This document shows, piece after piece, positions 1 to 64,000 of a stretch of 64,000 nucleotides of DNA (the stretch's first letter is position 1; each line of letters begins with the position of its first letter). The position numbers and the translations under genes were made by a program. Under the pieces are notes generated by a model, which made no database searches, was not told where the DNA came from, and saw nothing but the letters and a program-made list of their open reading frames with translations. Source of the DNA: Halanaerobiales bacterium (GTDB taxonomy: Bacteria; Bacillota; Halanaerobiia; Halanaerobiales; M55B127); contig JAIPEX010000002.1 of assembly GCA_021736945.1 (NCBI GenBank), forward strand, positions 7,486 through 71,485, given 5' to 3'.

Positions 1-935
1 AATCTCAATTCAAGTACTCTTTTTTCTCTATCAGTTAAAGTATCCAAAACATTATCTAATTGGTCCCTTAATAACATATAAGAAGCTGCAGATGCTGGAG
101 CTGGAGCATCCTCATCTTCGATGAAATCACCGAGATGACTATCCTCTTCTTCTCCAATTGGTGTTTCTAGAGAAACAGGCTCTTGTGCTATTTTTTTAAT
201 TTCTCTAACTTTATCAGCACTCATGTCCATTTCTTCTCCAATTTCTTCTGGAGTAGGTTCTCTTCCTTTTTCTTGTAATAATTGTCTTGAAACACGAATT
301 AACTTATTAATTGTTTCTACCATATGCACAGGTATTCTTATTGTTCTAGCCTGATCAGCAATAGAACGTGTAATAGCCTGTCTAATCCACCATGTAGCAT
401 ACGTACTAAATTTATAACCTTTAGTATAATCAAACTTTTCTACTGCCTTCATAAGGCCCATATTTCCTTCTTGAATAAGGTCTAGGAATAGCATACCTCT
501 TCCTACATACTTTTTGGCAATACTAACCACCAATCTGAGGTTAGCTTCTACTAATTGCCTTTTTGCTTCCATATCACCTTGTTCCATTCTTTTAGCAAGT
601 TCCACCTCTTCTTCAGCAGTTAATAAATCAACTTTACCTATTTCTTTTAAATACATGCGAACAGGATCATCTATTCCAACACCCTGGGGAATGCTTAAAT
701 CAAGTTCATCATCGTCTTCATCATCGTCCTCATCGTCTTCTGTATCCTCTTCTATTATATCTATATCCATCTCTGTAAATATTTCATATATTTTTTCAAT
801 ATCATCCTCATCTAATTCTACATCTTCCAGGGAACTCATTATTTCTTCATAAGTTAATTCGCCTTCTTCTTTACCTTTTTCTATTAGTTCTTTTACTTGT
901 TCGATATTTTCTGGTTTAATATCATTATTAGACAT
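1..935 (-). CDS. rpoD: RNA polymerase primary sigma factor (N-terminal ~311 aa; 3-prime end runs off the window)
   Basis: My own minus-strand translation from the ATG at 935 gives [32 protein letters not shown]..., then an acidic region 1.1, then [39 protein letters not shown] and [17 protein letters not shown] lies upstream. The gene is downstream of dnaG as in the Firmicute MMS operon. It is absent from the ORF track because it is open at the window edge. Confidence 0.95.
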
Positions 936-952
936 GTATATTACCTCCTTTC

Positions 953-2713
953 CTAAATCTTTAATATCTCAAAATAATCTCGTAAGAGATTATTGATTTC
1001 AGTCTTACTTTCTTTTGCTTTTTTTAATTTATTATAAACCATTTTTTTAGCTCGCTTTTTATAATCATTCTGAACCATTTCAATCAATGCTTCAAACTTA
1101 TCGTCACTAACCTTTTGTCTTTCCTTAACAGTCAATATCATAAAATATTCAAGTAAATTTTCATCTTCAATTTCTTCTTCAATATTCATCTTTTTAATAT
1201 TAAATCCTTTTTCAACTATCAAACTAAAAGCTTTTTTATATATACCCTCTAAATACTTCGGGCTAATCTCATTTTTAATTATTTCAATTCTCTCAGGGTT
1301 ATCTATCAAAGTTTTTAATAATAGGTCTTGATAATTTAAATTATCAATATCTTTTTTTGAGCCCTTTTCTTTTATTCTATTCTCATTGTCATTTTCCTGC
1401 TTATTTTTTTGATTAAAAGATTCCAAGGCCTCTTTCATGGCATTTTTATCTATATTTAAAATTTCAGCTGTTTTTTCTAAATAAACATCTTGTTCAATAG
1501 GATCATCTATCTGAGAAATAATATTTAAAACTTTTTTAGACCGATGAATTCTTTGATTTATATTATAACTTTCGTTTTCATTAACTACACTTCTAATCTT
1601 AAATTCTATTAAATTATAAGAATTATTCATTAACTTTTCAAACTCTTTTGTCCCTTTTTGCTTTATAAAATCATCAGGGTCTTCCCCTTTAGGCAATTCA
1701 ATAATCCTTACATTCAAGTCGGCTTTTTTTAAAATCTCTAAACCTTTTAATGTAGCTTTTTCACCAGCAAAATCAGGATCAAACGCAATATAAACATTGT
1801 CGATATATCTTTTTAGTATTTTTGCTTGCTCTAAGGTCAAAGCAGTACCTAAAGAAGCAACTGCATTATTCAAACCATATTTATGAGCAGTTATTACATC
1901 AGTATAACCTTCCATAATTATGGCACTATTGGTCTCTCTAAAACCTTTTTTAGCCCAATTTAAACCATACAAATTTTTACTTTTATGAAAGATAATTGTT
2001 TCTGGTGAATTATAGTATTTAGGAGAATTATTGTCTTCATCATTTAATCTTCTTCCCCCAAAGGCAATAACTTCACCTTGAGAATTAAAAATGGGAAACA
2101 TTATCCTATCACGAAATTTATCATAATAATTGTCATTTTTATTCCCTATCAGACCAGATTCACTTAATATTTTATTATCATAATCTCGCTTTTTTAAAAA
2201 ATAGTATAAACTGTGCCAACTATCCGGAGCATAACCCAAATGATATCTTTCGATATCTTTTTCAGTATATCCACGTTTTATCAAATATTTGTAAGCATCA
2301 TTTCCAACCTGCTTATTTAATAATAAATAATTATAAAACTTAGCTGCTAATTGATGTATTTCAAAAACTTTTTCACGTTTTCTATTATATTCTTTTGAAT
2401 ACCCCTTTGAATTAGGCATTTCCATATTATTCTTTTTTGCTAAAAGTCGCAAACTTTCATAAAAAGTAATATTTTCAATTTCCATTATAAAATTAAAAAT
2501 ATCCCCACCTTTTCCACAACCAAAACAATAAAAAAATTGATTATCGGGATTAACAGTAAAGGATGGAGTATTTTCTTGATGAAATGGGCAAAGCCCCTGA
2601 TAATTTTTTCCAGTTCTTTTTAAATTGACGTATTCAGAAACCACCTCTACTATATCGGTTTGTTCTTTTACTTTGTCACTAAAATTTTCATTATTTTGTC
2701 TCATAAACATCAT
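953..2713 (-). CDS. dnaG: DNA primase
   Basis: It has a CHC2 zinc finger ([15 protein letters not shown]...[11 protein letters not shown]) and a TOPRIM region ([10 protein letters not shown]...DPD). It is adjacent to rpoD. The start could be any of three nearby Met codons. Confidence 0.95.
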
Positions 2714-2834
2714 TCCTGCTATTTATATTATTCTTTAAAGTTAAAAAAAATCCTTCAATATTTAATTAGCATATTGTATTGGCACATAGTGATTTATTCA
2801 GGAGTTAATGGTAAATTCCTGCATAAAATTTAAT

Positions 2835-3839
2835 TTATTTTACAAACCAAGGTTCCGGAATATATATATCTTTACCTATTTTAATAGCGTAACGATCTGA
2901 CATTCCGGCAATATAGTCGATAATAATCTGTTCAATATTATCATTTGTTTCTTTCAGAAATTCTTTAGGTAATCTCTCAGGTTTTTCTTTGTAAAAATCA
3001 TAAAGCAATTTTATTAATCTTTTCGCTTTATCTTCTTCTTTTTTTGCAGATGATCCAAAATATATATTTTCAAAAAGGAATTTTCTTAATTTTTGAGTTG
3101 CTTTATAAACCTTTTCCCCTCTTTTTATTTCATTTTTGTTTTCGCTTTCAATAATCATATCTCTTACCATTGTATCTATTCTTTGAGAATGAGTTTCCCC
3201 TAATACTTTAATTGCTTTCTGTGGTAAATCTTTTAACTCAATTAGACCGGCTCTTAAAGCATCATCTATATCATGATTAATATAAGCAATACGATCTGCA
3301 ATTCTAACAATACATCCTTCAAGAGTCTCAGGTTTATTTTCTCCAGTATGATTAGAAATCCCATCTCTAACTTCTTTTGTTAAATTTAAACCTGGCATAT
3401 CTTCTTTCCTTTTTTCCAATACATTTACTACTCTTAAACTTTGCTTGTTGTGTGAAAACTCACCTTCACACACTTGGTTAATTGCCTCTTCCCCAGCATG
3501 ACCAAAGGGAGTATGCCCCAAATCATGTCCTAAAGATATTGCTTCTGTTAAATCTTCATTTAATCTTAAACTTCTAGCGATTGTTCTTGCAATTTGAGAG
3601 ACTTCTAAAGTATGAGTTAATCTAGTTCTATAATGGTCACCTTCAGGAGCTATAAATACTTGAGTTTTATGTTTTAGTCTCCTAAAAGCTTTTGAATGAA
3701 TGATTCTATCTCTATCTCTTTGAAAACAGGTTCTAAAATCATCTGGTTCTTCTTTATATTGTCTCCCTGCACTATTAATACTAAGTTGAGCAAATTTTGA
3801 GAGTTCTCGTTTTTCTTTTTCTTCAAGATATTTTCTCAT
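2835..3839 (-). CDS. dGTP triphosphohydrolase-like HD-domain protein
   Basis: Motifs: FQRDRDRIIHSKAFRRLKHKTQVF, HYRTRLTHTLEVSQIAR, GHDLGHTPFGH. Confidence 0.85.
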   Translation of the reverse strand: MRKYLEEKEKRELSKFAQLSINSAGRQYKEEPDDFRTCFQRDRDRIIHSKAFRRLKHKTQVFIAPEGDHYRTRLTHTLEVSQIARTIARSLRLNEDLTEAISLGHDLGHTPFGHAGEEAINQVCEGEFSHNKQSLRVVNVLEKRKEDMPGLNLTKEVRDGISNHTGENKPETLEGCIVRIADRIAYINHDIDDALRAGLIELKDLPQKAIKVLGETHSQRIDTMVRDMIIESENKNEIKRGEKVYKATQKLRKFLFENIYFGSSAKKEEDKAKRLIKLLYDFYKEKPERLPKEFLKETNDNIEQIIIDYIAGMSDRYAIKIGKDIYIPEPWFVK

Positions 3840-3863
3840 AAACTTTTCCCCTTTTTTATAATT

Positions 3864-3900
3864 AAAAGAAAGAAGAATCCATACCTCAAAGTATGGATCC
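3864..3900 (-). terminator. Rho-independent terminator after ppdK
   Basis: On minus-strand RNA, GGAUCCAUAC-uuugag-GUAUGGAUUC forms 10 bp including one G.U. It is followed by UUCUUUCUUUU. Confidence 0.6.
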
Positions 3901-3942
3901 TCCTTTCAATAAAAGTATTCTTAATTATTAAATACTATCTTG

Positions 3943-6606
3943 TCATTCTTTATCTTCTAATTGAGCTTGAGCAGCAGACAATCTAGCGATTGGGACTCTA
4001 AATGGAGAACAAGATACATAATCTAATCCAGCTCTATGACAGAATTTCACAGAACTTGGTTCTCCGCCGTGTTCTCCACAAATACCAACTTTTAAGTCAT
4101 TTCTTGTAGAGCGACCTTTTTCTACTCCAATTTTCATTAACTCTCCGACTCCTGGTTGGTCTAAGACTTGAAACGGATTATCCTCAAAAATATTATCCTC
4201 TATATATTGTGCTAAGAATTTCCCTTCTGCATCATCACGACTAAAGCCGTAAGTAGTTTGAGTTAGGTCATTAGTCCCAAAGGAAAAGAATTCTGCTTCT
4301 TTAGCTATTTTATCGGCTGTAACACAAGCTCTTGGAAGTTCAATCATTGTACCAATTGAGTAATCTAATTCAACTCCTAATTCTTCTAATACTTCTTCAG
4401 CAGCTTTTTTTGCCACCTCTTTGGTTATTTCTAATTCACTAATATCAGAAACTAGCGGAATCATCACTTCCGGAGTTACTTCCTTGCCTTCAAGTACTAA
4501 TTCTCCTGCCGCTTCAAAAATTGCTCTCACTTGCATTGCATATATCTCAGGATAGCTGACACCTAATCTACAACCACGGTGTCCTAGCATTGGATTGACT
4601 TCTTCAAGTCTTTCCATAGCTTTAAGCATATTCTGTTTTTCTTTTAATTTTTCTTCATCATTACCTTTAATTTTTAATTCTGTTACTTCTACAAGTAATT
4701 CATCATGATCAGGTAAAAATTCATGTAGTGGTGGATCTAATAGTCTTATAGTAACTGGTCTTGCACCCATAGCTTCAAAAATACCTTTGAAGTCTTCTTT
4801 CTGCATGGGCTGTAATTTATCTAAAGCTTCTTTTCTTGTTTCTTTATCTGCTGCAAGTATCATATCTTGTACGATGGGTAAACGATCTTCTGCAAAGAAC
4901 ATATGCTCTGTTCTTGTCAAGCCAATACCTTCTGCACCATATTCAATTGCTTTAGCAGCATCTTCTGGAGTATCAGCGTTAGTTCTAACTCCAAGTGTTC
5001 TAAATTGATCTGCCCATTCCATAATCTGTTCAAAGTTTTCATCCATTTCTGGGTCAATTGTAGGAGCAACTCCATATGATACTTCACCATTTCCACCATC
5101 AATTGTAATATATTCATCTTTTTTAATAGTACGTCCATCTACAAAAAATTGTTCTTTTTCATAATCTACATCAATATCTTCACAACCTGCAACAGCTGGT
5201 TTACCCATACCACGAGCTACTACTGCAGCATGACTTGTCATTCCACCGCGAGAAGTTAATACACCCTGAGCAGCTGCCATACCATGGATATCTTCAGGGG
5301 AAGTTTCAGTTCTTACTAGAATGACTTCTTCACCTGCATCACCGCGTTCTGCAGCTTCATCAGAATCAAATACTACTTTACCTGAAGCCGCTCCTGGGGA
5401 TGCATCTAATCCAACAGCTAAAATATCAACATCTGCATCTGGATCTATTCTCTTATGGAGTAACTGGTCTAATTTCTTAGGTTCAATTCTTTGTACTGCA
5501 GTTTCTTTATCGATTAGTCCTTCATCTACCATATCTACTGCAATTTTGACTGCAGCACTTGCAGTTCTTTTACCAGTTCTTGTTTGAAGCATAAATAATT
5601 CGCCTTGTTGTATGGTAAATTCAACATCTTGAACATCTTTATAATGTTGCTCTAATTTTTCAAAAATTTCAACTAATTGGTCATAGGCTTTAGGCATATC
5701 ATTTTTTAATTCGGAAATATCTTTTGGAGTACGAACACCTGAAACAACATCTTCACCCTGAGCGTTCTTTAAATATTCACCATAATATTTCTTTTCACCA
5801 GTAGAAGGATTACGGGTAAATGCTACCCCAGTACCACAATTTTCTCCCATATTACCATAAACCATAGTTTGTACATTAACAGCAGTTCCCCAATGATGTG
5901 GTATATCATTTAGATTTCTATAACTAATAGCTCTTTCATTATTCCATGAACCAAATACAGCTGTAATAGCTTTCCATAGTTGTTCTTTGGGATCTTCTGG
6001 GAATTCAACACCTGTCTCTTTTTTAATATATGCTTTAAATTCTTCAACAAGTTCTTTTAAAGCTTCAACTCCTAAATCAGTATCCACTTCAGCGTTGTAT
6101 TCTTCTTTCTTTTCTTCAATTATTTCTTCAAAATCACTTCCATCCATACCTAGAACAACATTACCATACATTTGAACAAATCTACGATATGAATCATAAG
6201 CAAATCTTTCATTACCTGTTTGTTTTGCTAAACCCTTGACAGTTACATCATTTAATCCTAGATTTAATACAGTATCCATCATACCAGGCATTGATTCTCT
6301 TGCTCCAGATCTAACTGAAACTAATAAAGGATCATCAGGATCTCCAAAATCTTTACCCATTAGGTTTTCTAATCTATCTAAATTTTCTTCTACTTCTTCT
6401 TCTAAGCCTTCTGGATAATTTTCATCATTTTCGTAATATAAAGTACATACTTCAGTAGTTATAGTAAATCCTGGTGGGACATTGATTCCCAAATTAGTCA
6501 TCTCTGCTAAATTGGCACCTTTACCACCTAGTAAGTTTTTTAATCCGGTTCTACCATCAGCTTCTCCACCACCGAAAAAATATACATATTTTTGTTCTTC
6601 TGACAT
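3943..6606 (-). CDS. ppdK: pyruvate, phosphate dikinase
   Basis: 887 aa. It has an N-terminal ATP-grasp region, the phospho-His swivel motif GGMTSHAAVVARGMG, and C-terminal PEP-utilizer TIM motifs (FFSFGTNDLTQ, GICGEHGG). Confidence 0.95.
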   Translation of the reverse strand: MSEEQKYVYFFGGGEADGRTGLKNLLGGKGANLAEMTNLGINVPPGFTITTEVCTLYYENDENYPEGLEEEVEENLDRLENLMGKDFGDPDDPLLVSVRSGARESMPGMMDTVLNLGLNDVTVKGLAKQTGNERFAYDSYRRFVQMYGNVVLGMDGSDFEEIIEEKKEEYNAEVDTDLGVEALKELVEEFKAYIKKETGVEFPEDPKEQLWKAITAVFGSWNNERAISYRNLNDIPHHWGTAVNVQTMVYGNMGENCGTGVAFTRNPSTGEKKYYGEYLKNAQGEDVVSGVRTPKDISELKNDMPKAYDQLVEIFEKLEQHYKDVQDVEFTIQQGELFMLQTRTGKRTASAAVKIAVDMVDEGLIDKETAVQRIEPKKLDQLLHKRIDPDADVDILAVGLDASPGAASGKVVFDSDEAAERGDAGEEVILVRTETSPEDIHGMAAAQGVLTSRGGMTSHAAVVARGMGKPAVAGCEDIDVDYEKEQFFVDGRTIKKDEYITIDGGNGEVSYGVAPTIDPEMDENFEQIMEWADQFRTLGVRTNADTPEDAAKAIEYGAEGIGLTRTEHMFFAEDRLPIVQDMILAADKETRKEALDKLQPMQKEDFKGIFEAMGARPVTIRLLDPPLHEFLPDHDELLVEVTELKIKGNDEEKLKEKQNMLKAMERLEEVNPMLGHRGCRLGVSYPEIYAMQVRAIFEAAGELVLEGKEVTPEVMIPLVSDISELEITKEVAKKAAEEVLEELGVELDYSIGTMIELPRACVTADKIAKEAEFFSFGTNDLTQTTYGFSRDDAEGKFLAQYIEDNIFEDNPFQVLDQPGVGELMKIGVEKGRSTRNDLKVGICGEHGGEPSSVKFCHRAGLDYVSCSPFRVPIARLSAAQAQLEDKE

Positions 6607-6835
6607 TAAATTTATACCTCCTCTAGTTTGTTTGAAATATTAGGCTACTATATTAGTATATAATAACAATTAAATATATTTAAATTTTAACTAATATATC
6701 TATTTGTTATTAACCACCTCCTGAAAATTAATACTGCAGTAATAGGTTATATTTTTGTTATAAATTACAATTAACTTTACATGCAATTATAAATATTCAA
6801 TACAAAACTTAAAATACCTGCTTGAAATATTGATT

Positions 6836-8923
6836 TTATTGTTTATAACTAAAGTCACCAAGACTTTTCATTAAAATTTGGATTTTCTTGAGTAACGCAA
6901 GTCTATTTTCTTTAACAGTTTGTTCTTCAACCATTACCCTTACTTCTTCAAAGAAATCATGAATAGGATCTATTATTTTTATAAGACTATGATATGCATT
7001 TTTAAGATTATTTTCATTTATATATTTATTGACTTCATTTTTTATCTCTTTATACTCATTGTATAATACTTTTTCTTCTTCTTTTTTAAACAACTCAGGA
7101 TTAACTTCTATTTCTGGTTTTTCTTTAATAATACTGTCAACTCTATTGAAAGCAGTTAAAAAGTTTTCAAATGAATTTTTATTTTTAACTTCATCTAGCA
7201 GTGTTACAGCTTTTTTAACAAGAGGAATTGAAAGTGGTAATCCATATAATACAGTTCGAATTATATCGATATCATAACCTCTTTCTTTTAAAATGTATTC
7301 CACTCTATCTAACATAAATTCATGTATTTCAGAAATTAATTTTTCAGAATTTAATTTTAATTCCTGCTCAGAATTCTCAAAAACTTCCAAGCTATCTTTA
7401 AAAAGATTATCAATCTTTACTTCATAACTTAAATCTTCTATGAGTCTAACGATACCTGTGGCAGCTCTTCTCAACCCGTATGGATCTTGTGAACCTGTTG
7501 GAATTAAATTGATACCAAAAAATCCTGTTAAGGTGTCAATTTTATCACTCAAACTAACTATTTTACCAAGTTTCGTTCCAGGCAATTTGCTTTGAGCTGA
7601 ATCCGGTAAATAATGGTCCCTGATAGCCAATGAAATATCTTCATTCAAACCGTGATTTCTAGTATAAATACTGCCCATAACTCCTTGTAATTCTGGAAAT
7701 TCTCTAACCATTTGTGAAACTAAATCTATTTTAGCATATTTAGAAGCTGATTTAATGTTTTCAGTTTGTTTTTTACTCATATCCAATTTTTTAGCTATTT
7801 TTTCACTCAATTTAATATTTCTTTTTGTCTTATCATACATACTGCCTAGTTCTTCTCTTAAGATTAAACCTTTTAAATCTTCTAAGAAATTATCTAAATC
7901 CTTTTTTATATCTCTTTGATAGTAAAATTCTGCATCATCTAGTCTAGCCTTTAAAACTTTTTCATTTCCTTCTCTTACATTATCAATATAATCTTTTCCA
8001 CCTTCTTTTACAACAATGAACTTATTACTCAAATTATCATTCTGGTCCCAAAGTGGAAAATATCTTTGGTGTTCTTTTAATGGAGTTACAATAACCGGCT
8101 CCGGTAAGGTTAAGTATTTTTCTTCAAAACTAGCGAGAAAAGGACTGGGATTCTCAACTAAATGAATAACTTCTTCCATTAATTGATTATCTAATTTAAA
8201 TTTTAATTTTTTTTCTAATATTATTGTCCCGATTTCTTCAAGAATGATTTCTCTTCTTTTTTGAGGATCTACTATTACATTAGCTTTCTTTAAAGTCCTT
8301 TCATATTCATTAACAGAACTTATTGTAAATTCTTTATTGGACATAAACCTATGGCCCCAAGTTTTATTATCTGATTTTAAATGTTCTAACTGAAATTCAA
8401 TGGTTTTATCATTAAATAGAGCTAATAACCAATGGATTGGGCGTATAAATTTTAAATTATGGTCACCCCATCTCATGGTTATTGGTAAATTTACTTCTTT
8501 AATTAATCTTTTATAAATATTTTTAAGTAATTCTTCAGTCTTTTTTCTATCCTGCTCGATAACAGCATATAAGTAAATGCCACGGTCTGTCTCTCTTTCT
8601 TCTAAATCATCTACTTCAATATTATGATTACCTGCAAAACCTGTAGCTGCTTTAGTCGGATTTCCTTCATCATCAAAAGCAATATTTTTGGGAGGCCCTT
8701 TAATTTCTTTTACCTCCTGTTTCTGATATTCAGATATATCTTGTACTTCCACCGCAATTCTTCTTGGAGCACCATACACTTTAATTTTATCATAATCAAT
8801 TCTATTTTCGTCTAATAATTCCTGCATTTTATTTTTTAAGTTACTATATATATCTTTTACTAATTTGGCTGGAATTTCTTCAGTTCCTATCTCCAAAAGA
8901 CTTTGATTACTCATTGTTTTCAC
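6836..8923 (-). CDS. glyS: glycine--tRNA ligase beta subunit
   Basis: 695 aa. It begins [11 protein letters not shown], which is typical of GlyS, and it overlaps the glyQ stop. Confidence 0.9.
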
Positions 8924-9794
8924 TTCCTTCCAACAAGGGAAAATCTAATGACTCTCGCTTCTCCACATATGCTTTGGCACATTTTCTTGCTAAATCTCTT
9001 ACCCGTGCTATATAACCAGTTCTCTCAGATACACTTATTGCTCCACGGGCATCTAATAGATTAAAAACATGGGAACATTTCAATGTATAATCATAAGCTG
9101 GGTAAACTAAATCCTTCTCTGCCAAATTGATTGCTTCATCTTCATATATTTTAAATAGATTGTTTAAATTTTCTATACTTGACTCTTCAAAATTATAAAC
9201 AGAATTTTCTTTTTCAATCTGAAGATTAACATTTCTATAATTAATTCCATTTACCCATTCAATATCAAATATATTATCAACATCCTGTAAATACATAGCT
9301 ATTCTTTCTAATCCATATGTTATTTCTACAGTTACAGGATTGCAATCTAAGCCACCTACTTGTTGAAAATAAGTAAATTGAGTTATCTCCATACCATCTA
9401 ACCACACTTCCCAGCCAAGTCCCCAGGCACCTAACGTGGGAGCTTCCCAGTTGTCTTCCACAAATCTAATATCATGTTTTTGAGGATTAATACCTAATGC
9501 TTTTAAACTATCCAGATACATTGCTTGTATATTATCAGGAGAAGGTTTAATGATTACTTGATACTGCAAATATCTCTGCAATCGAAAAGGATTTTCTCCA
9601 TATCTACCATCTGCAGGTCTTCTACAAGGTTGTACATAACCAGTTCTCCATGGTTCTGGACCTAAAGATCTTAAAAATGTTGAAGGACTCATTGTTCCTG
9701 CTCCAACTTCTGTATCATACGGTTGTTCAATTATACAGTTATGATCACTCCAAAATTTGTGTAAATTTTGTATCATATTTTGAAAATTCATCAT
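8907..9794 (-). CDS. glyQ: glycine--tRNA ligase alpha subunit
   Basis: The sequence is highly conserved GlyQ: [54 protein letters not shown]. Confidence 0.95.
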
Positions 9795-9878
9795 AAATCA
9801 TTCCTTCCGATAATAACTCGTTTTTTATAATACAAATACCTCATCTCAAACAGAGACGAGGTAGATATTTCTACCTTT

Positions 9879-10655
9879 TTAGTTTTCATCTAATCCTTTT
9901 ATAATTTGTAAGAAGTCCTCAGATTTCAATTTGAAATCTAAATGATATAAAATAAATTTATCAATTAATTTATCTATACTATTTAATAAATCTTCTGCAA
10001 CATTCAATCCATCTAAGGAATCTATACCAGCTCTATAAACTCTTTTTATTAAATCAACTTGTTTTTGCTTTAAAATATCAAAGTCACTATTTCTTGCCCT
10101 TACACAGTTGGAACAAATGAGCCCACCTTCTTGTACATTAAAATGTTGTTTTTTTAAAGTCTTATGTTTTTTACCACATTCATAACAAAAATTTATTCTA
10201 GGTTGAACTCCTATATATTTTAAAAATAATAATTTAAAAACAATATTAATCTTATTTAACTCTTTTTTTGATCCTCTTGCCATTTTATAAAAAGTTGTTA
10301 ATAAAAGTTTGAATAAGGGCTGATTTGGGTGATATTCCATACCAGCTTTCTCAACCATTTCTGAAAAATAAGAAGCATAAGCCATCTTGTCCAGATTATT
10401 TCTTAATTCTTCAAAACGATGAATGCTATCAACATTATTTATTCGATCCAAAGAATTGTTTTTATAAACTTTTATATAATTATAGCAATAAGGTAAAACC
10501 ACAGCTGATATTTTGTTGTTTTTTGAATTTCTTGCTTTTTTAACAACTGCTCTTATTTTACCTTCATCTAATGTATAGAAAGTTATTATTTTATCAGCTT
10601 CACCCAAATCAAATTGTTTTAATACTATGGCTTCTGTTTCAATCAAAGACATCAA
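9879..10655 (-). CDS. recO: DNA repair protein RecO
   Basis: It has an N-terminal OB-fold pattern (EAIVL..FDLGEADKIITFYT..GK) and a C-terminal zinc motif CYECG...CSNC. It lies in the era-recO-glyQS synteny. Confidence 0.85.
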   Translation of the reverse strand: MMSLIETEAIVLKQFDLGEADKIITFYTLDEGKIRAVVKKARNSKNNKISAVVLPYCYNYIKVYKNNSLDRINNVDSIHRFEELRNNLDKMAYASYFSEMVEKAGMEYHPNQPLFKLLLTTFYKMARGSKKELNKINIVFKLLFLKYIGVQPRINFCYECGKKHKTLKKQHFNVQEGGLICSNCVRARNSDFDILKQKQVDLIKRVYRAGIDSLDGLNVAEDLLNSIDKLIDKFILYHLDFKLKSEDFLQIIKGLDEN

Positions 10656-10667
10656 ATTTCCTTCTTT

Positions 10668-11351
10668 CTAATCCTTTGTATCAGTAACTATAGCAACTCC
10701 TGAACTAGCACCTAACCTGTTAGCACCAGCATCTAACATTGATAGTGCATCATCAAAATCTTTAATACCGCCTGAAGCTTTTACTCCAATATCTCTACCG
10801 ACTGTTTTGCGCATAATACTAACGTCTTCTTCAACAGCACCTTCGGGTCCAAAACCAGTAGATGTTTTTACAAAATCTCCTCCTGCATCTTTCACTATCT
10901 CACAAGCTTTTACTATTTCATCTTCATTTAAATAACAAGTTTCTATAATTACTTTAACAATAACATCTGAAGTAACTCCAGATGCTTTTGTAGCATCTTT
11001 AACAGCTTTAATATCAGATCTAACTAAATCATAAGCACCAGATTTAAAGGCTCCAATATTCATAACCATATCTACCTCTTGGGCACCATTTTTAATAGCA
11101 TTTTTAGTTTCAAATGCCTTTGTTTCAGAGGTATTTGCTCCTAATGGAAATCCTATAACAGTAGCTACTTTTACAGAGGATTCTTGTAGCATTTTAGTTG
11201 CTAAAGGCACATAAATAGGATGAATACATACCGAAGCAAATTGATATTCTAAAGCCTCCTCACATAATTCTTTGATATCATCAACAGTTGCAGTAGCATT
11301 TAAATTTGTATGGTCAATCATTTTAGCCATATCTCTCGGTTTAATCGCCAC
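10668..11351 (-). CDS. deoC: deoxyribose-phosphate aldolase
   Basis: DeoC pattern: IDHTNL...CIHP...FVKTSTGF...VKASGGI. Confidence 0.9.
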   Translation of the reverse strand: MAIKPRDMAKMIDHTNLNATATVDDIKELCEEALEYQFASVCIHPIYVPLATKMLQESSVKVATVIGFPLGANTSETKAFETKNAIKNGAQEVDMVMNIGAFKSGAYDLVRSDIKAVKDATKASGVTSDVIVKVIIETCYLNEDEIVKACEIVKDAGGDFVKTSTGFGPEGAVEEDVSIMRKTVGRDIGVKASGGIKDFDDALSMLDAGANRLGASSGVAIVTDTKD

Positions 11352-11457
11352 TATTAATCACTCCTTTTCCCTTTTAAATAATTATTATTTGAATTCTTAA
11401 AAACTTTTTCTAAAAGTAATAATCTATAAAAAAACTTTAAATTTATATTTTTAAATT

Positions 11458-12342
11458 TTAACTTTTATAACCCATTCTTTTTAATAAATTTTCATCTTCA
11501 CGCCAATCTTTTTCAACTTTAACCCAAAGATCTAGATATACCTTTTGTTGAAGTAGTTTTTCAATATCTTTTCTAGCTCTTGTACCTATTTTTTTAAGCA
11601 TTTTACCATTTTTACCTATAATTATACCTTTATGCGATCTTTTTTCTACATAAATATTAGCTCTAATATACATAATATCATCATTACGCTCTTCCATCTC
11701 TTCTATCAAAACCGCAATACCAAATGGAACTTCTTCTCTCAGCAAATAGAAAGTTTTTTCTCTAATCATTTCAGCTACAATAAACTGTTCAATTTGGTCA
11801 GTAATCATATCATCTGGGAAATATTGAGGACCTTCAGGTAATTTTTCAAAGACTCGATCTAATAAACTATCTATATTTCTACCTGTTTTAGATGATATTG
11901 GTATAATATCTTCCTTTATTCTTTTTTGGTATTGTTTTAATACATTAGGCAGCTCTTTTTTCTTTATCTTATCAATTTTATTTAATACTACCAAAAAAGG
12001 AGTCGAAGAGTTTTTTATTTGATTATATATTACTTGATCTTGTTTTTTAAAACTACTCGTTGCATCAAACATTAATATTATAATATCTATACCTTCTATA
12101 CTTTTATATGCTTCATTTACCATATAACGATCTAAGTCATTTTTGGTTTTGTAAATACCTGGGGTATCTACAAAAATAATTTGTCCTTCATCTGTAGTGT
12201 ATATAGTTTTAATACTATTCCTTGTAGTCTGAGGTCTGGGAGATGTGATGGATATTTTCTCTCCTATTAAATAATTAACTAGTGTTGATTTACCAACATT
12301 AGGTCTACCAATTATTGTTGCAAAACCTGATTTAAAACTCAT
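11458..12342 (-). CDS. era: GTPase Era
   Basis: G motifs GRPNVGKST, DTPG and NKID, plus a C-terminal KH domain (GIIIGKNGKMLKKIG). Confidence 0.95.
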   Translation of the reverse strand: MSFKSGFATIIGRPNVGKSTLVNYLIGEKISITSPRPQTTRNSIKTIYTTDEGQIIFVDTPGIYKTKNDLDRYMVNEAYKSIEGIDIIILMFDATSSFKKQDQVIYNQIKNSSTPFLVVLNKIDKIKKKELPNVLKQYQKRIKEDIIPISSKTGRNIDSLLDRVFEKLPEGPQYFPDDMITDQIEQFIVAEMIREKTFYLLREEVPFGIAVLIEEMEERNDDIMYIRANIYVEKRSHKGIIIGKNGKMLKKIGTRARKDIEKLLQQKVYLDLWVKVEKDWREDENLLKRMGYKS

Positions 12343-12746
12343 TATTCCATATCATCCTTATTAAATGAACCGGGTAATAGTTCCTTGTTTTTCTTTATTA
12401 ATTCCTGTTTATCATATGTTGTCATTATTATATCAATATCTTTACTAAATTCATTTATTACTTGTCTACAAGCTCCACAAGGTGTAACTGGTTTTTTAGA
12501 TTCAGTTAATAAAAGCATAGCTTCAAATTCAGTATATCCTTCTGAAACAGCTTTAAATACTGCAGTTCTTTCAGCACACATTGTAGAACCAAAGGCAGCA
12601 TTTTCTATATTTACACCAGTAAATATTTTACCATCTTTTGTTAATAATGCTGCTGCCAAAGGAAAATCAGAATACGGTACATAGGCATTTTCAATGGTAT
12701 TTTTTGCAGATTCGAACAACTTTTCTTTAATCTCGCTGTTAACCAT
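12342..12746 (-). CDS. cdd: cytidine deaminase
   Basis: Zinc motifs CAERTA and PCGACRQ. The 134-aa size is typical of a homotetrameric Cdd. Confidence 0.9.
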   Translation of the reverse strand: MVNSEIKEKLFESAKNTIENAYVPYSDFPLAAALLTKDGKIFTGVNIENAAFGSTMCAERTAVFKAVSEGYTEFEAMLLLTESKKPVTPCGACRQVINEFSKDIDIIMTTYDKQELIKKNKELLPGSFNKDDME

Positions 12747-12748
12747 TA

Positions 12749-13903
12749 TTAATCACTTTCCTCATAAGTAATTTTTGTATTAGTTGGAACAATTTGTATC
12801 CAGGTATTTCCTGGGTTCACAGTAATTTCTTCATCATTCTCATTATAAAATTTTGTTAAATTTTGTCCTTCTTTTTCCCAATACCCTTCACTTACTACAC
12901 CATTTCTAAAATATAGAGCTTTATTACTACCTTCTAATTCCATTGTTAATCTTCCTGCCTCATCTTTTACAGAAGTTTTTACAAATTGAACGATTATATT
13001 TTTTACAGTAATTTGGGTATTGTCTTCACAAAAATGTGGATTATCAAGATTACCTAAATATCTATAATACGTGTTTTCTTCTGGGGAGTATCTGTATATT
13101 ACATTATAACTACCCCAATAATTTATATTAATTTTTTCAGCTTTGGATTTGGCATTTGATATTATCATTATCTCTTCAAAATTAAATCTATTATCGTATT
13201 CTACACCTAACATATTATCTAGATAATCATTGATTCTATACTCACCAGTATAAAGATTGTGGGGAGTTGGTTTTTGTTGACTTCTCCAATAGTATTTACC
13301 ATTATATATCTGATCAAGATTCGGATAATCTATATTTTCAAGGATTTCAAAACCTTCAGGACTTGCACCAGCATGTAACAATAATGCATTATACTCTTGA
13401 GCAATTTCTATCATATAAGGTCTTACACTTCGTATAGGTCCAATTTTATCAGGTATTTCTGCCCTATAAAGTGCTAAAAATCTAGTTATACCACCTTCAA
13501 CTAAGAATTCATAAACAATAGGAGCTTTACATATTCCCGATTGAGGTCTTGCCTTAGGGGTGTTTTCAATACTTACCATTGTTGCTCGATGAAGAGTCTT
13601 ATCCTTTATAGGAAGATAATCAAATTTAGATAAAACAACATCTTCTGAAGAACTTTCAGAAATAACTTCATCCGAAGTTTCTTCATCACTTGCATCTTTT
13701 TCTTCTGTATCTTTACTAATATCTTCTTGTCCTTCTTGACTTTCATCTTCTTGCTTATTTACATCTGTTTGGGAAGATTCTTCAACAGATGGCTCAGTCC
13801 CAGAAGGTTCCTCTCCTAATTCACTTCTTAGCATAAAAGCTGAAACTGCAACAATAACTAATAATATTACAAGTCCATATAAAATACCTTTCCTCATTTT
13901 CAC
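12749..13903 (-). CDS. membrane-anchored DUF3048 (YerB-like) protein with an acidic low-complexity linker
   Basis: An N-terminal TM segment is followed by a D/E/S-rich linker. The motif ENTPKARPQSGICKAPIVYEFLVEGGITRFLALY matches my memory of the DUF3048 core. Confidence 0.6.
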   Translation of the reverse strand: MKMRKGILYGLVILLVIVAVSAFMLRSELGEEPSGTEPSVEESSQTDVNKQEDESQEGQEDISKDTEEKDASDEETSDEVISESSSEDVVLSKFDYLPIKDKTLHRATMVSIENTPKARPQSGICKAPIVYEFLVEGGITRFLALYRAEIPDKIGPIRSVRPYMIEIAQEYNALLLHAGASPEGFEILENIDYPNLDQIYNGKYYWRSQQKPTPHNLYTGEYRINDYLDNMLGVEYDNRFNFEEIMIISNAKSKAEKININYWGSYNVIYRYSPEENTYYRYLGNLDNPHFCEDNTQITVKNIIVQFVKTSVKDEAGRLTMELEGSNKALYFRNGVVSEGYWEKEGQNLTKFYNENDEEITVNPGNTWIQIVPTNTKITYEESD

Positions 13904-13981
13904 ACCTCTACAGTTCGATAGATATATTTGTTGATATAAACCTGATTTACTTTAATGAACAAGTTGAAATTATATATATTA

Positions 13982-15232
13982 TTATATTTTTTTCATAGGT
14001 TCATTAGTAAATATTCGCAATTTCTGGATCCGATGTTCCTCTATTTTCTCAATCTCTATTATAATACCTTCAAGTTCTATTTTTTCCCCTTCATCAGGTA
14101 GATAACCAAGTTTATGTAAAACAAAACCACTTATCGTCTCATAACTTTCTTCATCTAATAACTCAAAGGGTAAAATATCATTTAAGTCATCTAAATCAAC
14201 TCTAGCATCAACAAGAATCTCTTTATTATTGATTAAATTAATTTGTTTATCTTCTAAGTCATATTCATCTTGAATATCTCCTACAATTTCTTCTAATAAA
14301 TCTTCTATAGTAATTAACCCTGAAGTACCTCCATACTCATCTAAAATAACGGCCATGTGTTCCCTTCGATTTTGCATTTCTTTTAACAATTTATTTATTT
14401 GCTTACTTTCCGGTATAAAATAGATAGGTTTAATTAAATCTTCAAGAGTTAAGTTTTCTTTCCCTTTTTGAAGTAATTGTAATAAATCTTTTACATATAT
14501 TAAACCAATTATATCATCAATACTATCCTCAAATACCGGTATCCTGGAATGGCCTTTATCAACAGCTAAATCAACTAATTCTTCTATACTTGCATTTTTA
14601 TTTATACAAACCATATCGATTCTTGGAACCATTATCTCTTTGACAACAATATCATCAAATTCAAATACACTTTGAATCATTTCTTTTTCGCTTTCTTTTA
14701 TTGCACCTTCTTCTTCACTTACATTTACAAATCTCCTAACCTCTTCTTCACTAATAAATGCAGAAGAAATCATTCTATTTTCACCGATCATTTTTTTAAT
14801 TAAAACAGTGAAGAATAATATAATAGGATATAATATTTTTTCTAACCAATATAAAACTATTGAAGCAATTTTTGCATACTCTATAGGATTACTATTACCT
14901 AAAGATTTGGGAGTGATTTCACCAAAAACTAATATTACAAAAGTGACGACACCTGTAGCAATTCCTACTCCCTTACTTCCAAATATTTCAATAGCAATTG
15001 AAGTAGCAATTGCAGAAGCAGCAATATTAACTAAATTGTTACCTATTAATATTGTAGTAAGTAATTCAGTTTGATCTTCTAATAATTGATCAACTCTTTT
15101 AGCCTTTTTATCTCCTTCATTGGCTAATTCCCTTATTCTTACCCTATTAGCTGACATAAATGCCGTTTCTGAACCTGAAAAAAATCCAGATAGGATAAGT
15201 AATAAAACAAAGCCAACCAAATTAATTATCAT
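13982..15232 (-). CDS. CNNM/CorC-HlyC family transporter (DUF21 + 2xCBS + CorC_HlyC)
   Basis: The N-terminal DUF21 TM region contains SGSETAF. A CBS pair follows, then a C-terminal transporter-associated domain. Confidence 0.85.
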
Positions 15233-15285
15233 TCTCGAATGCCCTCCAGTTGAAAATCAAATACATTATTAAAACAAATGTCGTT

Positions 15286-15723
15286 CTATCTTTTAATTTC
15301 TAATTCTTTTAATATTCTTTCTTCCTTTTTGCGCATTTCTTCTTTTTCACCTTCTATTTTATGGTCATATCCTAAAAGATGAAGGATCCCATGGGTAACT
15401 AAATAACATATTTCCCGTTTGAAGGAATGGCCATAATCTTTGGACTGACTTAAAGCCCTTTCCGCGGATATAATTATATCTCCTAATATTTCATCATCCA
15501 TAGGAAAAGATAATACATCGGTTACTTCATCTTTATTTCTAAATCTTTTGTTTAGTTCCTTGATTTTTTCATTATCTACAAATGCAATACTTATTTCTCC
15601 TCCACCATAACCTTCCATTTCAGTTGCCTTTGTTATTATATTTTTGAAAGCTTGATAGAGGTCTTCATCAATTTCAACTTTACTTTGCTGATTATTAATT
15701 TCCGTTTTTATCATTATTATCAT
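15286..15723 (-). CDS. ybeY: rRNA maturation endoribonuclease YbeY
   Basis: Zinc motif HGILHLLGYDH. It lies in the phoH-pgpH-ybeY synteny. The start may be Met4 (15714). Confidence 0.9.
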   Translation of the reverse strand: MIIMIKTEINNQQSKVEIDEDLYQAFKNIITKATEMEGYGGGEISIAFVDNEKIKELNKRFRNKDEVTDVLSFPMDDEILGDIIISAERALSQSKDYGHSFKREICYLVTHGILHLLGYDHKIEGEKEEMRKKEERILKELEIKR

Positions 15724-17851
15724 CCTTTTTAATTTCTTTTAATAAATTATCAGGATATTCTATTCTCTTATGGTATATACCGGTTAATATTTGGACAAAA
15801 CTATCTGCAATTTCATCAAGTTCATGTAAAGTTAATGGCGAATCATCTAACTGTCTATCATTTAATTTTTCCCTGATTAATTCCTTTACAAAAAGTTCTA
15901 TTCTATTATGATTGTTTTTGTTGAAATTCTTTGAACGCACTGCAGCTTCAACTGTATCAGCTAACATTATTAATGCAGCTTCTTTAGTTTGAGGTTTAGG
16001 ACCATCATATCTAAAATCACTTTCTTTGATGTCACCGTGTTTGTTTTTTTCAACAGCTTGTTTATAGAAAAATGATATCAGCCCAGTACCCTGGTGTTGC
16101 TGAATAATATCCTTTACAGCTTTAGGTAAGTTATATTTATCGGCCATTTCCAAGCCATCTTTAACATGAGATTTTATAATTAAGGCACTTAAGTTTGGAG
16201 AAGTTTTATCATGTGGATTTTCTCCACCAAACTGATTATCTGAAAAGAAATAAGGTCTTTTTAATTTCCCAATATCATGAAAATATGCCCCAACTCTCGT
16301 TAAGAGTGAATCTGCCCCTATCCTATCAGCAGCATTCTCAGCTAAATTACCAACGATTATACTATGATGATAGGTACCTGGAGCTTCCACTAATAATCTC
16401 TTTAATAAAGGATGGCTGGGATTAGATAGCTCTAATAACTTTACTGAGGATGTCAAATCAAATAAATTTTCTAAATATGGTAATAAACCATTAGCTAATA
16501 TCGCAACAAAGATACCGTTTAAGACACCCATTCCTACTGCCCATAATAATTCTATCCAGTCATTAGTTAAATTCATTAAAGTTAGTCCAACAATAAATAC
16601 AACTAAAGAAAGACTAACATTAAAACCAGCTTTTATAAGGTCACTTCTTTGATTTACATTACTTACACTTATTATACCCACTAATCCACCGACAAAAGCA
16701 ACAGCAGCAGCTATATAAAGATTACCGAAAACTAAAGCTATTAAAAAACTTATAAATGCAGTAACTATTAATGCAATTTGTGTATTTATTAATACAGTTA
16801 TTAATATAGAAGCAATTGCTGTTGGTACTAAATAAACCATGTAAGATGGTTGAAAAACACTTATTATCTTGGCTAATAAAACAACTAAAATAACAAGAGT
16901 TTCTATTAAAATTAATTGGTTAATATTTTTCCAAACTTCTTTTTGATAGTGTTTTATATAATAACCTAACAATAGTAGTAGAGAACTTAATGTTATTAAT
17001 ACGCCCATTAAATTAACATAATTTATTCTGGGTTTACGTAAACCCAAAGCTTCTAAAACTTGTATATCATCTTGTGTTACAATATCGCCTTTTCGAATAA
17101 TATTTTCACCCTTAAGAACTGTTCGTTTAACGGGTTCAACCTCTCTTAAGGCCTCTTGTTGGCGTTGCTCAGTTGCTTCTAAATTTAAAATCATATTGGG
17201 TTCGACATGTTTGGTTAATATATTTACTAACACTAACCTATATTCTCTATTAAAATTAGTCTCTAGTGCTAACTGATTAATTCTATTTCTAACTTCTATT
17301 ATATTTTCCGGAAAAATTCTTTCTTGAAGTATTTCTTCCATGATATCAGTAGATACATCATGAAGTTCATTAATTTTTTCAACTTCAGTTTTTAGAAGTA
17401 AACTAAGATTTTCATTGCTAATATCTAAATTATTATTGGACTTAATTTCATTTAACAATTTATTATTTATTTGACCATCATTACTATTTTGTATTCTATT
17501 TTTTGTATTTAAAACAACATTAAATAATTGATCAATATTATTTAGAATCATTCTATTAACTGATTGATCTTCTTCATACACTTTAGAAGAAGATTCTACT
17601 GCTAATTCTCTTAACTGCTCAGTTTTTTCCTGATCAATAAATGTTACAGTGCGAGGGGCTACTATATCAGTAGTACTTACCTCGCCGACTTCTAAGTCTA
17701 TTTGATTAGGAAAAAAATTGAAAGTTAATATAATTGCAATAAATAAGAAAAAAACAACCAAACTTATTCTTCTTTTATATTTCTCATTAAGTTGTATATC
17801 AAAATCGGTCCATTTATTGAACCTCTTTTTTAACCGATCAAAAAGTTGCAT
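15695..17851 (-). CDS. 7TM-HD membrane phosphohydrolase (PgpH/YqfF-like)
   Basis: A large extracytoplasmic region is followed by about 7 TM helices and an HD domain (HHSIIVGNLAE...FHDIGK). Confidence 0.8.
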   Translation of the reverse strand: MQLFDRLKKRFNKWTDFDIQLNEKYKRRISLVVFFLFIAIILTFNFFPNQIDLEVGEVSTTDIVAPRTVTFIDQEKTEQLRELAVESSSKVYEEDQSVNRMILNNIDQLFNVVLNTKNRIQNSNDGQINNKLLNEIKSNNNLDISNENLSLLLKTEVEKINELHDVSTDIMEEILQERIFPENIIEVRNRINQLALETNFNREYRLVLVNILTKHVEPNMILNLEATEQRQQEALREVEPVKRTVLKGENIIRKGDIVTQDDIQVLEALGLRKPRINYVNLMGVLITLSSLLLLLGYYIKHYQKEVWKNINQLILIETLVILVVLLAKIISVFQPSYMVYLVPTAIASILITVLINTQIALIVTAFISFLIALVFGNLYIAAAVAFVGGLVGIISVSNVNQRSDLIKAGFNVSLSLVVFIVGLTLMNLTNDWIELLWAVGMGVLNGIFVAILANGLLPYLENLFDLTSSVKLLELSNPSHPLLKRLLVEAPGTYHHSIIVGNLAENAADRIGADSLLTRVGAYFHDIGKLKRPYFFSDNQFGGENPHDKTSPNLSALIIKSHVKDGLEMADKYNLPKAVKDIIQQHQGTGLISFFYKQAVEKNKHGDIKESDFRYDGPKPQTKEAALIMLADTVEAAVRSKNFNKNNHNRIELFVKELIREKLNDRQLDDSPLTLHELDEIADSFVQILTGIYHKRIEYPDNLLKEIKKDDNNDKNGN

Positions 17852-17853
17852 AA

Positions 17854-18831
17854 TTAACTCCCACTTTCATACCTTTCATAGGCCTTGATGATATCTTTTA
17901 CTAGATCATGTCTGACAACATCATGGTTTGTAAGGTATACAAATTCAATACCGTTAATATTCTTTAATATCTTTCTCACCTGGTTTAATCCAGAATTAGA
18001 ATTCCTTGGTAAATCAATCTGAGTAATATCACCAGTTATTACAGCATGAGAATTAAATCCAATTCTTGTTAAAAACATTTTCATTTGTTCTGGAGTAGTA
18101 TTTTGAGCCTCATCTAAAATAACAAAACTATCATCAAGGGTTCTACCTCTCATATATGCTAGAGGAGCTATTTCAATAATTCCTTTTTCTAAATATTCAC
18201 TAACCTTTTCAGGACCTAAAATATCATATAAAGCATCATATAACGGCCTTAGATATGGATCAACTTTATCTCGCATATCACCAGGTAAAAAGCCCAACTC
18301 TTCGCCAGCTTCAATAGCTGGTCGAGTTAGTACAATTCTATTAGCTTCTTTATTTAACAAACTTTTAACAGCCATAACCATTGCAAGATATGTTTTACCC
18401 GTACCTGCAGGCCCAATGGAAAACACAATGTCTGATCTCTTAATTGCTTCAACATAATATTTTTGTCCTAATGTTTTTACCTTAATTTCTTTACCTTTAA
18501 AATTAACTTGAAGAACCTCATCGTAAAGGTTCCCCAAATCCATGTTCTTATCTTTTCTTAATAAATCAATAGCATATTTAACCTGTCTTTCATCAATGTT
18601 TTTACCATTTTTAGCAAGAGTTACCATTTCATTGATAACGCGAGTCGCTAATTCAACATTATTTTTATTGCCTTTTAATTTTACACTACTACCTCTAGCA
18701 ATTATCTTAACATCTAACCTATCTTCAATAATCTTAATATTCTTGTCCTTATTTCCAAAAACATTTCTCGAAATTTGATAATCGTTTATATCTATAATAT
18801 CTTCAACCGGTACCACCGGATCCCTCCTCAT
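17854..18831 (-). CDS. phoH: PhoH-like ATPase
   Basis: Walker A GPAGTGKTYLA, Walker B FVILDEAQN, and an N-terminal KH-like extension. Confidence 0.9.
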   Translation of the reverse strand: MRRDPVVPVEDIIDINDYQISRNVFGNKDKNIKIIEDRLDVKIIARGSSVKLKGNKNNVELATRVINEMVTLAKNGKNIDERQVKYAIDLLRKDKNMDLGNLYDEVLQVNFKGKEIKVKTLGQKYYVEAIKRSDIVFSIGPAGTGKTYLAMVMAVKSLLNKEANRIVLTRPAIEAGEELGFLPGDMRDKVDPYLRPLYDALYDILGPEKVSEYLEKGIIEIAPLAYMRGRTLDDSFVILDEAQNTTPEQMKMFLTRIGFNSHAVITGDITQIDLPRNSNSGLNQVRKILKNINGIEFVYLTNHDVVRHDLVKDIIKAYERYESGS

Positions 18832-18967
18832 TATTTATATTCCTACTTTTATTTTATTCAAGAGTAGATAAAAGATTCCTCCATATTATAAAAAATCAAT
18901 TCATAGATAAAAAACATACTATGAATATTATAACACATTTTATGTATGTTACAAGTTTGAGAGCATA

Positions 18968-19007
18968 TAAAAAACCAGAACACAACCTTTTATCGGTTAC
19001 ATTCTGG
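18968..19007 (-). terminator. Rho-independent terminator after glpX
   Basis: On minus-strand RNA, CCAGAAUGUAACC-gauaaaa-GGUUGUGUUCUGG forms 13 bp including three G.U pairs. It is followed by UUUUUUAU. Confidence 0.65.
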
Positions 19008-19039
19008 TAAATTACTCAATATTTAGTTTCTTAAATTTA

Positions 19040-20047
19040 TTAATTATTTATAATTTCACTTAAATCAGGGTTAAATATATCTTTTGGAAAATATTCTGGC
19101 TTATTAGTAATCGTATGATGAGTTTTGATAAATCTTATAGTACCGGTCTCACTTCTAAGCAACATTGTATGAGAAGTAGCTTGATTACAACTATATCGTA
19201 TACCTTTAAGTAAATCACCATCTGTAATAGCTGTTGCAGCAAAAACTATATCATCGCCCTGAGCTAAATCTTCCGTAAAGTATAGTTTATCAACATTACT
19301 AATTCCTAACTCTCTTGCTTTTTCTCGATCTTGTTCATGCCTTGGCTTCAATCTCGCCTGAATTTCTCCTCCCATACATCTAAGGGCAGCGGCAGTAAGG
19401 ACTCCTTCGGTTGCCCCACCGGTTCCCATCATCATATCAACTCCTGAATCAGATAGTCCTGTAGCAATACCTCCTGCTACGTCTCCATCACTAATCAATT
19501 TTATTCTAGCACCAATTGACCTTATATCATTAATTAACTTTTTGTGACGAGGCCTATCCAAAACAACAATAGTTAGGTCTTTTACACTTTTGTTTAACGC
19601 AGCTGCTGTAGATCTTAAATTATCTTCTACAGAAGCATCTAAGTTTATTTTACCTTTTGCGCGAGGCCCAACCGCTATTTTTTCCATATATGTATCTGGT
19701 GCTTTTAATAAACTGTGTCTCTCAGCAACTACAACAACAGCCAAAGCATTTGGTAAACCCTTTGAAACTAGAGTTGTACCTTCTACTGGATCAACTGCTA
19801 TATCTACTTGTGGTTCAACACTACCATCTCCAATTTCTTCCCCAATATAAAGATGGGGAGCTTCATCTTTTTCTCCTTCCCCAATTACTACCGTTCCATT
19901 AATTTTTATAGTATCAAAAACTCTTCTCATAGTATCTACAGCTGCACCATCTACACATTTTTTGCAGCCTTTTCCCATCCAGGGGGCAGCAGCTAAAGCA
20001 GCTGTCTCAGTTACTCTAACAAAATCAAATCCTAATTGCCTTTTCAT
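19040..20047 (-). CDS. glpX: fructose-1,6-bisphosphatase class II
   Basis: GlpX family pattern: FVRVTETAALAAAPWMGKG, DIAVDPVEGTT, GTGGATEGVLTAAALRCMGGE. Confidence 0.9.
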   Translation of the reverse strand: MKRQLGFDFVRVTETAALAAAPWMGKGCKKCVDGAAVDTMRRVFDTIKINGTVVIGEGEKDEAPHLYIGEEIGDGSVEPQVDIAVDPVEGTTLVSKGLPNALAVVVVAERHSLLKAPDTYMEKIAVGPRAKGKINLDASVEDNLRSTAAALNKSVKDLTIVVLDRPRHKKLINDIRSIGARIKLISDGDVAGGIATGLSDSGVDMMMGTGGATEGVLTAAALRCMGGEIQARLKPRHEQDREKARELGISNVDKLYFTEDLAQGDDIVFAATAITDGDLLKGIRYSCNQATSHTMLLRSETGTIRFIKTHHTITNKPEYFPKDIFNPDLSEIINN

Positions 20048-20071
20048 TAATTAGTTCAACTCCTTTTATAA

Positions 20072-20680
20072 TTATTCTGTATAATCTACTAAAGTTTTAA
20101 TGATTGTAGTTTTACTTATTCTTCCAACAACTTCATCATTATTATTAATAACTGGTAAAAAATCAATTTTATGCTGTCTGATCTTCCGTGCAGCATCAAT
20201 AAATGTTGATTCTGGAGAAACTGAAATAATTTTTGGTTTCCTTGTCATAGCTAAACTAACCGGAGTATTTTTAAGATTACTTTGACCTATACTCATTTTA
20301 AGTAAGTCTTTTCTAGAAATAACTCCACTAATTCTTTCTTCTTTATTCACCACAACGATAGACCCAACATCTTCTAAAAACATTTTTACTATGGTATCAT
20401 AAATACTGGTTTCTTCATCTACTTGTATAGGTTCTGTCATTATATCTTTTGCTTTTTTATTATATAATGTTTCTATTTCTTTTAGTTCATAATCTTCTTC
20501 AATTAAATAATACCCTACATTGGGCTTTGCGTCTAAAATATTTAACATGGATAAAATAGATAAATCTGAACGAATAGTAGCTCTAGATAAACCTAAATCA
20601 TCGGAAATTTTTTTAGATGAAACCGGTCCTTGTTTTTTTACAATTTCAATAATTTCCTTTTGTCTTTTGGATAACTCCAT
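20072..20680 (-). CDS. ccpN: CcpN-like HTH + CBS-pair transcriptional repressor
   Basis: Similarity to B. subtilis CcpN, as I recall it, runs along the whole length: LSKRQKEIIEIVKK.GP, LSRATIRSDLSIL, VGYY, MFLEDVGS..VV, ISRKDLL. Confidence 0.8.
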   Translation of the reverse strand: MELSKRQKEIIEIVKKQGPVSSKKISDDLGLSRATIRSDLSILSMLNILDAKPNVGYYLIEEDYELKEIETLYNKKAKDIMTEPIQVDEETSIYDTIVKMFLEDVGSIVVVNKEERISGVISRKDLLKMSIGQSNLKNTPVSLAMTRKPKIISVSPESTFIDAARKIRQHKIDFLPVINNNDEVVGRISKTTIIKTLVDYTE

Positions 20681-20825
20681 ATATTACCTCCTATTTTCTT
20701 AGGAATTATATCATTATACACAAAATAATATAACATAATTATCTAATTAATGCAACACTATTGTGGAATATTGTTCTAATTAAAATGTTTTTAATATATC
20801 ATTCCCTCCAATATTAAAACTATAT

Positions 20826-20866
20826 AAATAAAAAAAGGAGGATAAACCCCTTAATAGGATTTATCC
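20826..20866 (-). terminator. putative terminator of the nfeD-floA operon
   Basis: On minus-strand RNA, GGAUAAA-(13 nt)-UUUAUCC is followed by UCCUUUUUUUAUUU. Confidence 0.5.
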
Positions 20867-20885
20867 TTTTGATAATATGCTTTAA

Positions 20886-21290
20886 TTAATTGTTTTTTGA
20901 TGAATTTTTCTTGAAACGAGGTTCATCAAGGATTTCTTTCATTATAATTCCTTTAATTATGTCCTCTTTTTCAACAAACAACTTTTTTTTGGATTTCTGC
21001 TTGACTTTTTTTACTTTTAATTTTTTAGAACGTTTCTTTTTTTCTTTTTGATTTTTTTCATCTTTTTCTTCGACATTTTGATATCTTTCTTTGAACTTCT
21101 CTTTATCATATTCAAACTCATCTTTTTCATTTTTATCAGATAAATTATCCATATTTATTTCTTGATCAGTACTTGTATCTGCTTTACTTTTTTTAATTAC
21201 ATTGTTTTTTTTGTTTAAAAAATTTATTATTCTTGTAATTACTGCTAAAAGTAAAAATAGGAGAGGCCAATAACTAAAAATATTATCCAT
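20886..21290 (-). CDS. small membrane-anchored, extremely Lys/Glu-rich protein (hypothetical)
   Basis: It has one N-terminal TM helix (WPLLFLLLAVITRII) and then a highly charged K/E/D tail. It is the last gene after nfeD-floA, positionally like B. subtilis yqfB. Confidence 0.5.
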   Translation of the reverse strand: MDNIFSYWPLLFLLLAVITRIINFLNKKNNVIKKSKADTSTDQEINMDNLSDKNEKDEFEYDKEKFKERYQNVEEKDEKNQKEKKKRSKKLKVKKVKQKSKKKLFVEKEDIIKGIIMKEILDEPRFKKNSSKNN

Positions 21291-21313
21291 ATCTAATCAC
21301 ACCTCTATTTATC

Positions 21314-22312
21314 TCAATCTTCCTTTTCTTCATCATAATTTTCCTCTTGATCTTCACCTGTAAAATCAGAAATGCCTTCCCGCATACCGGTGTCAGCTTT
21401 TATATTTTTATAATTCATGTAATCCATAACACCTAGATTACCATTTTTAAAAGCTTCTGCAATAGCTAGTGGAACTTCCGCTTCTGCTTCTACAACTTTT
21501 GCTTGTTTTTCTTGAACTTCTGCTCTCATCTCTTGTTCTCTAGCAACAGCCATTGCTCTTCTTTCCTCAGCTTTAGCCTGAGCTATTTCTTTATCTGCTT
21601 CTGCTTGATCTGTTTGAAGTTGGGCGCCAATATTTTTACCTACGTCAACATCAGCTATATCAATTGATAAAATTTCAAAAGCTGTACCAGAATCTAAACC
21701 TTTATTTAGAACAGTTTTAGAAATTGAATCTGGATTCTCTAATACATTTTTATGAGTTTCAGCTGAACCAACAGTAGTAACTATACCTTCTCCAACTCTT
21801 GCTAGTACTGTTTCTTCACCCGCTCCACCTACTAGTCTGTCTATATTAGCTCTTACGGTCACTCTAGCAGTAGCCATAACTTGAATACCGTCCATTGCAA
21901 CAGCAGTAACTAATGGTGTTTTGATTACTTTAGGATTAACACTCATTTTTACAGCTTCCAATACATCTCTTCCGGCCAAATCGATAGCTGCAGCCCGTTC
22001 GAATTTTAAAGGTATCTCAGCCCTTTCAGCAGCGATTAAAGCATCTACAACCTTATTTACATTCCCTCCAGCTAAATAATGAGCCTCTAGCTTATCACTC
22101 GTTAAATCTAGACCTGCCTTATGCGATTTAATCAAAGGACCCACTATGGATGATGGAACTACTCTTCTTAGTCTCATCCCAATTAAATTAAAAAAACCAA
22201 TCTTAACTCCAGCTGCAATAGCAGAAATCCATAATCCTAAAGGAATAAAATATAGGAATAAAAATATGAATACTATTACAGCAAAGATAGTTGCTAATGA
22301 TACTAATGTCAT
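21314..22312 (-). CDS. floA: flotillin-like protein FloA (UPF0365/YqfA)
   Basis: Motifs: [49 protein letters not shown]. The C-terminus is an Ala/Glu-rich coiled region. Confidence 0.85.
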
Positions 22313-23605
22313 TTAATTTTCCCCCTCATTATAGCTTTTAACTAATACCTTACTGCCCTTTACATCAATAACAATAATTTTTTCTCCCTTATCTATAAAA
22401 CCGCCTTCACTAACTACATCAACTCTATTATTATCTATTTCTGCAATCCCTGCTGGTCGAAGTGGTGTTTTTGTTATCCCGGTTTTATTAATAATTTCTT
22501 TTTTATCATTTGAAGCCACATAACCAATATCACTAGTTTGACTAGTTCCAAGTGATATCCGAGACCAAGCTTTTGAACTACCAAAGTATTTACCTATAAT
22601 AAATGTCAAAATAACTGTGGATATTAGGGTTGTAGCCATAATATTAATTGCAATTTCTGGAGTAGGGAATAGAAAATATAAACTTACAAATATAGAAATC
22701 ATACCCCCAATACCTGTAATACCAAATCCGGGCACTACAAAAGCTTCAAGAATAATTAATAATAATCCTACTAAAAATAGTACTATAATTCCCCAATTGG
22801 CTACACCATTTATAACATAACCACTAAAGAACAAACCTAATGACATTAAACCAACAGTACCGCCGACTCCAAAACCAGGTACTAATAATTCAAAAATTAA
22901 AGCACTAAAACCAATTATTAATAAAAAGGTACTTATATAGGGATTTGTAACGATTTGTACAAAACGATCAATAGTTTGAGGTTCTAAAATGTTAACTGTT
23001 TCTTTAGAAACCCCTAAATAACTATAAAATTCTTCATCAGTGTTAACTAATACATTAGAAATGTTGTTATTATTAGCTTCTTTAGCAGTTAAAGTTAACA
23101 ATTTTCCTTTTTCAATTACTCCCTCAATTGCTATATCTACATCTACCATTGCCTCAGCTATTTCAGGATTACGAGACCTTACTTCAGCAGTAGCTTTAAA
23201 TTCATTACGAAGGGCTGATATATATTTTTCCTCATTTGGTCTAGTTTCAGCGGCCCCTATACTGCTCCCTTCTTTCATAACTAACTCTTCTCCAGCTAAA
23301 GCAATTAGAGCACCAGCAGACCAAGCTCTATTAGAAACATAAGTTATTGTTTCTATATCTGAATTAATTATAACGTCCTTAATTTTAATAGCTGGATCTA
23401 CATAACCACCATAAGTATCAATATTTATAACAATCTTGTCCGCACCATTTTCTATAGCCTTATCAAAACTTTTATTAAAAAAAGAAAACATTGCCTGATC
23501 AATATTCCCTTGAATAGGTATTTGATAGACAATGTCTTGTGCATTTATGCTAAAAGAAAATAGTATTATCATAATAAATACTAAAAATATTTTGTTTTTA
23601 AACAT
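22313..23605 (-). CDS. NfeD-family membrane-bound ClpP-class serine protease (YqeZ-like)
   Basis: Signal peptide, ClpP-like domain (TYGGYVD, SAGALIALAG), TM bundle and C-terminal NfeD OB domain. It is directly upstream of floA. Confidence 0.8.
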   Translation of the reverse strand: MFKNKIFLVFIMIILFSFSINAQDIVYQIPIQGNIDQAMFSFFNKSFDKAIENGADKIVINIDTYGGYVDPAIKIKDVIINSDIETITYVSNRAWSAGALIALAGEELVMKEGSSIGAAETRPNEEKYISALRNEFKATAEVRSRNPEIAEAMVDVDIAIEGVIEKGKLLTLTAKEANNNNISNVLVNTDEEFYSYLGVSKETVNILEPQTIDRFVQIVTNPYISTFLLIIGFSALIFELLVPGFGVGGTVGLMSLGLFFSGYVINGVANWGIIVLFLVGLLLIILEAFVVPGFGITGIGGMISIFVSLYFLFPTPEIAINIMATTLISTVILTFIIGKYFGSSKAWSRISLGTSQTSDIGYVASNDKKEIINKTGITKTPLRPAGIAEIDNNRVDVVSEGGFIDKGEKIIVIDVKGSKVLVKSYNEGEN

Positions 23606-23630
23606 TATTTACACCTCTTTAAATTCTGTA

Positions 23631-23975
23631 TTATCCAGGAGGCCATTGCAGTTGTCTTCCACCCAAGAGATGATAATGGATATGAAATATACTCTGACCA
23701 GCTTTTTCTCTATTATTGTTAACTAATCTAAAACCATCTTTAGCAATTTCATACTTTTCAGCCATTTTTACTGCCACTTCATGAATATGGGAAATTATAT
23801 CAAATTCCTCATTTTCTAATTCCATGATATTTTCTTTGTGTTCTTTAGGAACGATTAGTAAATGTACTGGAGCCTGGGGATTTATATCCTCAAATACTAC
23901 AACCCTTTTATCTTCATACACAAGGTCAGTATCCACTTCTTTGTTTACAATTTTACAAAATAAACAATCAGACAT
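23631..23975 (-). CDS. HIT-family nucleotide hydrolase
   Basis: CLFCKI at the N-terminus and the histidine triad HIHYHLLGG. Confidence 0.9.
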   Translation of the reverse strand: MSDCLFCKIVNKEVDTDLVYEDKRVVVFEDINPQAPVHLLIVPKEHKENIMELENEEFDIISHIHEVAVKMAEKYEIAKDGFRLVNNNREKAGQSIFHIHYHLLGGRQLQWPPG

Positions 23976-24035
23976 TGCTATATATCCCCCTTTCTTATAA
24001 TATAATATTCTATATTATCCATAAAAACCCTCTTT

Positions 24036-25355
24036 TTACAAAATCTTTCCTCTTAATGACTCATAATTATGACATTTTATTAATTTAACATTTTTCAACT
24101 TTTCAATTTCATCTTCTTTAGGATCAACTAGTACCTTAATATAGTTGTCAGTATAGCCGGTATATAAACCTGTTTCATTATCTTTATTGTCTTCGATAAT
24201 AATATTTTTGCTTTCTCCTAAAAATTTTCTGTTAAATTGACTCATTAATTTTTTATTTAATTTCCTCAATCTACCAGCGTTTTTACTTTTAATATCTCCT
24301 CTTACCCTTGGTTTCATATCATAAGCTGGAGTGTTTTTTCTTCGAGAAAAGGGAAAAACATGCAATCTACTAAATCCGATTTCTTTTATAAAATCATATG
24401 TTTCTCTAAATTCCTTAATAGTTTCCCCTGGAAAACCAACAATCACATCGGTAGTAATAGCTAAATGAGGAATTTCCTCTCTAAATTTATTTACTTTTTC
24501 TCTAAATTCCTCTTTTGTGTAAGGTCTGTTCATTTTATCAAGTATTTTGTTAGAACCACTTTGGAGTGGTAAATGTAAATGAGGACAAACTTTTTCGTTT
24601 TGCTTTATCAAATTAAGCAATCTGTCATTAACTTCTGTAACTTCAATAGAACTTAATCTTATTCGTTTTAAACCTTTTATTTCAGAAAGTTCTTCAATTA
24701 AATTAACTAAAGCATATTTATCATTATTTTCAATTCCATATGCTCCAAGATGAATACCTGTTAAAACTATTTCTTTTACCCCTTTTTGATTAATAAGTTT
24801 AGTTACTTCATTTATAATATTATTTTTATCTCTACTTCTCATTTTTCCTCTAGCATAAGGAATAATACAATAACTACAAAATTGATTACATCCTTCTTGT
24901 ATCTTTATATAGGCTCTAGTTGTTTCACTTAAATCTTTTATACTCATTTCTTCAAATTCTGAAAATTTACCATAATTTAAATTATCTTTAAGTAGTTTAT
25001 TTTTATTCTTGCCAGAAATTTTTTCCTCAACTAATTCTACAATATTACTTTTTCCAGATGTACCCATAATATAATCTATTTCTTCAATTTGTGAAACTTC
25101 ATCTTCATCTACCTGAGGATAGCAACCTACCATTATTACTTTAGCATCTTCATTTCTTCTTTTAGCTCTTCTTGCATATTTTCGCGATTTACTAGCTGCC
25201 TGGGTGGTCACAGTACAACTATTAATCACATAAAGATCTGCTATATCATCGTAATTTTTTATTTCATAACCTTTTTCTATAAATTTATCCATCATAGCCT
25301 CAGTTTCATAGTGGTTAACTTTGCAACCGAGTGTATAAAAAGCGACACTTTTCAT
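24036..25355 (-). CDS. mtaB: tRNA threonylcarbamoyladenosine methylthiotransferase MtaB
   Basis: UPF0004 N-domain (TLGCKVN), radical SAM motif CNQFCSYCIIP, and a TRAM domain. It is next to rsmE, as in B. subtilis yqeV-yqeU. Confidence 0.85.
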   Translation of the reverse strand: MKSVAFYTLGCKVNHYETEAMMDKFIEKGYEIKNYDDIADLYVINSCTVTTQAASKSRKYARRAKRRNEDAKVIMVGCYPQVDEDEVSQIEEIDYIMGTSGKSNIVELVEEKISGKNKNKLLKDNLNYGKFSEFEEMSIKDLSETTRAYIKIQEGCNQFCSYCIIPYARGKMRSRDKNNIINEVTKLINQKGVKEIVLTGIHLGAYGIENNDKYALVNLIEELSEIKGLKRIRLSSIEVTEVNDRLLNLIKQNEKVCPHLHLPLQSGSNKILDKMNRPYTKEEFREKVNKFREEIPHLAITTDVIVGFPGETIKEFRETYDFIKEIGFSRLHVFPFSRRKNTPAYDMKPRVRGDIKSKNAGRLRKLNKKLMSQFNRKFLGESKNIIIEDNKDNETGLYTGYTDNYIKVLVDPKEDEIEKLKNVKLIKCHNYESLRGKIL

Positions 25356-26128
25356 TATTCTCCTCCTAAATCACCAAATTCATATAAAATTGCTGATAAA
25401 GCAACTATACCTGCAGTTTCAGTCCTTAATATCCGTGGACCTAAACTTATTGTCTCTACTTTAGTAGAAGCTACTGAATTTTCTAGTAATTCTATTTCCT
25501 GTTTTGTAAAACCACCTTCAGGGCCAATAAATAATAAAATATTGTTCACATGATTTTTCTTATAATTTTTTATAGTATTTTTAATATCTTTTGAAGTTTT
25601 ACCCGTATATAACACTAAAACTCGGTCATATTTATTCAATAATTCCTTTATCTCATCTTTATTTTCAATAGAAACTAAACTTTTTATCTCAGGTACATTT
25701 CCCCTCTGTGATTGCTTCGCAGACTCTTCAGCTATAGTCTGCCATCTTTCTATCCTTCTTTTTTCTTTGTTTTTAGAAAGTCTAACAATTGTTCTTTCGG
25801 TTTCTAAAGGAATAATATTATTAACACCAATTTCAGTACCTTTTTGGATAACAAATTCAATATTTCTATTTTTTGGAATTGCTTGAGCTAAATCAATATT
25901 AATCTGCGGCTCAGTTTGATTAACTTTTTTCTCAATAATTTTACCTAAAACAGAACTTTCCTTAAAATTTACTAGTTTAACAATATAATCGTACCCATCT
26001 CCAATAGAAATTATAATTTTATCTCCTACTTTTAGTCTTAAAGAATTAGAAATGTGGTTGAAATCATCTCCACTAATTTCAACCACATCATTTTCTATAT
26101 ATTCTGGTTTAACAAAAAATCTGTTCAT
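25355..26128 (-). CDS. rsmE: 16S rRNA (uracil1498-N3)-methyltransferase
   Basis: It begins MNRFFV and has the C-terminal SPOUT motif GPEGGF...LGPRILR.ETA. Confidence 0.85.
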   Translation of the reverse strand: MNRFFVKPEYIENDVVEISGDDFNHISNSLRLKVGDKIIISIGDGYDYIVKLVNFKESSVLGKIIEKKVNQTEPQINIDLAQAIPKNRNIEFVIQKGTEIGVNNIIPLETERTIVRLSKNKEKRRIERWQTIAEESAKQSQRGNVPEIKSLVSIENKDEIKELLNKYDRVLVLYTGKTSKDIKNTIKNYKKNHVNNILLFIGPEGGFTKQEIELLENSVASTKVETISLGPRILRTETAGIVALSAILYEFGDLGGE

Positions 26129-26162
26129 AATTTTTTGTTTCCTCTCTATTTATAAATATTGT

Positions 26163-27296
26163 TTAAAAAGCACCAAAAACATTTTTCACTTTATCAAAAA
26201 AGCCCTTTTTTTCAGGATTAATTTCTTCTCCGCTGATTTCAGCAAATTCTTCTAGTAATTCTTTTTGTTCTTTGTTTAAGTTTTTTGGAATAACAACTTT
26301 TGTTTTGATGTATTGATCACCTTTACCACTGCGATTCAAATGCGTAATTCCTTTATTTTTTAATCTGAATGTGGTTCCAGGTTGAGTACCTTGAGGGATA
26401 TTGAATTTAACTTTACCTTCTAAAGTAGGTACCTTAATTTCATCTCCTAAAGTAGCTTGAACAAAATTTATAGGAATCTCACAATATACATTATCACCTT
26501 TACGATCAAAAATTTCATGTTCTTGCACTTGTATGATAATGTATAAATCTCCACTGGCGGCTCCTTTTTCACCAGCTTCGCCTTCACCAGCCATTCTTAA
26601 TTTGCTACCATCATTAACTCCTGCCGGTATGTTGATAGTTAATTGTCGTCTTCTTTGGACTTTTCCAGTACCATTACAATTTGAACAAGGATTCTTTACT
26701 ATTTCACCACTTCCCCCACATCTATCACAGGTTTTAGTTTGAGCAAACCTACCAAAAGGAGTTTGCTGGGTTACTCTAATTTGTCCTTGACCGTTACATT
26801 TAGGGCATGTCTTAACATCTGAACTCGATTCTGCGCCTGAACCATCACATTCAGGACATACTTCAGTTCTGGGTATTGTAATTTGTTTTTCAGCACCAAA
26901 AGCAGCTTCTTCAAATGAGATTTGTAATTTATACTGTAAATCTCTTCCTCGCTGGGGACCACGACGGCGACTTCTACCGCCTCTTCCACCACCGAAGAAC
27001 ATATCAAAGATATCTTCAAAACCACCGAAACCTCCACGAGCGAAATCATCAAAGTTAAAGTCATCTTCTCCAATACCTGAATGACCGTATTGATCATATC
27101 TTTTTCTCTTTTCAGGGTCACTTAATATTTCATAGGCTTCTGAAATTTCTTTGAACTTTTCACTCGATTTTTCATCTCCATCATTGGTATCGGGGTGGTA
27201 TTTTTTTGCTAATTTTCTATATGCTTTTTTGATTTCTTTTTGGGATGCATCTTTACTAACACCCAGGATATCATAATAATCTTTTTTACCTGGCAT
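26163..27296 (-). CDS. dnaJ: molecular chaperone DnaJ
   Basis: J domain with HPD, a G/F-rich linker, and four CxxCxGxG zinc repeats. Confidence 0.95.
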
Positions 27297-27330
27297 TAAA
27301 AATCACCTCATAATTTTATACAATCAAAAA

Positions 27331-27350
27331 AAGGGGAATTATATCCCCTT
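27331..27350 (-). terminator. intercistronic hairpin / partial terminator between dnaK and dnaJ
   Basis: On minus-strand RNA, AAGGGGA-uauaau-UCCCCUU is followed by UUUUUGAUU. Confidence 0.55.
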
Positions 27351-27370
27351 TTTTCTTTTATACACAATAA

Positions 27371-29227
27371 TTATTTATTTTCATCATCTACTTCTTCATA
27401 GTCAACATCTACTGTGTCATCTTCTTCACTTGATTCGCCTGACTGCTGGGCTCCAGCTTGCTGCTGAGCGCCTGCTTGTCCTTGGGCTCCTTCTTGTGTT
27501 TGAGAATATATTTGTGAACTTAACTCTGTAAGTTGTTCATTTAGAGCTTCCTTTTTCTCTTCAATAAGATCAATATCATCTTCGTCAATTGCATCTTGTA
27601 ATTCATCTCTAGCATCTTTTACTTTTTCTATTAAAGAATCATCAACTTTATCTTCTGCTTTATCTAATGTTTTCTTAGTAGTGTGAATTAGAGCATCTGC
27701 TTCATTTTTGGTTTCAACTTCTTGTCTTTTTCTTTTATCTTCTTCAGCATGTTCTTCTGCTTCTTTAACCATTTCTTCTATTTCTTCTTCAGACAAGCCA
27801 GAGGAAGATTCTATTGTTATATTCTGCTCATTTCCAGTTCCTTTATCCTCTGCGGATACATGTACTATACCATTTTCATCTATATCAAATGTTACTTCAA
27901 TTTGTGGTACTCCACGTGGTGCAGGAGGTATTCCTGTTAATTGAAATCTACCTAATGTTTTATTGTCCTTGGCCATTTCTCTTTCACCCTGCAGCACATG
28001 AATATCAACTGCAGTTTGATTATCTTGAGCAGTTGAGAATACTTTACTTTTTGAAGTTGGGATTGTAGTATTTCTATCAATTAATTTTGTAAATACTCCA
28101 CCTTGGGTTTCGATACCTAAGGAAAGTGGTGTTACATCTAATAGTACTATATCATCAACTTCACCAGATAATACTCCAGCCTGAATTGCTGCACCTACAG
28201 CTACTACCTCATCAGGGTTAATTCCTTTATGAGGATCCTTACCAATTTTATCTTTTACAGCTTCTTGGACCGCTGGAATTCTTGTAGATCCACCAACTAA
28301 AATTACTTCATCAATATCAGATGGACTAAATCCAGCATCATTAAGTGCTTTGTCAGTAGGACCCATAGTGTCATTAATTAAATCTTCAACAAGTTCTTCA
28401 AATTTAGCTCGAGTTATATCAACATCTAAATGTTTTGGACCATCATCTGTTTGTGTAATGAAAGGTAAATTAACATTGGTCTGTTTAACACTTGAAAGTT
28501 CAATTTTAGCTTTTTCTGCAGCATCTTTTAAACGCTGTAAAGCCATTCTGTCATCTCTTAAATCAATACCTGTTTCACTTTTGAATTCTTCAGCTAAATA
28601 ATCTATAATTCTTTCATCAAAGTCATCTCCACCAAGAGAATTATTACCGTGAGTAGAAACAACTTCAAATACTCCATCTCCTAATTCAAGAATTGAAACA
28701 TCAAATGTTCCGCCACCTAAGTCAAAAACTAAAATGGTTTGTTCAGATTCATCATCTAGTCCATAAGCTAAGGAAGCAGCTGTCGGTTCATTAATTATTC
28801 TTTTTACATTAAAACCTGCAATTTTTCCTGCATCCTTAGTTGCTTGTCTCTGTGAATCAGAAAAGTATGCAGGCACAGTAATAACTGCATCCTCAATCTC
28901 TTCACCTAAGTATTCCTCTGCATCTTGTTTCATCTTCTGTAAGATCATTGCAGAAATTTCTTGAGGTGTATATTCTTTATCTCCCATTTGTTTTTTTATA
29001 TCTTTACCCATTTGTCGTTTAATAGATGCTACTGTATTATCAGGATTAGTAATAGCCTGACGTTTAGCATATTCACCTACAAGTCTTTCTCCTTTTTTAG
29101 AATAAGCAGCTACAGAAGGAGTTGTTCTCTTTCCTTCTTTATTTGGAATTACAGTTGGTTCTCCACCTTCCATAACAGCCATACATGAATTTGTGGTTCC
29201 TAAATCAATACCTAGTATCTTACTCAT
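27371..29227 (-). CDS. dnaK: molecular chaperone DnaK (Hsp70)
   Basis: Motifs: [30 protein letters not shown]. The C-terminal tail is acidic. Confidence 0.97.
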
Positions 29228-29272
29228 TAAAGATTCCTCCTTTTATATATTCAATGATTTATTTTAATTGTT

Positions 29273-29860
29273 CTAGACAGCCACTTTTACCATGGCCGGT
29301 CTAACAACTTTACCATCCATTAAGTAACCTTTTTGAATCTCTTCAACTATATAACCTGATTCATATTCCTCTGATTCTACCTGCATTACTGCTTCATGAA
29401 AGGCTGGATCAAATTCTTCACCTTCAGTTTCTATGATTTTAAGCCCTTCTTTTTTAAGAGCATCTAATAATTGTTTATGAATCAGGCTAACTCCGGATAG
29501 AAACTCAGATTCCTCATCAACTGATTTTAAAGCTCTTTCAAAATTATCAATTACTGGCAAAAGTGAATTAATTATTTCTGTTTTTGTCTTTATCTCTAAT
29601 TGTTCTTTTTCTTTATTCACACGATTTCTATAATTTACAAAGTCAGCTTTCATTCTTTTTAATTTATTTAAATACTCATCTTTTTCTTCAGTTACTTTAG
29701 TGAGTTGCTTCTTTATTTCTTCAAGTCTTTCTTCCATAACTTCTTCTGTGACATCTTCTTCAAGATCAACAGTTTCTTTTTGATTTTCTTCATTATTCAA
29801 TTTTTCTTCCTGAACAGTTTCCTGTTCGTTTTCAACATTATTATCTTCTTTAGCCACCAT
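29273..29860 (-). CDS. grpE: nucleotide exchange factor GrpE
   Basis: An acidic N-terminus, a coiled coil with DFVNYRNR, and a C-terminal beta domain ending RPAMVKV. Confidence 0.9.
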   Translation of the reverse strand: MVAKEDNNVENEQETVQEEKLNNEENQKETVDLEEDVTEEVMEERLEEIKKQLTKVTEEKDEYLNKLKRMKADFVNYRNRVNKEKEQLEIKTKTEIINSLLPVIDNFERALKSVDEESEFLSGVSLIHKQLLDALKKEGLKIIETEGEEFDPAFHEAVMQVESEEYESGYIVEEIQKGYLMDGKVVRPAMVKVAV

Positions 29861-30910
29861 TTATTTATTCACCTCTGAAATAATTTTACTTAATATATCT
29901 GATACTATATTGACTGTAGATATCACTCGCGGATATTCCATTCTTGTCGGGCCTAAGACGCCAATTTTCCCAACAGCCTCATCACCAATTGAATAATTGG
30001 CTATTACAACACTACAGCGCTGCATTTCTTCCATTTCATTTTCATGTCCGATTCTGACTTCTAATTCTTTGTTCTTTTCAGCCTTAATAATTTTCTTGAG
30101 TGTATCCTCATGGTCTAAAACATTTAATACTTTTTTCAAATATTCTATATCATTAAACTCAGGCTGATCGAGTATATAAGAAGTTCCTCCGATATATATT
30201 TTAACATCTTCTGGGTTTACCAACTCTTTTATTTCCTTATTTATTATAGTGAATATATGGTGTGATAAATTTATTTTTTTGATTAATTCTTTTTCAATTT
30301 CTTCAAAGAACTCTTTATCTAATTGTGTTATATTTTTCCCCTCAATTTTATTAACCAAAAAGTTATTTATATATCTTATTTTTCTTTTATTTAATTCTTC
30401 TTTAATACCTATTAATTTATCACTAACAAACCCATTATCTGTTACCATAACTAATAATAATTTATTATGAGTTACTTTCATTAATTGAACTTCACTAATC
30501 TTTATATTTTTAAACTCAGGTTCTGTGATCATTGTTGCATACTTTGTAAACTCGGATAGCATAGTTGTCATGCTTGATACTATACTATTTATACCTTGTC
30601 TATCTTTTGCTATTTCTGAAAGAGTTTTTATTAGTTTATCAGAATTAACACCTTTGTTTTTCATAAGAATATCCACATAATACCTATACCCTTTATCAGA
30701 AGGGATACGTCCTGCTGAGGTATGTGGTTGTTTCAAATAACCCAATTCTTCTAAATCAGCCATCTCATTCCTGATTGTAGCCGAACTAACTCCTAGATCA
30801 TATTTTTTAGCGAGTGTACGGGATCCGACTGGAGATGCTGTTACAATATGTTCTTGAATGATGGCGTGAAGTATTTTCTTTTTGCGTTCATCTAAATTTT
30901 TTACCATCAT
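29861..30910 (-). CDS. hrcA: heat-inducible transcription repressor HrcA
   Basis: Motifs: L.ERKKKILHAII.E...ASPVGSRTLAK and SSATIRNEMADLEELGYL. I trimmed the ORF-track start (30937) to the Met at 30910. The longer ORF would run through the CIRCE operator, and GAGGTG lies just upstream of 30910. Confidence 0.9.
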   Translation of the reverse strand: MMVKNLDERKKKILHAIIQEHIVTASPVGSRTLAKKYDLGVSSATIRNEMADLEELGYLKQPHTSAGRIPSDKGYRYYVDILMKNKGVNSDKLIKTLSEIAKDRQGINSIVSSMTTMLSEFTKYATMITEPEFKNIKISEVQLMKVTHNKLLLVMVTDNGFVSDKLIGIKEELNKRKIRYINNFLVNKIEGKNITQLDKEFFEEIEKELIKKINLSHHIFTIINKEIKELVNPEDVKIYIGGTSYILDQPEFNDIEYLKKVLNVLDHEDTLKKIIKAEKNKELEVRIGHENEMEEMQRCSVVIANYSIGDEAVGKIGVLGPTRMEYPRVISTVNIVSDILSKIISEVNK

Positions 30911-30923
30911 CTTCACCTCTTTT

Positions 30924-30950
30924 TTAGCACTCAACAAAACAGAGTGCTAA
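30924..30950 (-). promoter_or_regulatory. CIRCE operator (HrcA binding site)
   Basis: Perfect consensus inverted repeat TTAGCACTC-N9-GAGTGCTAA, immediately upstream of hrcA. Confidence 0.92.
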
Positions 30951-30961
30951 TAACTATTAAT

Positions 30962-30990
30962 AAAATAACATATCACTATTATTTTGTCAA
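30962..30990 (-). promoter_or_regulatory. putative sigma-A promoter of the hrcA-grpE-dnaK-dnaJ operon
   Basis: On the minus strand, TTGACA-17 nt-TATTTT, with the CIRCE element just downstream. Confidence 0.45.
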
Positions 30991-31019
30991 ATACTTTTAA
31001 AGCTAATTCAAAAATATTT

Positions 31020-32180
31020 TTACTCTAATAGAAATTCTGCTAATACTAAGTTGCCAAGGTTTAAACCTTTCTTGGTCATAGTAATTTTTTCATTATCTTC
31101 TTTAATTAAATTTTCTTTTTTTAATTTATTAATTTTATTTCCATACAAATCAAATATTGATATCCCAAATCTATTTTTAAATTCTTTTATGTTTATACCT
31201 TTATTTAATCTCAAACCCATAATCATTCTTTCAGTTATTAACTCTTTTTTTGATAACTTAACTATTTTTTCAACTGGAAAATTACAATTTGAAATTTCTT
31301 TATTATAAGATTTTATATCTTGTATATTATAGTAACGATTAGAACCATTAAATCCATGAGCAGAAGGTCCTAAACCTAGATAAGGTTTATAATTCCAGTA
31401 TGTTAAATTATGCTTTGATTCATAGCCTTTTTTAGCAAAATTTGAAATTTCATATTGATTATAATTATTTGTTGTTAGTTGTTTAATGGCATAGTTATAC
31501 ATTTTATAATCTAGATCTTCTGAAATTCTCTCTATTTCATTTTTGTTTAGTTTTTTATATAAAGGAGTTTCTTCTTCAATTTGTAAATTGTATAAAGAAA
31601 TGTGGGGAGGATTTATCTTAATAGCTTGTTGTAAACTTTGTTTAAACTTTTTAAAAGTTTGTCCAGGAATAGCAAATATTAGGTCCAAGCTATAATTATC
31701 AAAATAATTCTTAATAATTTCTATAGTATTTAATGAATCCTCCACATCATGTATTCTGCCTAAAAAGTCAAGTTCTTTATCTATAAATGATTGGACTCCT
31801 AAACTGATTCTATTGATACCTGCCTGCTTATAACTAATAATTTTATTTTTATCCAAACTTTCAGGGTTAGCTTCAATTGTAGTTTCAATTTCTTTATTAA
31901 TTACTACAAAATTTCTAGTAATAGTCTTTAATATTTCTTTTATAGATTTTGAAGAAAGTGTACTTGGGGTCCCACCACCAAAATAGATGGTTTTAATTTT
32001 ATGAACATCTAAATTATTAGAGTATAGTTTAATTTCTTCTTTTAAATTATCTATATATTTATCCATTAAATTTTTGCATGTTTTAAGGGAATAAAAATCA
32101 CAATAATTACATTTGTTTTTACAAAATGGTATATGAATATATAAGCCGAATGGTTCCTTATAATTTAAAAAATTAATCAT
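31020..32180 (-). CDS. hemW: radical SAM heme chaperone HemW (HemN-like, oxygen-independent coproporphyrinogen oxidase family)
   Basis: Motifs: [17 protein letters not shown] (CxxxCxxC) and GGGTPS. It is downstream of lepA. The likely start is the Met at 32180 (or 32186), overlapping the lepA stop; the ORF-track start at 32237 is probably too long. Confidence 0.85.
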
Positions 32181-33960
32181 CGTCATTCCTTTCAAGTATA
32201 GCCATAAAAGCTTCTTGAGGAATCTCAACTTTACCAACCATTTTCATTCTTTTTTTACCTTCTTTTTGTTTCTCAAGTAATTTTCTTTTTCTACTAATAT
32301 CTCCACCATAACATTTTTGTAGCACATCTTTTCTTTTAGCCTGAATATTTACTCTCGCTAATATATTATTGTCTACCGCAGCCTGAATTGGTACTTTAAA
32401 CATTTGTTTAGGCATGATTTCTTTTAATTTCCTGACTATTTGCTGACCTTTATAACGAGCATCATCATTAAATACAATTGTAGATAATGCATCAACAGGT
32501 TCTTTATTAACTAATATATCTAGTTTTACAAGATCAGCTTCTTCATAACCTATTATTTCGTAATCAAGTGTAGCATAACCTTTAGATTTAGATTTTAATT
32601 GATTAAAAAAGTCAGTAATTATTTCACTTAAAGGCATCTTATATTTTAATGCAACACGATTTTCATCTACATACTGCATATCAATGAATTCACCGCGATT
32701 TTCCTGACATAATTCCATAATAGAACCTATATGTTCTTCAGGCACATGAATAGTAGCTTCTACAAATGGTTCTTTAATAACCTCAATTTCATTCTGATCC
32801 GGAAAATCTGCCGGATTTTCTATTTCATATAATTCTTCTGATTCCGTTTGCACTTTATAAATTACAGAAGGTGCAGTAATTATTAAATCTAAGTCATACT
32901 CTCTTTCTAATCTTTCTTGGATTATCTCCATGTGTAATAATCCTAAGAATCCACATCTAAAACCAAATCCTAATGCCTCTGATGTTTCAGGCTCAAATAC
33001 TAAGGAAGCATCATTAAGTTGTAACTTTTCTAATGCATCTTTTAATAGATTATAATCATTATTATCTGAAGGGTATAAACCACTATAAACCATTGGCTTA
33101 ACCTTTTTATATCCAGGCAGAGGATTTGGAGCTGGATTTTCAGAAGATGTCATTGTATCACCAACACGACAGTTTCTTACATCCTTAATCCCTGCAATTA
33201 TATAACCAACTTCTCCTGCAGTCAACTCATCCACTGCCGTCATAGTTGGGTTAAAGACTCCTAACTCATCTACTTCATACTTATAATCATTAGCCATCAT
33301 CTTAACCTTATCATTAACTCTAACAACACCGTCTATAACCCTTACATAAGCTATAACTCCTTGATAAGAATCATATACCGAATCAAATACTAATGCTCTT
33401 AAAGGCTTTTTAGTATTTTCTTCTGGGGCTGGAATTCTCTCAATAACTGCATTTAGAACTTCATCAATATTAGTTCCTTCTTTGGCACTAGTTAATATGG
33501 CTTCTTCAGGATCAATCCCCACTTCTAATAATTGTTCTTTTACTCTTGTAGGGTTAGCACTATCTAAATCAATCTTATTTATTACTGGTATTATTTCTAA
33601 ATCATTTTCAAGCGCTAAATATATATTAGCCATGGTTTGTGCCTCTATTCCCTGAGCAGCGTCGATTACTAACAAAGCTCCTTCAGCTGCTGCTAAACTT
33701 TTTGAAACTTCATAGGAAAAATCTACATGTCCGGGAGTATCAATCAAGTTCAACTCATAGCCATCGTAATTTATCCTAACAGCCTGAGCCTTAATAGTAA
33801 TACCTCTTTCACGTTCTAAATCCATGTTATCAAGTACCTGATCTTTCATATCACGATCTGATATCGTGTTTGTATATTCCAATAAACGGTCAGCAAGAGT
33901 TGATTTGCCGTGGTCTATATGGGCTATTATACAAAAGTTCCTTATATGCTGACAGTCCAT
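32173..33960 (-). CDS. lepA: elongation factor 4
   Basis: Motifs: [32 protein letters not shown]. The C-terminal LepA domain is also present. Confidence 0.95.
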
Positions 33961-34081
33961 AATTTTTCTCCTTTCTTTATATCGATACTGCGCTAATTAT
34001 AACATTGTATATTTCATATATCAAGAATCAAAGCAAAATCAGCAAAAGTATCTGCATTTTATAATAATATAGTATAAAAGC

Positions 34082-34110
34082 TTGCATTTTTATATATCTA
34101 ATGTTAAAAT
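34082..34110 (+). promoter_or_regulatory. putative sigma-A promoter of rpsT
   Basis: TTGCAT-17 nt-TAAAAT, about 65 nt upstream of the rpsT start. Confidence 0.45.
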
Positions 34111-34174
34111 TGATATGTTGCAAATTTAGGAACAAAATATAAATATACTGTTCACTTACAAGGAGGTGAAGGTT

Positions 34175-34438
34175 ATGCCTATTATTGAATCAGCAAAGAA
34201 AAGAGTAAGACAGAATGAAAAGAAAAGAAAAGTTAACAAACGCTGGAAGGATAAGCTAAAAAATACTATTAAAGAATTTGAAGCTGCTATCGAAGAAGGT
34301 AATGTTGAAAAAGCAGAAGATTTATTACCTGAAACTTATAAAATTATTGATAAAGCAGCATCTCATGATATTATCCATAAAAATAATGCTGCTAGAAAAA
34401 AATCCAAAATGAAAAGAATGTTAAATGATTTAAAATAA
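34175..34438 (+). CDS. rpsT: 30S ribosomal protein S20
   Basis: MPIIESAKKRVRQNEKKR... is typical of bS20. AGGAGG lies 8 nt upstream of the ATG at 34175. The ORF-track start (34166) is an upstream GTG inside the SD. Confidence 0.9.
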   Translation: MPIIESAKKRVRQNEKKRKVNKRWKDKLKNTIKEFEAAIEEGNVEKAEDLLPETYKIIDKAASHDIIHKNNAARKKSKMKRMLNDLK

Positions 34439-34456
34439 AATAATAGTATTTAAAAA

Positions 34457-34479
34457 GGCTTATTCATTATGAATAAGCC
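34457..34479. terminator. bidirectional terminator between rpsT and holA
   Basis: The perfect hairpin GGCTTATTC-attat-GAATAAGCC is flanked by an A-run and a T-run. It lies between convergent genes. Confidence 0.7.
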
Positions 34480-34489
34480 ATTTATTTTT

Positions 34490-35491
34490 TTATATACTTA
34501 TTATTGCATTTTGAATTGAATTTTCTATTTTGTCTTCTCCAGTTTTTAATTTCACATCTGCCTCTAGAAATTTATCCAACATCTTTTCTAATTCTTCAGC
34601 ACTGTAATTATCAACATATCCATAAATTTTTTTAATAGGATAGGGATGCACTCCTAACTTATTTGCTATTTTCTTATGTTTTATTCCCTGTTGTTTTAAA
34701 TCTTTAGTGATTAACATTAATCTAACTCTTCGAGTTATCATCGCAAAAATTATCTGAGGTACTTCTCCATTTTCTAATAATTGATGAAAATAATACAAAC
34801 TTTTATTTTTTTCTTTTTTACTTATCGCATCTAAAAATTCAAATATAGTATTCTCCTTTAATCTACGATCTTTAGACATAACAGCTTTAATATCAGAGAC
34901 TTCAACTTTGTTTTTTTCATCTATATATGTACAAATTTTATCAATCTCAGAATCTAATTGCTGCAAATTATTGTTAAACATTTTTTCCAGTAATCTTATT
35001 CCTCTATAATTGATCTTTTTTCCTCTATCTCTAAACTGTAATTTTATCCATTTGTTAATATCTTGAAAACGTGGAGGAGAATAATTTATAACTTCCCCTT
35101 GTTCTTTAATTATATCTTTCCTTTTGTTATTAGACAGATCATCATTAACTAAAATTAAAATCACTGTGCTATCAGGAATATCTTTTAAAAATTTCTCAAA
35201 AGCATCAAAATTAGGAATGCTTTTTTTAAATATATTTCCCGCTTTAACAATAATGAATCTTTTTTGTGACATAACTGGTAAAGTACTACCTTTATTAACT
35301 ATATTTTTAAAAACATTATCTTCTTCTTTAATATATGTTAAATTAAAATCCTCTATTTCTTTGTCGACAAACTTTTCTTTGAATTTATTTTCGAATTTAT
35401 CTAATAAATATTCTTCAGAACTAAAAACTAAGTATATATTATCTATTTGGGAAAGATCATTTTCAAATACTTTTTCAATTTTTTTATTCAT
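34490..35491 (-). CDS. holA: DNA polymerase III delta subunit
   Basis: The 333-aa size fits, and the position between comEC and rpsT matches B. subtilis yqeN/holA. The AAA-like N-domain pattern (YLVFSSEEYL) is present. No strong catalytic motifs are expected for this protein. Confidence 0.7.
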   Translation of the reverse strand: MNKKIEKVFENDLSQIDNIYLVFSSEEYLLDKFENKFKEKFVDKEIEDFNLTYIKEEDNVFKNIVNKGSTLPVMSQKRFIIVKAGNIFKKSIPNFDAFEKFLKDIPDSTVILILVNDDLSNNKRKDIIKEQGEVINYSPPRFQDINKWIKLQFRDRGKKINYRGIRLLEKMFNNNLQQLDSEIDKICTYIDEKNKVEVSDIKAVMSKDRRLKENTIFEFLDAISKKEKNKSLYYFHQLLENGEVPQIIFAMITRRVRLMLITKDLKQQGIKHKKIANKLGVHPYPIKKIYGYVDNYSAEELEKMLDKFLEADVKLKTGEDKIENSIQNAIISI

Positions 35492-35557
35492 ATTCTAACA
35501 CCTTTCTATTTTTCAAAAGCAATTATACTTAATTTTAACACAGTTACTACCTATTTA

Positions 35558-37864
35558 TCAATTTAAATATCCATTAATATTATACTTGTGACCATCAGTT
35601 TTAATAATAACAGCACCATTATGATCGGTTCTCCAAATGCGGATATTATTATCAATTAAACGTTTTAAAACATTTTTACTTGGGTGGCCGTACTCATTTG
35701 ATCCAACACTTATTATCGCTTCTTTAGGAGCAACTGCTTTTATAAATTCATCTGTACTTGAAGTTTCACTCCCATGATGAGCTACTTTTAATATATCAGA
35801 TTTTAATTTATTTTGGTCTACTAATTTTAAGATTATTTCTTCTGCTTTTTCTTCTAAATCACCAGTAAATAACATTTCAAAATCTTTATAAGTTAATTTG
35901 AAAGCTACAGAATAATTATTTCTATTTTTAAAAACAATATTTTCTAAAGGAGCCATAAATTTTAATTTTATATTATTTAGAGATAAGATATCTTGATTAT
36001 CTGTCCAATATACTCTTATATTTTTATTCATGGCAGCTTCTATTGTCTTTTTAGCATAATTTTGTGTAAAATCATATTGTTTAGATATTATCAAATTTTT
36101 TATAAATCCTTTCTTAATTAAATATTCAGTTCCAGCACTATGGTCTCCATCAAAATGTGTAACTATATGATAATCTATCATTTTAATGTTTTGATTCAAT
36201 AAAAAGGGTATGATAGTTTTTTCTGCTTTACTTCCAGTAAGTGTTGAACTACCAGTGTCCACTAATATTGTTTGCCCATCTGGTATTTTTATAACTATTG
36301 AATCTCCTTGGCCTACATCTAAACAATAAATCTCTAATAAATTGTTATTTGTGGGCCGAATAATAATTGTAAAAATAAAAATAATTAATAATATTGTACT
36401 TAAAATTTTAAAAATATTAATCTTAATAGATTTCATATTATCTTTATTTCTAATAATATAGGCAACAAGAAAAAGAATAATATAATATATAAAAACAGTA
36501 GCAATAGAAGGAGTAGTCACTTTAATTTCAGCTGAAGGTAATTTTGACATGACTTTAATACCTTTATTTAAAAATACAGTCGTTAAATAGATCAATTGTC
36601 CCGTGAAATTACTTAAAAATGGAAATATAAGATAAAAAACGAAATGGGTTAATGTTAAAAATACAATAACAGATACTAAAGGAATTGCCCATAAATTAGT
36701 TATTACTCCTGCCGGTGATATTGTGTTAAAATAATATGCAGTTAGAGGAATTGAACCTAGTTGGGCTGCAAGACTAACAGCTAGAGATGTATGTAAATAC
36801 CTTTCGAAAATTTTAGTCCAACTTACTATCATTAATAATACAAGAAAACTAAGCTGTAGCCCAACTGAAAATAATTTATAAGGGTCTAACAACAAAATTA
36901 TAAATAACACAATAGAAATTATAGTAAAAAAATCAACTTTTAAATTAATTTGTTTAAAATACCTAAAAAATAAAACTAATAAAGATGCTCTCAAAACAGA
37001 AGCTCTAAATCCTGTCATAATTACATATATTAAAAGAAAAAAAGTTAAAATTATATTTATTATTTTACTACTAAAAGAAAAAGGTTTTAATAAAAATATA
37101 ATGAATAATGTTATAAAACCAATATGTAATCCAGAAATTGCTAACAGATGATTAGCTCCAGCCCTTCTAAAACTTGTTTCCCAGCTTTTATTTAAATTAC
37201 TTTTTTCGCCTAAAATTAATGCTTTTATGAACTCATTGACCGGGGGTATTATTTTTTTATCTATTGATCCTAGTAAAAATCTTTTTATCTTTATAATAGG
37301 TTTTGTTAATAAAATATGATTTTGAATTTTATATATTTCAAAAACATTTCCTACACTATAAATTTTTTTCTTTTTTAGATATTTAAAATAGGAAAATCCA
37401 CCTGGATTACTGGCTTTTTGTGGTTTATTCAATTTCATTCTTGCAATTACTAAATCTCCATGTTCTATATTATTGTTTAAATCACTTTTCCATAATTGAA
37501 TGTTCCCGTATTTGATTCTTTTATTATCTACTAAAATTGGTTTTAAAATAACAGAATTGCCTTCTACAGAATCCAATTTAATCTTAATTTTTCCAACTAC
37601 CTCTATTATTCTATTATTATAATTATTAATCGAATTAATACTATAATAATTCATCTGAAAATATAACATATAAAAAAAGCCAAACAAAAATATAATTATA
37701 AATATATAAATAACTATTTTTTTGTTTTTAGTTAAAGTTATAATTATTAATAATATAATTCCTGTTATTAGTAACACTAATTTGTAATTTATAAAGAAAT
37801 ATCCGCTGATAATACCAAGTATAAATATTATGACAGCTATTATAATATTTTTATTCAACTTCAA
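35558..37864 (-). CDS. comEC: DNA internalization channel ComEC/Rec2
   Basis: A polytopic competence domain is followed by a C-terminal metallo-beta-lactamase domain (HFDGDHSAG, VAHHGS). Confidence 0.85.
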   Translation of the reverse strand: MKLNKNIIIAVIIFILGIISGYFFINYKLVLLITGIILLIIITLTKNKKIVIYIFIIIFLFGFFYMLYFQMNYYSINSINNYNNRIIEVVGKIKIKLDSVEGNSVILKPILVDNKRIKYGNIQLWKSDLNNNIEHGDLVIARMKLNKPQKASNPGGFSYFKYLKKKKIYSVGNVFEIYKIQNHILLTKPIIKIKRFLLGSIDKKIIPPVNEFIKALILGEKSNLNKSWETSFRRAGANHLLAISGLHIGFITLFIIFLLKPFSFSSKIINIILTFFLLIYVIMTGFRASVLRASLLVLFFRYFKQINLKVDFFTIISIVLFIILLLDPYKLFSVGLQLSFLVLLMIVSWTKIFERYLHTSLAVSLAAQLGSIPLTAYYFNTISPAGVITNLWAIPLVSVIVFLTLTHFVFYLIFPFLSNFTGQLIYLTTVFLNKGIKVMSKLPSAEIKVTTPSIATVFIYYIILFLVAYIIRNKDNMKSIKINIFKILSTILLIIFIFTIIIRPTNNNLLEIYCLDVGQGDSIVIKIPDGQTILVDTGSSTLTGSKAEKTIIPFLLNQNIKMIDYHIVTHFDGDHSAGTEYLIKKGFIKNLIISKQYDFTQNYAKKTIEAAMNKNIRVYWTDNQDILSLNNIKLKFMAPLENIVFKNRNNYSVAFKLTYKDFEMLFTGDLEEKAEEIILKLVDQNKLKSDILKVAHHGSETSSTDEFIKAVAPKEAIISVGSNEYGHPSKNVLKRLIDNNIRIWRTDHNGAVIIKTDGHKYNINGYLN

Positions 37865-37901
37865 TATTAAATCAATCCTTTGATTATTATTATATTTCTA
37901 A

Positions 37902-38267
37902 TTATTTTCTGGGTACAATAATTTTATCATTTTTATATAATTTTTTATTTAAATTCAAATTAGTAATTTCTGCATCTTCTCTTAAAATCACTAGCTCTTC
38001 AATTATTCTTTTCAATTTTGTACCGGGAATAATATGATAAAAACCTGGATTTCTAACAGCACCACTAATATGTATTTTAATTTCGGAATTGATTTCTTTA
38101 TTACTATCAACTACCTTAAATCTTCTTTTTTTAAATTTTTGTAAAGTAACATTTTTATAATTATTAGTTATTTCTCTTTCCTTAAAGATATTAAATAATG
38201 TCATACTAAGAAATATTATTGCTACAATTAAAATTGAATTTATAATTTTTTCTTTAATTAATATCAC
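37902..38267 (-). CDS. ComEA-like protein, TM + SLBB-type domain only (no helix-hairpin-helix domain)
   Basis: IKIHISGAVRNPGFYHIIPGTKLKRIIE...NDKIIVPRK aligns with the central domain of B. subtilis ComEA. The ORF stops where the HhH DNA-binding domain would begin. Confidence 0.6.
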   Translation of the reverse strand: MILIKEKIINSILIVAIIFLSMTLFNIFKEREITNNYKNVTLQKFKKRRFKVVDSNKEINSEIKIHISGAVRNPGFYHIIPGTKLKRIIEELVILREDAEITNLNLNKKLYKNDKIIVPRK

Positions 38268-38313
38268 CTCTTGTTATATTATTCTATATATGTTAATATT
38301 TTCCTTTATATGC

Positions 38314-38339
38314 AATAAAAAAATCCCTGTTAAGGGATC
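38314..38339 (-). terminator. terminator after udk
   Basis: On minus-strand RNA, AUCCCU-uaac-AGGGAU is followed by UUUUUUUAUU. Confidence 0.6.
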
Positions 38340-38350
38340 ATATTTTATAT

Positions 38351-38956
38351 TTATAAATGTGCTTTTATCTTTTTTATAATCAAATCATTAGCAATATCAT
38401 TTAAACCTCCATGAGGAATAATAATATCAGCCAAATATTTTGTGGGTTCTACATATCTTTCATGCATTGGTTTAACAGTAGCCATATACTGATTACGAAC
38501 AGAATCAAATGTTCTATCTCTTTTTTTAATATCTCTATTAATTCTTCGTAACAACCTGATATCAGCATCAGTATCAATATATATTTTTAAGTCAAATAAA
38601 TCTCTCAGTTTTGGATAATGAAAAATCAATATTCCTTCTACAATAATTATCGGAGAAGGTTTTACTACTTTTGACTCTTGTAATCTTTCATTTGTTTTAT
38701 AAGAATATACTGGTCTTTCTATTTTTGTGCCTGATATTAATTTTTTTAAATGATCAATTAAAAGTTCCGTTTCAAAGGACTCAGGATGATCAAAATTTAT
38801 TTTGTCTTCAGGAACAGAAAAATAGCTTTTATCATGATAGTAAAAATCATGTCTTAACATGGTGACTTCATCCTTAAAAGCATCCTTTAATATCTTAGCT
38901 AATGTTGTTTTTCCAGAAGCAGTTCCTCCCGCTATTCCAATTAATAATTGTGACAA
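38351..38956 (-). CDS. udk: uridine kinase
   Basis: P-loop IGIAGGTASGKTT and Udk-family motifs (FDHPESF, IVEGIL, D.D.RL.RR..RD). Confidence 0.9.
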   Translation of the reverse strand: MSQLLIGIAGGTASGKTTLAKILKDAFKDEVTMLRHDFYYHDKSYFSVPEDKINFDHPESFETELLIDHLKKLISGTKIERPVYSYKTNERLQESKVVKPSPIIIVEGILIFHYPKLRDLFDLKIYIDTDADIRLLRRINRDIKKRDRTFDSVRNQYMATVKPMHERYVEPTKYLADIIIPHGGLNDIANDLIIKKIKAHL

Positions 38957-39054
38957 CTAATTTCATCCTTTCAAATTATAATCTTATTAATTAGTATAAT
39001 GATATTTTTAAATAAGGTCAAATCATATAATAAAAACAAATAAATTTAAATCAT

Positions 39055-39414
39055 TTATCTATAGCCATTTTTATATAATTTTTTCATATTGTAATTTTGT
39101 TCTTTACTTTCATTACGACTACTGGATGAAGTTTTTGTACTCACTTTATTTAAACCATTAAATTCTTTGTATATTTCATGGATGGCTACAACAGCCGTCT
39201 TAGTGGAGATATCCTGATGAATAACTTTATTAATTATTTCATTCATAACATATCTAGCTTCTTCAGGTAAACCAGCAATATCATGTATTAATTGTTCAAT
39301 ATGCTGCTTTATTTCACTGTGATAGGTAATTTCATTTTCCGATAATTTTTCTTTTGATTGTATCATCTTTCTTAACTCAATCAATTTTAATAATGTTTCA
39401 GTTCTTGATAACAA
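39055..39414 (-). CDS. hypothetical protein (119 aa), last gene of the DnaD/DnaI-like cluster
   Basis: The ORF is predicted helical and has a Ser-rich linker. I do not recognise the family. Its C-terminus, LYKNGYR, resembles the tail of the DnaD-like ORF. Confidence 0.5.
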   Translation of the reverse strand: MLSRTETLLKLIELRKMIQSKEKLSENEITYHSEIKQHIEQLIHDIAGLPEEARYVMNEIINKVIHQDISTKTAVVAIHEIYKEFNGLNKVSTKTSSSSRNESKEQNYNMKKLYKNGYR

Positions 39415-39432
39415 TCTTAAATCGCCCCCACT

Positions 39433-40278
39433 TTAATAACTGTTTTGCCGGTAATCTTTTTCTGGTGAACTTGCAAATACAAATTGATAACCTTTCGTCA
39501 TTTCACTGATACGAGATGCTAAATATGTTGCAGCTTTTAAATGTTTTGTTTTATAATAAGGATTGCTTTCATCATTTCTGGCTAGCATTTTAAACTCATT
39601 ATTAGATGTAAATATTACAGGTTTATTGTAATCATATCTATGGTTTAACCAAGCTGTTAAATTACCAAATACAAAATCTGTATCCCTTTCCCTTAAAAAA
39701 TCATCTATTACTAATAATTTAGAATTCATTACAGCATTTTCAATTGTATCAAGTTCTCTTGCTAAATTCTCATCTTTTGAGTTATACTGTCTCTTTTTCC
39801 AAAGATAATTTACTTCACTCATAAAAAAGACAGGTCTCCAGTTATGATCACTCAAAGATATTCCTCTTCTTGCATAATAATCGGGATTTTTCTTATAAAT
39901 TTCCTTTGCAAATTGTTTAGCAGCTGTCTTTAAAGCTGAAATAGCTACATGAGTTTTACCACAACCATTAAACTTACTATAAATATAAACAGATTGTGAA
40001 ACATCCATCGCACTTAAAATGTTCTCAGCATAAGTTTTAATAGCCTTAATTTTTTTAACATTCTCCTTTGGACAAGCTTTATAATTAAAACTTGCAAAAC
40101 TTGCATTTTCAAATTTAGGAGGTATATGACTATTTTCCATTATAACTTTATATATTTTTTTAACAGCCTCTTTAGAGGAAATAAATTTATCTGTATCCTT
40201 TTTTATAGAAGTCTTCGAGGGTTTCTTCTTCATCTCTTTTTTCTTTTTTTCGATTAATTTCTTGAAGTCTTTTTTCAT
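39433..40278 (-). CDS. DnaI/DnaC-like AAA+ helicase loader
   Basis: Walker A GCGKTHVA and Walker B LLVIDDF. The N-terminal F.N.SF.SF pattern is typical of DnaC/IstB-like loaders. The start is uncertain. I chose the Met at 40278 because AAGGA lies about 9 nt upstream; the ORF track gives 40314. Confidence 0.7.
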   Translation of the reverse strand: MKKDFKKLIEKKKKEMKKKPSKTSIKKDTDKFISSKEAVKKIYKVIMENSHIPPKFENASFASFNYKACPKENVKKIKAIKTYAENILSAMDVSQSVYIYSKFNGCGKTHVAISALKTAAKQFAKEIYKKNPDYYARRGISLSDHNWRPVFFMSEVNYLWKKRQYNSKDENLARELDTIENAVMNSKLLVIDDFLRERDTDFVFGNLTAWLNHRYDYNKPVIFTSNNEFKMLARNDESNPYYKTKHLKAATYLASRISEMTKGYQFVFASSPEKDYRQNSY

Positions 40279-40825
40279 ATTCTTCCATCCTTTGTTTTTC
40301 TTCTTTAAAATCATGGATAGTATATATAGATCGATTTAAATAATCTCTTAATAAAGATATGATATAATTCGTAGGATTACCTTTTGCTTTTTCCGCACTA
40401 ATTTTCATAACTTCAATGATTACCTCTTCAGTTATACCATCTTCCATAAAAGAAAGTAACTTCTGCAGAAAAGTTGGAGTTAAATTCAATGTACCGAAAT
40501 ATTCATCCCATTTTGCAGCAATTTTTGAACCGGCTTCCTGAAATTCCTGATCATTAAGTTCTTCTTGGAATTCTTCAGGAACAGTTAAATATAAATTATT
40601 TTCTTCTTTAATTAACCATTTTTTTTCTTGTAGTGAGTCTATAAGATTAGTGTTGTTTTCAAAAAATGATTTTTTAGTTTTCCATTGACTTTTGCTAATG
40701 AGTTGAGATTGGTCAACTTTAGAAAATAATTTTACTAAAATATGAAACTCTTCAAAATTCAATTTATCATCCTTAAAAATAACTTTAGGTACTTTAAAAT
40801 ACTTTAAATGCTGCAATATAACCAC
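40187..40825 (-). CDS. DnaD-domain replication initiation / helicase-loading protein
   Basis: The C-terminal half (WDEYFG.LN.T...KLLSFMEDGITEEVIIEVMKISAEKAKGNPTNYIISLLRDYLNRSIYT) matches the DnaD/DnaB_2 domain pattern. It is upstream of the loader ATPase. Confidence 0.65.
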   Translation of the reverse strand: MVILQHLKYFKVPKVIFKDDKLNFEEFHILVKLFSKVDQSQLISKSQWKTKKSFFENNTNLIDSLQEKKWLIKEENNLYLTVPEEFQEELNDQEFQEAGSKIAAKWDEYFGTLNLTPTFLQKLLSFMEDGITEEVIIEVMKISAEKAKGNPTNYIISLLRDYLNRSIYTIHDFKEEKQRMEEYEKRLQEINRKKEKRDEEETLEDFYKKGYR

Positions 40826-40954
40826 TCCTGACTTTTAGGCAGCACCTGTAATAATAACATAATAACTATTGTAATTCAATCATATTAATTAAGAGTTTCG
40901 ACTTAATTTTAAAGCGTATATTTTTAATTCAACAAGATATTCTTTATCCCTTTT

Positions 40955-40987
40955 TTAAAAATAAAAAACAGGAGGTGAACTCCTGTT
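40955..40987 (-). terminator. putative terminator of the nitroreductase-rseC-csoR operon
   Basis: On minus-strand RNA, AACAGGAG-uucac-CUCCUGUU is followed by UUUAUUUUUAAAAAA. Confidence 0.55.
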
Positions 40988-41099
40988 TGAAACAGTTAAT
41001 AATTCCTTTTAAGTTAGGAACAACCTCCATTAAAATTTTTTATATTTATTTTATTGTCTCTGCAAATAAATATTTTTAAAGATAATTAACTCATAAAAA

Positions 41100-41372
41100 T
41101 TAATCGACAAACCGATTTATAACATTTAATAACTCATCTATTATTTCTTCATCATCATTTTGTAATGAACTTTGTACACACCCATTTATGTGTTCCTGTA
41201 AAACTTTCAAAGCTACCTTTTTTAAAGCACCTCTTACGGCCACTATTTGTGTTAATATATCAACACAATACTTATCATTATCAATCATATTTTTTACACC
41301 GCGAGTTTGCCCCTCTATTCTATTTAGTCTTACTAAAAGATCTTTTTTTTCTTCTTCAGAAATAGAATTCAT
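41100..41372 (-). CDS. CsoR/RcnR/FrmR-family metal- or thiol-sensing repressor (x-C-H-C fingerprint)
   Basis: It has the family signature LVRLNRIEGQTRGVKNMI. The candidate ligand residues are Cys in KYCVDIL and His and Cys in EHINGC. Confidence 0.8.
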   Translation of the reverse strand: MNSISEEEKKDLLVRLNRIEGQTRGVKNMIDNDKYCVDILTQIVAVRGALKKVALKVLQEHINGCVQSSLQNDDEEIIDELLNVINRFVD

Positions 41373-41834
41373 TTAATCAGCTCCTACTTCATTATTTTTC
41401 GATACAATTCCAGTGATTTCTGATTGAAACTTTTTATTTCTTGATAATCTTTTATCTACTCTTTTTGTGAAAAGATATGAAACATATAAAAATATAAATG
41501 AAAATATTATACCAGACAGTTGTTGTGAAATGTTACCTAACAAAAAGGATAGATTTGAACCAACAAAATAACCAATCACAAAAAACAGAAGGGGTACTAA
41601 ATAAATCATTAAGGAACCTAGAACCAATGAACTATCCTTAAGTTCAATATTAACCATATCTCCTATTTCAACATTTTTATCATTTTTTACTTCTACATAT
41701 ATATCATCTTGCTCATGTGATTCATCAAGTCCTAAAATGCAATCTTCATTACATTTACTACAAGCTGAATGCCTTGTTACAACAACTTTTGCTTTATCTC
41801 CATTAACTTCTACCACACATGCTTTTTCTCTCAT
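41373..41834 (-). CDS. RseC/MucC-family membrane protein
   Basis: N-terminal pattern G.V.EV.GDKAKVVV.R.SACSKC...C, followed by two TM helices. Confidence 0.65.
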   Translation of the reverse strand: MREKACVVEVNGDKAKVVVTRHSACSKCNEDCILGLDESHEQDDIYVEVKNDKNVEIGDMVNIELKDSSLVLGSLMIYLVPLLFFVIGYFVGSNLSFLLGNISQQLSGIIFSFIFLYVSYLFTKRVDKRLSRNKKFQSEITGIVSKNNEVGAD

Positions 41835-41850
41835 TTTAACACTCCTAAAA

Positions 41851-42696
41851 CTACTTGATATAATTTTCTTTCGGTTTTCTTTCTGGAGCTTCTATCTCAT
41901 TATCTATAAAACCAAGTGGGGTAATTGTAGCAATATAATGCTCCATTGGAATATTTAATTTACTTTTGATACTTTCTCTATCCATATCAGCAATCCAACA
42001 AGTACCAAGATTATATAGTCTAGCAGCTAACATAAAATGATAAGCTGCAATATCGGCGTCTTGTTTATATCTATTGGACTGTTCATTATCAGAACAGATA
42101 GCAACTGCCATTGGTGCCTTCTTAATGGGTTCGGAAGCGGTCTTTCTTATTGAAGCTAAATCACAAATTAATTCCTCATCAGTAATAAATTTAAAATAAT
42201 AGGATTGAGAATTCATAGAAGTTGGGGCAAATCTACTTAAATCTATTACTTTATTTAAAATGTTTTCTGGTATTTCCTCATCCTTAAATTTCCTATAACT
42301 TCTCCTATTTAATAATAATTCTTTACCTGTTAAATGTGGATTCAATTTATGTAAAAAAGCTTGAAATTCCAAAGTTCTATCCTCGGGATCTTTTGCAAAA
42401 AATTGATAAATATTGAAATCATTATTTACTTGAGGTTCTTTGGTAATCTCTAAATCAACTGAAATTTTTTCATAAAATTTATCAACAGCTTTCTTATCTT
42501 TGAAATAATAGGTTATTATACCATCATTTTCTATTTTATTAGACTGACAAAAACCCAATTGGAGATTCCCTTTTTCAAATATTTTACATTGTTCTTGGTC
42601 CTGCCATAATTCCATTCCAATTTTATCTTGATAAAATGTAGATATTTTTTCTAAGTCCTTTGTTTTCATAAATACAATCCCTGACATATTAGACAC
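41851..42696 (-). CDS. VOC/glyoxalase-like domain fused to a nitroreductase domain
   Basis: The N-terminal ~115 aa have a beta-alpha-beta-beta-beta VOC-like pattern. The C-terminal half carries nitroreductase motifs (NRRSYRKF, APTSMNSQ, CW). Confidence 0.75.
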   Translation of the reverse strand: MSNMSGIVFMKTKDLEKISTFYQDKIGMELWQDQEQCKIFEKGNLQLGFCQSNKIENDGIITYYFKDKKAVDKFYEKISVDLEITKEPQVNNDFNIYQFFAKDPEDRTLEFQAFLHKLNPHLTGKELLLNRRSYRKFKDEEIPENILNKVIDLSRFAPTSMNSQSYYFKFITDEELICDLASIRKTASEPIKKAPMAVAICSDNEQSNRYKQDADIAAYHFMLAARLYNLGTCWIADMDRESIKSKLNIPMEHYIATITPLGFIDNEIEAPERKPKENYIK

Positions 42697-42948
42697 TCCT
42701 TAAGTTAATTGGTTAAAAAATCAAAAATATTAATTAACATACCACTTCTATCTATTCTATATAACTCTGTATAATCACAATTATTACAGCTTATTGAAAC
42801 TACTTTTTGTTTTGTACATCAAATATCTTTGATAATTTGCCTTTAGTAGTTCTAAGTTTAGATTTTTTATAATCTTTATGATCACATTTAACATATCCCA
42901 TTTCATTACTGATCAATTTACATCCACTTATTATTTATTTTATTATAT

Positions 42949-42980
42949 CAAAAAACCCCTGCTATTAAAACAGGGGTTTT
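42949..42980 (-). terminator. Rho-independent terminator after leuS
   Basis: AACCCCTG-ctattaaaa-CAGGGGTT. On the minus strand it is followed by UUUUUUGAUAU. Confidence 0.75.
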
Positions 42981-42998
42981 GGTAATAAACCAAATTCT

Positions 42999-45497
42999 TT
43001 ATTTCACAACTATATTCACTAATTTTTTTGGTATAACTATTGTCTTTACAATCTCTTTGTCCTTAGTATATTTTTGGACTTTATCCTGCTTAAATACTTT
43101 TTCTTTCAATGCTTCTTCTGAAATATTAGCATCAACATCTACTCTGTCTCGTACCCTACCATTGATTTGGATTACAATAGTAATTTCATCTTTTTTAGCC
43201 GCTTCTTCCTCAAATTCTGGCCAATCAGCCCGGTGTATACTACTTTCGTGGCCGATCTTATGCCAAAGCTCTTCTGTCATATGTGGAGCAAACGGAGCCA
43301 GCATCAATAATATTTTTTCAGTAACAAAAGCAAGCAATTCTTCATTAAGTTGGTTTTTATTATCTGCAAGATAACTATATAGTTCATTGACTAATTCCAT
43401 TATAGCACTTATAGCAGTATTAAAGTTTAATCTTTCTGAAACATCTTCAGTAACTTTTTGAATTGTTTCATGAAGCTTTCTATGAAGTTCTTTTTCATCT
43501 TCATTTAAATTATCTTGGTCAATATTAATTTTGTTAACATCAACTTTTTTTATTGAGTTAATGTTTTCGGCAACAAATCTCCATACTCGGTTTAAAAATC
43601 TATTTGCACCTTCAACTCCTGCTTCACTCCATTCTAAATCTTTTTCAGGGGGAGAAGCAAAAAGGATAAATAACCGCGCTGTATCTGCTCCATATTCATC
43701 AAGAATTCGGCTTGGATCTACAACATTACCTTTTGACTTAGACATCTTATCTCCGTCTTTAAGAACCATGCCCTGTGCTAACCATTTTGTAAATGGTTCA
43801 CCTTCTTCTAATAGGTTTAGATCTCTTAGTACTTTTGTAAAGAATCTAGCATAAAGAAGGTGTAATATAGCATGTTCTATACCTCCTATATATTGATCCA
43901 CTGGGAACCAATCGTCTGCACTTTCAGGAGAAAATGGAAGATTTTTATTATGAGGATCAATGTATCTTAAGAAATACCAAGAAGAATCAACAAAGGTATC
44001 CATTGTATCAATTTCTCTTTTAGCATTCCCACCACATTTCGGACATGTTGTATTTACAAAGTCTTCCGCTTTAGCTAATGGTGAGATTCCTGTTGCTGAA
44101 AATTCAACATCGTTTGGTAATAAAACCGGTAAATCCTTTTCATCTACAGGGACAGTACCACATTGGTCACAATATACAATAGGAATTGGTGCACCCCAAT
44201 ATCTTTGCCTAGATATCAACCAATCTCTTAGTCGATAATTAGTCTCTCTTTTACCAATATTTTTTTCTTCCATTTCTTCAGCAATTTTTTCAAAAGCTTC
44301 CTCTACATTTAATCCATTATATTTATTTGAATTGATTAAATATCCTTCTTCACTATATGCTTCTTCCATTTTTGAACCATCAAGTTTTTCTTCTTTATCA
44401 TGGGGTTGGATCACTGCTTTTATAGGGAGATCATATTTTTTTGCAAAATCAAAGTCGCGCTGATCATGAGCAGGGACTGCCATGATTGCTCCTGTACCAT
44501 ACTCCATTAAAACATAATTTGCAATTAAAATAGGTATTTCTTCTCCAGTCATCGGATTAGTAGCGTAACTACCTGTATATATACCCTCTTTTTCAGTTTC
44601 AGGTGAAGTTCTTTCAACATCTTCCTGATTTTTTACCTTTTTTATGAAATTTCTTATCTCTTTTTCATTTTCTTTCCCACTTATTAATTCATCTACATAA
44701 GGATGTTCTGGAGATAATACCATATAAGTAGCCCCATAGATTGTATCAGGACGAGTCGTAAATACTTCTAGATCTTTATCAATTTCTTCAATTGGGAAAT
44801 TTATGCTCATCCCTTCACTTCTACCAATCCAATTTTTCTGCATTGTTTTAACTCTTTCCGGCCAATCAAGCTCTTCATGCCCCTCCAGTAATTCATCCGC
44901 ATACTCAGTTATCTTTAAAAACCATTGTTCTAACTCTTTTTGCTCTACCAATGTGTCACAACGCTCACATCGATTATTAACAACCTGTTCATTTGCTAAA
45001 ACTGTATCACAGCTTGGACACCAATTAACAGGTTGTTCTTTTTTATATGCAAGGTCATTTTCAAACATTTTTATGAAAAACCACTGAGTCCATTTATAAT
45101 AATCCGGTTCTGCAGTAGCAACTTCACGATCCCAATCATAACTAAGACCCATAGCCTTCATTTGTTTTTTCATACTTTCAATATTCTCCCAAGTCCACTC
45201 TCTGGGATGAATATTACCATGTTTTATTGCTGCATTTTCGGCAGGTAAGCCAAATGCATCCCAACCCATAGGATGTAGGACATTAAATCCTTCCATTCTC
45301 TTAAAACGTGCAATTACATCTCCTATAGAATATACTCTTACATGTCCCATATGTAATTTTCCTGAGGGATAAGGAAACATCTCTAAGACATAATAATTAT
45401 CTTTTTCATCTTTATTTTTTGCCTTATACAGTCTTTTTTCATCCCAAACTTTCTGCCATTTTTTTTCAATCTCTTCAAAATCATAATGATTCTGCAT
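42999..45497 (-). CDS. leuS: leucine--tRNA ligase
   Basis: HIGH motif (HMGHVRVY), KMSKS, and CP1 editing domain with zinc cysteines. 832 aa. Confidence 0.97.
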
Positions 45498-45529
45498 TCC
45501 ATACTCCTCCTTAATATATAATTTTTGGA

Positions 45530-45782
45530 TTTAAAATAAAAAAACTCCTCCCGGTCAAGGGACGAGTTGTTTACCCGTGGTACCACCCTAATAGATAGTA
45601 ATAATCCACTTATAAAAAGTTAACGCCTTTATTACGATACTGTCTAATCTAAAGTTCAACAGTATGGACTCCAGAACGAGTTCAATATCCTACAATATTG
45701 CTTTCCAGCTGCCAGCAACTCTCTTTGTAAGTGTAAAATATTTACTACTTTCCTTCATAGTCCACTAATTTTATTCATCTTT
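45530..45782 (-). promoter_or_regulatory. T-box riboswitch leader, leucine (CUC specifier), controlling leuS
   Basis: Read on the minus strand:
- The Stem I base is GGACU.../...AGUCC.
- AGUA and AGAGAG boxes are present.
- The specifier loop is UUGAA-CUC-G.
- The conserved T-box is UAGGGUGGUACCACGGG (45574..45588).
- The terminator is CUCGUCCC-uugacc-GGGAGGAG, followed by a U7 run. Confidence 0.85.
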
Positions 45783-45788
45783 GTAAAA

Positions 45789-45817
45789 ATTATATTAATT
45801 TATACTGTTAAAGTCAA
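45789..45817 (-). promoter_or_regulatory. sigma-A promoter of the leuS T-box leader
   Basis: On the minus strand, TTGACT-17 nt-TATAAT. The -35 box overlaps the rsfS stop codon. Confidence 0.6.
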
Positions 45818-46176
45818 GAAGTTTCTTCTTTTTTCAAAATCTTTTGAGCGTCTGCCCAAAGTCTATCAAGTTCATAATACTCACGTTCTCTTTTATGGAA
45901 TACATGTACAATTATATCAGCATAATCCATAAGAATCCAACGTCCATTATCCTTACCAGCAATCTGTTTTGGATAAATACCCTCTTCATCTAGTTTTTCT
46001 TCAACCGCTCTGGCAATAGCTTGAACTTGTTTATCTGTATTCCCAGAACATAAAACAAAATAATCTGCTATTATAGTCAGGCCTTTTACATTTAATATTT
46101 CTATATCAAAAGCCTTTTTATCATCGGCTGCTTCTGCTGCTAATTCAGCCATTCTCTTATAATTTTCTTCTGCCAT
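45814..46176 (-). CDS. rsfS: ribosome silencing factor RsfS
   Basis: Iojap/RsfS pattern: K.A.DI..L.V...T.IADYFVLCSG....QV.AIA, W.L.DY.D..VH.F....R.YY.LE.LW. Confidence 0.9.
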   Translation of the reverse strand: MAEENYKRMAELAAEAADDKKAFDIEILNVKGLTIIADYFVLCSGNTDKQVQAIARAVEEKLDEEGIYPKQIAGKDNGRWILMDYADIIVHVFHKREREYYELDRLWADAQKILKKEETS

Positions 46177-47354
46177 TAATTTTGTTCCTCCTTTTTTGCT
46201 ATTACATTATTTGTGAAATTTTCACCTAATATCACCTGAAAGTCTTCCTCTATATCTTCAGATTCTTCTAATTTACCACCTAAAACATTTTTTAGTCCTT
46301 CGGCAGTATCTTTTTTACCCGGCTTGTAATAAATTATTGTCTCTTGATAATTAAAATTATCTGCATTACTAATATCTTCTATATTAAAACCATATTTCTC
46401 TAACTCTTCACCCACTTCACTCGCTAAACCAGAAATACCGTTCCCATTTAAGATTGTAACATAATATTGATCATTTTGTATATATTCTTTACTTCTTATT
46501 AAATTATTAACCATAATCTCTAAACTTTCTTCATTAGCTATCCAGTAACTTGCACCATTTATATACTCTGGTTTCCCAGGCACCATTTCAGTTTTCAAAT
46601 TATTTAAATCAGCTTTCTTTGCTAATTTTACAAAAGGAGATACATCTTTAATAGGTATATTAGTATTTACTGAATTCATTACTTCATTATAAATAGAAGG
46701 TAAATTCAATATTACATTAGAAGAGGTTGCTTTTTTCATTACAGCTTCGATAAACTTTTGTTGCCGTGATACTCTACCAATATCTCCTAATTTATCTCCC
46801 CTATATCTTACATACTGTAAAGCTTTTTCGCCATTTAAGTGAACATCACCTGCGGGCAGATTTATGTTTACATCACCAGCTTCATCTACATATCTCAACG
46901 GTTTACTAATATGAATATTTATTCCACCTATTAAATCAATAATCTCCTCAAAACCTTGAAAATCTGTTTCTAAATAATAATCTAATTTAATATTTAAAAA
47001 ATCCTCAACAGTTTCATTTAAAAGTTCTATTCCGCCATAAGCATGGGCAGAATTTATTCTATTATAGCCATGACCGTTTATTTTCACCCTGGTATCGCGA
47101 GGAATAAATAATAATCCTATCTTATTTGTATTTAAATTAATGCTAGCCACGATAATTGTATCAGCTCTCGGTGGCCCATTTATGGAAGAATCATAACCAG
47201 CTACTAAAACATTTAATTTTGTTTTTCTAAAAGGATTCAAATCCAAAAGACTAAAATTATCATTAAACAATATATATAAGGACAATGATACAATAATTAT
47301 TAATAATATTAATACAATTGTCTTCCATTTAGACCATGCCATTTTTTCAAGCAT
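46176..47354 (-). CDS. LytR-CpsA-Psr (LCP) family cell-envelope phosphotransferase
   Basis: N-terminal TM helix, LCP core (NVLVAGYDS...RADTIIVASIN...LFIPRDT) and a C-terminal LytR_C-like domain. Confidence 0.85.
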   Translation of the reverse strand: MLEKMAWSKWKTIVLILLIIIVSLSLYILFNDNFSLLDLNPFRKTKLNVLVAGYDSSINGPPRADTIIVASINLNTNKIGLLFIPRDTRVKINGHGYNRINSAHAYGGIELLNETVEDFLNIKLDYYLETDFQGFEEIIDLIGGINIHISKPLRYVDEAGDVNINLPAGDVHLNGEKALQYVRYRGDKLGDIGRVSRQQKFIEAVMKKATSSNVILNLPSIYNEVMNSVNTNIPIKDVSPFVKLAKKADLNNLKTEMVPGKPEYINGASYWIANEESLEIMVNNLIRSKEYIQNDQYYVTILNGNGISGLASEVGEELEKYGFNIEDISNADNFNYQETIIYYKPGKKDTAEGLKNVLGGKLEESEDIEEDFQVILGENFTNNVIAKKEEQN

Positions 47355-47930
47355 TTAATATTCTCCCTTCAACAATGAATTCCTGGTTAAAAGCGTATTA
47401 GGATGTATAATTCTTCTTCGTTCTATGTTGTATTTTATGGTAAAATCACAGACAAGTATAACTGCTTTATCTATATCTGTTTTAGTTTTTTCTCTTATTT
47501 GCTCAACACCAGGAAATTTTCTATTCGGTTCAATAACATCTGCAACAAATATAATTTTTTCTATAAGGCTCATATTAGGCCGACCAATAGTATGGTATCT
47601 TATTGCGTTAATTATTTGTGGATCCTTTACTTCAAAATCTTTTTTTGCTAAAAAAGCTCCTACCGGGGAGTGTAATAAAGCAGGTAATTCTTTTTCCAAA
47701 TCATCTATTTCAATATTATTATTTTCTACAATCTTTAAAAGTTTTTCATTATCAAAATTTCTTGCATAGTCATGTAGTAAACCAGCAATTTTAACTTTAG
47801 TTATATCAGCTTCATACTTTTTAGCTATCTCAACAGCAGCTCTAACTACTGATAAAGTATGCTCTTTTCTAAAATTTTCTTTACTATTCAATTCTTTTTT
47901 TATAATATTTATATTTTTCATGAACTTCAC
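47355..47930 (-). CDS. yqeK: HD-domain bis(5-nucleosyl)-tetraphosphatase YqeK
   Basis: HD motif (HTLSV...LLHDYAR). The position immediately after nadD matches other Firmicutes. Confidence 0.8.
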   Translation of the reverse strand: MKFMKNINIIKKELNSKENFRKEHTLSVVRAAVEIAKKYEADITKVKIAGLLHDYARNFDNEKLLKIVENNNIEIDDLEKELPALLHSPVGAFLAKKDFEVKDPQIINAIRYHTIGRPNMSLIEKIIFVADVIEPNRKFPGVEQIREKTKTDIDKAVILVCDFTIKYNIERRRIIHPNTLLTRNSLLKGEY

Positions 47931-48524
47931 CTATCTATATAAATTATTGGATTTAATATAATCAATCACTTCTTTAGGGGTTAAATATTTTATGGATTTC
48001 CCTTCATTTACATATTCTCTAATCATTGTGGAGGATATTTCTACTAAAGAATTATTTAATATATTTATATTATCCTCATATTTCCTTAGTCTCTGGTCCT
48101 TCATAATATTAGTAAAAGAATAATCCAATCTTTTAGCAACTATTAGATTAGAGTTATCAAGTATATAATCTGGTTTATGCCAATTGAAAATTTCTGACAA
48201 AGAATCAGTTCCTATAATTAAATTAACTTTTTCAACTTGATATTTTTCTTTAAAATGATCTATAGTATGAACAGTGTAAGATTTTCCTTCCTTTTTAATC
48301 TCCCAATCTGATATTTCAAAATGGTTATTATCTTCCAAGGCTAATTTAAGCATATTCAATCTATGTTCCGGACTATTAATTTTATTTTCTTCTTTATGTG
48401 GTGGCTTACCTGCAGGCATAAAAATAACCTTATCCAGATTAAATTCCAGATAGGCTTGTTCAGCACATATTAAATGTCCTAGATGGACCGGATTAAATGT
48501 ACCACCAATTATTGCAAATTCCAT
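47931..48524 (-). CDS. nadD: nicotinate-nucleotide adenylyltransferase
   Basis: GGTFNPVHLGH and ISST.IR motifs. I trimmed the start to the Met at 48524 (AAGGTGG SD). The ORF-track start at 48581 adds an implausible hydrophobic leader. Confidence 0.9.
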   Translation of the reverse strand: MEFAIIGGTFNPVHLGHLICAEQAYLEFNLDKVIFMPAGKPPHKEENKINSPEHRLNMLKLALEDNNHFEISDWEIKKEGKSYTVHTIDHFKEKYQVEKVNLIIGTDSLSEIFNWHKPDYILDNSNLIVAKRLDYSFTNIMKDQRLRKYEDNINILNNSLVEISSTMIREYVNEGKSIKYLTPKEVIDYIKSNNLYR

Positions 48525-48652
48525 ATTTTCCACCTTCCATTTAACTGTTTTAATTATAATAAATATATTTACTATATTCAAGTAAATATGTAAACTAAGA
48601 AGGATTAAAAGTTTTTGTGTAGAAATAAAATTATATATAGGAGGTAATTACT

Positions 48653-49165
48653 ATGTTATATAAATATAAAAATATAAAACCTGAAGTTGATGAAACTTCT
48701 TTTATAGCACCAGGCGCTAAGCTAATTGGAAATATTAAACTAAAAGAAAATACTAGCATATGGTACAATACTGTCTTAAGATCAGACTTAAATAAAACTA
48801 TTTTAGGTAAAGGTACTAACATTCAAGAAAACTCAGCATTACATGTAGATACTGATAAACCTTTAACTATTGGTGATTATGTAACAGTAGGACATAATGC
48901 CACAATTCATGGATGTACCATTAAAGATAATTGCTTAATAGGAATGGGGGCAATTATTTTAAATGGAGCAGTTATTAATCAAAATTCAATCGTAGCAGCA
49001 GGTAGTCTTGTTACTGAAAATGCAGAATTCCCATCTGGTTCATTAATAATGGGAACTCCGGCCAAGGTAATCAGAGATTTAACCGAAAATGAAATTAAAG
49101 AAATTCAAGAGTCAGCAGATCATTATATAAGTTTGGCTAAAGAACACAAAAATAGTTTGAAATAA
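48653..49165 (+). CDS. gamma-class carbonic anhydrase-like / left-handed beta-helix (hexapeptide) protein
   Basis: Typical YrdA/PaaY-like N-terminus (Y....P.VDE.SFIAPGA.LIGNI.L.E..SIWYN.VLR.D) with His ligand positions. Confidence 0.8.
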   Translation: MLYKYKNIKPEVDETSFIAPGAKLIGNIKLKENTSIWYNTVLRSDLNKTILGKGTNIQENSALHVDTDKPLTIGDYVTVGHNATIHGCTIKDNCLIGMGAIILNGAVINQNSIVAAGSLVTENAEFPSGSLIMGTPAKVIRDLTENEIKEIQESADHYISLAKEHKNSLK

Positions 49166-49171
49166 AAAAGT

Positions 49172-49210
49172 CCCTGCTTAATGGATTAATTTTTAATCCA
49201 TTTGGCAGGG
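49172..49210. terminator. bidirectional terminator between convergent genes
   Basis: A long composite hairpin, CCCTGC..AATGGATTAA-ttt-TTAATCCATT..GCAGGG, with flanking A- and T-runs. Confidence 0.7.
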
Positions 49211-49226
49211 ATTCTGTCTTTTATAA

Positions 49227-49724
49227 TTAGAAAGGTTCAAAACTTTGTTCAGCCCACCAGTCCTCTTTAAGCATTTCATATTGTTCTTGGAAAAAATTCA
49301 AATGCTGATATTCCCATTTAATAATTCTTTCATATAATTCTTTAGCCTTTTCTGATTTAGTATTATTAACAGCGTTCTTATAATAATCAATTGCTTCTTT
49401 TTCCATTTTAACACCAATTCCAAAAACAGATAATGAAAAAGACAAATTTTCTTTTTCTATCTTATCCCACTTAAATATTCTGGGCTTTTCCGGTGGCTTC
49501 ATTTCATCAACTGAAAATTCTATCTCTCCACCATCTTCCAAGCTTTCATAAAGTTCCTTAAGCCAATCAATATGCTTTAATTCTTCATTTGCTAATTTTT
49601 TAAAGGATTTGCTGATCTCCTCTTCTTCTATCCTATTAGCTGCCATATTATAAACCTGGTAACCCTCATTTTCATTTAAAATAGCTTCTTTAATCACTTC
49701 TAATTCTTTATTGGACATTTTCAA
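49227..49724 (-). CDS. ferritin-like / rubrerythrin-family diiron protein (no rubredoxin domain)
   Basis: Two E...E..H four-helix-bundle motifs (NEELKHIDW and KWEYQHLNFF, each with an upstream Glu). Confidence 0.7.
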   Translation of the reverse strand: MKMSNKELEVIKEAILNENEGYQVYNMAANRIEEEEISKSFKKLANEELKHIDWLKELYESLEDGGEIEFSVDEMKPPEKPRIFKWDKIEKENLSFSLSVFGIGVKMEKEAIDYYKNAVNNTKSEKAKELYERIIKWEYQHLNFFQEQYEMLKEDWWAEQSFEPF

Positions 49725-49878
49725 GCCCCCTTCTATTTTATTATTCTACAATCATCAATTGAATATGTAAACATTATTTATTATATATAATTAGATTTTG
49801 ACTATATATTTTAAATTATATCCTAGGTCAAATATATCAGATCAGGTCCCTATTTTCAAGTAAGTTAAGTTGTTAAAA

Positions 49879-49907
49879 TTGACATATATTTCAAAATAAA
49901 ATATAAT
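49879..49907 (+). promoter_or_regulatory. sigma-A promoter of the hutP-like gene
   Basis: Consensus TTGACA-17 nt-TATAAT. The GAGGAGG SD and the ATG at 49939 lie downstream. Confidence 0.6.
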
Positions 49908-49938
49908 TAAAGAAAATTCATGTGAGGAGGCTTACATA

Positions 49939-50349
49939 ATGGAAAAAAGCCTTATTATAGCTAAAGCCGCTTTAAAACTAGCAATTTCAGACCGGCAAGA
50001 AGAAAACAAATTAAAAAAACAATTCTTAGATGATGAGGGAATAAAATCCGCAGCTCTTGATTTTGGAGGAGAATACAATAAATCTGTAAAAAAAATTATT
50101 GAAAATGCAGTAATTGCAGCTCGTAGAGAAAATTTAATCAATGAGACTCACTCCAATCAGGGTGCTGTGGCTGGTGCTGCTCATGAAGCTTTAAAACAAA
50201 TCATGGGAAGTGCAGTAGGCTTAAATATTGGTGGTAAAATTGGAATTGCTCGAAAAGACGACCACTTAGTTGTTGCTATCTTTTTTGGAGTTGGCATGTT
50301 AAATTTAAATGAAGTAGCAGTTGGACTCAGCCACAGAACTATTACCTAA
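49939..50349 (+). CDS. HutP-family RNA-binding antiterminator homologue
   Basis: 136 aa. It aligns by eye along its whole length with B. subtilis HutP as I remember it: DDEGIKSAALDFGGEY vs ERDGWKVCLGKVGSM, GAVAGAAHEALKQI vs HALYHATMEALHGV, and the C-terminal EVAVGLSHRTI vs HETFGVGINHI. Confidence 0.7.
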   Translation: MEKSLIIAKAALKLAISDRQEENKLKKQFLDDEGIKSAALDFGGEYNKSVKKIIENAVIAARRENLINETHSNQGAVAGAAHEALKQIMGSAVGLNIGGKIGIARKDDHLVVAIFFGVGMLNLNEVAVGLSHRTIT

Positions 50350-50364
50350 ATATAATTTAAATTC

Positions 50365-50393
50365 TTGACATTCTTAGTTATTATATGTATAAT
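50365..50393 (+). promoter_or_regulatory. strong sigma-A promoter (extended -10) of the ABC transporter leader
   Basis: TTGACA (50365..50370), 17 nt spacer, TG-n-TATAAT (-10 hexamer at 50388..50393). Confidence 0.7.
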
Positions 50394-50409
50394 GATAAAA
50401 ATCGAAAAT

Positions 50410-50433
50410 TGGTAATATGGTAATATGGTAGGA
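50410..50433 (+). repeat. three tandem 8-nt direct repeats in the leader RNA (TGGTAATA TGGTAATA TGGTAGGA)
   Basis: I read these directly from the sequence, about 10 nt downstream of the predicted transcription start. They are a candidate binding site for a protein with threefold symmetry. Confidence 0.8.
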
Positions 50434-50472
50434 GAAAATAATTAGGAAATCTCTATGGATTTCTATGTCTTT

Positions 50473-50500
50473 AAACACTCCTTCCCGGAGTGTTTTTTTT
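50473..50500 (+). terminator. intrinsic terminator (attenuator) in the ABC transporter leader
   Basis: AAACACTCC-ttccc-GGAGTGTTT forms 9 bp and is followed by a T run that extends the 3-prime arm through 50500. It lies between the promoter and the SBP start codon. Confidence 0.8.
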
Positions 50501-50549
50501 ATTTCTCTTTCCAAAACCAAATCCACAAAAAAATAAGGAGAGATGTAAA

Positions 50550-51542
50550 ATGGTAATTAATGGTAAGAAATCTCTAATTGTAGTATCTATTCTCATTTCT
50601 GTAACTCTATTCTGTTTGGTAACTTTTCAGCACTCAGCTCAGGCACAAGACAAGGTATTTAAAATTGGAATCTCACAATTCGTAGAACACCCTGCTTTAG
50701 ATTCAGCTAGGAAAGGTTTTATCGAAGGTCTTAACGAAGCTGGTTTTATTGAAGGTGAAAACCTTGAAATAAATCTTGAAAATGCCCAAGCTGACATGTC
50801 TACTACTCAAACAATTGCACAAAAATTTGAAAATCAAAATTTAGACCTAGTTTTGGCTATTGCTACTCCTAATGCCCAAGCTGCTGCTGGCACTCTTTCT
50901 GATACACCACTGGTTATTACAGCTGTAACAGATCCGGTAGCTGCAGGTTTAGTTAAAGACCTTGTTGATAAGGAAAATGCAATTACTGGAACTACTGATA
51001 TGAATCCAGTTGGAAAACAACTTGAATTAATAAAGGAATTTTTACCTAACGCTAAAAACATAGGTATTTTATATAATAGTGGTGAGGTTAATTCAAAAGT
51101 ACAAGTTGATATTGCAAAGCAAATCGCACCAGAAAAAAATATTAAAATAATTGAAGCTACTGCTACTAATACTAGTGAAGTTTCATTAGCAACTTCATCC
51201 TTAATAGGTAAGGTAGATGCTATTTATTTACCCACGGACAATACAATCGCTTCTGCTGTGCCCTCAATAATGAAAATTGCCAAGAAAAATAATATACCAG
51301 TCTTTGCTTCCGAAAAAGGACAAGTTCAAAACGGCGCTATAGCTACTAGAGGGTTAGATTACTTTTTGCTAGGTAAACAAACAGGGCAAATTGCGGCACG
51401 AGTTTTAAATGGCGAAAAACCAGCATCAATACCTATTACAGGTTCTAAAAACCTTCAATTAATTATAAACGAAGAAGCTATTAATAGTTTCAATTTAGAA
51501 ATTCCTGAAAGTATAAAAGATGAAATAGAAATCCGATTATAA
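50550..51542 (+). CDS. ABC transporter substrate-binding protein, ABC_sub_bind (PF04392-like) family
   Basis: A signal peptide ends AQA-QD. The motifs FKIGISQFVEHPALDSARKGF..GL...G...G.N and DLVLAIATPNAQAA follow. The start is at the ATG at 50550 with an AAGGAG SD. The ORF-track start (50490) lies inside the terminator. Confidence 0.85.
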   Translation: MVINGKKSLIVVSILISVTLFCLVTFQHSAQAQDKVFKIGISQFVEHPALDSARKGFIEGLNEAGFIEGENLEINLENAQADMSTTQTIAQKFENQNLDLVLAIATPNAQAAAGTLSDTPLVITAVTDPVAAGLVKDLVDKENAITGTTDMNPVGKQLELIKEFLPNAKNIGILYNSGEVNSKVQVDIAKQIAPEKNIKIIEATATNTSEVSLATSSLIGKVDAIYLPTDNTIASAVPSIMKIAKKNNIPVFASEKGQVQNGAIATRGLDYFLLGKQTGQIAARVLNGEKPASIPITGSKNLQLIINEEAINSFNLEIPESIKDEIEIRL

Positions 51543-51576
51543 ATTAAGTAATAGACAAAATATTGGAGGGATTGAC

Positions 51577-52467
51577 ATGTCTTTCGGTTTTTTAATTACT
51601 TCACTAGAACAGGGATTAATATATGGAATAATGGCAATAGGAGTTTATATAACATTTAGAGTACTAGATTTTGCAGACTTAACTGTAGACGGCAGCATTA
51701 CTTTAGGGGCTGCCGTTTCCTCCAGGCTCATAATAATGGGTTATAATCCATTTTTAACACTAATTGTTGCTACAGTAGCTGGAGGTATCTCGGGCTCTTT
51801 TACTGGCTTTTTAAATACAAAATTAAAAATAGCACCATTATTATCGGGAATTTTAACTATGACTTCCTTGTTTTCAATTAACTTAAGAATTATGGGCAGA
51901 CCAAATATACCTTTGTTATCTGATGATACAATTTTTGATATATTCAATGTACCACTTTCTCTCTCATCTTCCAGTGAACTAATATTAATATTAATTGTAG
52001 TTTTATTAGTATTAATCTCACTAGTTTTATTTTTAAAAACAAAACTAGGATTTGCACTACGTGCAACAGGTGACAATCCTGCTATGGTTAGAAGTATGGC
52101 TATAAATACAAAAAGTATAAAGATGATTGGTTTAATAATAGCTAATAGTTTTGTTGCATTATCTGGTGCTTTAATCTGTCAGTATCAAGGCTTTGCTGAT
52201 ATAAGTATGGGAATCGGTACAATAATTGCCGGATTGGCTTCTGTAATCATTGGTGAGGTTATTTTTGGTAGTGAAAAACTATATTTTGTAATTCCTGGTA
52301 TTATAGGTGGCTCAATTTTATATCGAGGTAGTATTTCATTTGCTTTAATGAGTGGTTTTGCTGCTTCAGATTTAAAACTATTAACAGCACTTATTGTAAT
52401 TGTTTTTCTTTCAACCCCAAAAATTAAATCAGCAGTAGGAGGTAAGTTTAATGTTAAAGCTAATTAA
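51577..52467 (+). CDS. ABC transporter permease (BPD_transp_2-type, partner of the PF04392 SBP)
   Basis: Polytopic membrane protein with the N-terminus LEQGLIYGIMAIGVYITFRVLDFADLTVDGS, which is typical of this transporter family. Confidence 0.85.
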   Translation: MSFGFLITSLEQGLIYGIMAIGVYITFRVLDFADLTVDGSITLGAAVSSRLIIMGYNPFLTLIVATVAGGISGSFTGFLNTKLKIAPLLSGILTMTSLFSINLRIMGRPNIPLLSDDTIFDIFNVPLSLSSSSELILILIVVLLVLISLVLFLKTKLGFALRATGDNPAMVRSMAINTKSIKMIGLIIANSFVALSGALICQYQGFADISMGIGTIIAGLASVIIGEVIFGSEKLYFVIPGIIGGSILYRGSISFALMSGFAASDLKLLTALIVIVFLSTPKIKSAVGGKFNVKAN

Positions 52468-53251
52468 TGTAAGTAAAACTTTTAACCAAAATACAGTTAA
52501 TGAAACAAAAGCTTTAAAAGAAATCGATCTTAAAGTAAAAAACAATGATTTTATTACAATTGTAGGAGGAAATGGGGCCGGTAAGTCTACCCTTTTAAAT
52601 AGTATTGCAGGAGTTTTTGGATTAACTAAAGGAAAAATTATTTTATCAAATAAAGATATTACAAATATACCAGAATATAAGAGAGCAAAATTTATTGGAA
52701 GAGTATTCCAGGATCCCTTAATGGGAACTTCTCCTGAAATGACAATTGAAGAAAACCTATCAATGGCCTTAAATAAAAATTCCAAATTAACATTAAAATG
52801 GGCTCTAAATAAAAAGAAACGGAAAAAAATAAAACAACATTTGTCTGAAATTGATTTAGGTTTAGAAGATAGATTAGATACTAAAGTAAAACTTTTATCC
52901 GGAGGCCAGAGACAGGCTCTTACTCTTTTGATGGCTACTATAATTGAACCCGAATTATTATTACTAGATGAACATACTGCTGCTTTAGATCCGGCTACTG
53001 CCATAAAAATTAAAGATTTAACACAGCAAATTATTTCCAAACATAATATCACCACTTTGATGATCACCCATGATATGAAAGATGCCTTGAAATTTGGAAA
53101 TAGAATGCTAATGATGAATCATGGAGATATAATTATTGATATACAGGGTAAGACTAAAGAAAAAATGACAATAGATCATCTTTTAAAAATATTCCAGAAA
53201 AAAAATAAAAAAGGCTTTTATAATGATAGATCAATATTAAGTTTAGCCTAA
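52451..53251 (+). CDS. ABC transporter ATP-binding protein
   Basis: Walker A GGNGAGKST, signature LSGGQRQ, Walker B LLLLDEH, and an H-loop. Confidence 0.9.
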   Translation: MLKLINVSKTFNQNTVNETKALKEIDLKVKNNDFITIVGGNGAGKSTLLNSIAGVFGLTKGKIILSNKDITNIPEYKRAKFIGRVFQDPLMGTSPEMTIEENLSMALNKNSKLTLKWALNKKKRKKIKQHLSEIDLGLEDRLDTKVKLLSGGQRQALTLLMATIIEPELLLLDEHTAALDPATAIKIKDLTQQIISKHNITTLMITHDMKDALKFGNRMLMMNHGDIIIDIQGKTKEKMTIDHLLKIFQKKNKKGFYNDRSILSLA

Positions 53252-54931
53252 TTTAAATACTAAACTTTCATATGGTCTTAAATTTAAGATTTGATTATTT
53301 AAAATAATATCTTTATAATTTGAAATTAATAATTTTACTTCTTTGGTCTTAATATTAATTGGTATTTCTACTGATAATTCTTGCTCAAAGAAGTTTAATA
53401 TAATCAAATATTTTTCATTTTTATACTCTCTAATATATAAAAAAACAGATTCATGATCTTCTAATAAAGGTTTATATTTGCCATATATTAAACCTATATT
53501 ATTTTTTCTTATCTTAATAATATTTTTATAATAATTATAAATTGAATCAGAATCATTAATAGATTTTTCTACATTTATTTCTTTGTAATTTGAATTCACA
53601 TTAATCCAGGGAGTACTTTGTGTAAAACCTGCATTTAATTCATCATTCCACTGCATAGGTGTTCTTGCATTATCTCTACTGACTCTCTGAATCTCTTTCA
53701 TAACTTCATCTTTAGCTTTTCCTTTATTTATCTCAATTCTGTAATGATTTATTGTTTCAACATCTCTATATTTACCTATGTCATTAAAAGCTACATTTGT
53801 CATCCCTATTTCTTCTCCCTGATAAATATATGGAGTACCAGGCATTGTCATCATCATTGTTGCCAACATCTTCGCAGACTCTACCCTATATTCCTCATCA
53901 TTTCCGAACCTAGAAACTATTCTAGGTTGGTCATGATTGCCTAAATAAATAGCGTTCCAGCCTGATTTATATAAACCGTGGTTCCATTTTTTATATATTT
54001 TTTTTATTTCCTTTAAATCTATTTCTTCTTTAATCCATTTACTTTCATCGTTCCGATCAACTGACATTAATTCAAAATGAAAAACCATATCTAATAATTC
54101 TTTTCCGTTAACTTCGGAAAATTTTTTTGCATTTTCAACTCCAAAATTTAATGTCTCACCTACAGTCATAATGTCATAGTCAAATAATACTTCTTCTCCC
54201 ATTTCTTTAATATATTCATATAAACGTGGCCCATTAAGAAAGTAAGGCTTTCCATCCCCATAATCTTCATCAGGATCCTTTTCACCATCAGGAAAGTTCT
54301 GATTTTTTGAAATCATATTTATTACATCCATTCTAAATCCATCAATCCCTTTATTTAGCCACCATCTCATCATATTATAAATTTTAGCTCTCACTTCTTG
54401 GTTTTCCCAATTTAAGTCAGGTTGTTTTTCATCAAACAAATGCAAATAATATTCATCAGTTTTTTTATCATAAGTCCAGGTAGACCCTCCAAAAAAAGAT
54501 TCCCAGTTTGTAGGTGGTTTGTTATTATTGTCTTTCCCTTTTTCCCATATATAATAATCTCGGTATTCATTTTCTAAAGAACTACTGGATTTTATAAACC
54601 ATTCATGTTCATCAGAAGTATGATTAACTACTAAGTCAAAAATTACCTTCATATCCCTCTTATGAATTTCTTCAATTAACCTTTCTACATCCTCTAAATC
54701 ACCAAAATCATCCATAATAGCTTGGTAATCACTTATATCATATCCGTTATCAGCATTTGGAGATTTATATATAGGACAAAGCCAAATTACATCTATTCCT
54801 AAATCTTTAACATAATCCAATTTTTCTATTATACCCGGTATATCTCCTATACCATCTTGATTACTATCATTAAAACTCCTAGGATATATTTGATATACTA
54901 CTGCTTCCTTCCACCACCTATTATTTACCAT
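53243..54931 (-). CDS. GH13 oligo-1,6-glucosidase / alpha-glucosidase (subfamily 31-like)
   Basis: Motifs: WWKEAVVYQIYPRSF, DLVVNHTS, GFRMDVI, VGET, YLGNHDQPR. Confidence 0.9.
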   Translation of the reverse strand: MVNNRWWKEAVVYQIYPRSFNDSNQDGIGDIPGIIEKLDYVKDLGIDVIWLCPIYKSPNADNGYDISDYQAIMDDFGDLEDVERLIEEIHKRDMKVIFDLVVNHTSDEHEWFIKSSSSLENEYRDYYIWEKGKDNNNKPPTNWESFFGGSTWTYDKKTDEYYLHLFDEKQPDLNWENQEVRAKIYNMMRWWLNKGIDGFRMDVINMISKNQNFPDGEKDPDEDYGDGKPYFLNGPRLYEYIKEMGEEVLFDYDIMTVGETLNFGVENAKKFSEVNGKELLDMVFHFELMSVDRNDESKWIKEEIDLKEIKKIYKKWNHGLYKSGWNAIYLGNHDQPRIVSRFGNDEEYRVESAKMLATMMMTMPGTPYIYQGEEIGMTNVAFNDIGKYRDVETINHYRIEINKGKAKDEVMKEIQRVSRDNARTPMQWNDELNAGFTQSTPWINVNSNYKEINVEKSINDSDSIYNYYKNIIKIRKNNIGLIYGKYKPLLEDHESVFLYIREYKNEKYLIILNFFEQELSVEIPINIKTKEVKLLISNYKDIILNNQILNLRPYESLVFKLG

Positions 54932-55122
54932 AAACTTATCATCCTTTCATTAGACTGATTATTTATGATTTTATATCTTTAAATGATAATTGTAAAATCT
55001 AGCACTTTAAAATATTAAAAATTAATTATGCTTTTATTTAAAAAATATTTTTAATATTTTATATTTTTGCAGGAATATAGCTTTTCATATTGAAATATAA
55101 AAATAGAATGAAATGGTTTTCA

Positions 55123-55134
55123 GAAAACGTTTTC
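55123..55134. promoter_or_regulatory. LacI/CcpA-type operator palindrome (cre-like)
   Basis: The perfect 12-bp palindrome GAAAACGTTTTC lies 20 nt upstream of the LacI-family gene, in the divergent region shared with the GH13 gene. Confidence 0.5.
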
Positions 55135-55153
55135 ATTTTAAAGGGGAGTTAAT

Positions 55154-56149
55154 ATGAATACAACTATGAAAGATGTAGCAAAAAAGGCAAATGTATCTTT
55201 ATCAACAGTTTCAAGAGTAATTAACAATAGTAACCTAGTAAGTAAAGATACAGCTATAAAGGTTAGAAAAGCCATTAAAGAATTAGATTATCAAATTAAT
55301 GAATCCGCCCGGGCTTTACGCACCAATATTAGTAAACTAATTGGCGTAATTGTTGCAGGTATGGATAATCCCTTTTTGATGAAAGTTCTTAAAAGTATAG
55401 AAACTGAAGCCATTAAGGAAAATTATAATATTATTTATGGTGATTCAGAAGGAGAATTAGAACAAGAACTATATTATATAAATATGTTTCAACAAAAAAA
55501 GATTGATGGACTAGTGGTTATGACAGCTAAATTTAGTGATGAACTCATTAAATATATAAAAGAAAGTAATATTCCTACTGTCTTTGCCTCAGGACATTTA
55601 AAACAATCTGACCTCCCCTCTGTTACTGTAAACAATGTTAAAGCTGCAGAAGATGTAAGTGAATATCTTTTTGGATTGGATGATTATTTTGGTATAATAC
55701 GAGGCCCTTATCGTGATTCAGTAGCAAGTGAAGAACGAATGCAGGGAGTAATAAATAAATATAAAGAAAAAAATGTTCCATTAAAGAAAAAATATATTTC
55801 TGAAGGTGATTTTACATTCAAAAGTGGTTACAAAGCTGCTAAAATTTTAATTGATAAAAATAAAGATATCTCTTCTATTTTTGCTTTTAATGATCAAATG
55901 GCAGTGGGTGCAATTAAATATTGCATAGATAATAATATTAAAGTTCCAGATCAAATCTCCATTATTGGTTTTGATGATATTGAAGCTGCTAAATATGCAA
56001 ATCCTTCCTTAAGCACCGTATATCAGTCTGGAACTAAGCTTGGTATCGAAATAATGAATATTTTATTAAAAGAAATTAATGGTACTCAATTCACAAAGAA
56101 AAATGTTTTTATTCCACATGATTTGATTATTAGAGAAAGTAGTAAATAA
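55154..56149 (+). CDS. LacI-family transcriptional regulator
   Basis: N-terminal HTH (MKDVAKKANVSLSTVSRVINN) and a periplasmic-binding-protein-like sugar-binding core. Confidence 0.9.
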   Translation: MNTTMKDVAKKANVSLSTVSRVINNSNLVSKDTAIKVRKAIKELDYQINESARALRTNISKLIGVIVAGMDNPFLMKVLKSIETEAIKENYNIIYGDSEGELEQELYYINMFQQKKIDGLVVMTAKFSDELIKYIKESNIPTVFASGHLKQSDLPSVTVNNVKAAEDVSEYLFGLDDYFGIIRGPYRDSVASEERMQGVINKYKEKNVPLKKKYISEGDFTFKSGYKAAKILIDKNKDISSIFAFNDQMAVGAIKYCIDNNIKVPDQISIIGFDDIEAAKYANPSLSTVYQSGTKLGIEIMNILLKEINGTQFTKKNVFIPHDLIIRESSK

Positions 56150-56306
56150 AATTATTTTGGGAGGTGATTAATAAATATTTTATAGTAATTAATGGCAAAT
56201 TAGGTAATCTGAATATTATTAATATTATAACTTAATTTGCAGGGTTTTTTTGAAATTTAACGAATATTAAAAACAGAACTACTAAGAAAAGAAAGGGGTT
56301 TTAAAA

Positions 56307-57605
56307 ATGAAAGGTAAGATTTCAACTGGTTTAACATTAGTTTTATTGGCTAGTCTTTTACTCTTCTCTTTACCTGCCGCCGCTCAAGATGGTACAGTAA
56401 CCGTTATGGGAGTTTGGGGTGGTGGAGAACTCGACGCTTTTAATAAGATGGTTGAACCTTTTGAACAGGCTTCAGGTATTGAAGTTCAATATGAAGGAAC
56501 CAGAGATCTACCTACACTCTTAACTACACGTTTAGAAGCTGGAAATCCCCCTGATATAGTTGCAGTATCTGGTCCTGGGATGATGAAAGACTTAGCAGAT
56601 GATGGAGATTTAATAAATTTAGAAAATGTATATAATATGAACTATATTAGAGAAGATTTTGATGAAAAATGGATCAATTTAGCAACTTATAATGATGGTA
56701 TGTATGCTATGTTTTTGGCAGCTGATGTTAAAAGTCTAGTCTGGTACAATCCTAATGTTTTTGAAGAATATGGTTATGAGGTTCCAGAAACCTGGGAAGA
56801 AATGGATCAATTAGCCCAGCAAATGCAAGAAGATGGAATCACACCTTGGTCAATAGGTTTAGAATCAGGAGCAGCTAGTGGCTGGCCTGGTACTGACTGG
56901 ATTGAAGATATCATGTTAAGAACTACTGATCCTGAAACTTATGATAAATGGGTAGCACATGATATTCCTTGGACTGACGATAGAGTGAAGAATGCGTTTG
57001 AAATATTTGGTAAATATACTAAAAACCCAGATATGGTATACGGAGGTCCAACAGCTGTACTATCAACAAACTTTGGGGACGCACCTAATCCTCTCTTTAC
57101 AGATCCACCAAGAGCCGGTCTGCACAGGCAAGCAAGTTTTATTACAAGTTTCATAAAAGATAATAACCCAGAACTTAAAGCTGGTGAAGATTTTGATTTC
57201 TTCCCACTTCCACCAATTGATGAAGAATATGGTACACCAGCACTTGGTGCAGCAGATATGCTTAGTATGTTAAATGATAATCAAGAAGCTAGACAATTCA
57301 TGAAGTATATTGCAACTCCAGGCGCTCAATCTATATGGCTCAGTGAACTTGGTAAATTAGGTACACACAATAGAATAAATCCTAATGTATATCCCGATGA
57401 AATCACAAGACAAATGGCTGAATTCTTAAACAATGCAGATACATTTAGATTTGATGCCTCTGATTCAATGCCAGCTTCTATTGGTTCTGGAGCTTTTTGG
57501 CAAGGTATCTTAGACTATGTAAGTAGTCAAAATCTAGATAGTGTTCTAGATAGTATAGAACAAAATGCTGATGAAGCGTATAGTTCCGGGGAAGCAACAA
57601 ATTAA
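56307..57605 (+). CDS. ABC sugar transporter substrate-binding protein (family 1)
   Basis: Signal peptide, and Trp/Asp-rich SBP_bac_1-like sequence (VWGGGELDAF, VWYNPNVF). It is followed by MalF/MalG-type permeases. Confidence 0.85.
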   Translation: MKGKISTGLTLVLLASLLLFSLPAAAQDGTVTVMGVWGGGELDAFNKMVEPFEQASGIEVQYEGTRDLPTLLTTRLEAGNPPDIVAVSGPGMMKDLADDGDLINLENVYNMNYIREDFDEKWINLATYNDGMYAMFLAADVKSLVWYNPNVFEEYGYEVPETWEEMDQLAQQMQEDGITPWSIGLESGAASGWPGTDWIEDIMLRTTDPETYDKWVAHDIPWTDDRVKNAFEIFGKYTKNPDMVYGGPTAVLSTNFGDAPNPLFTDPPRAGLHRQASFITSFIKDNNPELKAGEDFDFFPLPPIDEEYGTPALGAADMLSMLNDNQEARQFMKYIATPGAQSIWLSELGKLGTHNRINPNVYPDEITRQMAEFLNNADTFRFDASDSMPASIGSGAFWQGILDYVSSQNLDSVLDSIEQNADEAYSSGEATN

Positions 57606-57628
57606 AGTAAAGCCGGGAGGTTTAATAT

Positions 57629-58501
57629 ATGCAAGAAAGAAGTAAAAAGAAATGGGTGGCCCTCTTTGTAGGGCCAGCCTCTCTTGTTGTTGGATTAATG
57701 CTCTTATATCCCTCAATCCAGACTTTTATTTTAAGTTTTTTTGGTCCTGACTCAGAACAATTTGTTGGTATCCAAAATTATATTTATGCTTTTACTAATG
57801 AAACAATGCTTATTTCTTTTAGAAATAACTTATTATGGTTAATATTTATGACCTCATTTACTGTGGGGTTAGGTCTATTATTTGCTATACTATCTGATAG
57901 AGTTAAATATGAAAAAATTGCTAAATCAATAATTTTCATGCCGATGGCTATTTCTTTCGTTGGTGCAGGTGTTGTCTGGAAATTTGTTTATACTTATAGA
58001 CCACCTGGTTCAGAACAAATCGGTTTATTAAATCAACTCCTTACTTCTTTAGGAATGGAACCCATTGGATGGATGATACAAGGTCCTTGGATTAATAATT
58101 TAGCTTTAATATTTGTTGGGATCTGGATGTGGACAGGATTTTGTATGGTTATTCTCTCTGCTTCTTATAAGGGTATTCCTAAAGATCAAATTGAAGCTGC
58201 AAAAGTTGATGGTGCAACCGAATGGCAAGTTTTCAGATTCGTTATCTTCCCCTATATGAAATCAACTATTGCTGTAGTTGCAACTACTATGGTAGTAAAT
58301 GTTCTGAAGATATTTGATATTGTATATGTAATGACCAATGGTAATTTCAGAACAGAAGTTATTGCTAATAGAATGTACAAAGAAATGTTCCAATATCGTA
58401 ACTTCGGGCGAGCTAGTGCAATTGCAGTAGTATTATTTATATTAATTGTTCCAGTGATAATAGCCAATATTAAAAGAATGCGGGGGGAGCAAAATGAATG
58501 A
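57629..58501 (+). CDS. carbohydrate ABC transporter permease (MalF-like)
   Basis: Six TM helices and an EAA loop (EAAKVDGATEWQVFRFVIFP). Confidence 0.85.
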   Translation: MQERSKKKWVALFVGPASLVVGLMLLYPSIQTFILSFFGPDSEQFVGIQNYIYAFTNETMLISFRNNLLWLIFMTSFTVGLGLLFAILSDRVKYEKIAKSIIFMPMAISFVGAGVVWKFVYTYRPPGSEQIGLLNQLLTSLGMEPIGWMIQGPWINNLALIFVGIWMWTGFCMVILSASYKGIPKDQIEAAKVDGATEWQVFRFVIFPYMKSTIAVVATTMVVNVLKIFDIVYVMTNGNFRTEVIANRMYKEMFQYRNFGRASAIAVVLFILIVPVIIANIKRMRGEQNE

Positions 58502-59345
58502 TAATAAATTAGCAAAAATCATAATCAATGTACTTCTTTTAACAATAATGTTCATTTGGATACTACCAACACTAGGCTTACTTATTACTTCTGTAAGACC
58601 AGCTTCAGAGGTAAGTTCTAGCGGGTGGTGGACAGTATTAAATAGTCCTTTAAAATTCACTCAATTTACCTTAGATAACTATCAAAAAGTTTTAAATGTG
58701 AATAATATGGATATAGCTTTCAGAAACAGTTTTATAATAGCAATTGTAGCTACTATTTTGCCAGTAGGAATAGCTTCTTTTGCTGCTTTTGGTTTAGCTA
58801 AATTACGTTTTAGAGGTAGAATGGTTATATATGGTATAATAGTGGGTTTATTAGTTATACCACTTCAAATGACCTTTATTCCAATCTTAAGAATATTTAA
58901 CACTCTTAATATAAACGGTACATTTTTAGCAGTATGGATAGCACATACAGGCTATGGAATGCCTTTCGCAGTATTTATGTTATATAACTTCTTCTCCTCG
59001 CTACCAGATGACCTTTTTGAAGCTGCATATATTGACGGGGCTTCCATGTGGACAGTATATTATAAATTAGCCTTACCGCTATCAGTTCCAGCTTTAGCTT
59101 CTTTAATAATATTTCAGTTTCTTTGGACCTGGAACGATTTATTAGTCGCTTTAATATATCTTGGTGGTACTCAAGACGTGGCCCCAGTTACAATAAGGTT
59201 GGCAAACATGGTTGGTTCTTATGGACAAAACTGGCATGTTTTAACTGCTGGCGCATTCATCTCAATAGTAGTTCCACTAATTATGTTCTTCTCTTTACAA
59301 AGATATTTTGTAAAAGGAATTTTAGCAGGTTCAGTCAAAGGTTAA
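58494..59345 (+). CDS. carbohydrate ABC transporter permease (MalG-like)
   Basis: EAA loop (EAAYIDGASMWTVYYKLALP). It overlaps the preceding permease gene. Confidence 0.85.
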   Translation: MNDNKLAKIIINVLLLTIMFIWILPTLGLLITSVRPASEVSSSGWWTVLNSPLKFTQFTLDNYQKVLNVNNMDIAFRNSFIIAIVATILPVGIASFAAFGLAKLRFRGRMVIYGIIVGLLVIPLQMTFIPILRIFNTLNINGTFLAVWIAHTGYGMPFAVFMLYNFFSSLPDDLFEAAYIDGASMWTVYYKLALPLSVPALASLIIFQFLWTWNDLLVALIYLGGTQDVAPVTIRLANMVGSYGQNWHVLTAGAFISIVVPLIMFFSLQRYFVKGILAGSVKG

Positions 59346-59360
59346 AGAGGGAGTATATAT

Positions 59361-62300
59361 ATGTTACCAGATAAAATAGATCTTATATTGAGAGATTTAA
59401 AAGAATTATCATATCAAAATCAATATGAATTAAAAAAATGGAAGGTCCAAGAAGTAAAGAAAAAAAACAAAAATAAATATGAATCAATTGAGAAAGAAAA
59501 AAAATTTCTTACCGGGAATAATAGTTTTTGGGATAATACCGGTAAGATTTTTTTCTTTTCAAATGAAATTAAGTTGCCTCAAAAATTGGATAATGAAAAT
59601 CTTTATCTTCATTTAGATTTAGATGGTGAGTGCACATTATTTATAAATAATGAAGTTTACAGGGGAATTAACGAAAAAGATATAAAATTACCTGAAACTA
59701 ACAATAATACCTATCATTTTAAAATTTTAGCTACCTATGATGTCCATCTATATGCTCGTCATCAAAGAATGTATGATAAACCCTATCCTCCTCACCTGTT
59801 CAGAAAAGCCTTCTTATTTAATAAAAACAAAAGAATTGAAAAATTGTATTTTTTAATATTAAATACTAAAAAAACTATTGATATTCTCGATTCAAAAGAA
59901 CAAAAAACAAAATTAAAAGATATATTAGATTCTACCATAAATATTATAGATTTTTATACCACTCAACAACAAAAATTTATTAATTCTATAAATAATGCTT
60001 ATCAATATTTAGAAGAGAAATTACAAAATATTAATTCCCTAAAAAATGGAAAAGTTCATTTGCTGGGACATTCACATTTAGATTTAGCTTTTAAATGGAG
60101 AATAACTGATTCTATAAGAAAATTGCAAAGAACCATTAGTACAACCTTAAACCTGATGGAGTCATATGAAAACTATTATTTTATTCAAAGTCAGGCCATA
60201 TTATATGATTATCTAAAAAAATATTTCCCTAAATTATTTAAAGGTGTGTTAAAAAAATATAAGGAAAATAAGTTTTTAGTGGAAGGAGCTCTTTGGGTAG
60301 AATCAGATACTAATTTACCAAATGGTGAGTCACTGATTAGACAGATTTTATATGGGAAAAAATTTTATAAAAGTAATTTTAATAAAGATTCTAATATATG
60401 TTGGTTACCAGATTGTTTTGGGTTCAGTGCAATTTTACCACAAATTTTAAAAAAATCTAATATTAATTATTTTATAACAACTAAATTACAATGGAATGAT
60501 ACAAATGAATTTCCATATAATATATTTAATTGGGTAGGAATAGATGGAAGTAGTATATCTTCCTATCTTCTCTCAGATACTTATGGTGGAGAACTTGAAC
60601 CTAAAAAGTTGAAAAACGCCTGGGAATCTAGAAAACAAGAAGACTTACCAGAAGTATTATCATTATATGGCTTTGGTGATGGAGGTGGAGGGAATAGTGA
60701 AGTTCAAATAAATAATTTAAAATCTCTAAAAAATATTCCTTTTCTTCCTGATATTAAAACTGGAGATATTGAAGAACATTTAAATACTATTTTCCAAAAA
60801 GAAAATCTCCCTAAATGGAAAGATGAATTATATTTAGAAAAACATCGTGGTACTTATACTAGTCAGGCTAAATTAAAATACTATAATAGACGTTTAGAAT
60901 TTAAGCTTAGAAATATAGAACTATTTTATGTTTTAGCTAAACTTAACGGTTATAAAAATAAGATAGACTTTGAAAAGCATTGGAAAATTTTATTAAAAAA
61001 TCAGTTTCATGATATATTAACTGGATCATGTGTAAGAGATGTATATAAAGATGCTATGAAAGATTATTTAAACCTTGAAACTGAATTACAGAATATTGAA
61101 AACAACGTTTTTAGATATTTTAATGATAATATCCTTGTTAATAATAATGAAATGTTAATTTTTAATCCTAATTCATTTCAATGGGATGATTTGATAAGTA
61201 TAAACAAAAATAACATTAATCAAAATTATAATTCAATTAACATGAACGGTAAAATAGTTCCTTTACAAAAAGGTAATAAAAAAATATATTTTAAAGCAAA
61301 TAATCTAAAACCATTAGAAGTAAATAAATTGAAACTTTTAAAAAATGATATTCAAAAATATGAAAACAACCTTAAATCAAAAAAATATAATTTGGAAAAT
61401 AAATACTTAAACATTAAACTTAATAAAGCAGGAGAAATAATATCTATTTATGATAAAGAAAAGCAAATAGAATATATAGAAGAAAACAAGTCTGCTAATC
61501 AATTAATATTATATGATGATAAGTCTACTTACTTTGATGCCTGGGATATTTCTATCTCAGAAAAAGACAAGAGAATTATTAATAATTTAGAAGAAATCAA
61601 AGTAACTAATAATGGTCAATACTTCCATACGATAGTAATCAAAAGAAATTTTTATAGATCTTTTATTATTCAAAAAATAAGGCTCTATGAAAACAAAAGA
61701 AAAATTGACTTTATTACAGAAATAGATTGGCAAGAAAGACAAAAGTTATTAAAAACAACTTTTCCAATTAATATAAAAAATGCAACTGCTCTTTTTGATA
61801 TATCTATGGGACATTTGGAAAGAGAAAATTATAAAGACAATTCTTGGGAGAAAGCTAAAACTGAAGTCCCCGCTCATAAATGGGTTAATATCAGTAATAA
61901 AAACAGGAGTATAAGTCTCTTAAACGATAGTAAATATGGACATGAAATTAATAAGAACATAATAAACCTCACTTTATTAAAAGGGGGAATTTACCCTGAT
62001 CCTAAAGCTGATTTAGGCAAACACAGATTTACCTATTCATTATTATTAAACCCACAAAATATAAATATTGAAAATATCGACAAAGAAGCTATTAAATTAA
62101 ATAATAAACCTTTAAAATTTGAAAAAACAAAAATTAACAACCACTCAACTAAAACACATTATTCACCATTTTTAAAATTTGAAAATGATAACGTTATTTT
62201 AGACAGTTTTAAACCTGCAGAAGATAATAATGGATACATTCTTAGAATTCATGAACATTTAGGTAAAAATGGCAATATAAAAATAACCTTCAAAAAAGAA

Positions 62301-62423
62301 ATTAAAAAAATATTTGAAACAAATTTATTAGAAGTAAACCAAAAACAAATTGATATAAATAATGATCAGATCACCGATAATATATCCGCTTTTGAAATCA
62401 AAACTTATAGAATAATTTTATAA
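59361..62423 (+). CDS. GH38 alpha-mannosidase (cytoplasmic)
   Basis: GH38 N-domain motifs HSHLDLAFKWR and WLPDCFGFS. The 1020-aa length fits, and there is no signal peptide. Confidence 0.85.
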   Translation: MLPDKIDLILRDLKELSYQNQYELKKWKVQEVKKKNKNKYESIEKEKKFLTGNNSFWDNTGKIFFFSNEIKLPQKLDNENLYLHLDLDGECTLFINNEVYRGINEKDIKLPETNNNTYHFKILATYDVHLYARHQRMYDKPYPPHLFRKAFLFNKNKRIEKLYFLILNTKKTIDILDSKEQKTKLKDILDSTINIIDFYTTQQQKFINSINNAYQYLEEKLQNINSLKNGKVHLLGHSHLDLAFKWRITDSIRKLQRTISTTLNLMESYENYYFIQSQAILYDYLKKYFPKLFKGVLKKYKENKFLVEGALWVESDTNLPNGESLIRQILYGKKFYKSNFNKDSNICWLPDCFGFSAILPQILKKSNINYFITTKLQWNDTNEFPYNIFNWVGIDGSSISSYLLSDTYGGELEPKKLKNAWESRKQEDLPEVLSLYGFGDGGGGNSEVQINNLKSLKNIPFLPDIKTGDIEEHLNTIFQKENLPKWKDELYLEKHRGTYTSQAKLKYYNRRLEFKLRNIELFYVLAKLNGYKNKIDFEKHWKILLKNQFHDILTGSCVRDVYKDAMKDYLNLETELQNIENNVFRYFNDNILVNNNEMLIFNPNSFQWDDLISINKNNINQNYNSINMNGKIVPLQKGNKKIYFKANNLKPLEVNKLKLLKNDIQKYENNLKSKKYNLENKYLNIKLNKAGEIISIYDKEKQIEYIEENKSANQLILYDDKSTYFDAWDISISEKDKRIINNLEEIKVTNNGQYFHTIVIKRNFYRSFIIQKIRLYENKRKIDFITEIDWQERQKLLKTTFPINIKNATALFDISMGHLERENYKDNSWEKAKTEVPAHKWVNISNKNRSISLLNDSKYGHEINKNIINLTLLKGGIYPDPKADLGKHRFTYSLLLNPQNINIENIDKEAIKLNNKPLKFEKTKINNHSTKTHYSPFLKFENDNVILDSFKPAEDNNGYILRIHEHLGKNGNIKITFKKEIKKIFETNLLEVNQKQIDINNDQITDNISAFEIKTYRIIL

Positions 62424-62430
62424 GTAATAA

Positions 62431-62460
62431 AAAAGGCCCCCAAGATTTGGGAGCCTTTTT
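62431..62460. terminator. terminator between the GH38 gene and the nrd operon (best on the minus strand)
   Basis: GGCCCCC-aagattt-GGGAGCC. On minus-strand RNA the pairing is perfect with one G.U and is followed by a U6 run. On the plus strand it has one C.A mismatch and is followed by a U7 run. Confidence 0.7.
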
Positions 62461-62471
62461 TATTTATATAT

Positions 62472-62615
62472 TTATGCATGTTTTTTTATTTTATCATTAA
62501 CACTGTAAGTTTTCCTATCTTTATATTCCTCCTGTTTACCATCATTCCACTCTGATACTGGAGAAAGATAACCAACTACTCTTGAATATACTTCGCATTT
62601 TTGTTTTTTACTCAT
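62472..62615 (-). CDS. 47-aa stand-alone NrdD-type glycyl-radical peptide (not in the ORF track)
   Basis: My own translation gives MSKKQKCEVYSRVVGYLSPVSEWNDGKQEEYKDRKTYSVNDKIKKHA*. This is the canonical C-terminal glycyl-radical signature of class III RNR (RVxGY...WN.GK.EE...R). The SD AAAGGGGG lies 7 nt upstream, and the ORF starts 13 nt after the nrdG stop. Confidence 0.75.
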   Translation of the reverse strand: MSKKQKCEVYSRVVGYLSPVSEWNDGKQEEYKDRKTYSVNDKIKKHA

Positions 62616-62628
62616 TTTATTTCCCCCT

Positions 62629-63342
62629 TTAATTTCTAATTTGGACTTCTACGTTTTCTTCTTTAAAAATATTTTTAAATTCATTTAGTTCTTCTTCAGA
62701 ATACCTTCTTTTACTTTTAAAATCAGGATTATTAACTTTATTGGGCCGAAAATTTTGAATGTAAAATTTATCAACCCCTGAAACTCTTTTGGCGATTTTT
62801 TTCATTATATTGTTATCATGCATTCCTGGCACTACTGTTGTTCTCATTTCAGTAATAATATTGTTAGATTTTTTTAATAACTCTATACTTCTATCTATAT
62901 TTTTAATTATAGCCTTATTTAATTTTATTCCACAAAACTTGTCATATTCCTTTATTGGCCCCTTTATATCCATTGCAATATAGTCTATTAAATTATTTTC
63001 AACAATTTTCTTCAGTAAATTATAATTTGTCCCGTTTGTATCTAACTTAATTAATAAACCATATTCTTTTATCTTTACTAAAAGATCATAGATAGACTCC
63101 TGTATTAAAGGTTCACCACCCGTAATAACAACTCCATCTATCAATCCAGACCTTTTATCTAAAAACTCCCATAAATTATCTAAATTTAAATACTCATTTT
63201 CATTAGTTTCAGATATCAATTCCGGATTATGACAATAGGGACAGTTCATATTACACCCTTGAGTAAATAAAACAGTAGCTATATTATCAGGATAATCTAT
63301 TAAAGATGTCTTCTGAATACCAGATATTTTTATATTATTCAC
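62629..63342 (-). CDS. nrdG: anaerobic ribonucleoside-triphosphate reductase activating protein (radical SAM)
   Basis: ISGIQKTSLIDYPD....VLFTQGCNMNCPYCHN (CxxxCxxC) and VVITGGEP. The likely start is the GTG at 63342, which overlaps the nrdD stop (GTGAATAA) and has AAAGGG about 9 nt upstream. The ORF-track start at 63393 is also a GTG, inside nrdD. Confidence 0.9.
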   Translation of the reverse strand: MNNIKISGIQKTSLIDYPDNIATVLFTQGCNMNCPYCHNPELISETNENEYLNLDNLWEFLDKRSGLIDGVVITGGEPLIQESIYDLLVKIKEYGLLIKLDTNGTNYNLLKKIVENNLIDYIAMDIKGPIKEYDKFCGIKLNKAIIKNIDRSIELLKKSNNIITEMRTTVVPGMHDNNIMKKIAKRVSGVDKFYIQNFRPNKVNNPDFKSKRRYSEEELNEFKNIFKEENVEVQIRN

Positions 63343-64000
63343 TTTGTTTAGCCCTTTCTTCTGCTTCACATTTTGGACAATAATGATGTTCACCTGCTAG
63401 ATAACCATGAACAGGACAAATACTAAAGGTAGGAGTAATTGTATAATATGGTAATTTGAAGTTTGCAGCAATTCTCCTAACCAGTTTTTTAGTACTTTCA
63501 GTACCATTTAATCTTTCTCCTAAAAATCCATGGAAAACTGTGTTATGAATAAATACTAATGTATTTTTACCAGCTAAATAATTATGGTGTTTTTCAGTTG
63601 TTAAATCATAGAATTGATTATCTTCAACACTTACCTTGTTAGTTTCTAAAACCTTAGTAACAGCAAATTGTTGTTTCTTTCGTTGCTTAGTCTCTTTGCT
63701 ATTATCCAGATTTAATTGTACTAAAATCTTCTCATCAAAATTAATTTTGAAAACTTTTTGAGTATCAGCATTATTTTTTATAGTTTTGTAAACTACTATA
63801 CCAGCCTTACTACATATTTCTAAAATATCATCAGCTAATTTTTCAGACTTAGTAAGGTATTCAATAACTTTATTATCAGAACTTTCTATTTCTAGTAAGC
63901 CAGATAAAAAGCTATATACATTATCTTGTGTTATTTGATCTTTAACTTTTTCTGAAATGCTGTCTTTATTAACCTTGTCTTTTAGATTAATATTATAACG
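63335..64000 (-). CDS. nrdD: anaerobic ribonucleoside-triphosphate reductase large subunit, 3-prime part (intein-interrupted; ends after the zinc ribbon, no glycyl-radical tail); 5-prime end off window
   Basis: My own translation of the open minus-strand frame gives ...HN/TVFHGFLGERLNGTESTKKLVRRIAANFKLPYYTITPTFSICPVHGYLAGEHHYCPKCEAEERAKQSE*. LPYYTITPTFSIC..HGYL.GEH..CPKC is the conserved NrdD C-terminal zinc-ribbon region. Confidence 0.9.
   Translation of the reverse strand, partial: RYNINLKDKVNKDSISEKVKDQITQDNVYSFLSGLLEIESSDNKVIEYLTKSEKLADDILEICSKAGIVVYKTIKNNADTQKVFKINFDEKILVQLNLDNSKETKQRKKQQFAVTKVLETNKVSVEDNQFYDLTTEKHHNYLAGKNTLVFIHNTVFHGFLGERLNGTESTKKLVRRIAANFKLPYYTITPTFSICPVHGYLAGEHHYCPKCEAEERAKQSE
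63542..64000 (-). mobile_element. intein (C-terminal ~150 aa seen) with a LAGLIDADG-type homing endonuclease domain, inserted in nrdD
   Basis: In frame with the nrdD extein I read:
- ...VYSFLSGLLEIESS..., a LAGLIDADG-like block.
- ...KSEKLADDILEICSKAGIVVY...
- ...VEDNQFYDLTTEKHHNYLAGKNTLVFIHN, which matches intein blocks F/G, followed by Thr(+1). Confidence 0.8.

Follow-up and report, generated by a model that had tools for sequence, protein, structure and literature searches.

At this locus, which lies in a 64 kb stretch of DNA (here called the window), a gene for a 136-residue HutP-like protein is followed on the same strand by a leader region and a three-gene ABC transporter operon (Table 1). 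The preliminary description of this DNA had placed a HutP-like open reading frame with its own consensus promoter beside an ABC operon and away from hut genes, and this arrangement is confirmed: the promoter is a full consensus match, the operon downstream is TrpX-like, and no hut enzyme domains are present in the scanned ORFs. Specifically, histidase, urocanase and imidazolonepropionase domains are absent from the 25 ORFs of the window with at least 330 residues; ORFs of <330 residues were scanned only within 44000..56000, so that a HutG-sized gene elsewhere in the window could be missed. A search of positions 48000..56000 against Rfam at E ≤ 1 returned no T-box, riboswitch or other family.

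Between the hutP-like gene and the transporter genes lies a second perfect promoter, and a TTGACA/TATAAT pair is seen at the same place in orthologous leaders when these are read by eye. The terminator scan detects no terminator from the end of the hutP-like reading frame up to this promoter, and hutP-like transcripts would therefore also run into the leader. The start proposed by the ORF tool for the first transporter gene, a GTG at 50490, falls within the terminator, and the ATG given in Table 1 is the likely true start; counted from there, the Pfam match of the protein begins at residue 38. The sole NCBIfam match of this binding protein is NF041285 TrpX at 315.6 bits, which is below the equivalog cut-off of 390, and its substrate is thus uncertain.

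Table 1. Features of the hutP-like gene, the leader and the transporter operon (positions in the window)
Feature	Position	Strand	Basis and remarks
Promoter of hutP-like gene, TTGACA, 17 nt, TATAAT	49879..49907	+	Consensus scan, 12/12; sequence match only
Ribosome site of hutP-like gene, GAGGAGG	49924..49930	+	Read from sequence
hutP-like gene	49939..50349	+	ATG start, 136 aa; predicted hexameric RNA-binding regulator, GAVAG clade
Transporter promoter, TTGACA, 17 nt, TATAAT	50365..50393	+	12/12; transcript start probably near 50400
Predicted protein-binding site, TGGTAATA TGGTAATA TGGTAGGAG	50410..50434	+	Repeat scan; conservation
Small hairpin, GGAAATC-tctat-GGATTTC	50445..50463	+	Predicted RNA folds; between repeats and terminator
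Intrinsic terminator, AAACACTCC-ttccc-GGAGTGTTT, then T run	50473..50503	+	Terminator scan
Segment ATTTCTCTTTCC, proposed anti-SD/anti-anti-SD switch	50501..50512	+	Full-length folds
Ribosome site AAGGAGAG and likely true ATG (50550) of TrpX-like gene	50535..50552	+	Read from sequence
TrpX-like ABC substrate-binding protein, predicted regulated target	50550..51542	+	PF04392, 290 bits
ABC permease (BPD_transp_2)	51577..52467	+	Pfam
ABC ATPase	52451..53251	+	Pfam; start overlaps end of permease gene

Family, fold and ligand residues of the hutP-like protein

Residues 7-133 of the 136-residue protein match the whole of the Pfam HutP profile PF09021 (positions 1-128 of 128) at E = 1.2e-44; the score of 152 bits exceeds the cut-off of 25, and HutP of B. 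subtilis itself scores 111 bits against this profile. The AlphaFold2 model of the monomer has a mean pLDDT of 90.9, and its 11 best Foldseek matches in the PDB are all HutP (1vea, 1wmq, 1wpv, 4ok9, 4h4l, 1wrn), with TM-scores of 0.65-0.77, a best E of 2.4e-7 and sequence identities of 16-22%. These matches assign the model to the HutP fold, in which helices pack on a four-stranded antiparallel sheet. The earlier assignment of this ORF to the family is thus borne out by the end-to-end HMM match as well as by the predicted structure. The relationship is remote, as PDB searches at a threshold as loose as E ≤ 10, by phmmer with the protein and by hmmsearch with a 26-sequence clade profile, did not reach HutP, and with no direct sequence link to a solved HutP the comparison had to be made by fold and by profile-profile alignment; the latter, between the clade and Bacillaceae HutP, is colinear (E = 2.9e-4). 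The kinship of the protein with HutP is genuine, yet very remote and confined to family and fold, and the two are not orthologues. Its own orthologues, 87-98% identical and with the same synteny, occur in L001-L006, L116 and L145.

Kumarevel et al. are said to have identified His73, His77 and His138 of HutP as metal ligands in 2005, and we take His73 and His77 to be ligands of Mg/L-histidine. All three residues are invariant among 18 Bacillaceae HutPs. In the profile-profile alignment, His73 and His77 correspond to Gly75 and Gly79, both invariant in the clade, Glu81 is retained as Glu83, and Arg88 corresponds to Gly90, a variable position (Gly/Asp/Pro/Ser) after which deletions of five and eight residues shorten two loops; this mapping is provisional, as the alignment probability is only 41%. 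His138 lies outside the alignment, and none of the registers tried by eye places a histidine there. The hallmark of the clade is an invariant GAVAG motif at the place of the HutP histidine and metal ligands, and on this provisional alignment the L-histidine/Mg2+ pocket of HutP proper is missing. Conservation of the HutP histidine- and metal-binding residues, raised as a question in the preliminary description, fails on this mapping at two invariant histidines, now glycines; the idea that the ligand is something other than histidine is probably correct given this replacement.

Gene neighbourhoods and a GGYA triple repeat

The GAVAG clade comprises more than 2,500 clusters at 90% identity compared with 768 for HutP proper, and is a large, uncharacterised branch of the HutP fold. 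We surveyed the 80 closest species-level genomic loci, in 12 of which the position of the hutP-like gene was taken from tblastn coordinates. In 50 of these the gene immediately downstream is aroH, for chorismate mutase, and DAHP synthase, tyrA and aroA often come next. Five further loci carry other aro genes (DAHP synthase, in some cases accompanied by tyrA and aroA) no more than 6 kb away, and a TrpX-like ABC operon adjoins the hutP-like gene in 10 loci and is close by in another three (Halanaerobiales). The neighbours are confirmed by Pfam as CM_1, DAHP_synth_1 with FXD, PDH with ACT, and EPSP synthase, in agreement with independent gene calls in Frackibacter (HutP, CM_1, aminotransferase, DAHP synthase, PDH, EPSP synthase). 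All identified neighbours in the 80 loci are aroH, DAHP synthase, tyrA, aroA, cmk or trpX-like, and none is a hut gene, with rarer neighbour clusters left unannotated. The placement typical of HutP proper, as first gene of hutPHUIGM upstream of hutH, is not seen. The lack of hut linkage noted earlier extends to the identified neighbours in the relatives, whereas the picture of an isolated orphan does not survive, the regulator being a member of a populous clade whose commonest neighbours are aroH-DAHP synthase-tyrA-aroA. Some hutP-like genes are true orphans: in Sporomusa neither aro nor transporter genes occur less than 7 kb away, and those in L028, L029 and L049 have no aro-gene or TrpX homologue within 6 kb. 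A literature search on the HutP family together with chorismate mutase, aromatic amino acids or Clostridia gave nothing relevant, and a C. beijerinckii preprint merely lists hutP among down-regulated genes.

In the transporter leader, GGTA recurs at 50411, 50419 and 50427 with an exact 8-nt period (50411..50430). When this arrangement is expressed as GGYA-N4-GGYA-N4-GGYA and scored out of 12, the only site reaching at least 11/12 on either strand of the window is the one at 50410..50434. Upstream or downstream of the hutP-like gene, an element of at least 11/12 is present in 25 of the 80 loci and in none of 80 antisense controls; the overall strand bias is 47 to 6, and repeat periods of 6, 7, 9 and 10 nt give no matches near hutP-like genes. 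Under strict scoring the element is detectable in only 25-35 of the 80 loci, with 15 strict matches within 260 nt downstream of hutP-like genes as against eight in the remaining 1.67 Mb (both strands). Of these eight, seven (six sites) either belong to the leader of a hutP-like gene or precede by 19 nt a 337-residue ORF, a putative DAHP synthase by its size and position. The element is kept across relatives with 54-98% protein identity as the flanking sequence diverges, and is found in the transporter leader, at the aroH ribosome site, in leaders before the hutP-like gene and at unlinked DAHP synthase genes. In loci of the Syntrophomonas type the three units span the ribosome site and first codons of aroH, as exemplified by AGGTAGGATGGTAGTATGGTAGTAAGG, in which the aroH ATG lies inside unit 3; at least six loci clearly show the units overlapping the ribosome site in this way.

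A scan of metagenomes with the DNA motif alone recovered ~30 hutP-like or trpX-like leaders. Its further hits include a Frackibacter operon with five repeats and a terminator (L131) and unlinked leaders before an AroG-type DAHP synthase (L100), a DAHP synthase-tyrA pair (L115) and a trpX-like operon that has no hutP-like neighbour (L093). Approximately 70 of the 106 pattern matches lack any leader feature, and many of the 41 intergenic matches that were examined were discarded as simple GGTAGGAT tandem repeats. From these sequence relationships we infer that the hutP-like protein binds the GGYA repeats.

Leader architecture and the likely sign of regulation

The repeat block lies 40 nt upstream of a short terminator in the window, and this distance is 40-170 nt across leaders. 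The terminator is kept as CACTCC...GGAGTG with a T run in 33 of 34 distinct leaders and as CACTTCC...GGAAGTG in the remaining one, whereas the small hairpin is conserved in the closest relatives only. The hutP-like protein very probably controls this adjacent transporter leader, as had been proposed, the leader having a conserved promoter, a conserved triple repeat and an intrinsic terminator.

Two sets of pairings are open to the repeats. In the first, a proposed antiterminator, the third repeat GGUAGGAG could pair with CUCCUUCC, the 5′ arm and loop of the terminator, and folds truncated before the terminator 3′ arm do pair the last unit with the 5′ arm. Perfect pairings of this kind are seen in L025 (GGUAGGA:UCCUACC) and L041 (ACGGUG:CACCGU). 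The duplex is short (5-8 bp), and when the repeat block was tested against the terminator 5′ arm and loop with dinucleotide shuffles, the gain was just marginal (Fisher p = 0.036 over 15 lineages, with most single cases at p > 0.05), G-rich repeats pairing with C-rich arms even when shuffled; given this marginal gain, we speak of the antiterminator as a proposal. The second pairing involves the segment ATTTCTCTTTCC behind the terminator, which has two complementary partners, namely GGUAGGAGAAA in the repeat block and the ribosome site. The duplex of this anti-SD segment has -16.8 kcal/mol compared with -9.2 ± 2.5 kcal/mol for shuffled sequences, of which 3 in 300 do as well. In Halanaerobium a comparable pairing with another sequence, UAACUGGUAG/CUACCAGUUA, invariably lies immediately ahead of the ribosome site, and repeats against the post-terminator segment give z = -3 to -4.4 in two lineages with different sequences; the complementarity is not significant in L004, L093, L115 and L131.

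We favour, with a probability of roughly 0.6, a reading in which the hutP-like protein acts as a ligand-activated, RNA-binding repressor of aromatic amino-acid genes in the manner of TRAP. Gene context points to an aromatic amino acid as the probable ligand, tyrosine being the first guess. The protein, presumably a hexamer as is HutP, would when loaded with ligand bind single-stranded RNA at three GGYA(G/A) units of exact 8-nt spacing, which in the window would lie ~10 nt into the transcript of the TrpX-like importer, at 50410..50434. Binding would sequester the third unit, which when free may pair with the terminator 5′ arm and loop and also with the pyrimidine segment at 50501..50512, by which the ribosome site would be masked if this segment were left unpaired. 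In the presence of ligand the terminator hairpin (50473..50495) would thus form, transcripts that read through would carry a masked ribosome site, and the importer would be off; in the absence of ligand it would be on. In other Clostridia the same protein and repeats may control hutP-like-aroH-DAHP synthase-tyrA-aroA, in some cases by way of a terminator-bearing leader upstream and in others directly at the aroH ribosome site.

The sign of this scheme is the point at which it departs from HutP. As the only studied homologue, HutP acts as an antiterminator, i.e. as an activator (PMC2425495; PMC12591593), and a ligand-bound protein that keeps the 50473..50495 terminator from forming, thereby inducing the transporter, would suit both the presence of a terminator between the repeats and the transporter gene and the position of the regulator gene just upstream of it, like hutP. 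We nonetheless regard such antitermination as unlikely here. The single repeat block stands well upstream of the short terminator, neither flanking it nor inside it. The last repeat is complementary to the terminator 5′ arm, so that binding should favour termination, and where relatives carry the block over the aroH ribosome site and start codon, binding can only inhibit. The targets, biosynthetic genes and an importer, are moreover of the kind normally repressed by their end product. The earlier proposal that the locus extends HutP antitermination to a new regulon thus gives way to TRAP-like attenuation and translation block as the likelier mode, the repeats covering the aroH ribosome site in relatives.

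It is decidedly improbable that the leader is read by another protein, a tRNA or a small molecule, with the hutP-like gene a mere syntenic neighbour. Adjacency may in part be an inherited gene order (HI0933, 160-aa gene, hutP-like, aro, cmk, plsC, ispH), some hutP-like genes have no nearby site, and the motif leaders of L093, L100 and L115 have no hutP-like gene on their contigs; such unlinked sites are, however, expected of a trans-acting factor. Against a different sensor, the element follows hutP-like genes in both transporter and aro contexts and into distant lineages, three even, short units are what one face of a HutP-type hexamer would read, and Rfam offers no riboswitch or T-box in its place.

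HisXYZ systems are homologous to TrpXYZ. A predicted histidine ABC family, HisXYZ*, has been described in Firmicutes (PMC9413887), and together with the family name this could suggest that L-histidine is still sensed, with a hut-like circuit moved to uptake through a HisXYZ-type importer. This we consider very improbable: besides the provisional exchange of His73 and His77 for invariant glycines, the variable Arg88 position and the deletions behind it, the same regulator and motif occur at aroH, DAHP synthase, tyrA and aroA, the binding protein matches TrpX alone in NCBIfam, and the HisR regulons listed for Halanaerobium comprise the his operon and yuiF with no ABC system. That the terminator does no more than end the hutP-like transcript, and that the repeats have arisen by chance or for structural reasons and play no regulatory part, as the lack of a terminator from the hutP-like stop codon to 50473 and the abundance of promoter-like and repeat-like strings in AT-rich genomes (26 promoter-like sites in the window against 25 expected) might suggest, is largely refuted by the conservation data, namely a perfect, conserved promoter between gene and repeats, one such block in 64 kb, its retention despite diverging flanks, and the 25-to-0 ratio of sense to antisense loci.

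Relation to TRAP, HutP and TrpXYZ

TRAP is an amino-acid-activated oligomer that binds repeated G/UAG-like units of single-stranded RNA and thereby withdraws the 5′ strand from an antiterminator, a structure sharing a few nucleotides with the terminator; at other targets it blocks translation at the ribosome site, and it also controls an importer of its amino acid. The likeness of the hutP-like protein to TRAP is in proposed function only, i.e. in ligand-activated binding, antiterminator removal, ribosome-site block and importer control. The Pfam and structural matches of the protein are all to HutP and none to the 11-mer beta-wheel of the TRAP (MtrB) family. TRAP reads 9-11 units with 2-3-nt spacers, whereas the window site has three units with an 8-nt period, and TRAP targets trpEDCFBA, whereas the targets in the clade belong to the common and Tyr/Phe branches (DAHP synthase, chorismate mutase, tyrA, aroA).

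HutP of B. subtilis (PDB 1VEA, 1WMQ, 3BOY) shares Pfam family and fold with the window protein and is similar in size, its gene lies immediately upstream of the leader it regulates, and three short, even, single-stranded units, here predicted, lie in a leader with an intrinsic terminator. HutP binds three XAG units per face with a 7-nt period in two blocks, which are separated by a 17-nt linker and flank a GC-rich terminator stem, and both TRAP and HutP read repeated triplets (PMC2425495). By contrast, the RNA unit predicted for the window protein is GGYA with an 8-nt period; the leader has one such triple block in place of two XAG blocks, and no second block is present in or beside its terminator as in hut mRNA. 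The HutP regulon is histidine catabolism and its effect activation, whereas the clade is associated with aromatic amino-acid synthesis and uptake and is predicted to repress; in many clade genomes, furthermore, the regulator is encoded behind its own attenuator. The window operon has the three-gene architecture of the streptococcal TrpXYZ importer, whose S. suis homologue is induced by tryptophan limitation and is controlled by a Trp T-box (PMC9382623), whereas the window leader is not a T-box by Rfam; control would thus be by protein in the window operon and is by tRNA in TrpXYZ.

To our knowledge, regulation of the common and Tyr/Phe branches is poorly understood in most Clostridia and Halanaerobiales; we know of no use of TRAP in these groups, and T-boxes cover only some of their aromatic genes. 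The locus and its relatives supply a candidate regulator, RNA site and regulon that can be tested with one protein and a 100-nt RNA. We put it at even odds that this HutP-fold family, widespread among Clostridia, Halanaerobiales and relatives, represents a second, independently evolved TRAP, an attenuator and translational repressor that reads GGYA triplets at 8-nt spacing and is activated by an aromatic amino acid. If so, DAHP synthase, chorismate mutase, tyrA, aroA and the TrpX-like importer would be under its control, the gene for the regulator would in many cases form part of the very operon that it attenuates, and the name 'HutP family' would fit a minority Bacillaceae branch only. Confirmation would mean that the HutP scaffold has been adapted to another ligand, RNA spacing, regulon and sign, and that two unrelated folds, TRAP and HutP, have converged on one solution; thousands of database entries for a 'hut operon positive regulator' would be corrected, and a compact ligand-RNA-protein switch would become available for engineering anaerobes.

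The hutP-like protein and its family

The end-to-end resemblance to HutP that the preliminary description had read in the window ORF is borne out by an HMM search, in which the protein matches the Pfam HutP model (PF09021) over its entire length with 152 bits and E=1.2e-44; B. subtilis HutP (query identical to PDB 1VEA) scores 111 bits against the same model. Structure prediction agrees, as the AlphaFold2 model (26 homologues as input, pLDDT 90.9) has the HutP structures as its best 11 matches in the PDB, all with TM 0.65–0.77. By HMM and fold the hutP-like protein belongs to the Pfam HutP family.

The window protein and HutP are not orthologues. At E<=10 a PDB search does not reach HutP, whether by phmmer with the window protein or by hmmsearch with the profile built from its clade (A1), and a colinear alignment of the clade with 18 Bacillaceae HutPs (A2) is obtained by profile–profile comparison only (E=2.9e-4, probability 41%). 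In this 41%-probability alignment the histidine- and metal-binding residues, whose conservation the preliminary description had raised, are not kept: His73 and His77 of HutP, which we take to be Mg/L-His ligands and which are invariant in A2, are replaced by Gly75 and Gly79 of a GAVAG motif invariant in the hutP-like clade, and Arg88 falls on a variable position. Glu81 is retained, and two loops are shorter than in HutP by 5 and 8 residues. None of the features that define HutP proper (the ligand pocket, the hut context and the architecture of the RNA site) is found in the window protein.

The window's clade (>2,546 clusters at 90% identity) outnumbers HutP proper (768 clusters among the matches listed, with named members all from Bacillaceae and allied bacilli), and its hosts are Halanaerobiales, Peptococcaceae, Syntrophomonadaceae, Desulfitobacteriaceae, heliobacteria, Moorella and Negativicutes. 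A 2025 review covers HutP in Bacillus only, and full-text searches of the literature outside subscription journals gave no description of non-Bacillus family members and no report that connects the family with chorismate mutase or with aromatic amino acids.

Genomic context and the leader element

The consensus promoter ascribed to the hutP-like gene is present, and the adjoining ABC transporter operon resolves into binding protein, permease and ATPase genes (see table). In line with the description, no hut enzyme is encoded among the 25 window ORFs of >=330 aa, which are housekeeping (dnaG, ppdK, glyS, dnaK/J, hrcA, lepA, holA, comEC, leuS etc.) and sugar-utilisation genes.

Features of the hutP-like gene, the leader and the transporter operon
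Feature	Position	Strand	Remark
Promoter of hutP-like gene	49879..49907	+	perfect sigma-70-type, 12/12
Ribosome site GAGGAGG	8 nt 5' of hutP-like ORF	+	sequence reading
hutP-like ORF	49939..50349	+	136 aa
Promoter of transporter operon	50365..50393	+	perfect sigma-70-type, 12/12
Repeat block TGGTAATA TGGTAATA TGGTAGGAG	50410..50434	+	~10 nt downstream of second promoter
Intrinsic terminator AAACACTCC-ttccc-GGAGTGTTT + T run	50473..50503	+	3' of repeat block
TrpX-like substrate-binding protein, permease, ABC ATPase	operon 3' of hutP-like gene	+	PF04392, BPD_transp_2

The sole NCBIfam match of the substrate-binding protein is TrpX, at 315.6 bits and below the cut-off of 390. Its ORF-tool start is a GTG at 50490, within the terminator; the ATG at 50550, with AAGGAGAG ahead of it, is the plausible start. 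A two-codon ATG-TAA (50543..50548) lies between the ribosome site and this start, and the beginning of the coding sequence (50550..50567, ATGGTAATTAATGGTAAG) has two further GGTAA units across the start codon, spaced by 10 nt. This pair, kept in the closest relatives (L001-L006) and absent in Halanaerobium, could be a weak additional binding site or a coding-sequence coincidence. The order across 47931..56149 (nadD, hexapeptide transferase, rubrerythrin, hutP-like, trpXYZ-like, GH13 amylase, lacI-type regulator), in which the amylase is convergent with the transporter and overlaps the ATPase gene end by 9 nt, is retained in related Halanaerobiales MAGs (L002, L003, L005).

In a survey of 80 species-level loci of the closest relatives (54–91% identity), none of the neighbours identified is a hut gene; the transporter is adjacent in 10 loci, and the next gene is aroH (type I chorismate mutase) in 50. 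The Halanaerobiales loci retain the window arrangement, those 10 directly; in one further locus each, the TrpX-like operon lies 422 nt downstream (L039), divergent (L013) or 5 kb off (L007). Five further loci have other aro genes within 6 kb (DAHP synthase, plus tyrA and aroA in two). The usual order reads HI0933-like oxidoreductase, 160-aa protein, hutP-like, aroH, DAHP synthase (FXD domain), prephenate dehydrogenase (ACT domain), EPSP synthase, cmk, plsC and ispH/S1, and for Candidatus Frackibacter (Halanaerobiales) gene calls made independently, with Pfam domains already assigned, give HutP, CM_1, aminotransferase, DAHP synthase, PDH and EPSP synthase. The conserved ~160-aa protein, directly 5' of the hutP-like gene in 37 loci (L009, L012, L014, L035 etc.), has a hydrophobic N-terminus, is usually preceded by the HI0933-like flavoprotein and has no Pfam match. 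True orphans exist in the clade, as in Sporomusa aerivorans (L189:7001..7426), where the gene lies beside comEA-comEC-holA; the window also carries holA and comEC (34490..37864), located upstream of the hutP-like gene at a distance of ~12 kb, and this proximity may be a relic of an older chromosomal neighbourhood.

In all Halanaerobiales leaders the block (GGTA, 4 nt, GGTA, 4 nt, GGTAGG) is retained, as is the terminator, with a variable spacer of 9 to 162 nt between them; in the locus with the divergent TrpX-like operon (L013:5638..6000, a Halanaerobiaceae MAG) no block scoring >=11/12 was detected. Over the 80 loci, the 260-nt stretches downstream of hutP-like genes contain 15 instances of the strict pattern GGYA-N4-GGYA-N4-GGYA, and the other 1.67 Mb (both strands) contain 8, of which seven lie 100–230 nt 5' of a hutP-like gene or precede by 19 nt a 337-aa ORF, presumably DAHP synthase from its size and position. 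Periods of 6, 7, 9 and 10 give no match near hutP-like genes in these loci. At a score >=11/12 a sense-strand site flanks the gene in 25/80 loci as against 0/80 in the antisense control (35 against 5 at >=10), and the 64-kb window holds exactly one. In Syntrophomonas-type loci the three units cover the ribosome site of aroH together with its start codon (e.g. L035, AGGTAGGATGGTAGTATGGTAGTAAGG, with the ATG inside the third unit), and in Desulfosporosinus, Desulfitobacterium, Pelotomaculum and others they precede a terminator in the leader 5' of the hutP-like gene. Within 50350..50500, no other terminator separates the hutP-like stop codon (50349) from that of the leader (50473..50495). Transcripts from the hutP-like promoter should therefore include the block in the 3' UTR and stop where the regulated terminator stands, so that the mRNA of the regulator itself could be subject to feedback.

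Proposed control and ligand

From the co-occurrence of gene and element, and from the HutP hexamer, one face of which reads three evenly spaced RNA units (U498, U505 and U512, period 7; PMC2425495), we infer that the hutP-like protein binds the repeats. The favoured polarity is repression, since binding to units over the aroH ribosome site could only block initiation, and since in folds cut before the terminator 3' arm the last unit (GGUAGGAG) pairs with the terminator 5' arm and loop (CUCC...CC) in 11/12 Halanaerobiales leaders, with perfect pairings in other lineages (GGUAGGA:UCCUACC in L025, ACGGUG:CACCGU in L041). This antiterminator is weak (5–8 bp, marginally above shuffles, Fisher p=0.036). 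Repression also accords with targets that are biosynthetic genes and an importer, and with the induction of the S. suis TrpXYZ homologue by tryptophan scarcity (PMC9382623).

A post-terminator segment is complementary to the block and either adjoins an anti-SD or overlaps with it. For the window type, UUUCUCUUUCC is complementary to GGUAGGAGAAA and to the AAGGAGAG ribosome site; in Halanaerobium, CUACCAGUUA is complementary to UAACUGGUAG and always stands immediately 5' of GAAAGGGG despite insertions after the terminator. The complementarity reaches z -3 to -4.4 in these two types and is not significant in four other lineages. This proposed anti-SD switch would be a second layer of control and resembles the control of trpE translation by TRAP; the hutP-like protein is proposed to work like this tryptophan-gene RNA-binding regulator, the two proteins being unrelated.

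Antitermination by the ligand-bound protein, as in HutP, agrees with the family precedent, but a single upstream block and sites on ribosome-binding regions fit it poorly and make it unlikely. Of the HutP-type leader control suggested in the preliminary description, control of the transporter leader is very probable, and the antitermination is disfavoured. Somewhat less probable again is that the gene is a bystander and another sensor reads the repeats, which is hard to square with two independent contexts of element and gene. Histidine sensing with a HisXYZ-type importer is very improbable in view of the missing HutP ligand residues, the aro regulon and a published Halanaerobium HisR regulon that contains no ABC system (PMC9413887), and a non-regulatory leader terminator, contradicted by its conservation, is scarcely credible. 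The different ligand proposed earlier is favoured to the extent that the lost histidines and the aro regulon speak against histidine; its identity is a guess from context, with tyrosine first, then phenylalanine or tryptophan, as the operons contain chorismate mutase, aminotransferase, DAHP synthase, tyrA and aroA and no trp or pheA genes.

The element in metagenomes and its regulon

Independently of the protein, public metagenome contigs were scanned for TGGTANNATGGTANNANGGTAGG, giving 106 matches. About 70 lack any leader feature, many of the intergenic ones examined being simple tandem repeats; the remainder are leaders with a terminator, mostly before hutP-like/trpX-like pairs, with several unlinked. 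Two of the leaders, both from sample Ga0209643, precede DAHP synthase genes, and the stretches searched around them show no hutP-like gene. In L115 (7394..7470), repeats and terminator precede a DAHP synthase that is 62% identical to an FXD-bearing cluster representative, and of the same type by that comparison, followed by tyrA; in L100 (6844..6960), four units and a terminator precede an AroG-type enzyme without the FXD domain. These leaders are evidence for a regulator that would act in trans. The leader of a trpX-like operon in L093, with no hutP-like gene nearby, has a different terminator (CACTTCC/GGAAGTG), and in L131 five units and a terminator precede the Frackibacter hutP-like-aroH-DAHP synthase-tyrA-aroA genes, the hutP-like protein being 100% identical to protein P0052. 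In L134:999..1140 (Ga0209347_1018535), the triple repeat TGGTAGTATGGTAGGATGGTAGG and hairpins with T runs precede genes for a DctP-family TRAP-T solute receptor and a small membrane protein, which may be a further importer of the regulon. From these placements and those at the surveyed loci, the repeat element marks an aromatic amino-acid regulon of two DAHP synthase kinds, chorismate mutase, tyrA, aroA and importers, and the hutP-like gene is its constant companion.

What the first reader, a model, noticed from the sequence alone, without database searches (positions are those of the whole stretch)
50365..50552. Attenuator leader with three 8-nt repeats, the third complementary to the terminator 5-prime arm
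**Seen:**
- A consensus extended -10 promoter (TTGACA-17-TGnTATAAT) is followed about 10 nt after the predicted start by UGGUAAUA UGGUAAUA UGGUAGGA.
- A small hairpin follows (GAAAUC-ucuaug-GAUUUC).
- A strong intrinsic terminator follows that (AAACACUCC-uuccc-GGAGUGUUU plus a U-run). Only then come the SD and ATG (50550) of a PF04392-type ABC transporter.
- GGUAGGAG (50427..50434) can pair with CUCCUUCC (50478..50485, the terminator left arm plus loop) at 7 of 8 positions. That gives a mutually exclusive antiterminator.

**Established:**
- HutP and TRAP bind regularly spaced triplet repeats. HutP binds three UAG per trimer face with a 7-nt period.

**Inference:**
- The threefold repeat, here with an 8-nt period and a GGUA core, is the binding site of the adjacent HutP homologue.
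- Occupancy would decide between the antiterminator and the terminator.
- The direction of control (TRAP-like attenuation or HutP-like antitermination) cannot be decided from sequence.

I do not recognise the leader as a known riboswitch class.
Basis: partly seen in the sequence, partly recalled or inferred. Interest (0 to 1): 0.7.

Follow-up and report, generated by a model that had tools for sequence, protein, structure and literature searches.

The report
HutP-like protein's repeat leader, attenuator
A short mRNA leader with three evenly spaced GGUA repeats and a terminator sits between a distant relative of the RNA-binding protein HutP and an amino-acid transporter. The same repeat-plus-terminator design recurs in front of aromatic amino-acid genes in many anaerobic bacteria, which points to an undescribed regulatory system that works like the tryptophan regulator TRAP.

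Summary

The three 8-nt repeats (50411-50434), the small hairpin, the terminator (50473-50495 plus U8) and the pairing of repeat 3 with the terminator's 5' arm and loop are all present. The repeats and this pairing are conserved in 44 leaders from Halanaerobiales genomes and metagenomes. No Rfam family matches.

The adjacent protein has the HutP fold (TM 0.66-0.79) but only 15-21% identity to solved HutP. Its relatives in other Bacillota sit next to chorismate mutase, DAHP synthase, prephenate dehydrogenase and EPSP synthase. Those genes carry leaders built on the same plan: GGYAG-type repeats at an 8-nt period, with a repeat complementary to the terminator's 5' arm or loop. The transporter's binding protein is closest to TrpX.

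Best reading (about 0.6): the repeats bind an aromatic-amino-acid-sensing HutP-family protein. Because repeat 3 is also the antiterminator strand, binding favours termination. That is TRAP-like attenuation, not HutP-like antitermination. A second, translational layer (anti-SD) is possible.

I found no description of this in the searchable literature. I rate it a new variant of a known kind. The ligand, the direction of control and the binding itself are untested.

The parts
49879..49907 (+). Own promoter of the hutP-like gene (TTGACA-17-TATAAT). No repeat leader lies in front of this gene.
   Evidence: 12/12 match; sequence
49939..50349 (+). HutP-family gene (136 aa), the proposed trans-acting RNA-binding regulator
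   Evidence: Pfam PF09021, E 1e-44. AF2 model pLDDT 91.6. The top 10 Foldseek PDB hits are all HutP, TMq 0.66-0.79, 15-21% identity. No hit to HutP chains by sequence or profile and none to the NCBIfam HutP equivalog.
50365..50393 (+). Leader promoter TTGACA-17-TATAAT (not a true extended -10). The start is predicted near 50400.
   Evidence: The -35 and -10 boxes are conserved in the orthologous leaders. The start site is inferred.
50411..50434 (+). Three 8-nt repeats, GGUAAUAU GGUAAUAU GGUAGGAG, the proposed protein-binding site. Consensus GGUAR-N3-GGUAR-N3-GGUAGGRG.
   Evidence: Conserved in 44 leaders.
50427..50434 (+). Repeat 3, which is also the 5' strand of the antiterminator
   Evidence: Pairs with 50478-50485 at 7 of 8 positions. 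Duplex -9.8 kcal/mol, and no other 12-mer of the leader comes close.
50446..50463 (+). Small hairpin P1 (GAAAUC-ucuaug-GAUUUC). In Halanaerobium a larger structured insert takes its place.
   Evidence: The distance from the repeats to the terminator varies from 25 to 96 nt.
50473..50500 (+). Intrinsic terminator AAACACUCC-uuccc-GGAGUGUUU with a run of 8 U. Positions 50478-50485 (CUCCUUCC) form the 3' strand of the antiterminator.
   Evidence: The ACACUCC/GGAGUGU stem recurs in Halanaerobium, Pelotomaculum, Selenihalanaerobacter and Formimonas leaders.
50502..50513 (+). Post-terminator element UUUCUCUUUCCA. It is complementary to repeat 3 (UGGUAGGAGAAA, 11 of 12 positions including one G-U) and also to the SD, so it is a candidate anti-SD.
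   Evidence: pair I17. Repeat-to-post-terminator duplex -16.8 kcal/mol, reached by 1 of 300 dinucleotide shuffles. Post-terminator-to-SD duplex -9.8 kcal/mol, reached by 20 of 300. The function is inferred.
50535..50556 (+). SD (GGAG 50537-40) and start codon (50550). The triplets GAG 50538, UAA 50546 and UAA 50554 also have an 8-nt period, so this is a possible weak second binding site.
   Evidence: Read from the sequence. Conserved in most of the window clade but broken in L008 and L010 (GGUUA), and absent in Halanaerobium. A clearer example is L064. Speculative.
50550..53251 (+). Regulated operon: PF04392 substrate-binding protein (50550-51542), permease (51577-52467), ATPase (52451-53251)
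   Evidence: Pfam. The binding protein's best NCBIfam hit is TrpX, NF041285, at 315.6 bits, below the 390-bit cut-off. The gene order is conserved.

Best explanation
The leader is a protein-dependent transcription attenuator.

**Proposed mechanism**
1. Transcription starts near 50400. Within about 10 nt the RNA exposes three single-stranded GGUAR units spaced 8 nt apart.
2. These units are the binding site of the HutP-family protein encoded just upstream. One face of a HutP-type hexamer binds three triplets.
3. Repeat 3 (GGUAGGAG) is also the only segment able to pair with the top of the terminator's 5' arm and its loop (CUCCUUCC).
4. With no protein bound, this antiterminator forms first, and polymerase reads through into the TrpX-like ABC transporter genes.
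5. With protein bound, probably loaded with an aromatic amino acid, repeat 3 is held. The terminator then forms and transcription stops near 50500.

This is the logic of TRAP carried out by a HutP-fold protein. It is the reverse of Bacillus HutP, which opens a terminator.

**Possible second layer.** In read-through RNA, free repeats can pair with the post-terminator element 50502-50513. If protein holds the repeats, that element is free to cover the SD.

**What is shown and what is inferred**
- Shown: the anatomy, its conservation, the protein fold and the gene neighbourhoods.
- Inferred: protein binding, the ligand, the direction of control and the translational layer.
For: **The repeats are constrained.**
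- Number, period and GGUA core are conserved in 16 genome leaders and 28 metagenome leaders, while the flanking sequence and the insert vary.

**The repeats are linked to the protein.**
- The motif-only metagenome scan found the hutP-like gene directly upstream in 22 of 28 hits.
- Other lineages place 8-nt-period repeats of the same type next to their hutP-like genes:
  - Limnochordales-like MAGs have GGCAGGAC GGCAGGAC GGCAGGUG upstream of hutP-like followed by chorismate mutase.
  - Desulfotomaculaceae and Pelotomaculum have repeats in front of DAHP synthase.
  - Selenihalanaerobacter has five repeats at an exact 8-nt period plus GGUAGGAG.
  - Formimonas and Halanaerocella carry repeats too.
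- The known HutP mode is three XAG per hexamer face, on two faces (PMC2425495). The DAHP synthase leaders L046 and L013 carry two clusters of three repeats each.
- The protein has the HutP fold.

**The switch is conserved.**
- The duplex between repeat 3 and the terminator arm plus loop is -7.0 to -11.8 kcal/mol in 16 distinct variants with 14 different loops.
- Loop complementarity beyond the GGAG:CUCC core gives a combined p of 5e-4.
- No other 12-mer in a leader competes.
- Nascent RNA is predicted to fold into the antiterminator.

**Direction and signal.**
- The sister targets are biosynthetic: CM_1, DAHP synthase, prephenate dehydrogenase, EPSP synthase. Such genes are expected to be shut off by their end product.
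- The binding site overlaps the antiterminator strand, not the terminator.
- The transporter is TrpX-like. TrpX is part of a tryptophan uptake system in Streptococcus suis (PMC9382623, seen).

**Translational layer.**
- Complementarity between the repeats and the post-terminator segment is reached by 0-2 of 300 shuffles in most window-clade leaders.
- Halanaerobium keeps CUACCAG, the complement of repeat 1 (CUGGUAG), inside an SD-sequestering hairpin.
Against: - No binding, ligand or termination data exist.
- The antiterminator helix is weak (-5.8 kcal/mol) against the terminator (-11.5). Read-through without protein would therefore rest on kinetics. A strong default terminator is what positively controlled (antiterminator-protein) systems usually show.
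- The first two repeats in the window are UAA, not the UAG that Bacillus HutP requires. The period is 8, not 7.
- Only one three-repeat cluster lies upstream of the terminator here, whereas HutP uses two.
- In a low-confidence alignment (hhalign probability 2%), the positions I recall as HutP's metal-binding histidines (His73, His77) fall on invariant glycines. Ligand chemistry cannot be carried over from HutP.
- Most of the 44 leaders belong to two related clades, so the counts are not independent.
- Support for the anti-SD layer is weak in L008, L010 and Halanaerobium (12-31 of 300 shuffles do as well).
- Some hutP-like genes have no aromatic-pathway neighbour: Sporomusa L066, and L024 and L030, which are followed by a cytidylate kinase or kinase-like gene.
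Confidence: 0.6

Rival explanations
1. HutP-type antitermination. The protein, loaded with its ligand, binds the repeats and prevents the terminator, so the transporter is induced by its substrate, as the hut operon is induced by histidine.
For: - The only studied family member is an antiterminator (PMC2425495).
- The terminator is about 5 kcal/mol more stable than the antiterminator, so termination could be the default state.
- The gene order (regulator, then terminator, then target genes) is the same as hutP-terminator-hutH.
Against: - HutP needs a second XAG cluster flanking the G-C-rich stem of the terminator. No such cluster lies in or next to the terminator here.
- The bound segment is the antiterminator strand, so binding should remove the antiterminator, not the terminator.
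- The same motif precedes DAHP synthase and chorismate mutase operons. Induction of those by the end product makes no physiological sense.
Confidence: 0.15
2. The repeats are recognised by something other than the neighbouring protein. Candidates are TRAP, a ribosome translating a tiny Trp-containing leader peptide (AUG GUA AUA UGG UAG), or a small-molecule riboswitch.
For: - The repeats contain mini-ORFs with a UGG codon.
- Desulfotomaculaceae and Pelotomaculum DAHP synthase leaders carry a conserved M-x-L-W-S-x mini-ORF behind a GGAGG that overlaps the last repeat.
- TRAP-type leaders exist in some of these genomes.
Against: - No SD precedes the mini-ORFs in the window.
- UGG becomes CGG in Halanaerobium.
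- The ORF opening at AUG 50455 is not kept in frame in L002, L004 or L008.
- The TRAP-type leaders found here have GAG repeats with 2-3-nt spacers, while these repeats have 5-nt spacers. TRAP-type sites sit before trpE in the same Pelotomaculum genomes that use the 8-nt repeats before aro genes.
- There is no Rfam match and no conserved folded aptamer. The repeats are predicted to be mostly unpaired.
Confidence: 0.08
3. The terminator simply ends the hutP-like transcript or lowers transporter expression constitutively. The repeats and their complementarity to the terminator are chance or a by-product of AT-rich sequence.
For: The whole leader folds no better than shuffled sequence (z -0.6). 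Mononucleotide shuffles of repeat 3 reach the duplex energy in 2-14% of trials.
Against: - A consensus promoter lies between the hutP-like stop codon and the repeats.
- The motif is expected 0.01 times in the window.
- Repeat number and spacing are conserved at 67% protein identity and beyond.
- Repeat-plus-terminator leaders on the same plan recur in four or more other lineages with different sequences.
Confidence: 0.03

Closest known systems
Bacillus subtilis HutP and the hut terminator RNA
   Same: - The protein fold is the same (Foldseek TMq 0.66-0.79), as is the Pfam family.
- In both, the regulator gene lies just upstream of a terminator that gates the target genes.
- The RNA site is three evenly spaced short single-stranded units containing U-A-purine, which fits one trimer face.
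   Different: - Identity is only 15-21%. Sequence or profile searches find no HutP chain, and the NCBIfam HutP equivalog is not hit.
- The period is 8 nt, not 7. The core is GGUAR rather than UAG.
- There is a single cluster before the terminator instead of two flanking the stem.
- The site overlaps an antiterminator, so the predicted effect is termination.
- The targets are aromatic amino-acid transport and biosynthesis genes, not histidine catabolism.
- The leader has its own promoter.
TRAP (MtrB) and the Bacillus trp leader, including trpE SD sequestration
   Same: - The regulatory logic matches. A protein binds repeated purine-rich triplets in single-stranded RNA that overlap the 5' strand of an antiterminator, so binding lets the terminator form.
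- A downstream pyrimidine element can cover the SD in read-through RNA.
- The pathway is the same (aromatic amino acids).
- This description of TRAP rests on established knowledge and on the comparison made in PMC2425495.
   Different: - The protein here has the HutP fold, and I found no sign of a relation to TRAP. TRAP's own fold and 11-subunit ring are from my own knowledge, not tested here.
- There are 3 repeats at 8-nt spacing, not 11 (G/U)AG with 2-3-nt spacers.
- Pelotomaculum genomes hold both systems side by side: TRAP-type GAG leaders before trpE and 8-nt repeats near hutP-like and aro genes.
T-box-regulated TrpXYZ transporters (e.g. Streptococcus suis)
   Same: The transporter family is the same (PF04392; best NCBIfam hit TrpX). 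Control is also by a terminator in the leader (PMC9382623 abstract).
   Different: There is no T-box here (Rfam). The proposed sensor is a protein, not uncharged tRNA. The binding protein scores below the TrpX equivalog cut-off, so its substrate is not established.

Membership tests
HutP protein family (Pfam PF09021) | Match to the family profile above the curated cut-off | tested here: met
   152.1 bits against a cut-off of 25, E 1e-44, full-length match
HutP protein family (Pfam PF09021) | HutP three-dimensional fold | tested here: met
   AF2 pLDDT 91.6, pTM 0.87. The ten best PDB matches are all HutP (1VEA, 1WPV, 1WMQ, 4OK9, 4H4L, 1WRN), E 6e-7 to 6e-5.
HutP protein family (Pfam PF09021) | Hexamer (D3) with two RNA-binding faces | not testable with these tools
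   Only a monomer was modelled. Leaders with two three-repeat clusters (L046, L013) fit this feature indirectly.
Canonical HutP (histidine-responsive hut antiterminator, NCBIfam NF002838) | Equivalog-level sequence similarity to Bacillus HutP | tested here: not met
   No NCBIfam hit, while B. subtilis HutP scores 253 bits. phmmer and a 20-sequence profile find no HutP chain in the PDB.
Canonical HutP (histidine-responsive hut antiterminator, NCBIfam NF002838) | L-histidine/Mg2+ site (His73, His77, His138; residue roles recalled from Kumarevel 2005, not re-read here) | tested here: inconclusive
   In the hhalign alignment His73 and His77 fall on invariant Gly75 and Gly79 of the GAVAGA motif. 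That alignment has only 2% probability.
Canonical HutP (histidine-responsive hut antiterminator, NCBIfam NF002838) | RNA site UAG-N4-UAG-N4-UAG (7-nt period) | tested here: not met
   Here the site is UAA-N5-UAA-N5-UAG with an 8-nt period and a conserved GG before each triplet. The HutP motif is from PMC2425495.
Canonical HutP (histidine-responsive hut antiterminator, NCBIfam NF002838) | Two XAG clusters flanking the terminator stem, so that binding opens the terminator | tested here: not met
   One cluster lies 38 nt upstream of the terminator. Only a single GAG lies in the 3' arm. The cluster overlaps the antiterminator strand.
Canonical HutP (histidine-responsive hut antiterminator, NCBIfam NF002838) | Association with hutHUIG histidine-utilisation genes | tested here: not met
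   The neighbours are a PF04392 ABC transporter here, and chorismate mutase, DAHP synthase, prephenate dehydrogenase and EPSP synthase elsewhere.
TRAP-type attenuation (mechanism, not homology) | Protein site overlaps the antiterminator's 5' strand. Antiterminator and terminator are mutually exclusive. | tested here: met
   Repeat 3 is the antiterminator strand. The two structures share 50478-50481 plus the loop. That the protein binds there is inferred.
TRAP-type attenuation (mechanism, not homology) | TRAP protein (MtrB) and 9-11 (G/U)AG repeats with 2-3-nt spacers | tested here: not met
   The repeats here have 5-nt spacers and number three. True TRAP-type leaders look different (L034, L026). 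The regulator has the HutP fold.
Any Rfam family (riboswitch, T-box, leader) | Covariance-model match | tested here: not met
   Nothing reaches the gathering score in the window except a T-box at 45555-45767. Nothing below E = 1 in 49700-50700. Nothing in 20 related loci.

The most novel reading that the evidence does not exclude
A large, deep-branching clade of HutP-fold proteins in Halanaerobiales, Peptococcia/Desulfotomaculia, Heliobacteria and Limnochordia is an undescribed aromatic-amino-acid-sensing RNA-binding attenuation protein. It would be a second, independently evolved counterpart of TRAP. It would recognise GGYAR units at an 8-nt period and control DAHP synthase and chorismate mutase operons and TrpX-like transporters, acting through transcription termination and possibly SD sequestration. 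It would coexist with TRAP in some genomes, where it would sense a different aromatic amino acid (Tyr or Phe).
Probability: 0.5. Interest if true: 0.82.

Novelty: new variant of a known kind. Interest (0 to 1): 0.72.

Why it matters
HutP has been treated as a one-operon curiosity of Bacillus histidine catabolism. A 2025 review of RNA-binding antiterminators discusses HutP homologues only in Bacillus cereus and Bacillus anthracis.

If this reading holds:
- The HutP fold becomes a widespread regulator of aromatic amino-acid supply in anaerobic Bacillota. My search found 2,545 relatives of the window protein at E <= 1e-5.
- It would have a new RNA code (GGYAR at an 8-nt period) and regulatory logic reversed from HutP.
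- It would be a clean case of convergent evolution with TRAP.
- It would explain how aro and TrpX-like operons that lack T-boxes or TRAP sites are controlled.
- It would give a simple protein/RNA pair for ligand-controlled termination in synthetic biology.
- It would supply an annotation rule for thousands of 'HutP family protein' genes that are currently named after histidine utilisation.

Tried and rejected
- **Rfam.** Gathering and permissive scans of the window and of 20 related loci found no family for the leader.
- **Leader peptide.**
  - The mini-ORFs inside the repeats lack an SD, and their UGG becomes CGG in Halanaerobium.
  - The 33-codon ORF from AUG 50455 is not kept in frame in the orthologues.
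  - I rejected a leader peptide for the window. A conserved M-x-L-W-S-x mini-ORF does exist in four Desulfotomaculaceae and Pelotomaculum DAHP synthase leaders and remains unexplained.
- **TRAP site.** Rejected on spacing. Genuine TRAP-type leaders turned up before trpE in L034 and L026 for comparison.
- **Sequence link to solved HutP.** phmmer and a profile search found nothing, and hhalign gave 2% probability. Only Pfam and the predicted fold make the link.
- **A second three-repeat cluster before the terminator.** None was found in the window. The candidate over the SD and start codon (50538, 50546, 50554) is degenerate and is not conserved in L008, L010 or Halanaerobium.
- **Literature.**
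  - Searches combining HutP with ABC transporter and antitermination, with chorismate, or with TrpX, and searches for 'HutP-like', 'HutP family' and 'PF09021', found nothing that links the family to aromatic amino acids.
  - One broad search was uninformative.
  - Subscription journals are not covered.
- **Column-wise covariation.** I did not attempt it for the antiterminator, because the pairing register shifts between clades. I used duplex energies with shuffle and random-loop controls instead.
Full report
**1. The observation**

The region reads as the first-stage reader described it.
- A perfect sigma-70 promoter (TTGACA 50365-70, 17 nt, TATAAT 50388-93) lies 16 nt after the stop codon of a 136-aa gene that matches Pfam HutP (E 1e-44).
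- About 10 nt after the predicted start come GGUAAUAU (50411-18), GGUAAUAU (50419-26) and GGUAGGAG (50427-34).
- A small hairpin follows (50446-51 pairing with 50458-63).
- Then comes a 9-bp terminator (50473-95) with a run of 8 U.
- Then come the SD (GGAG 50537-40) and the ATG (50550) of a PF04392 binding protein, followed by a permease and an ATPase.
- The relaxed repeat pattern occurs once in the 64 kb, against 0.01 expected.
- GGUAGGAG pairs with CUCCUUCC (50478-85) at 7 of 8 positions.

One detail is wrong. The TG abuts TATAAT, so this is not a canonical TGn extended -10.

The whole leader does not fold better than shuffled sequence (z -0.6). The case rests on the repeats and the switch, not on overall stability.

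**2. Conservation**

The organism belongs to the Halanaerobiales.
- Fifteen genome loci keep the order hutP-like, leader, binding protein, permease, ATPase.
- All of them keep three units at an 8-nt period, GGUAR-N3-GGUAR-N3-GGUAGGRG, and the terminator AACACUCC-loop-GGAGUGUU-U7. This includes Halanaerobium, whose regulator is only about 67% identical.
- The sequence between the repeats and the terminator is free to vary. The distance is 25-39 nt in the window clade and 81-96 nt, with a branched insert, in Halanaerobium.
- A metagenome scan for the RNA motif alone returned 28 loci. Twenty-two of them have the hutP-like gene directly upstream and, where the contig extends far enough, a PF04392 gene downstream.
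- L040 has 6.6 kb of upstream DNA without a hutP-like gene, so the regulator can act on unlinked operons.
- L046 and L061 precede DAHP synthase genes.

No Rfam family matches the leader or its relatives.

**3. The switch**

The duplex between repeat 3 and the terminator's 5' arm plus loop is -9.0 to -10.7 kcal/mol in the 16 genome leaders. No other 12-mer of the same leader does better than -6.8.

Across all 44 leaders there are 16 distinct repeat/terminator combinations, with 14 different loops among the 14 that were tested: ACCA, UUCCC, UCC, UCCC, UUGCC, UUACC, CCC, UAAC, AGCU, UGC, UUCU, CUUG, GCCA and UAUA. All 16 keep a duplex of -7.0 to -11.8 kcal/mol.

The loops pair with the GGUA part of the repeat more than random loops would. 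Per-variant P is 0.03-0.36, and the combined p is 5e-4. The variants are not phylogenetically independent.

In the window, RNA ending at 50486 or 50490 folds into the hairpin plus antiterminator. The complete RNA folds into the terminator. The terminator (-11.5 kcal/mol) is much more stable than the antiterminator helix (-5.8). Read-through would therefore depend on the order of folding.

**4. The protein**

- The protein is far from the studied HutP. A sequence search and a 20-sequence profile find no HutP chain in the PDB, although those chains are present.
- The NCBIfam HutP equivalog is not matched, and hhalign gives 2% probability.
- A confident AF2 model (pLDDT 91.6) nevertheless has HutP structures as its ten best PDB matches, with TMq 0.66-0.79 and 15-21% identity.
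- In the weak alignment, the two histidines that I recall as Mg2+ ligands in B. subtilis HutP fall on invariant glycines. There is therefore no reason to expect histidine as the ligand.

**5. The wider family and the likely signal**

Relatives of the protein sit directly upstream of several aromatic-pathway genes. The examples below come from Pelotomaculum, Desulfotomaculaceae, Limnochordales-like MAGs, Heliorestis, Halanaerocella, Selenihalanaerobacter and Formimonas.
- AroH-type chorismate mutase
- a chorismate mutase-aminotransferase fusion
- DAHP synthase
- prephenate dehydrogenase
- EPSP synthase

Exceptions exist. L024 and L030 are followed by a cytidylate kinase or kinase-like gene, and the Sporomusa gene has no aromatic-pathway neighbour.

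These loci carry leaders built on the same plan with different sequences.
- GGCAGGAC GGCAGGAC GGCAGGUG lies upstream of hutP-like in four high-GC MAGs. The strict three-repeat pattern matches three of them, and the fourth has one variant base.
- Two clusters of three repeats, followed by a terminator, lie in front of DAHP synthase (L013, L046).
- Selenihalanaerobacter has five repeats at an exact 8-nt period plus GCGGUAGGAGU. UAGGAGU there pairs with ACUCCUA of an AAACACUCC terminator.
- In Formimonas the terminator's arm plus loop, CUCCUACC, is the exact complement of GGUAGGAG.
- Halanaerocella has roughly 17 UAG triplets, and GGAGUA there is complementary to UACUCC of the terminator.
- In L031 the last repeat is GGCAGGA and the terminator's arm plus loop reads UCCUGCU.

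So a repeat that doubles as the partner of the terminator's 5' arm is a recurrent feature.

The window's binding protein is closest to the tryptophan-binding TrpX, at 315.6 bits against a cut-off of 390. TrpX belongs to a tryptophan uptake system in S. suis (PMC9382623).

In Pelotomaculum the trpE genes downstream of the hutP-like gene carry classic TRAP-type GAG leaders. In those genomes the HutP-like protein may therefore sense tyrosine or phenylalanine rather than tryptophan. The ligand remains open.

**6. Mechanism**

B. subtilis HutP binds three XAG triplets per hexamer face. It uses two clusters that flank the terminator stem to open the terminator (PMC2425495).

Here there is one cluster. 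It does not touch the terminator, and its last unit is the antiterminator strand. Binding should therefore favour termination. That fits end-product repression of the biosynthetic and uptake genes that carry the motif.

I put this TRAP-like reading at about 0.6 and HutP-like antitermination at about 0.15. The main argument for antitermination is the strength of the default terminator.

**7. A possible second layer**

The segment after the terminator (UUUCUCUUUCCA, 50502-13, followed by spaced CC motifs) is complementary to the repeats. The duplex is -16.8 kcal/mol in the window, and 0-2 of 300 shuffles reach the observed value in most of the window clade. The same segment is more weakly complementary to the SD (-9.8 kcal/mol, 20 of 300).

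Halanaerobium has an SD-sequestering hairpin whose loop holds CUACCAG, the complement of repeat 1. Protein-bound repeats would free this anti-SD element, as TRAP does for trpE. Support is moderate in the window clade and weak elsewhere.

**8. Novelty**

The searchable literature has nothing on HutP-like or HutP-family proteins outside Bacillus. It has no link between HutP and aromatic amino acids. Subscription journals are not covered.

I classify the finding as a new variant of a known kind. The fold and the general strategy (repeats in single-stranded RNA gating a terminator) are known. The RNA code, the targets, the likely ligand and the direction of control are new.

Noticed in passing
window 45555-45767 (-) and 42999-45497 (-): A T-box leader (Rfam RF00230, 120.8 bits) lies directly upstream of a leucyl-tRNA synthetase gene (Pfam tRNA-synt_1_2 and Anticodon_1). 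This is ordinary.
   Followed up: yes
L034 3990-4110; L026 4560-4660: The Pelotomaculum trpE genes a few kb downstream of the hutP-like gene carry classic TRAP-type leaders: GAG repeats with 2-3-nt spacers followed by a terminator. These genomes therefore appear to run TRAP and the HutP-like system side by side.
   Followed up: partly
L013 3751-3830; L023 ~4023-4110; L028 ~3687-3770; L031 ~495-580: DAHP synthase leaders share ...GGYAGGRG(A)GGCGAUAAG... followed 8-9 nt later by a conserved six-codon mini-ORF (M/L-x-L-W-S-x-stop). Its stop codon abuts the terminator, and its SD (GGAGG) overlaps the last repeat. A ribosome-dependent layer with a Trp codon is possible. The mini-ORF is absent from L046, L061 and the window.
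   Followed up: partly
L037 4800-4975: The Halanaerocella petrolearia leader upstream of the hutP-like/aro operon holds roughly 17 UAG triplets, including four GUAG at an 8-nt period. That is far more than one hexamer's six sites.
   Followed up: no
L064 (reverse strand), SD and start of the PF04392 gene; window 50535-50556: L064 has a second run, GAG-N5-UAG-N5-UAG, covering the SD and start codon (AGGAGGAUGGUAGUAUGGUAGC). The window has a degenerate equivalent (GAG 50538, UAA 50546, UAA 50554). This suggests direct translational repression in some members. It is not conserved in L008, L010 or Halanaerobium.
   Followed up: partly
L016, L017, L019, L021, L023, about 100 nt upstream of the hutP-like gene: Pelotomaculum leaders upstream of hutP-like/aroH have the same ACACUCC/GGAGUGU terminator and a CCAGGAG segment complementary to CUCCUG. 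They show no clear triple repeat, so how the protein would bind there is unclear.
   Followed up: no
L040 6657-6745: A three-repeat leader precedes a PF04392 transporter with no hutP-like gene in the 6.6 kb upstream (a membrane protein and a SelB-like factor instead). A second, divergent PF04392 operon lies on the opposite strand. This implies regulation in trans.
   Followed up: partly
window 50545-50576 vs 50412-50455: The first codons of the binding-protein gene (GUAAAAUGGUAAUUAAUGGUAAGAAAUCUCUA) resemble the leader (GUAAUAUGGUA ... UAGGAAAUCUCUA). The leader may have arisen by duplication of the 5' end of the gene, or both may carry binding units (families D2-D4).
   Followed up: no
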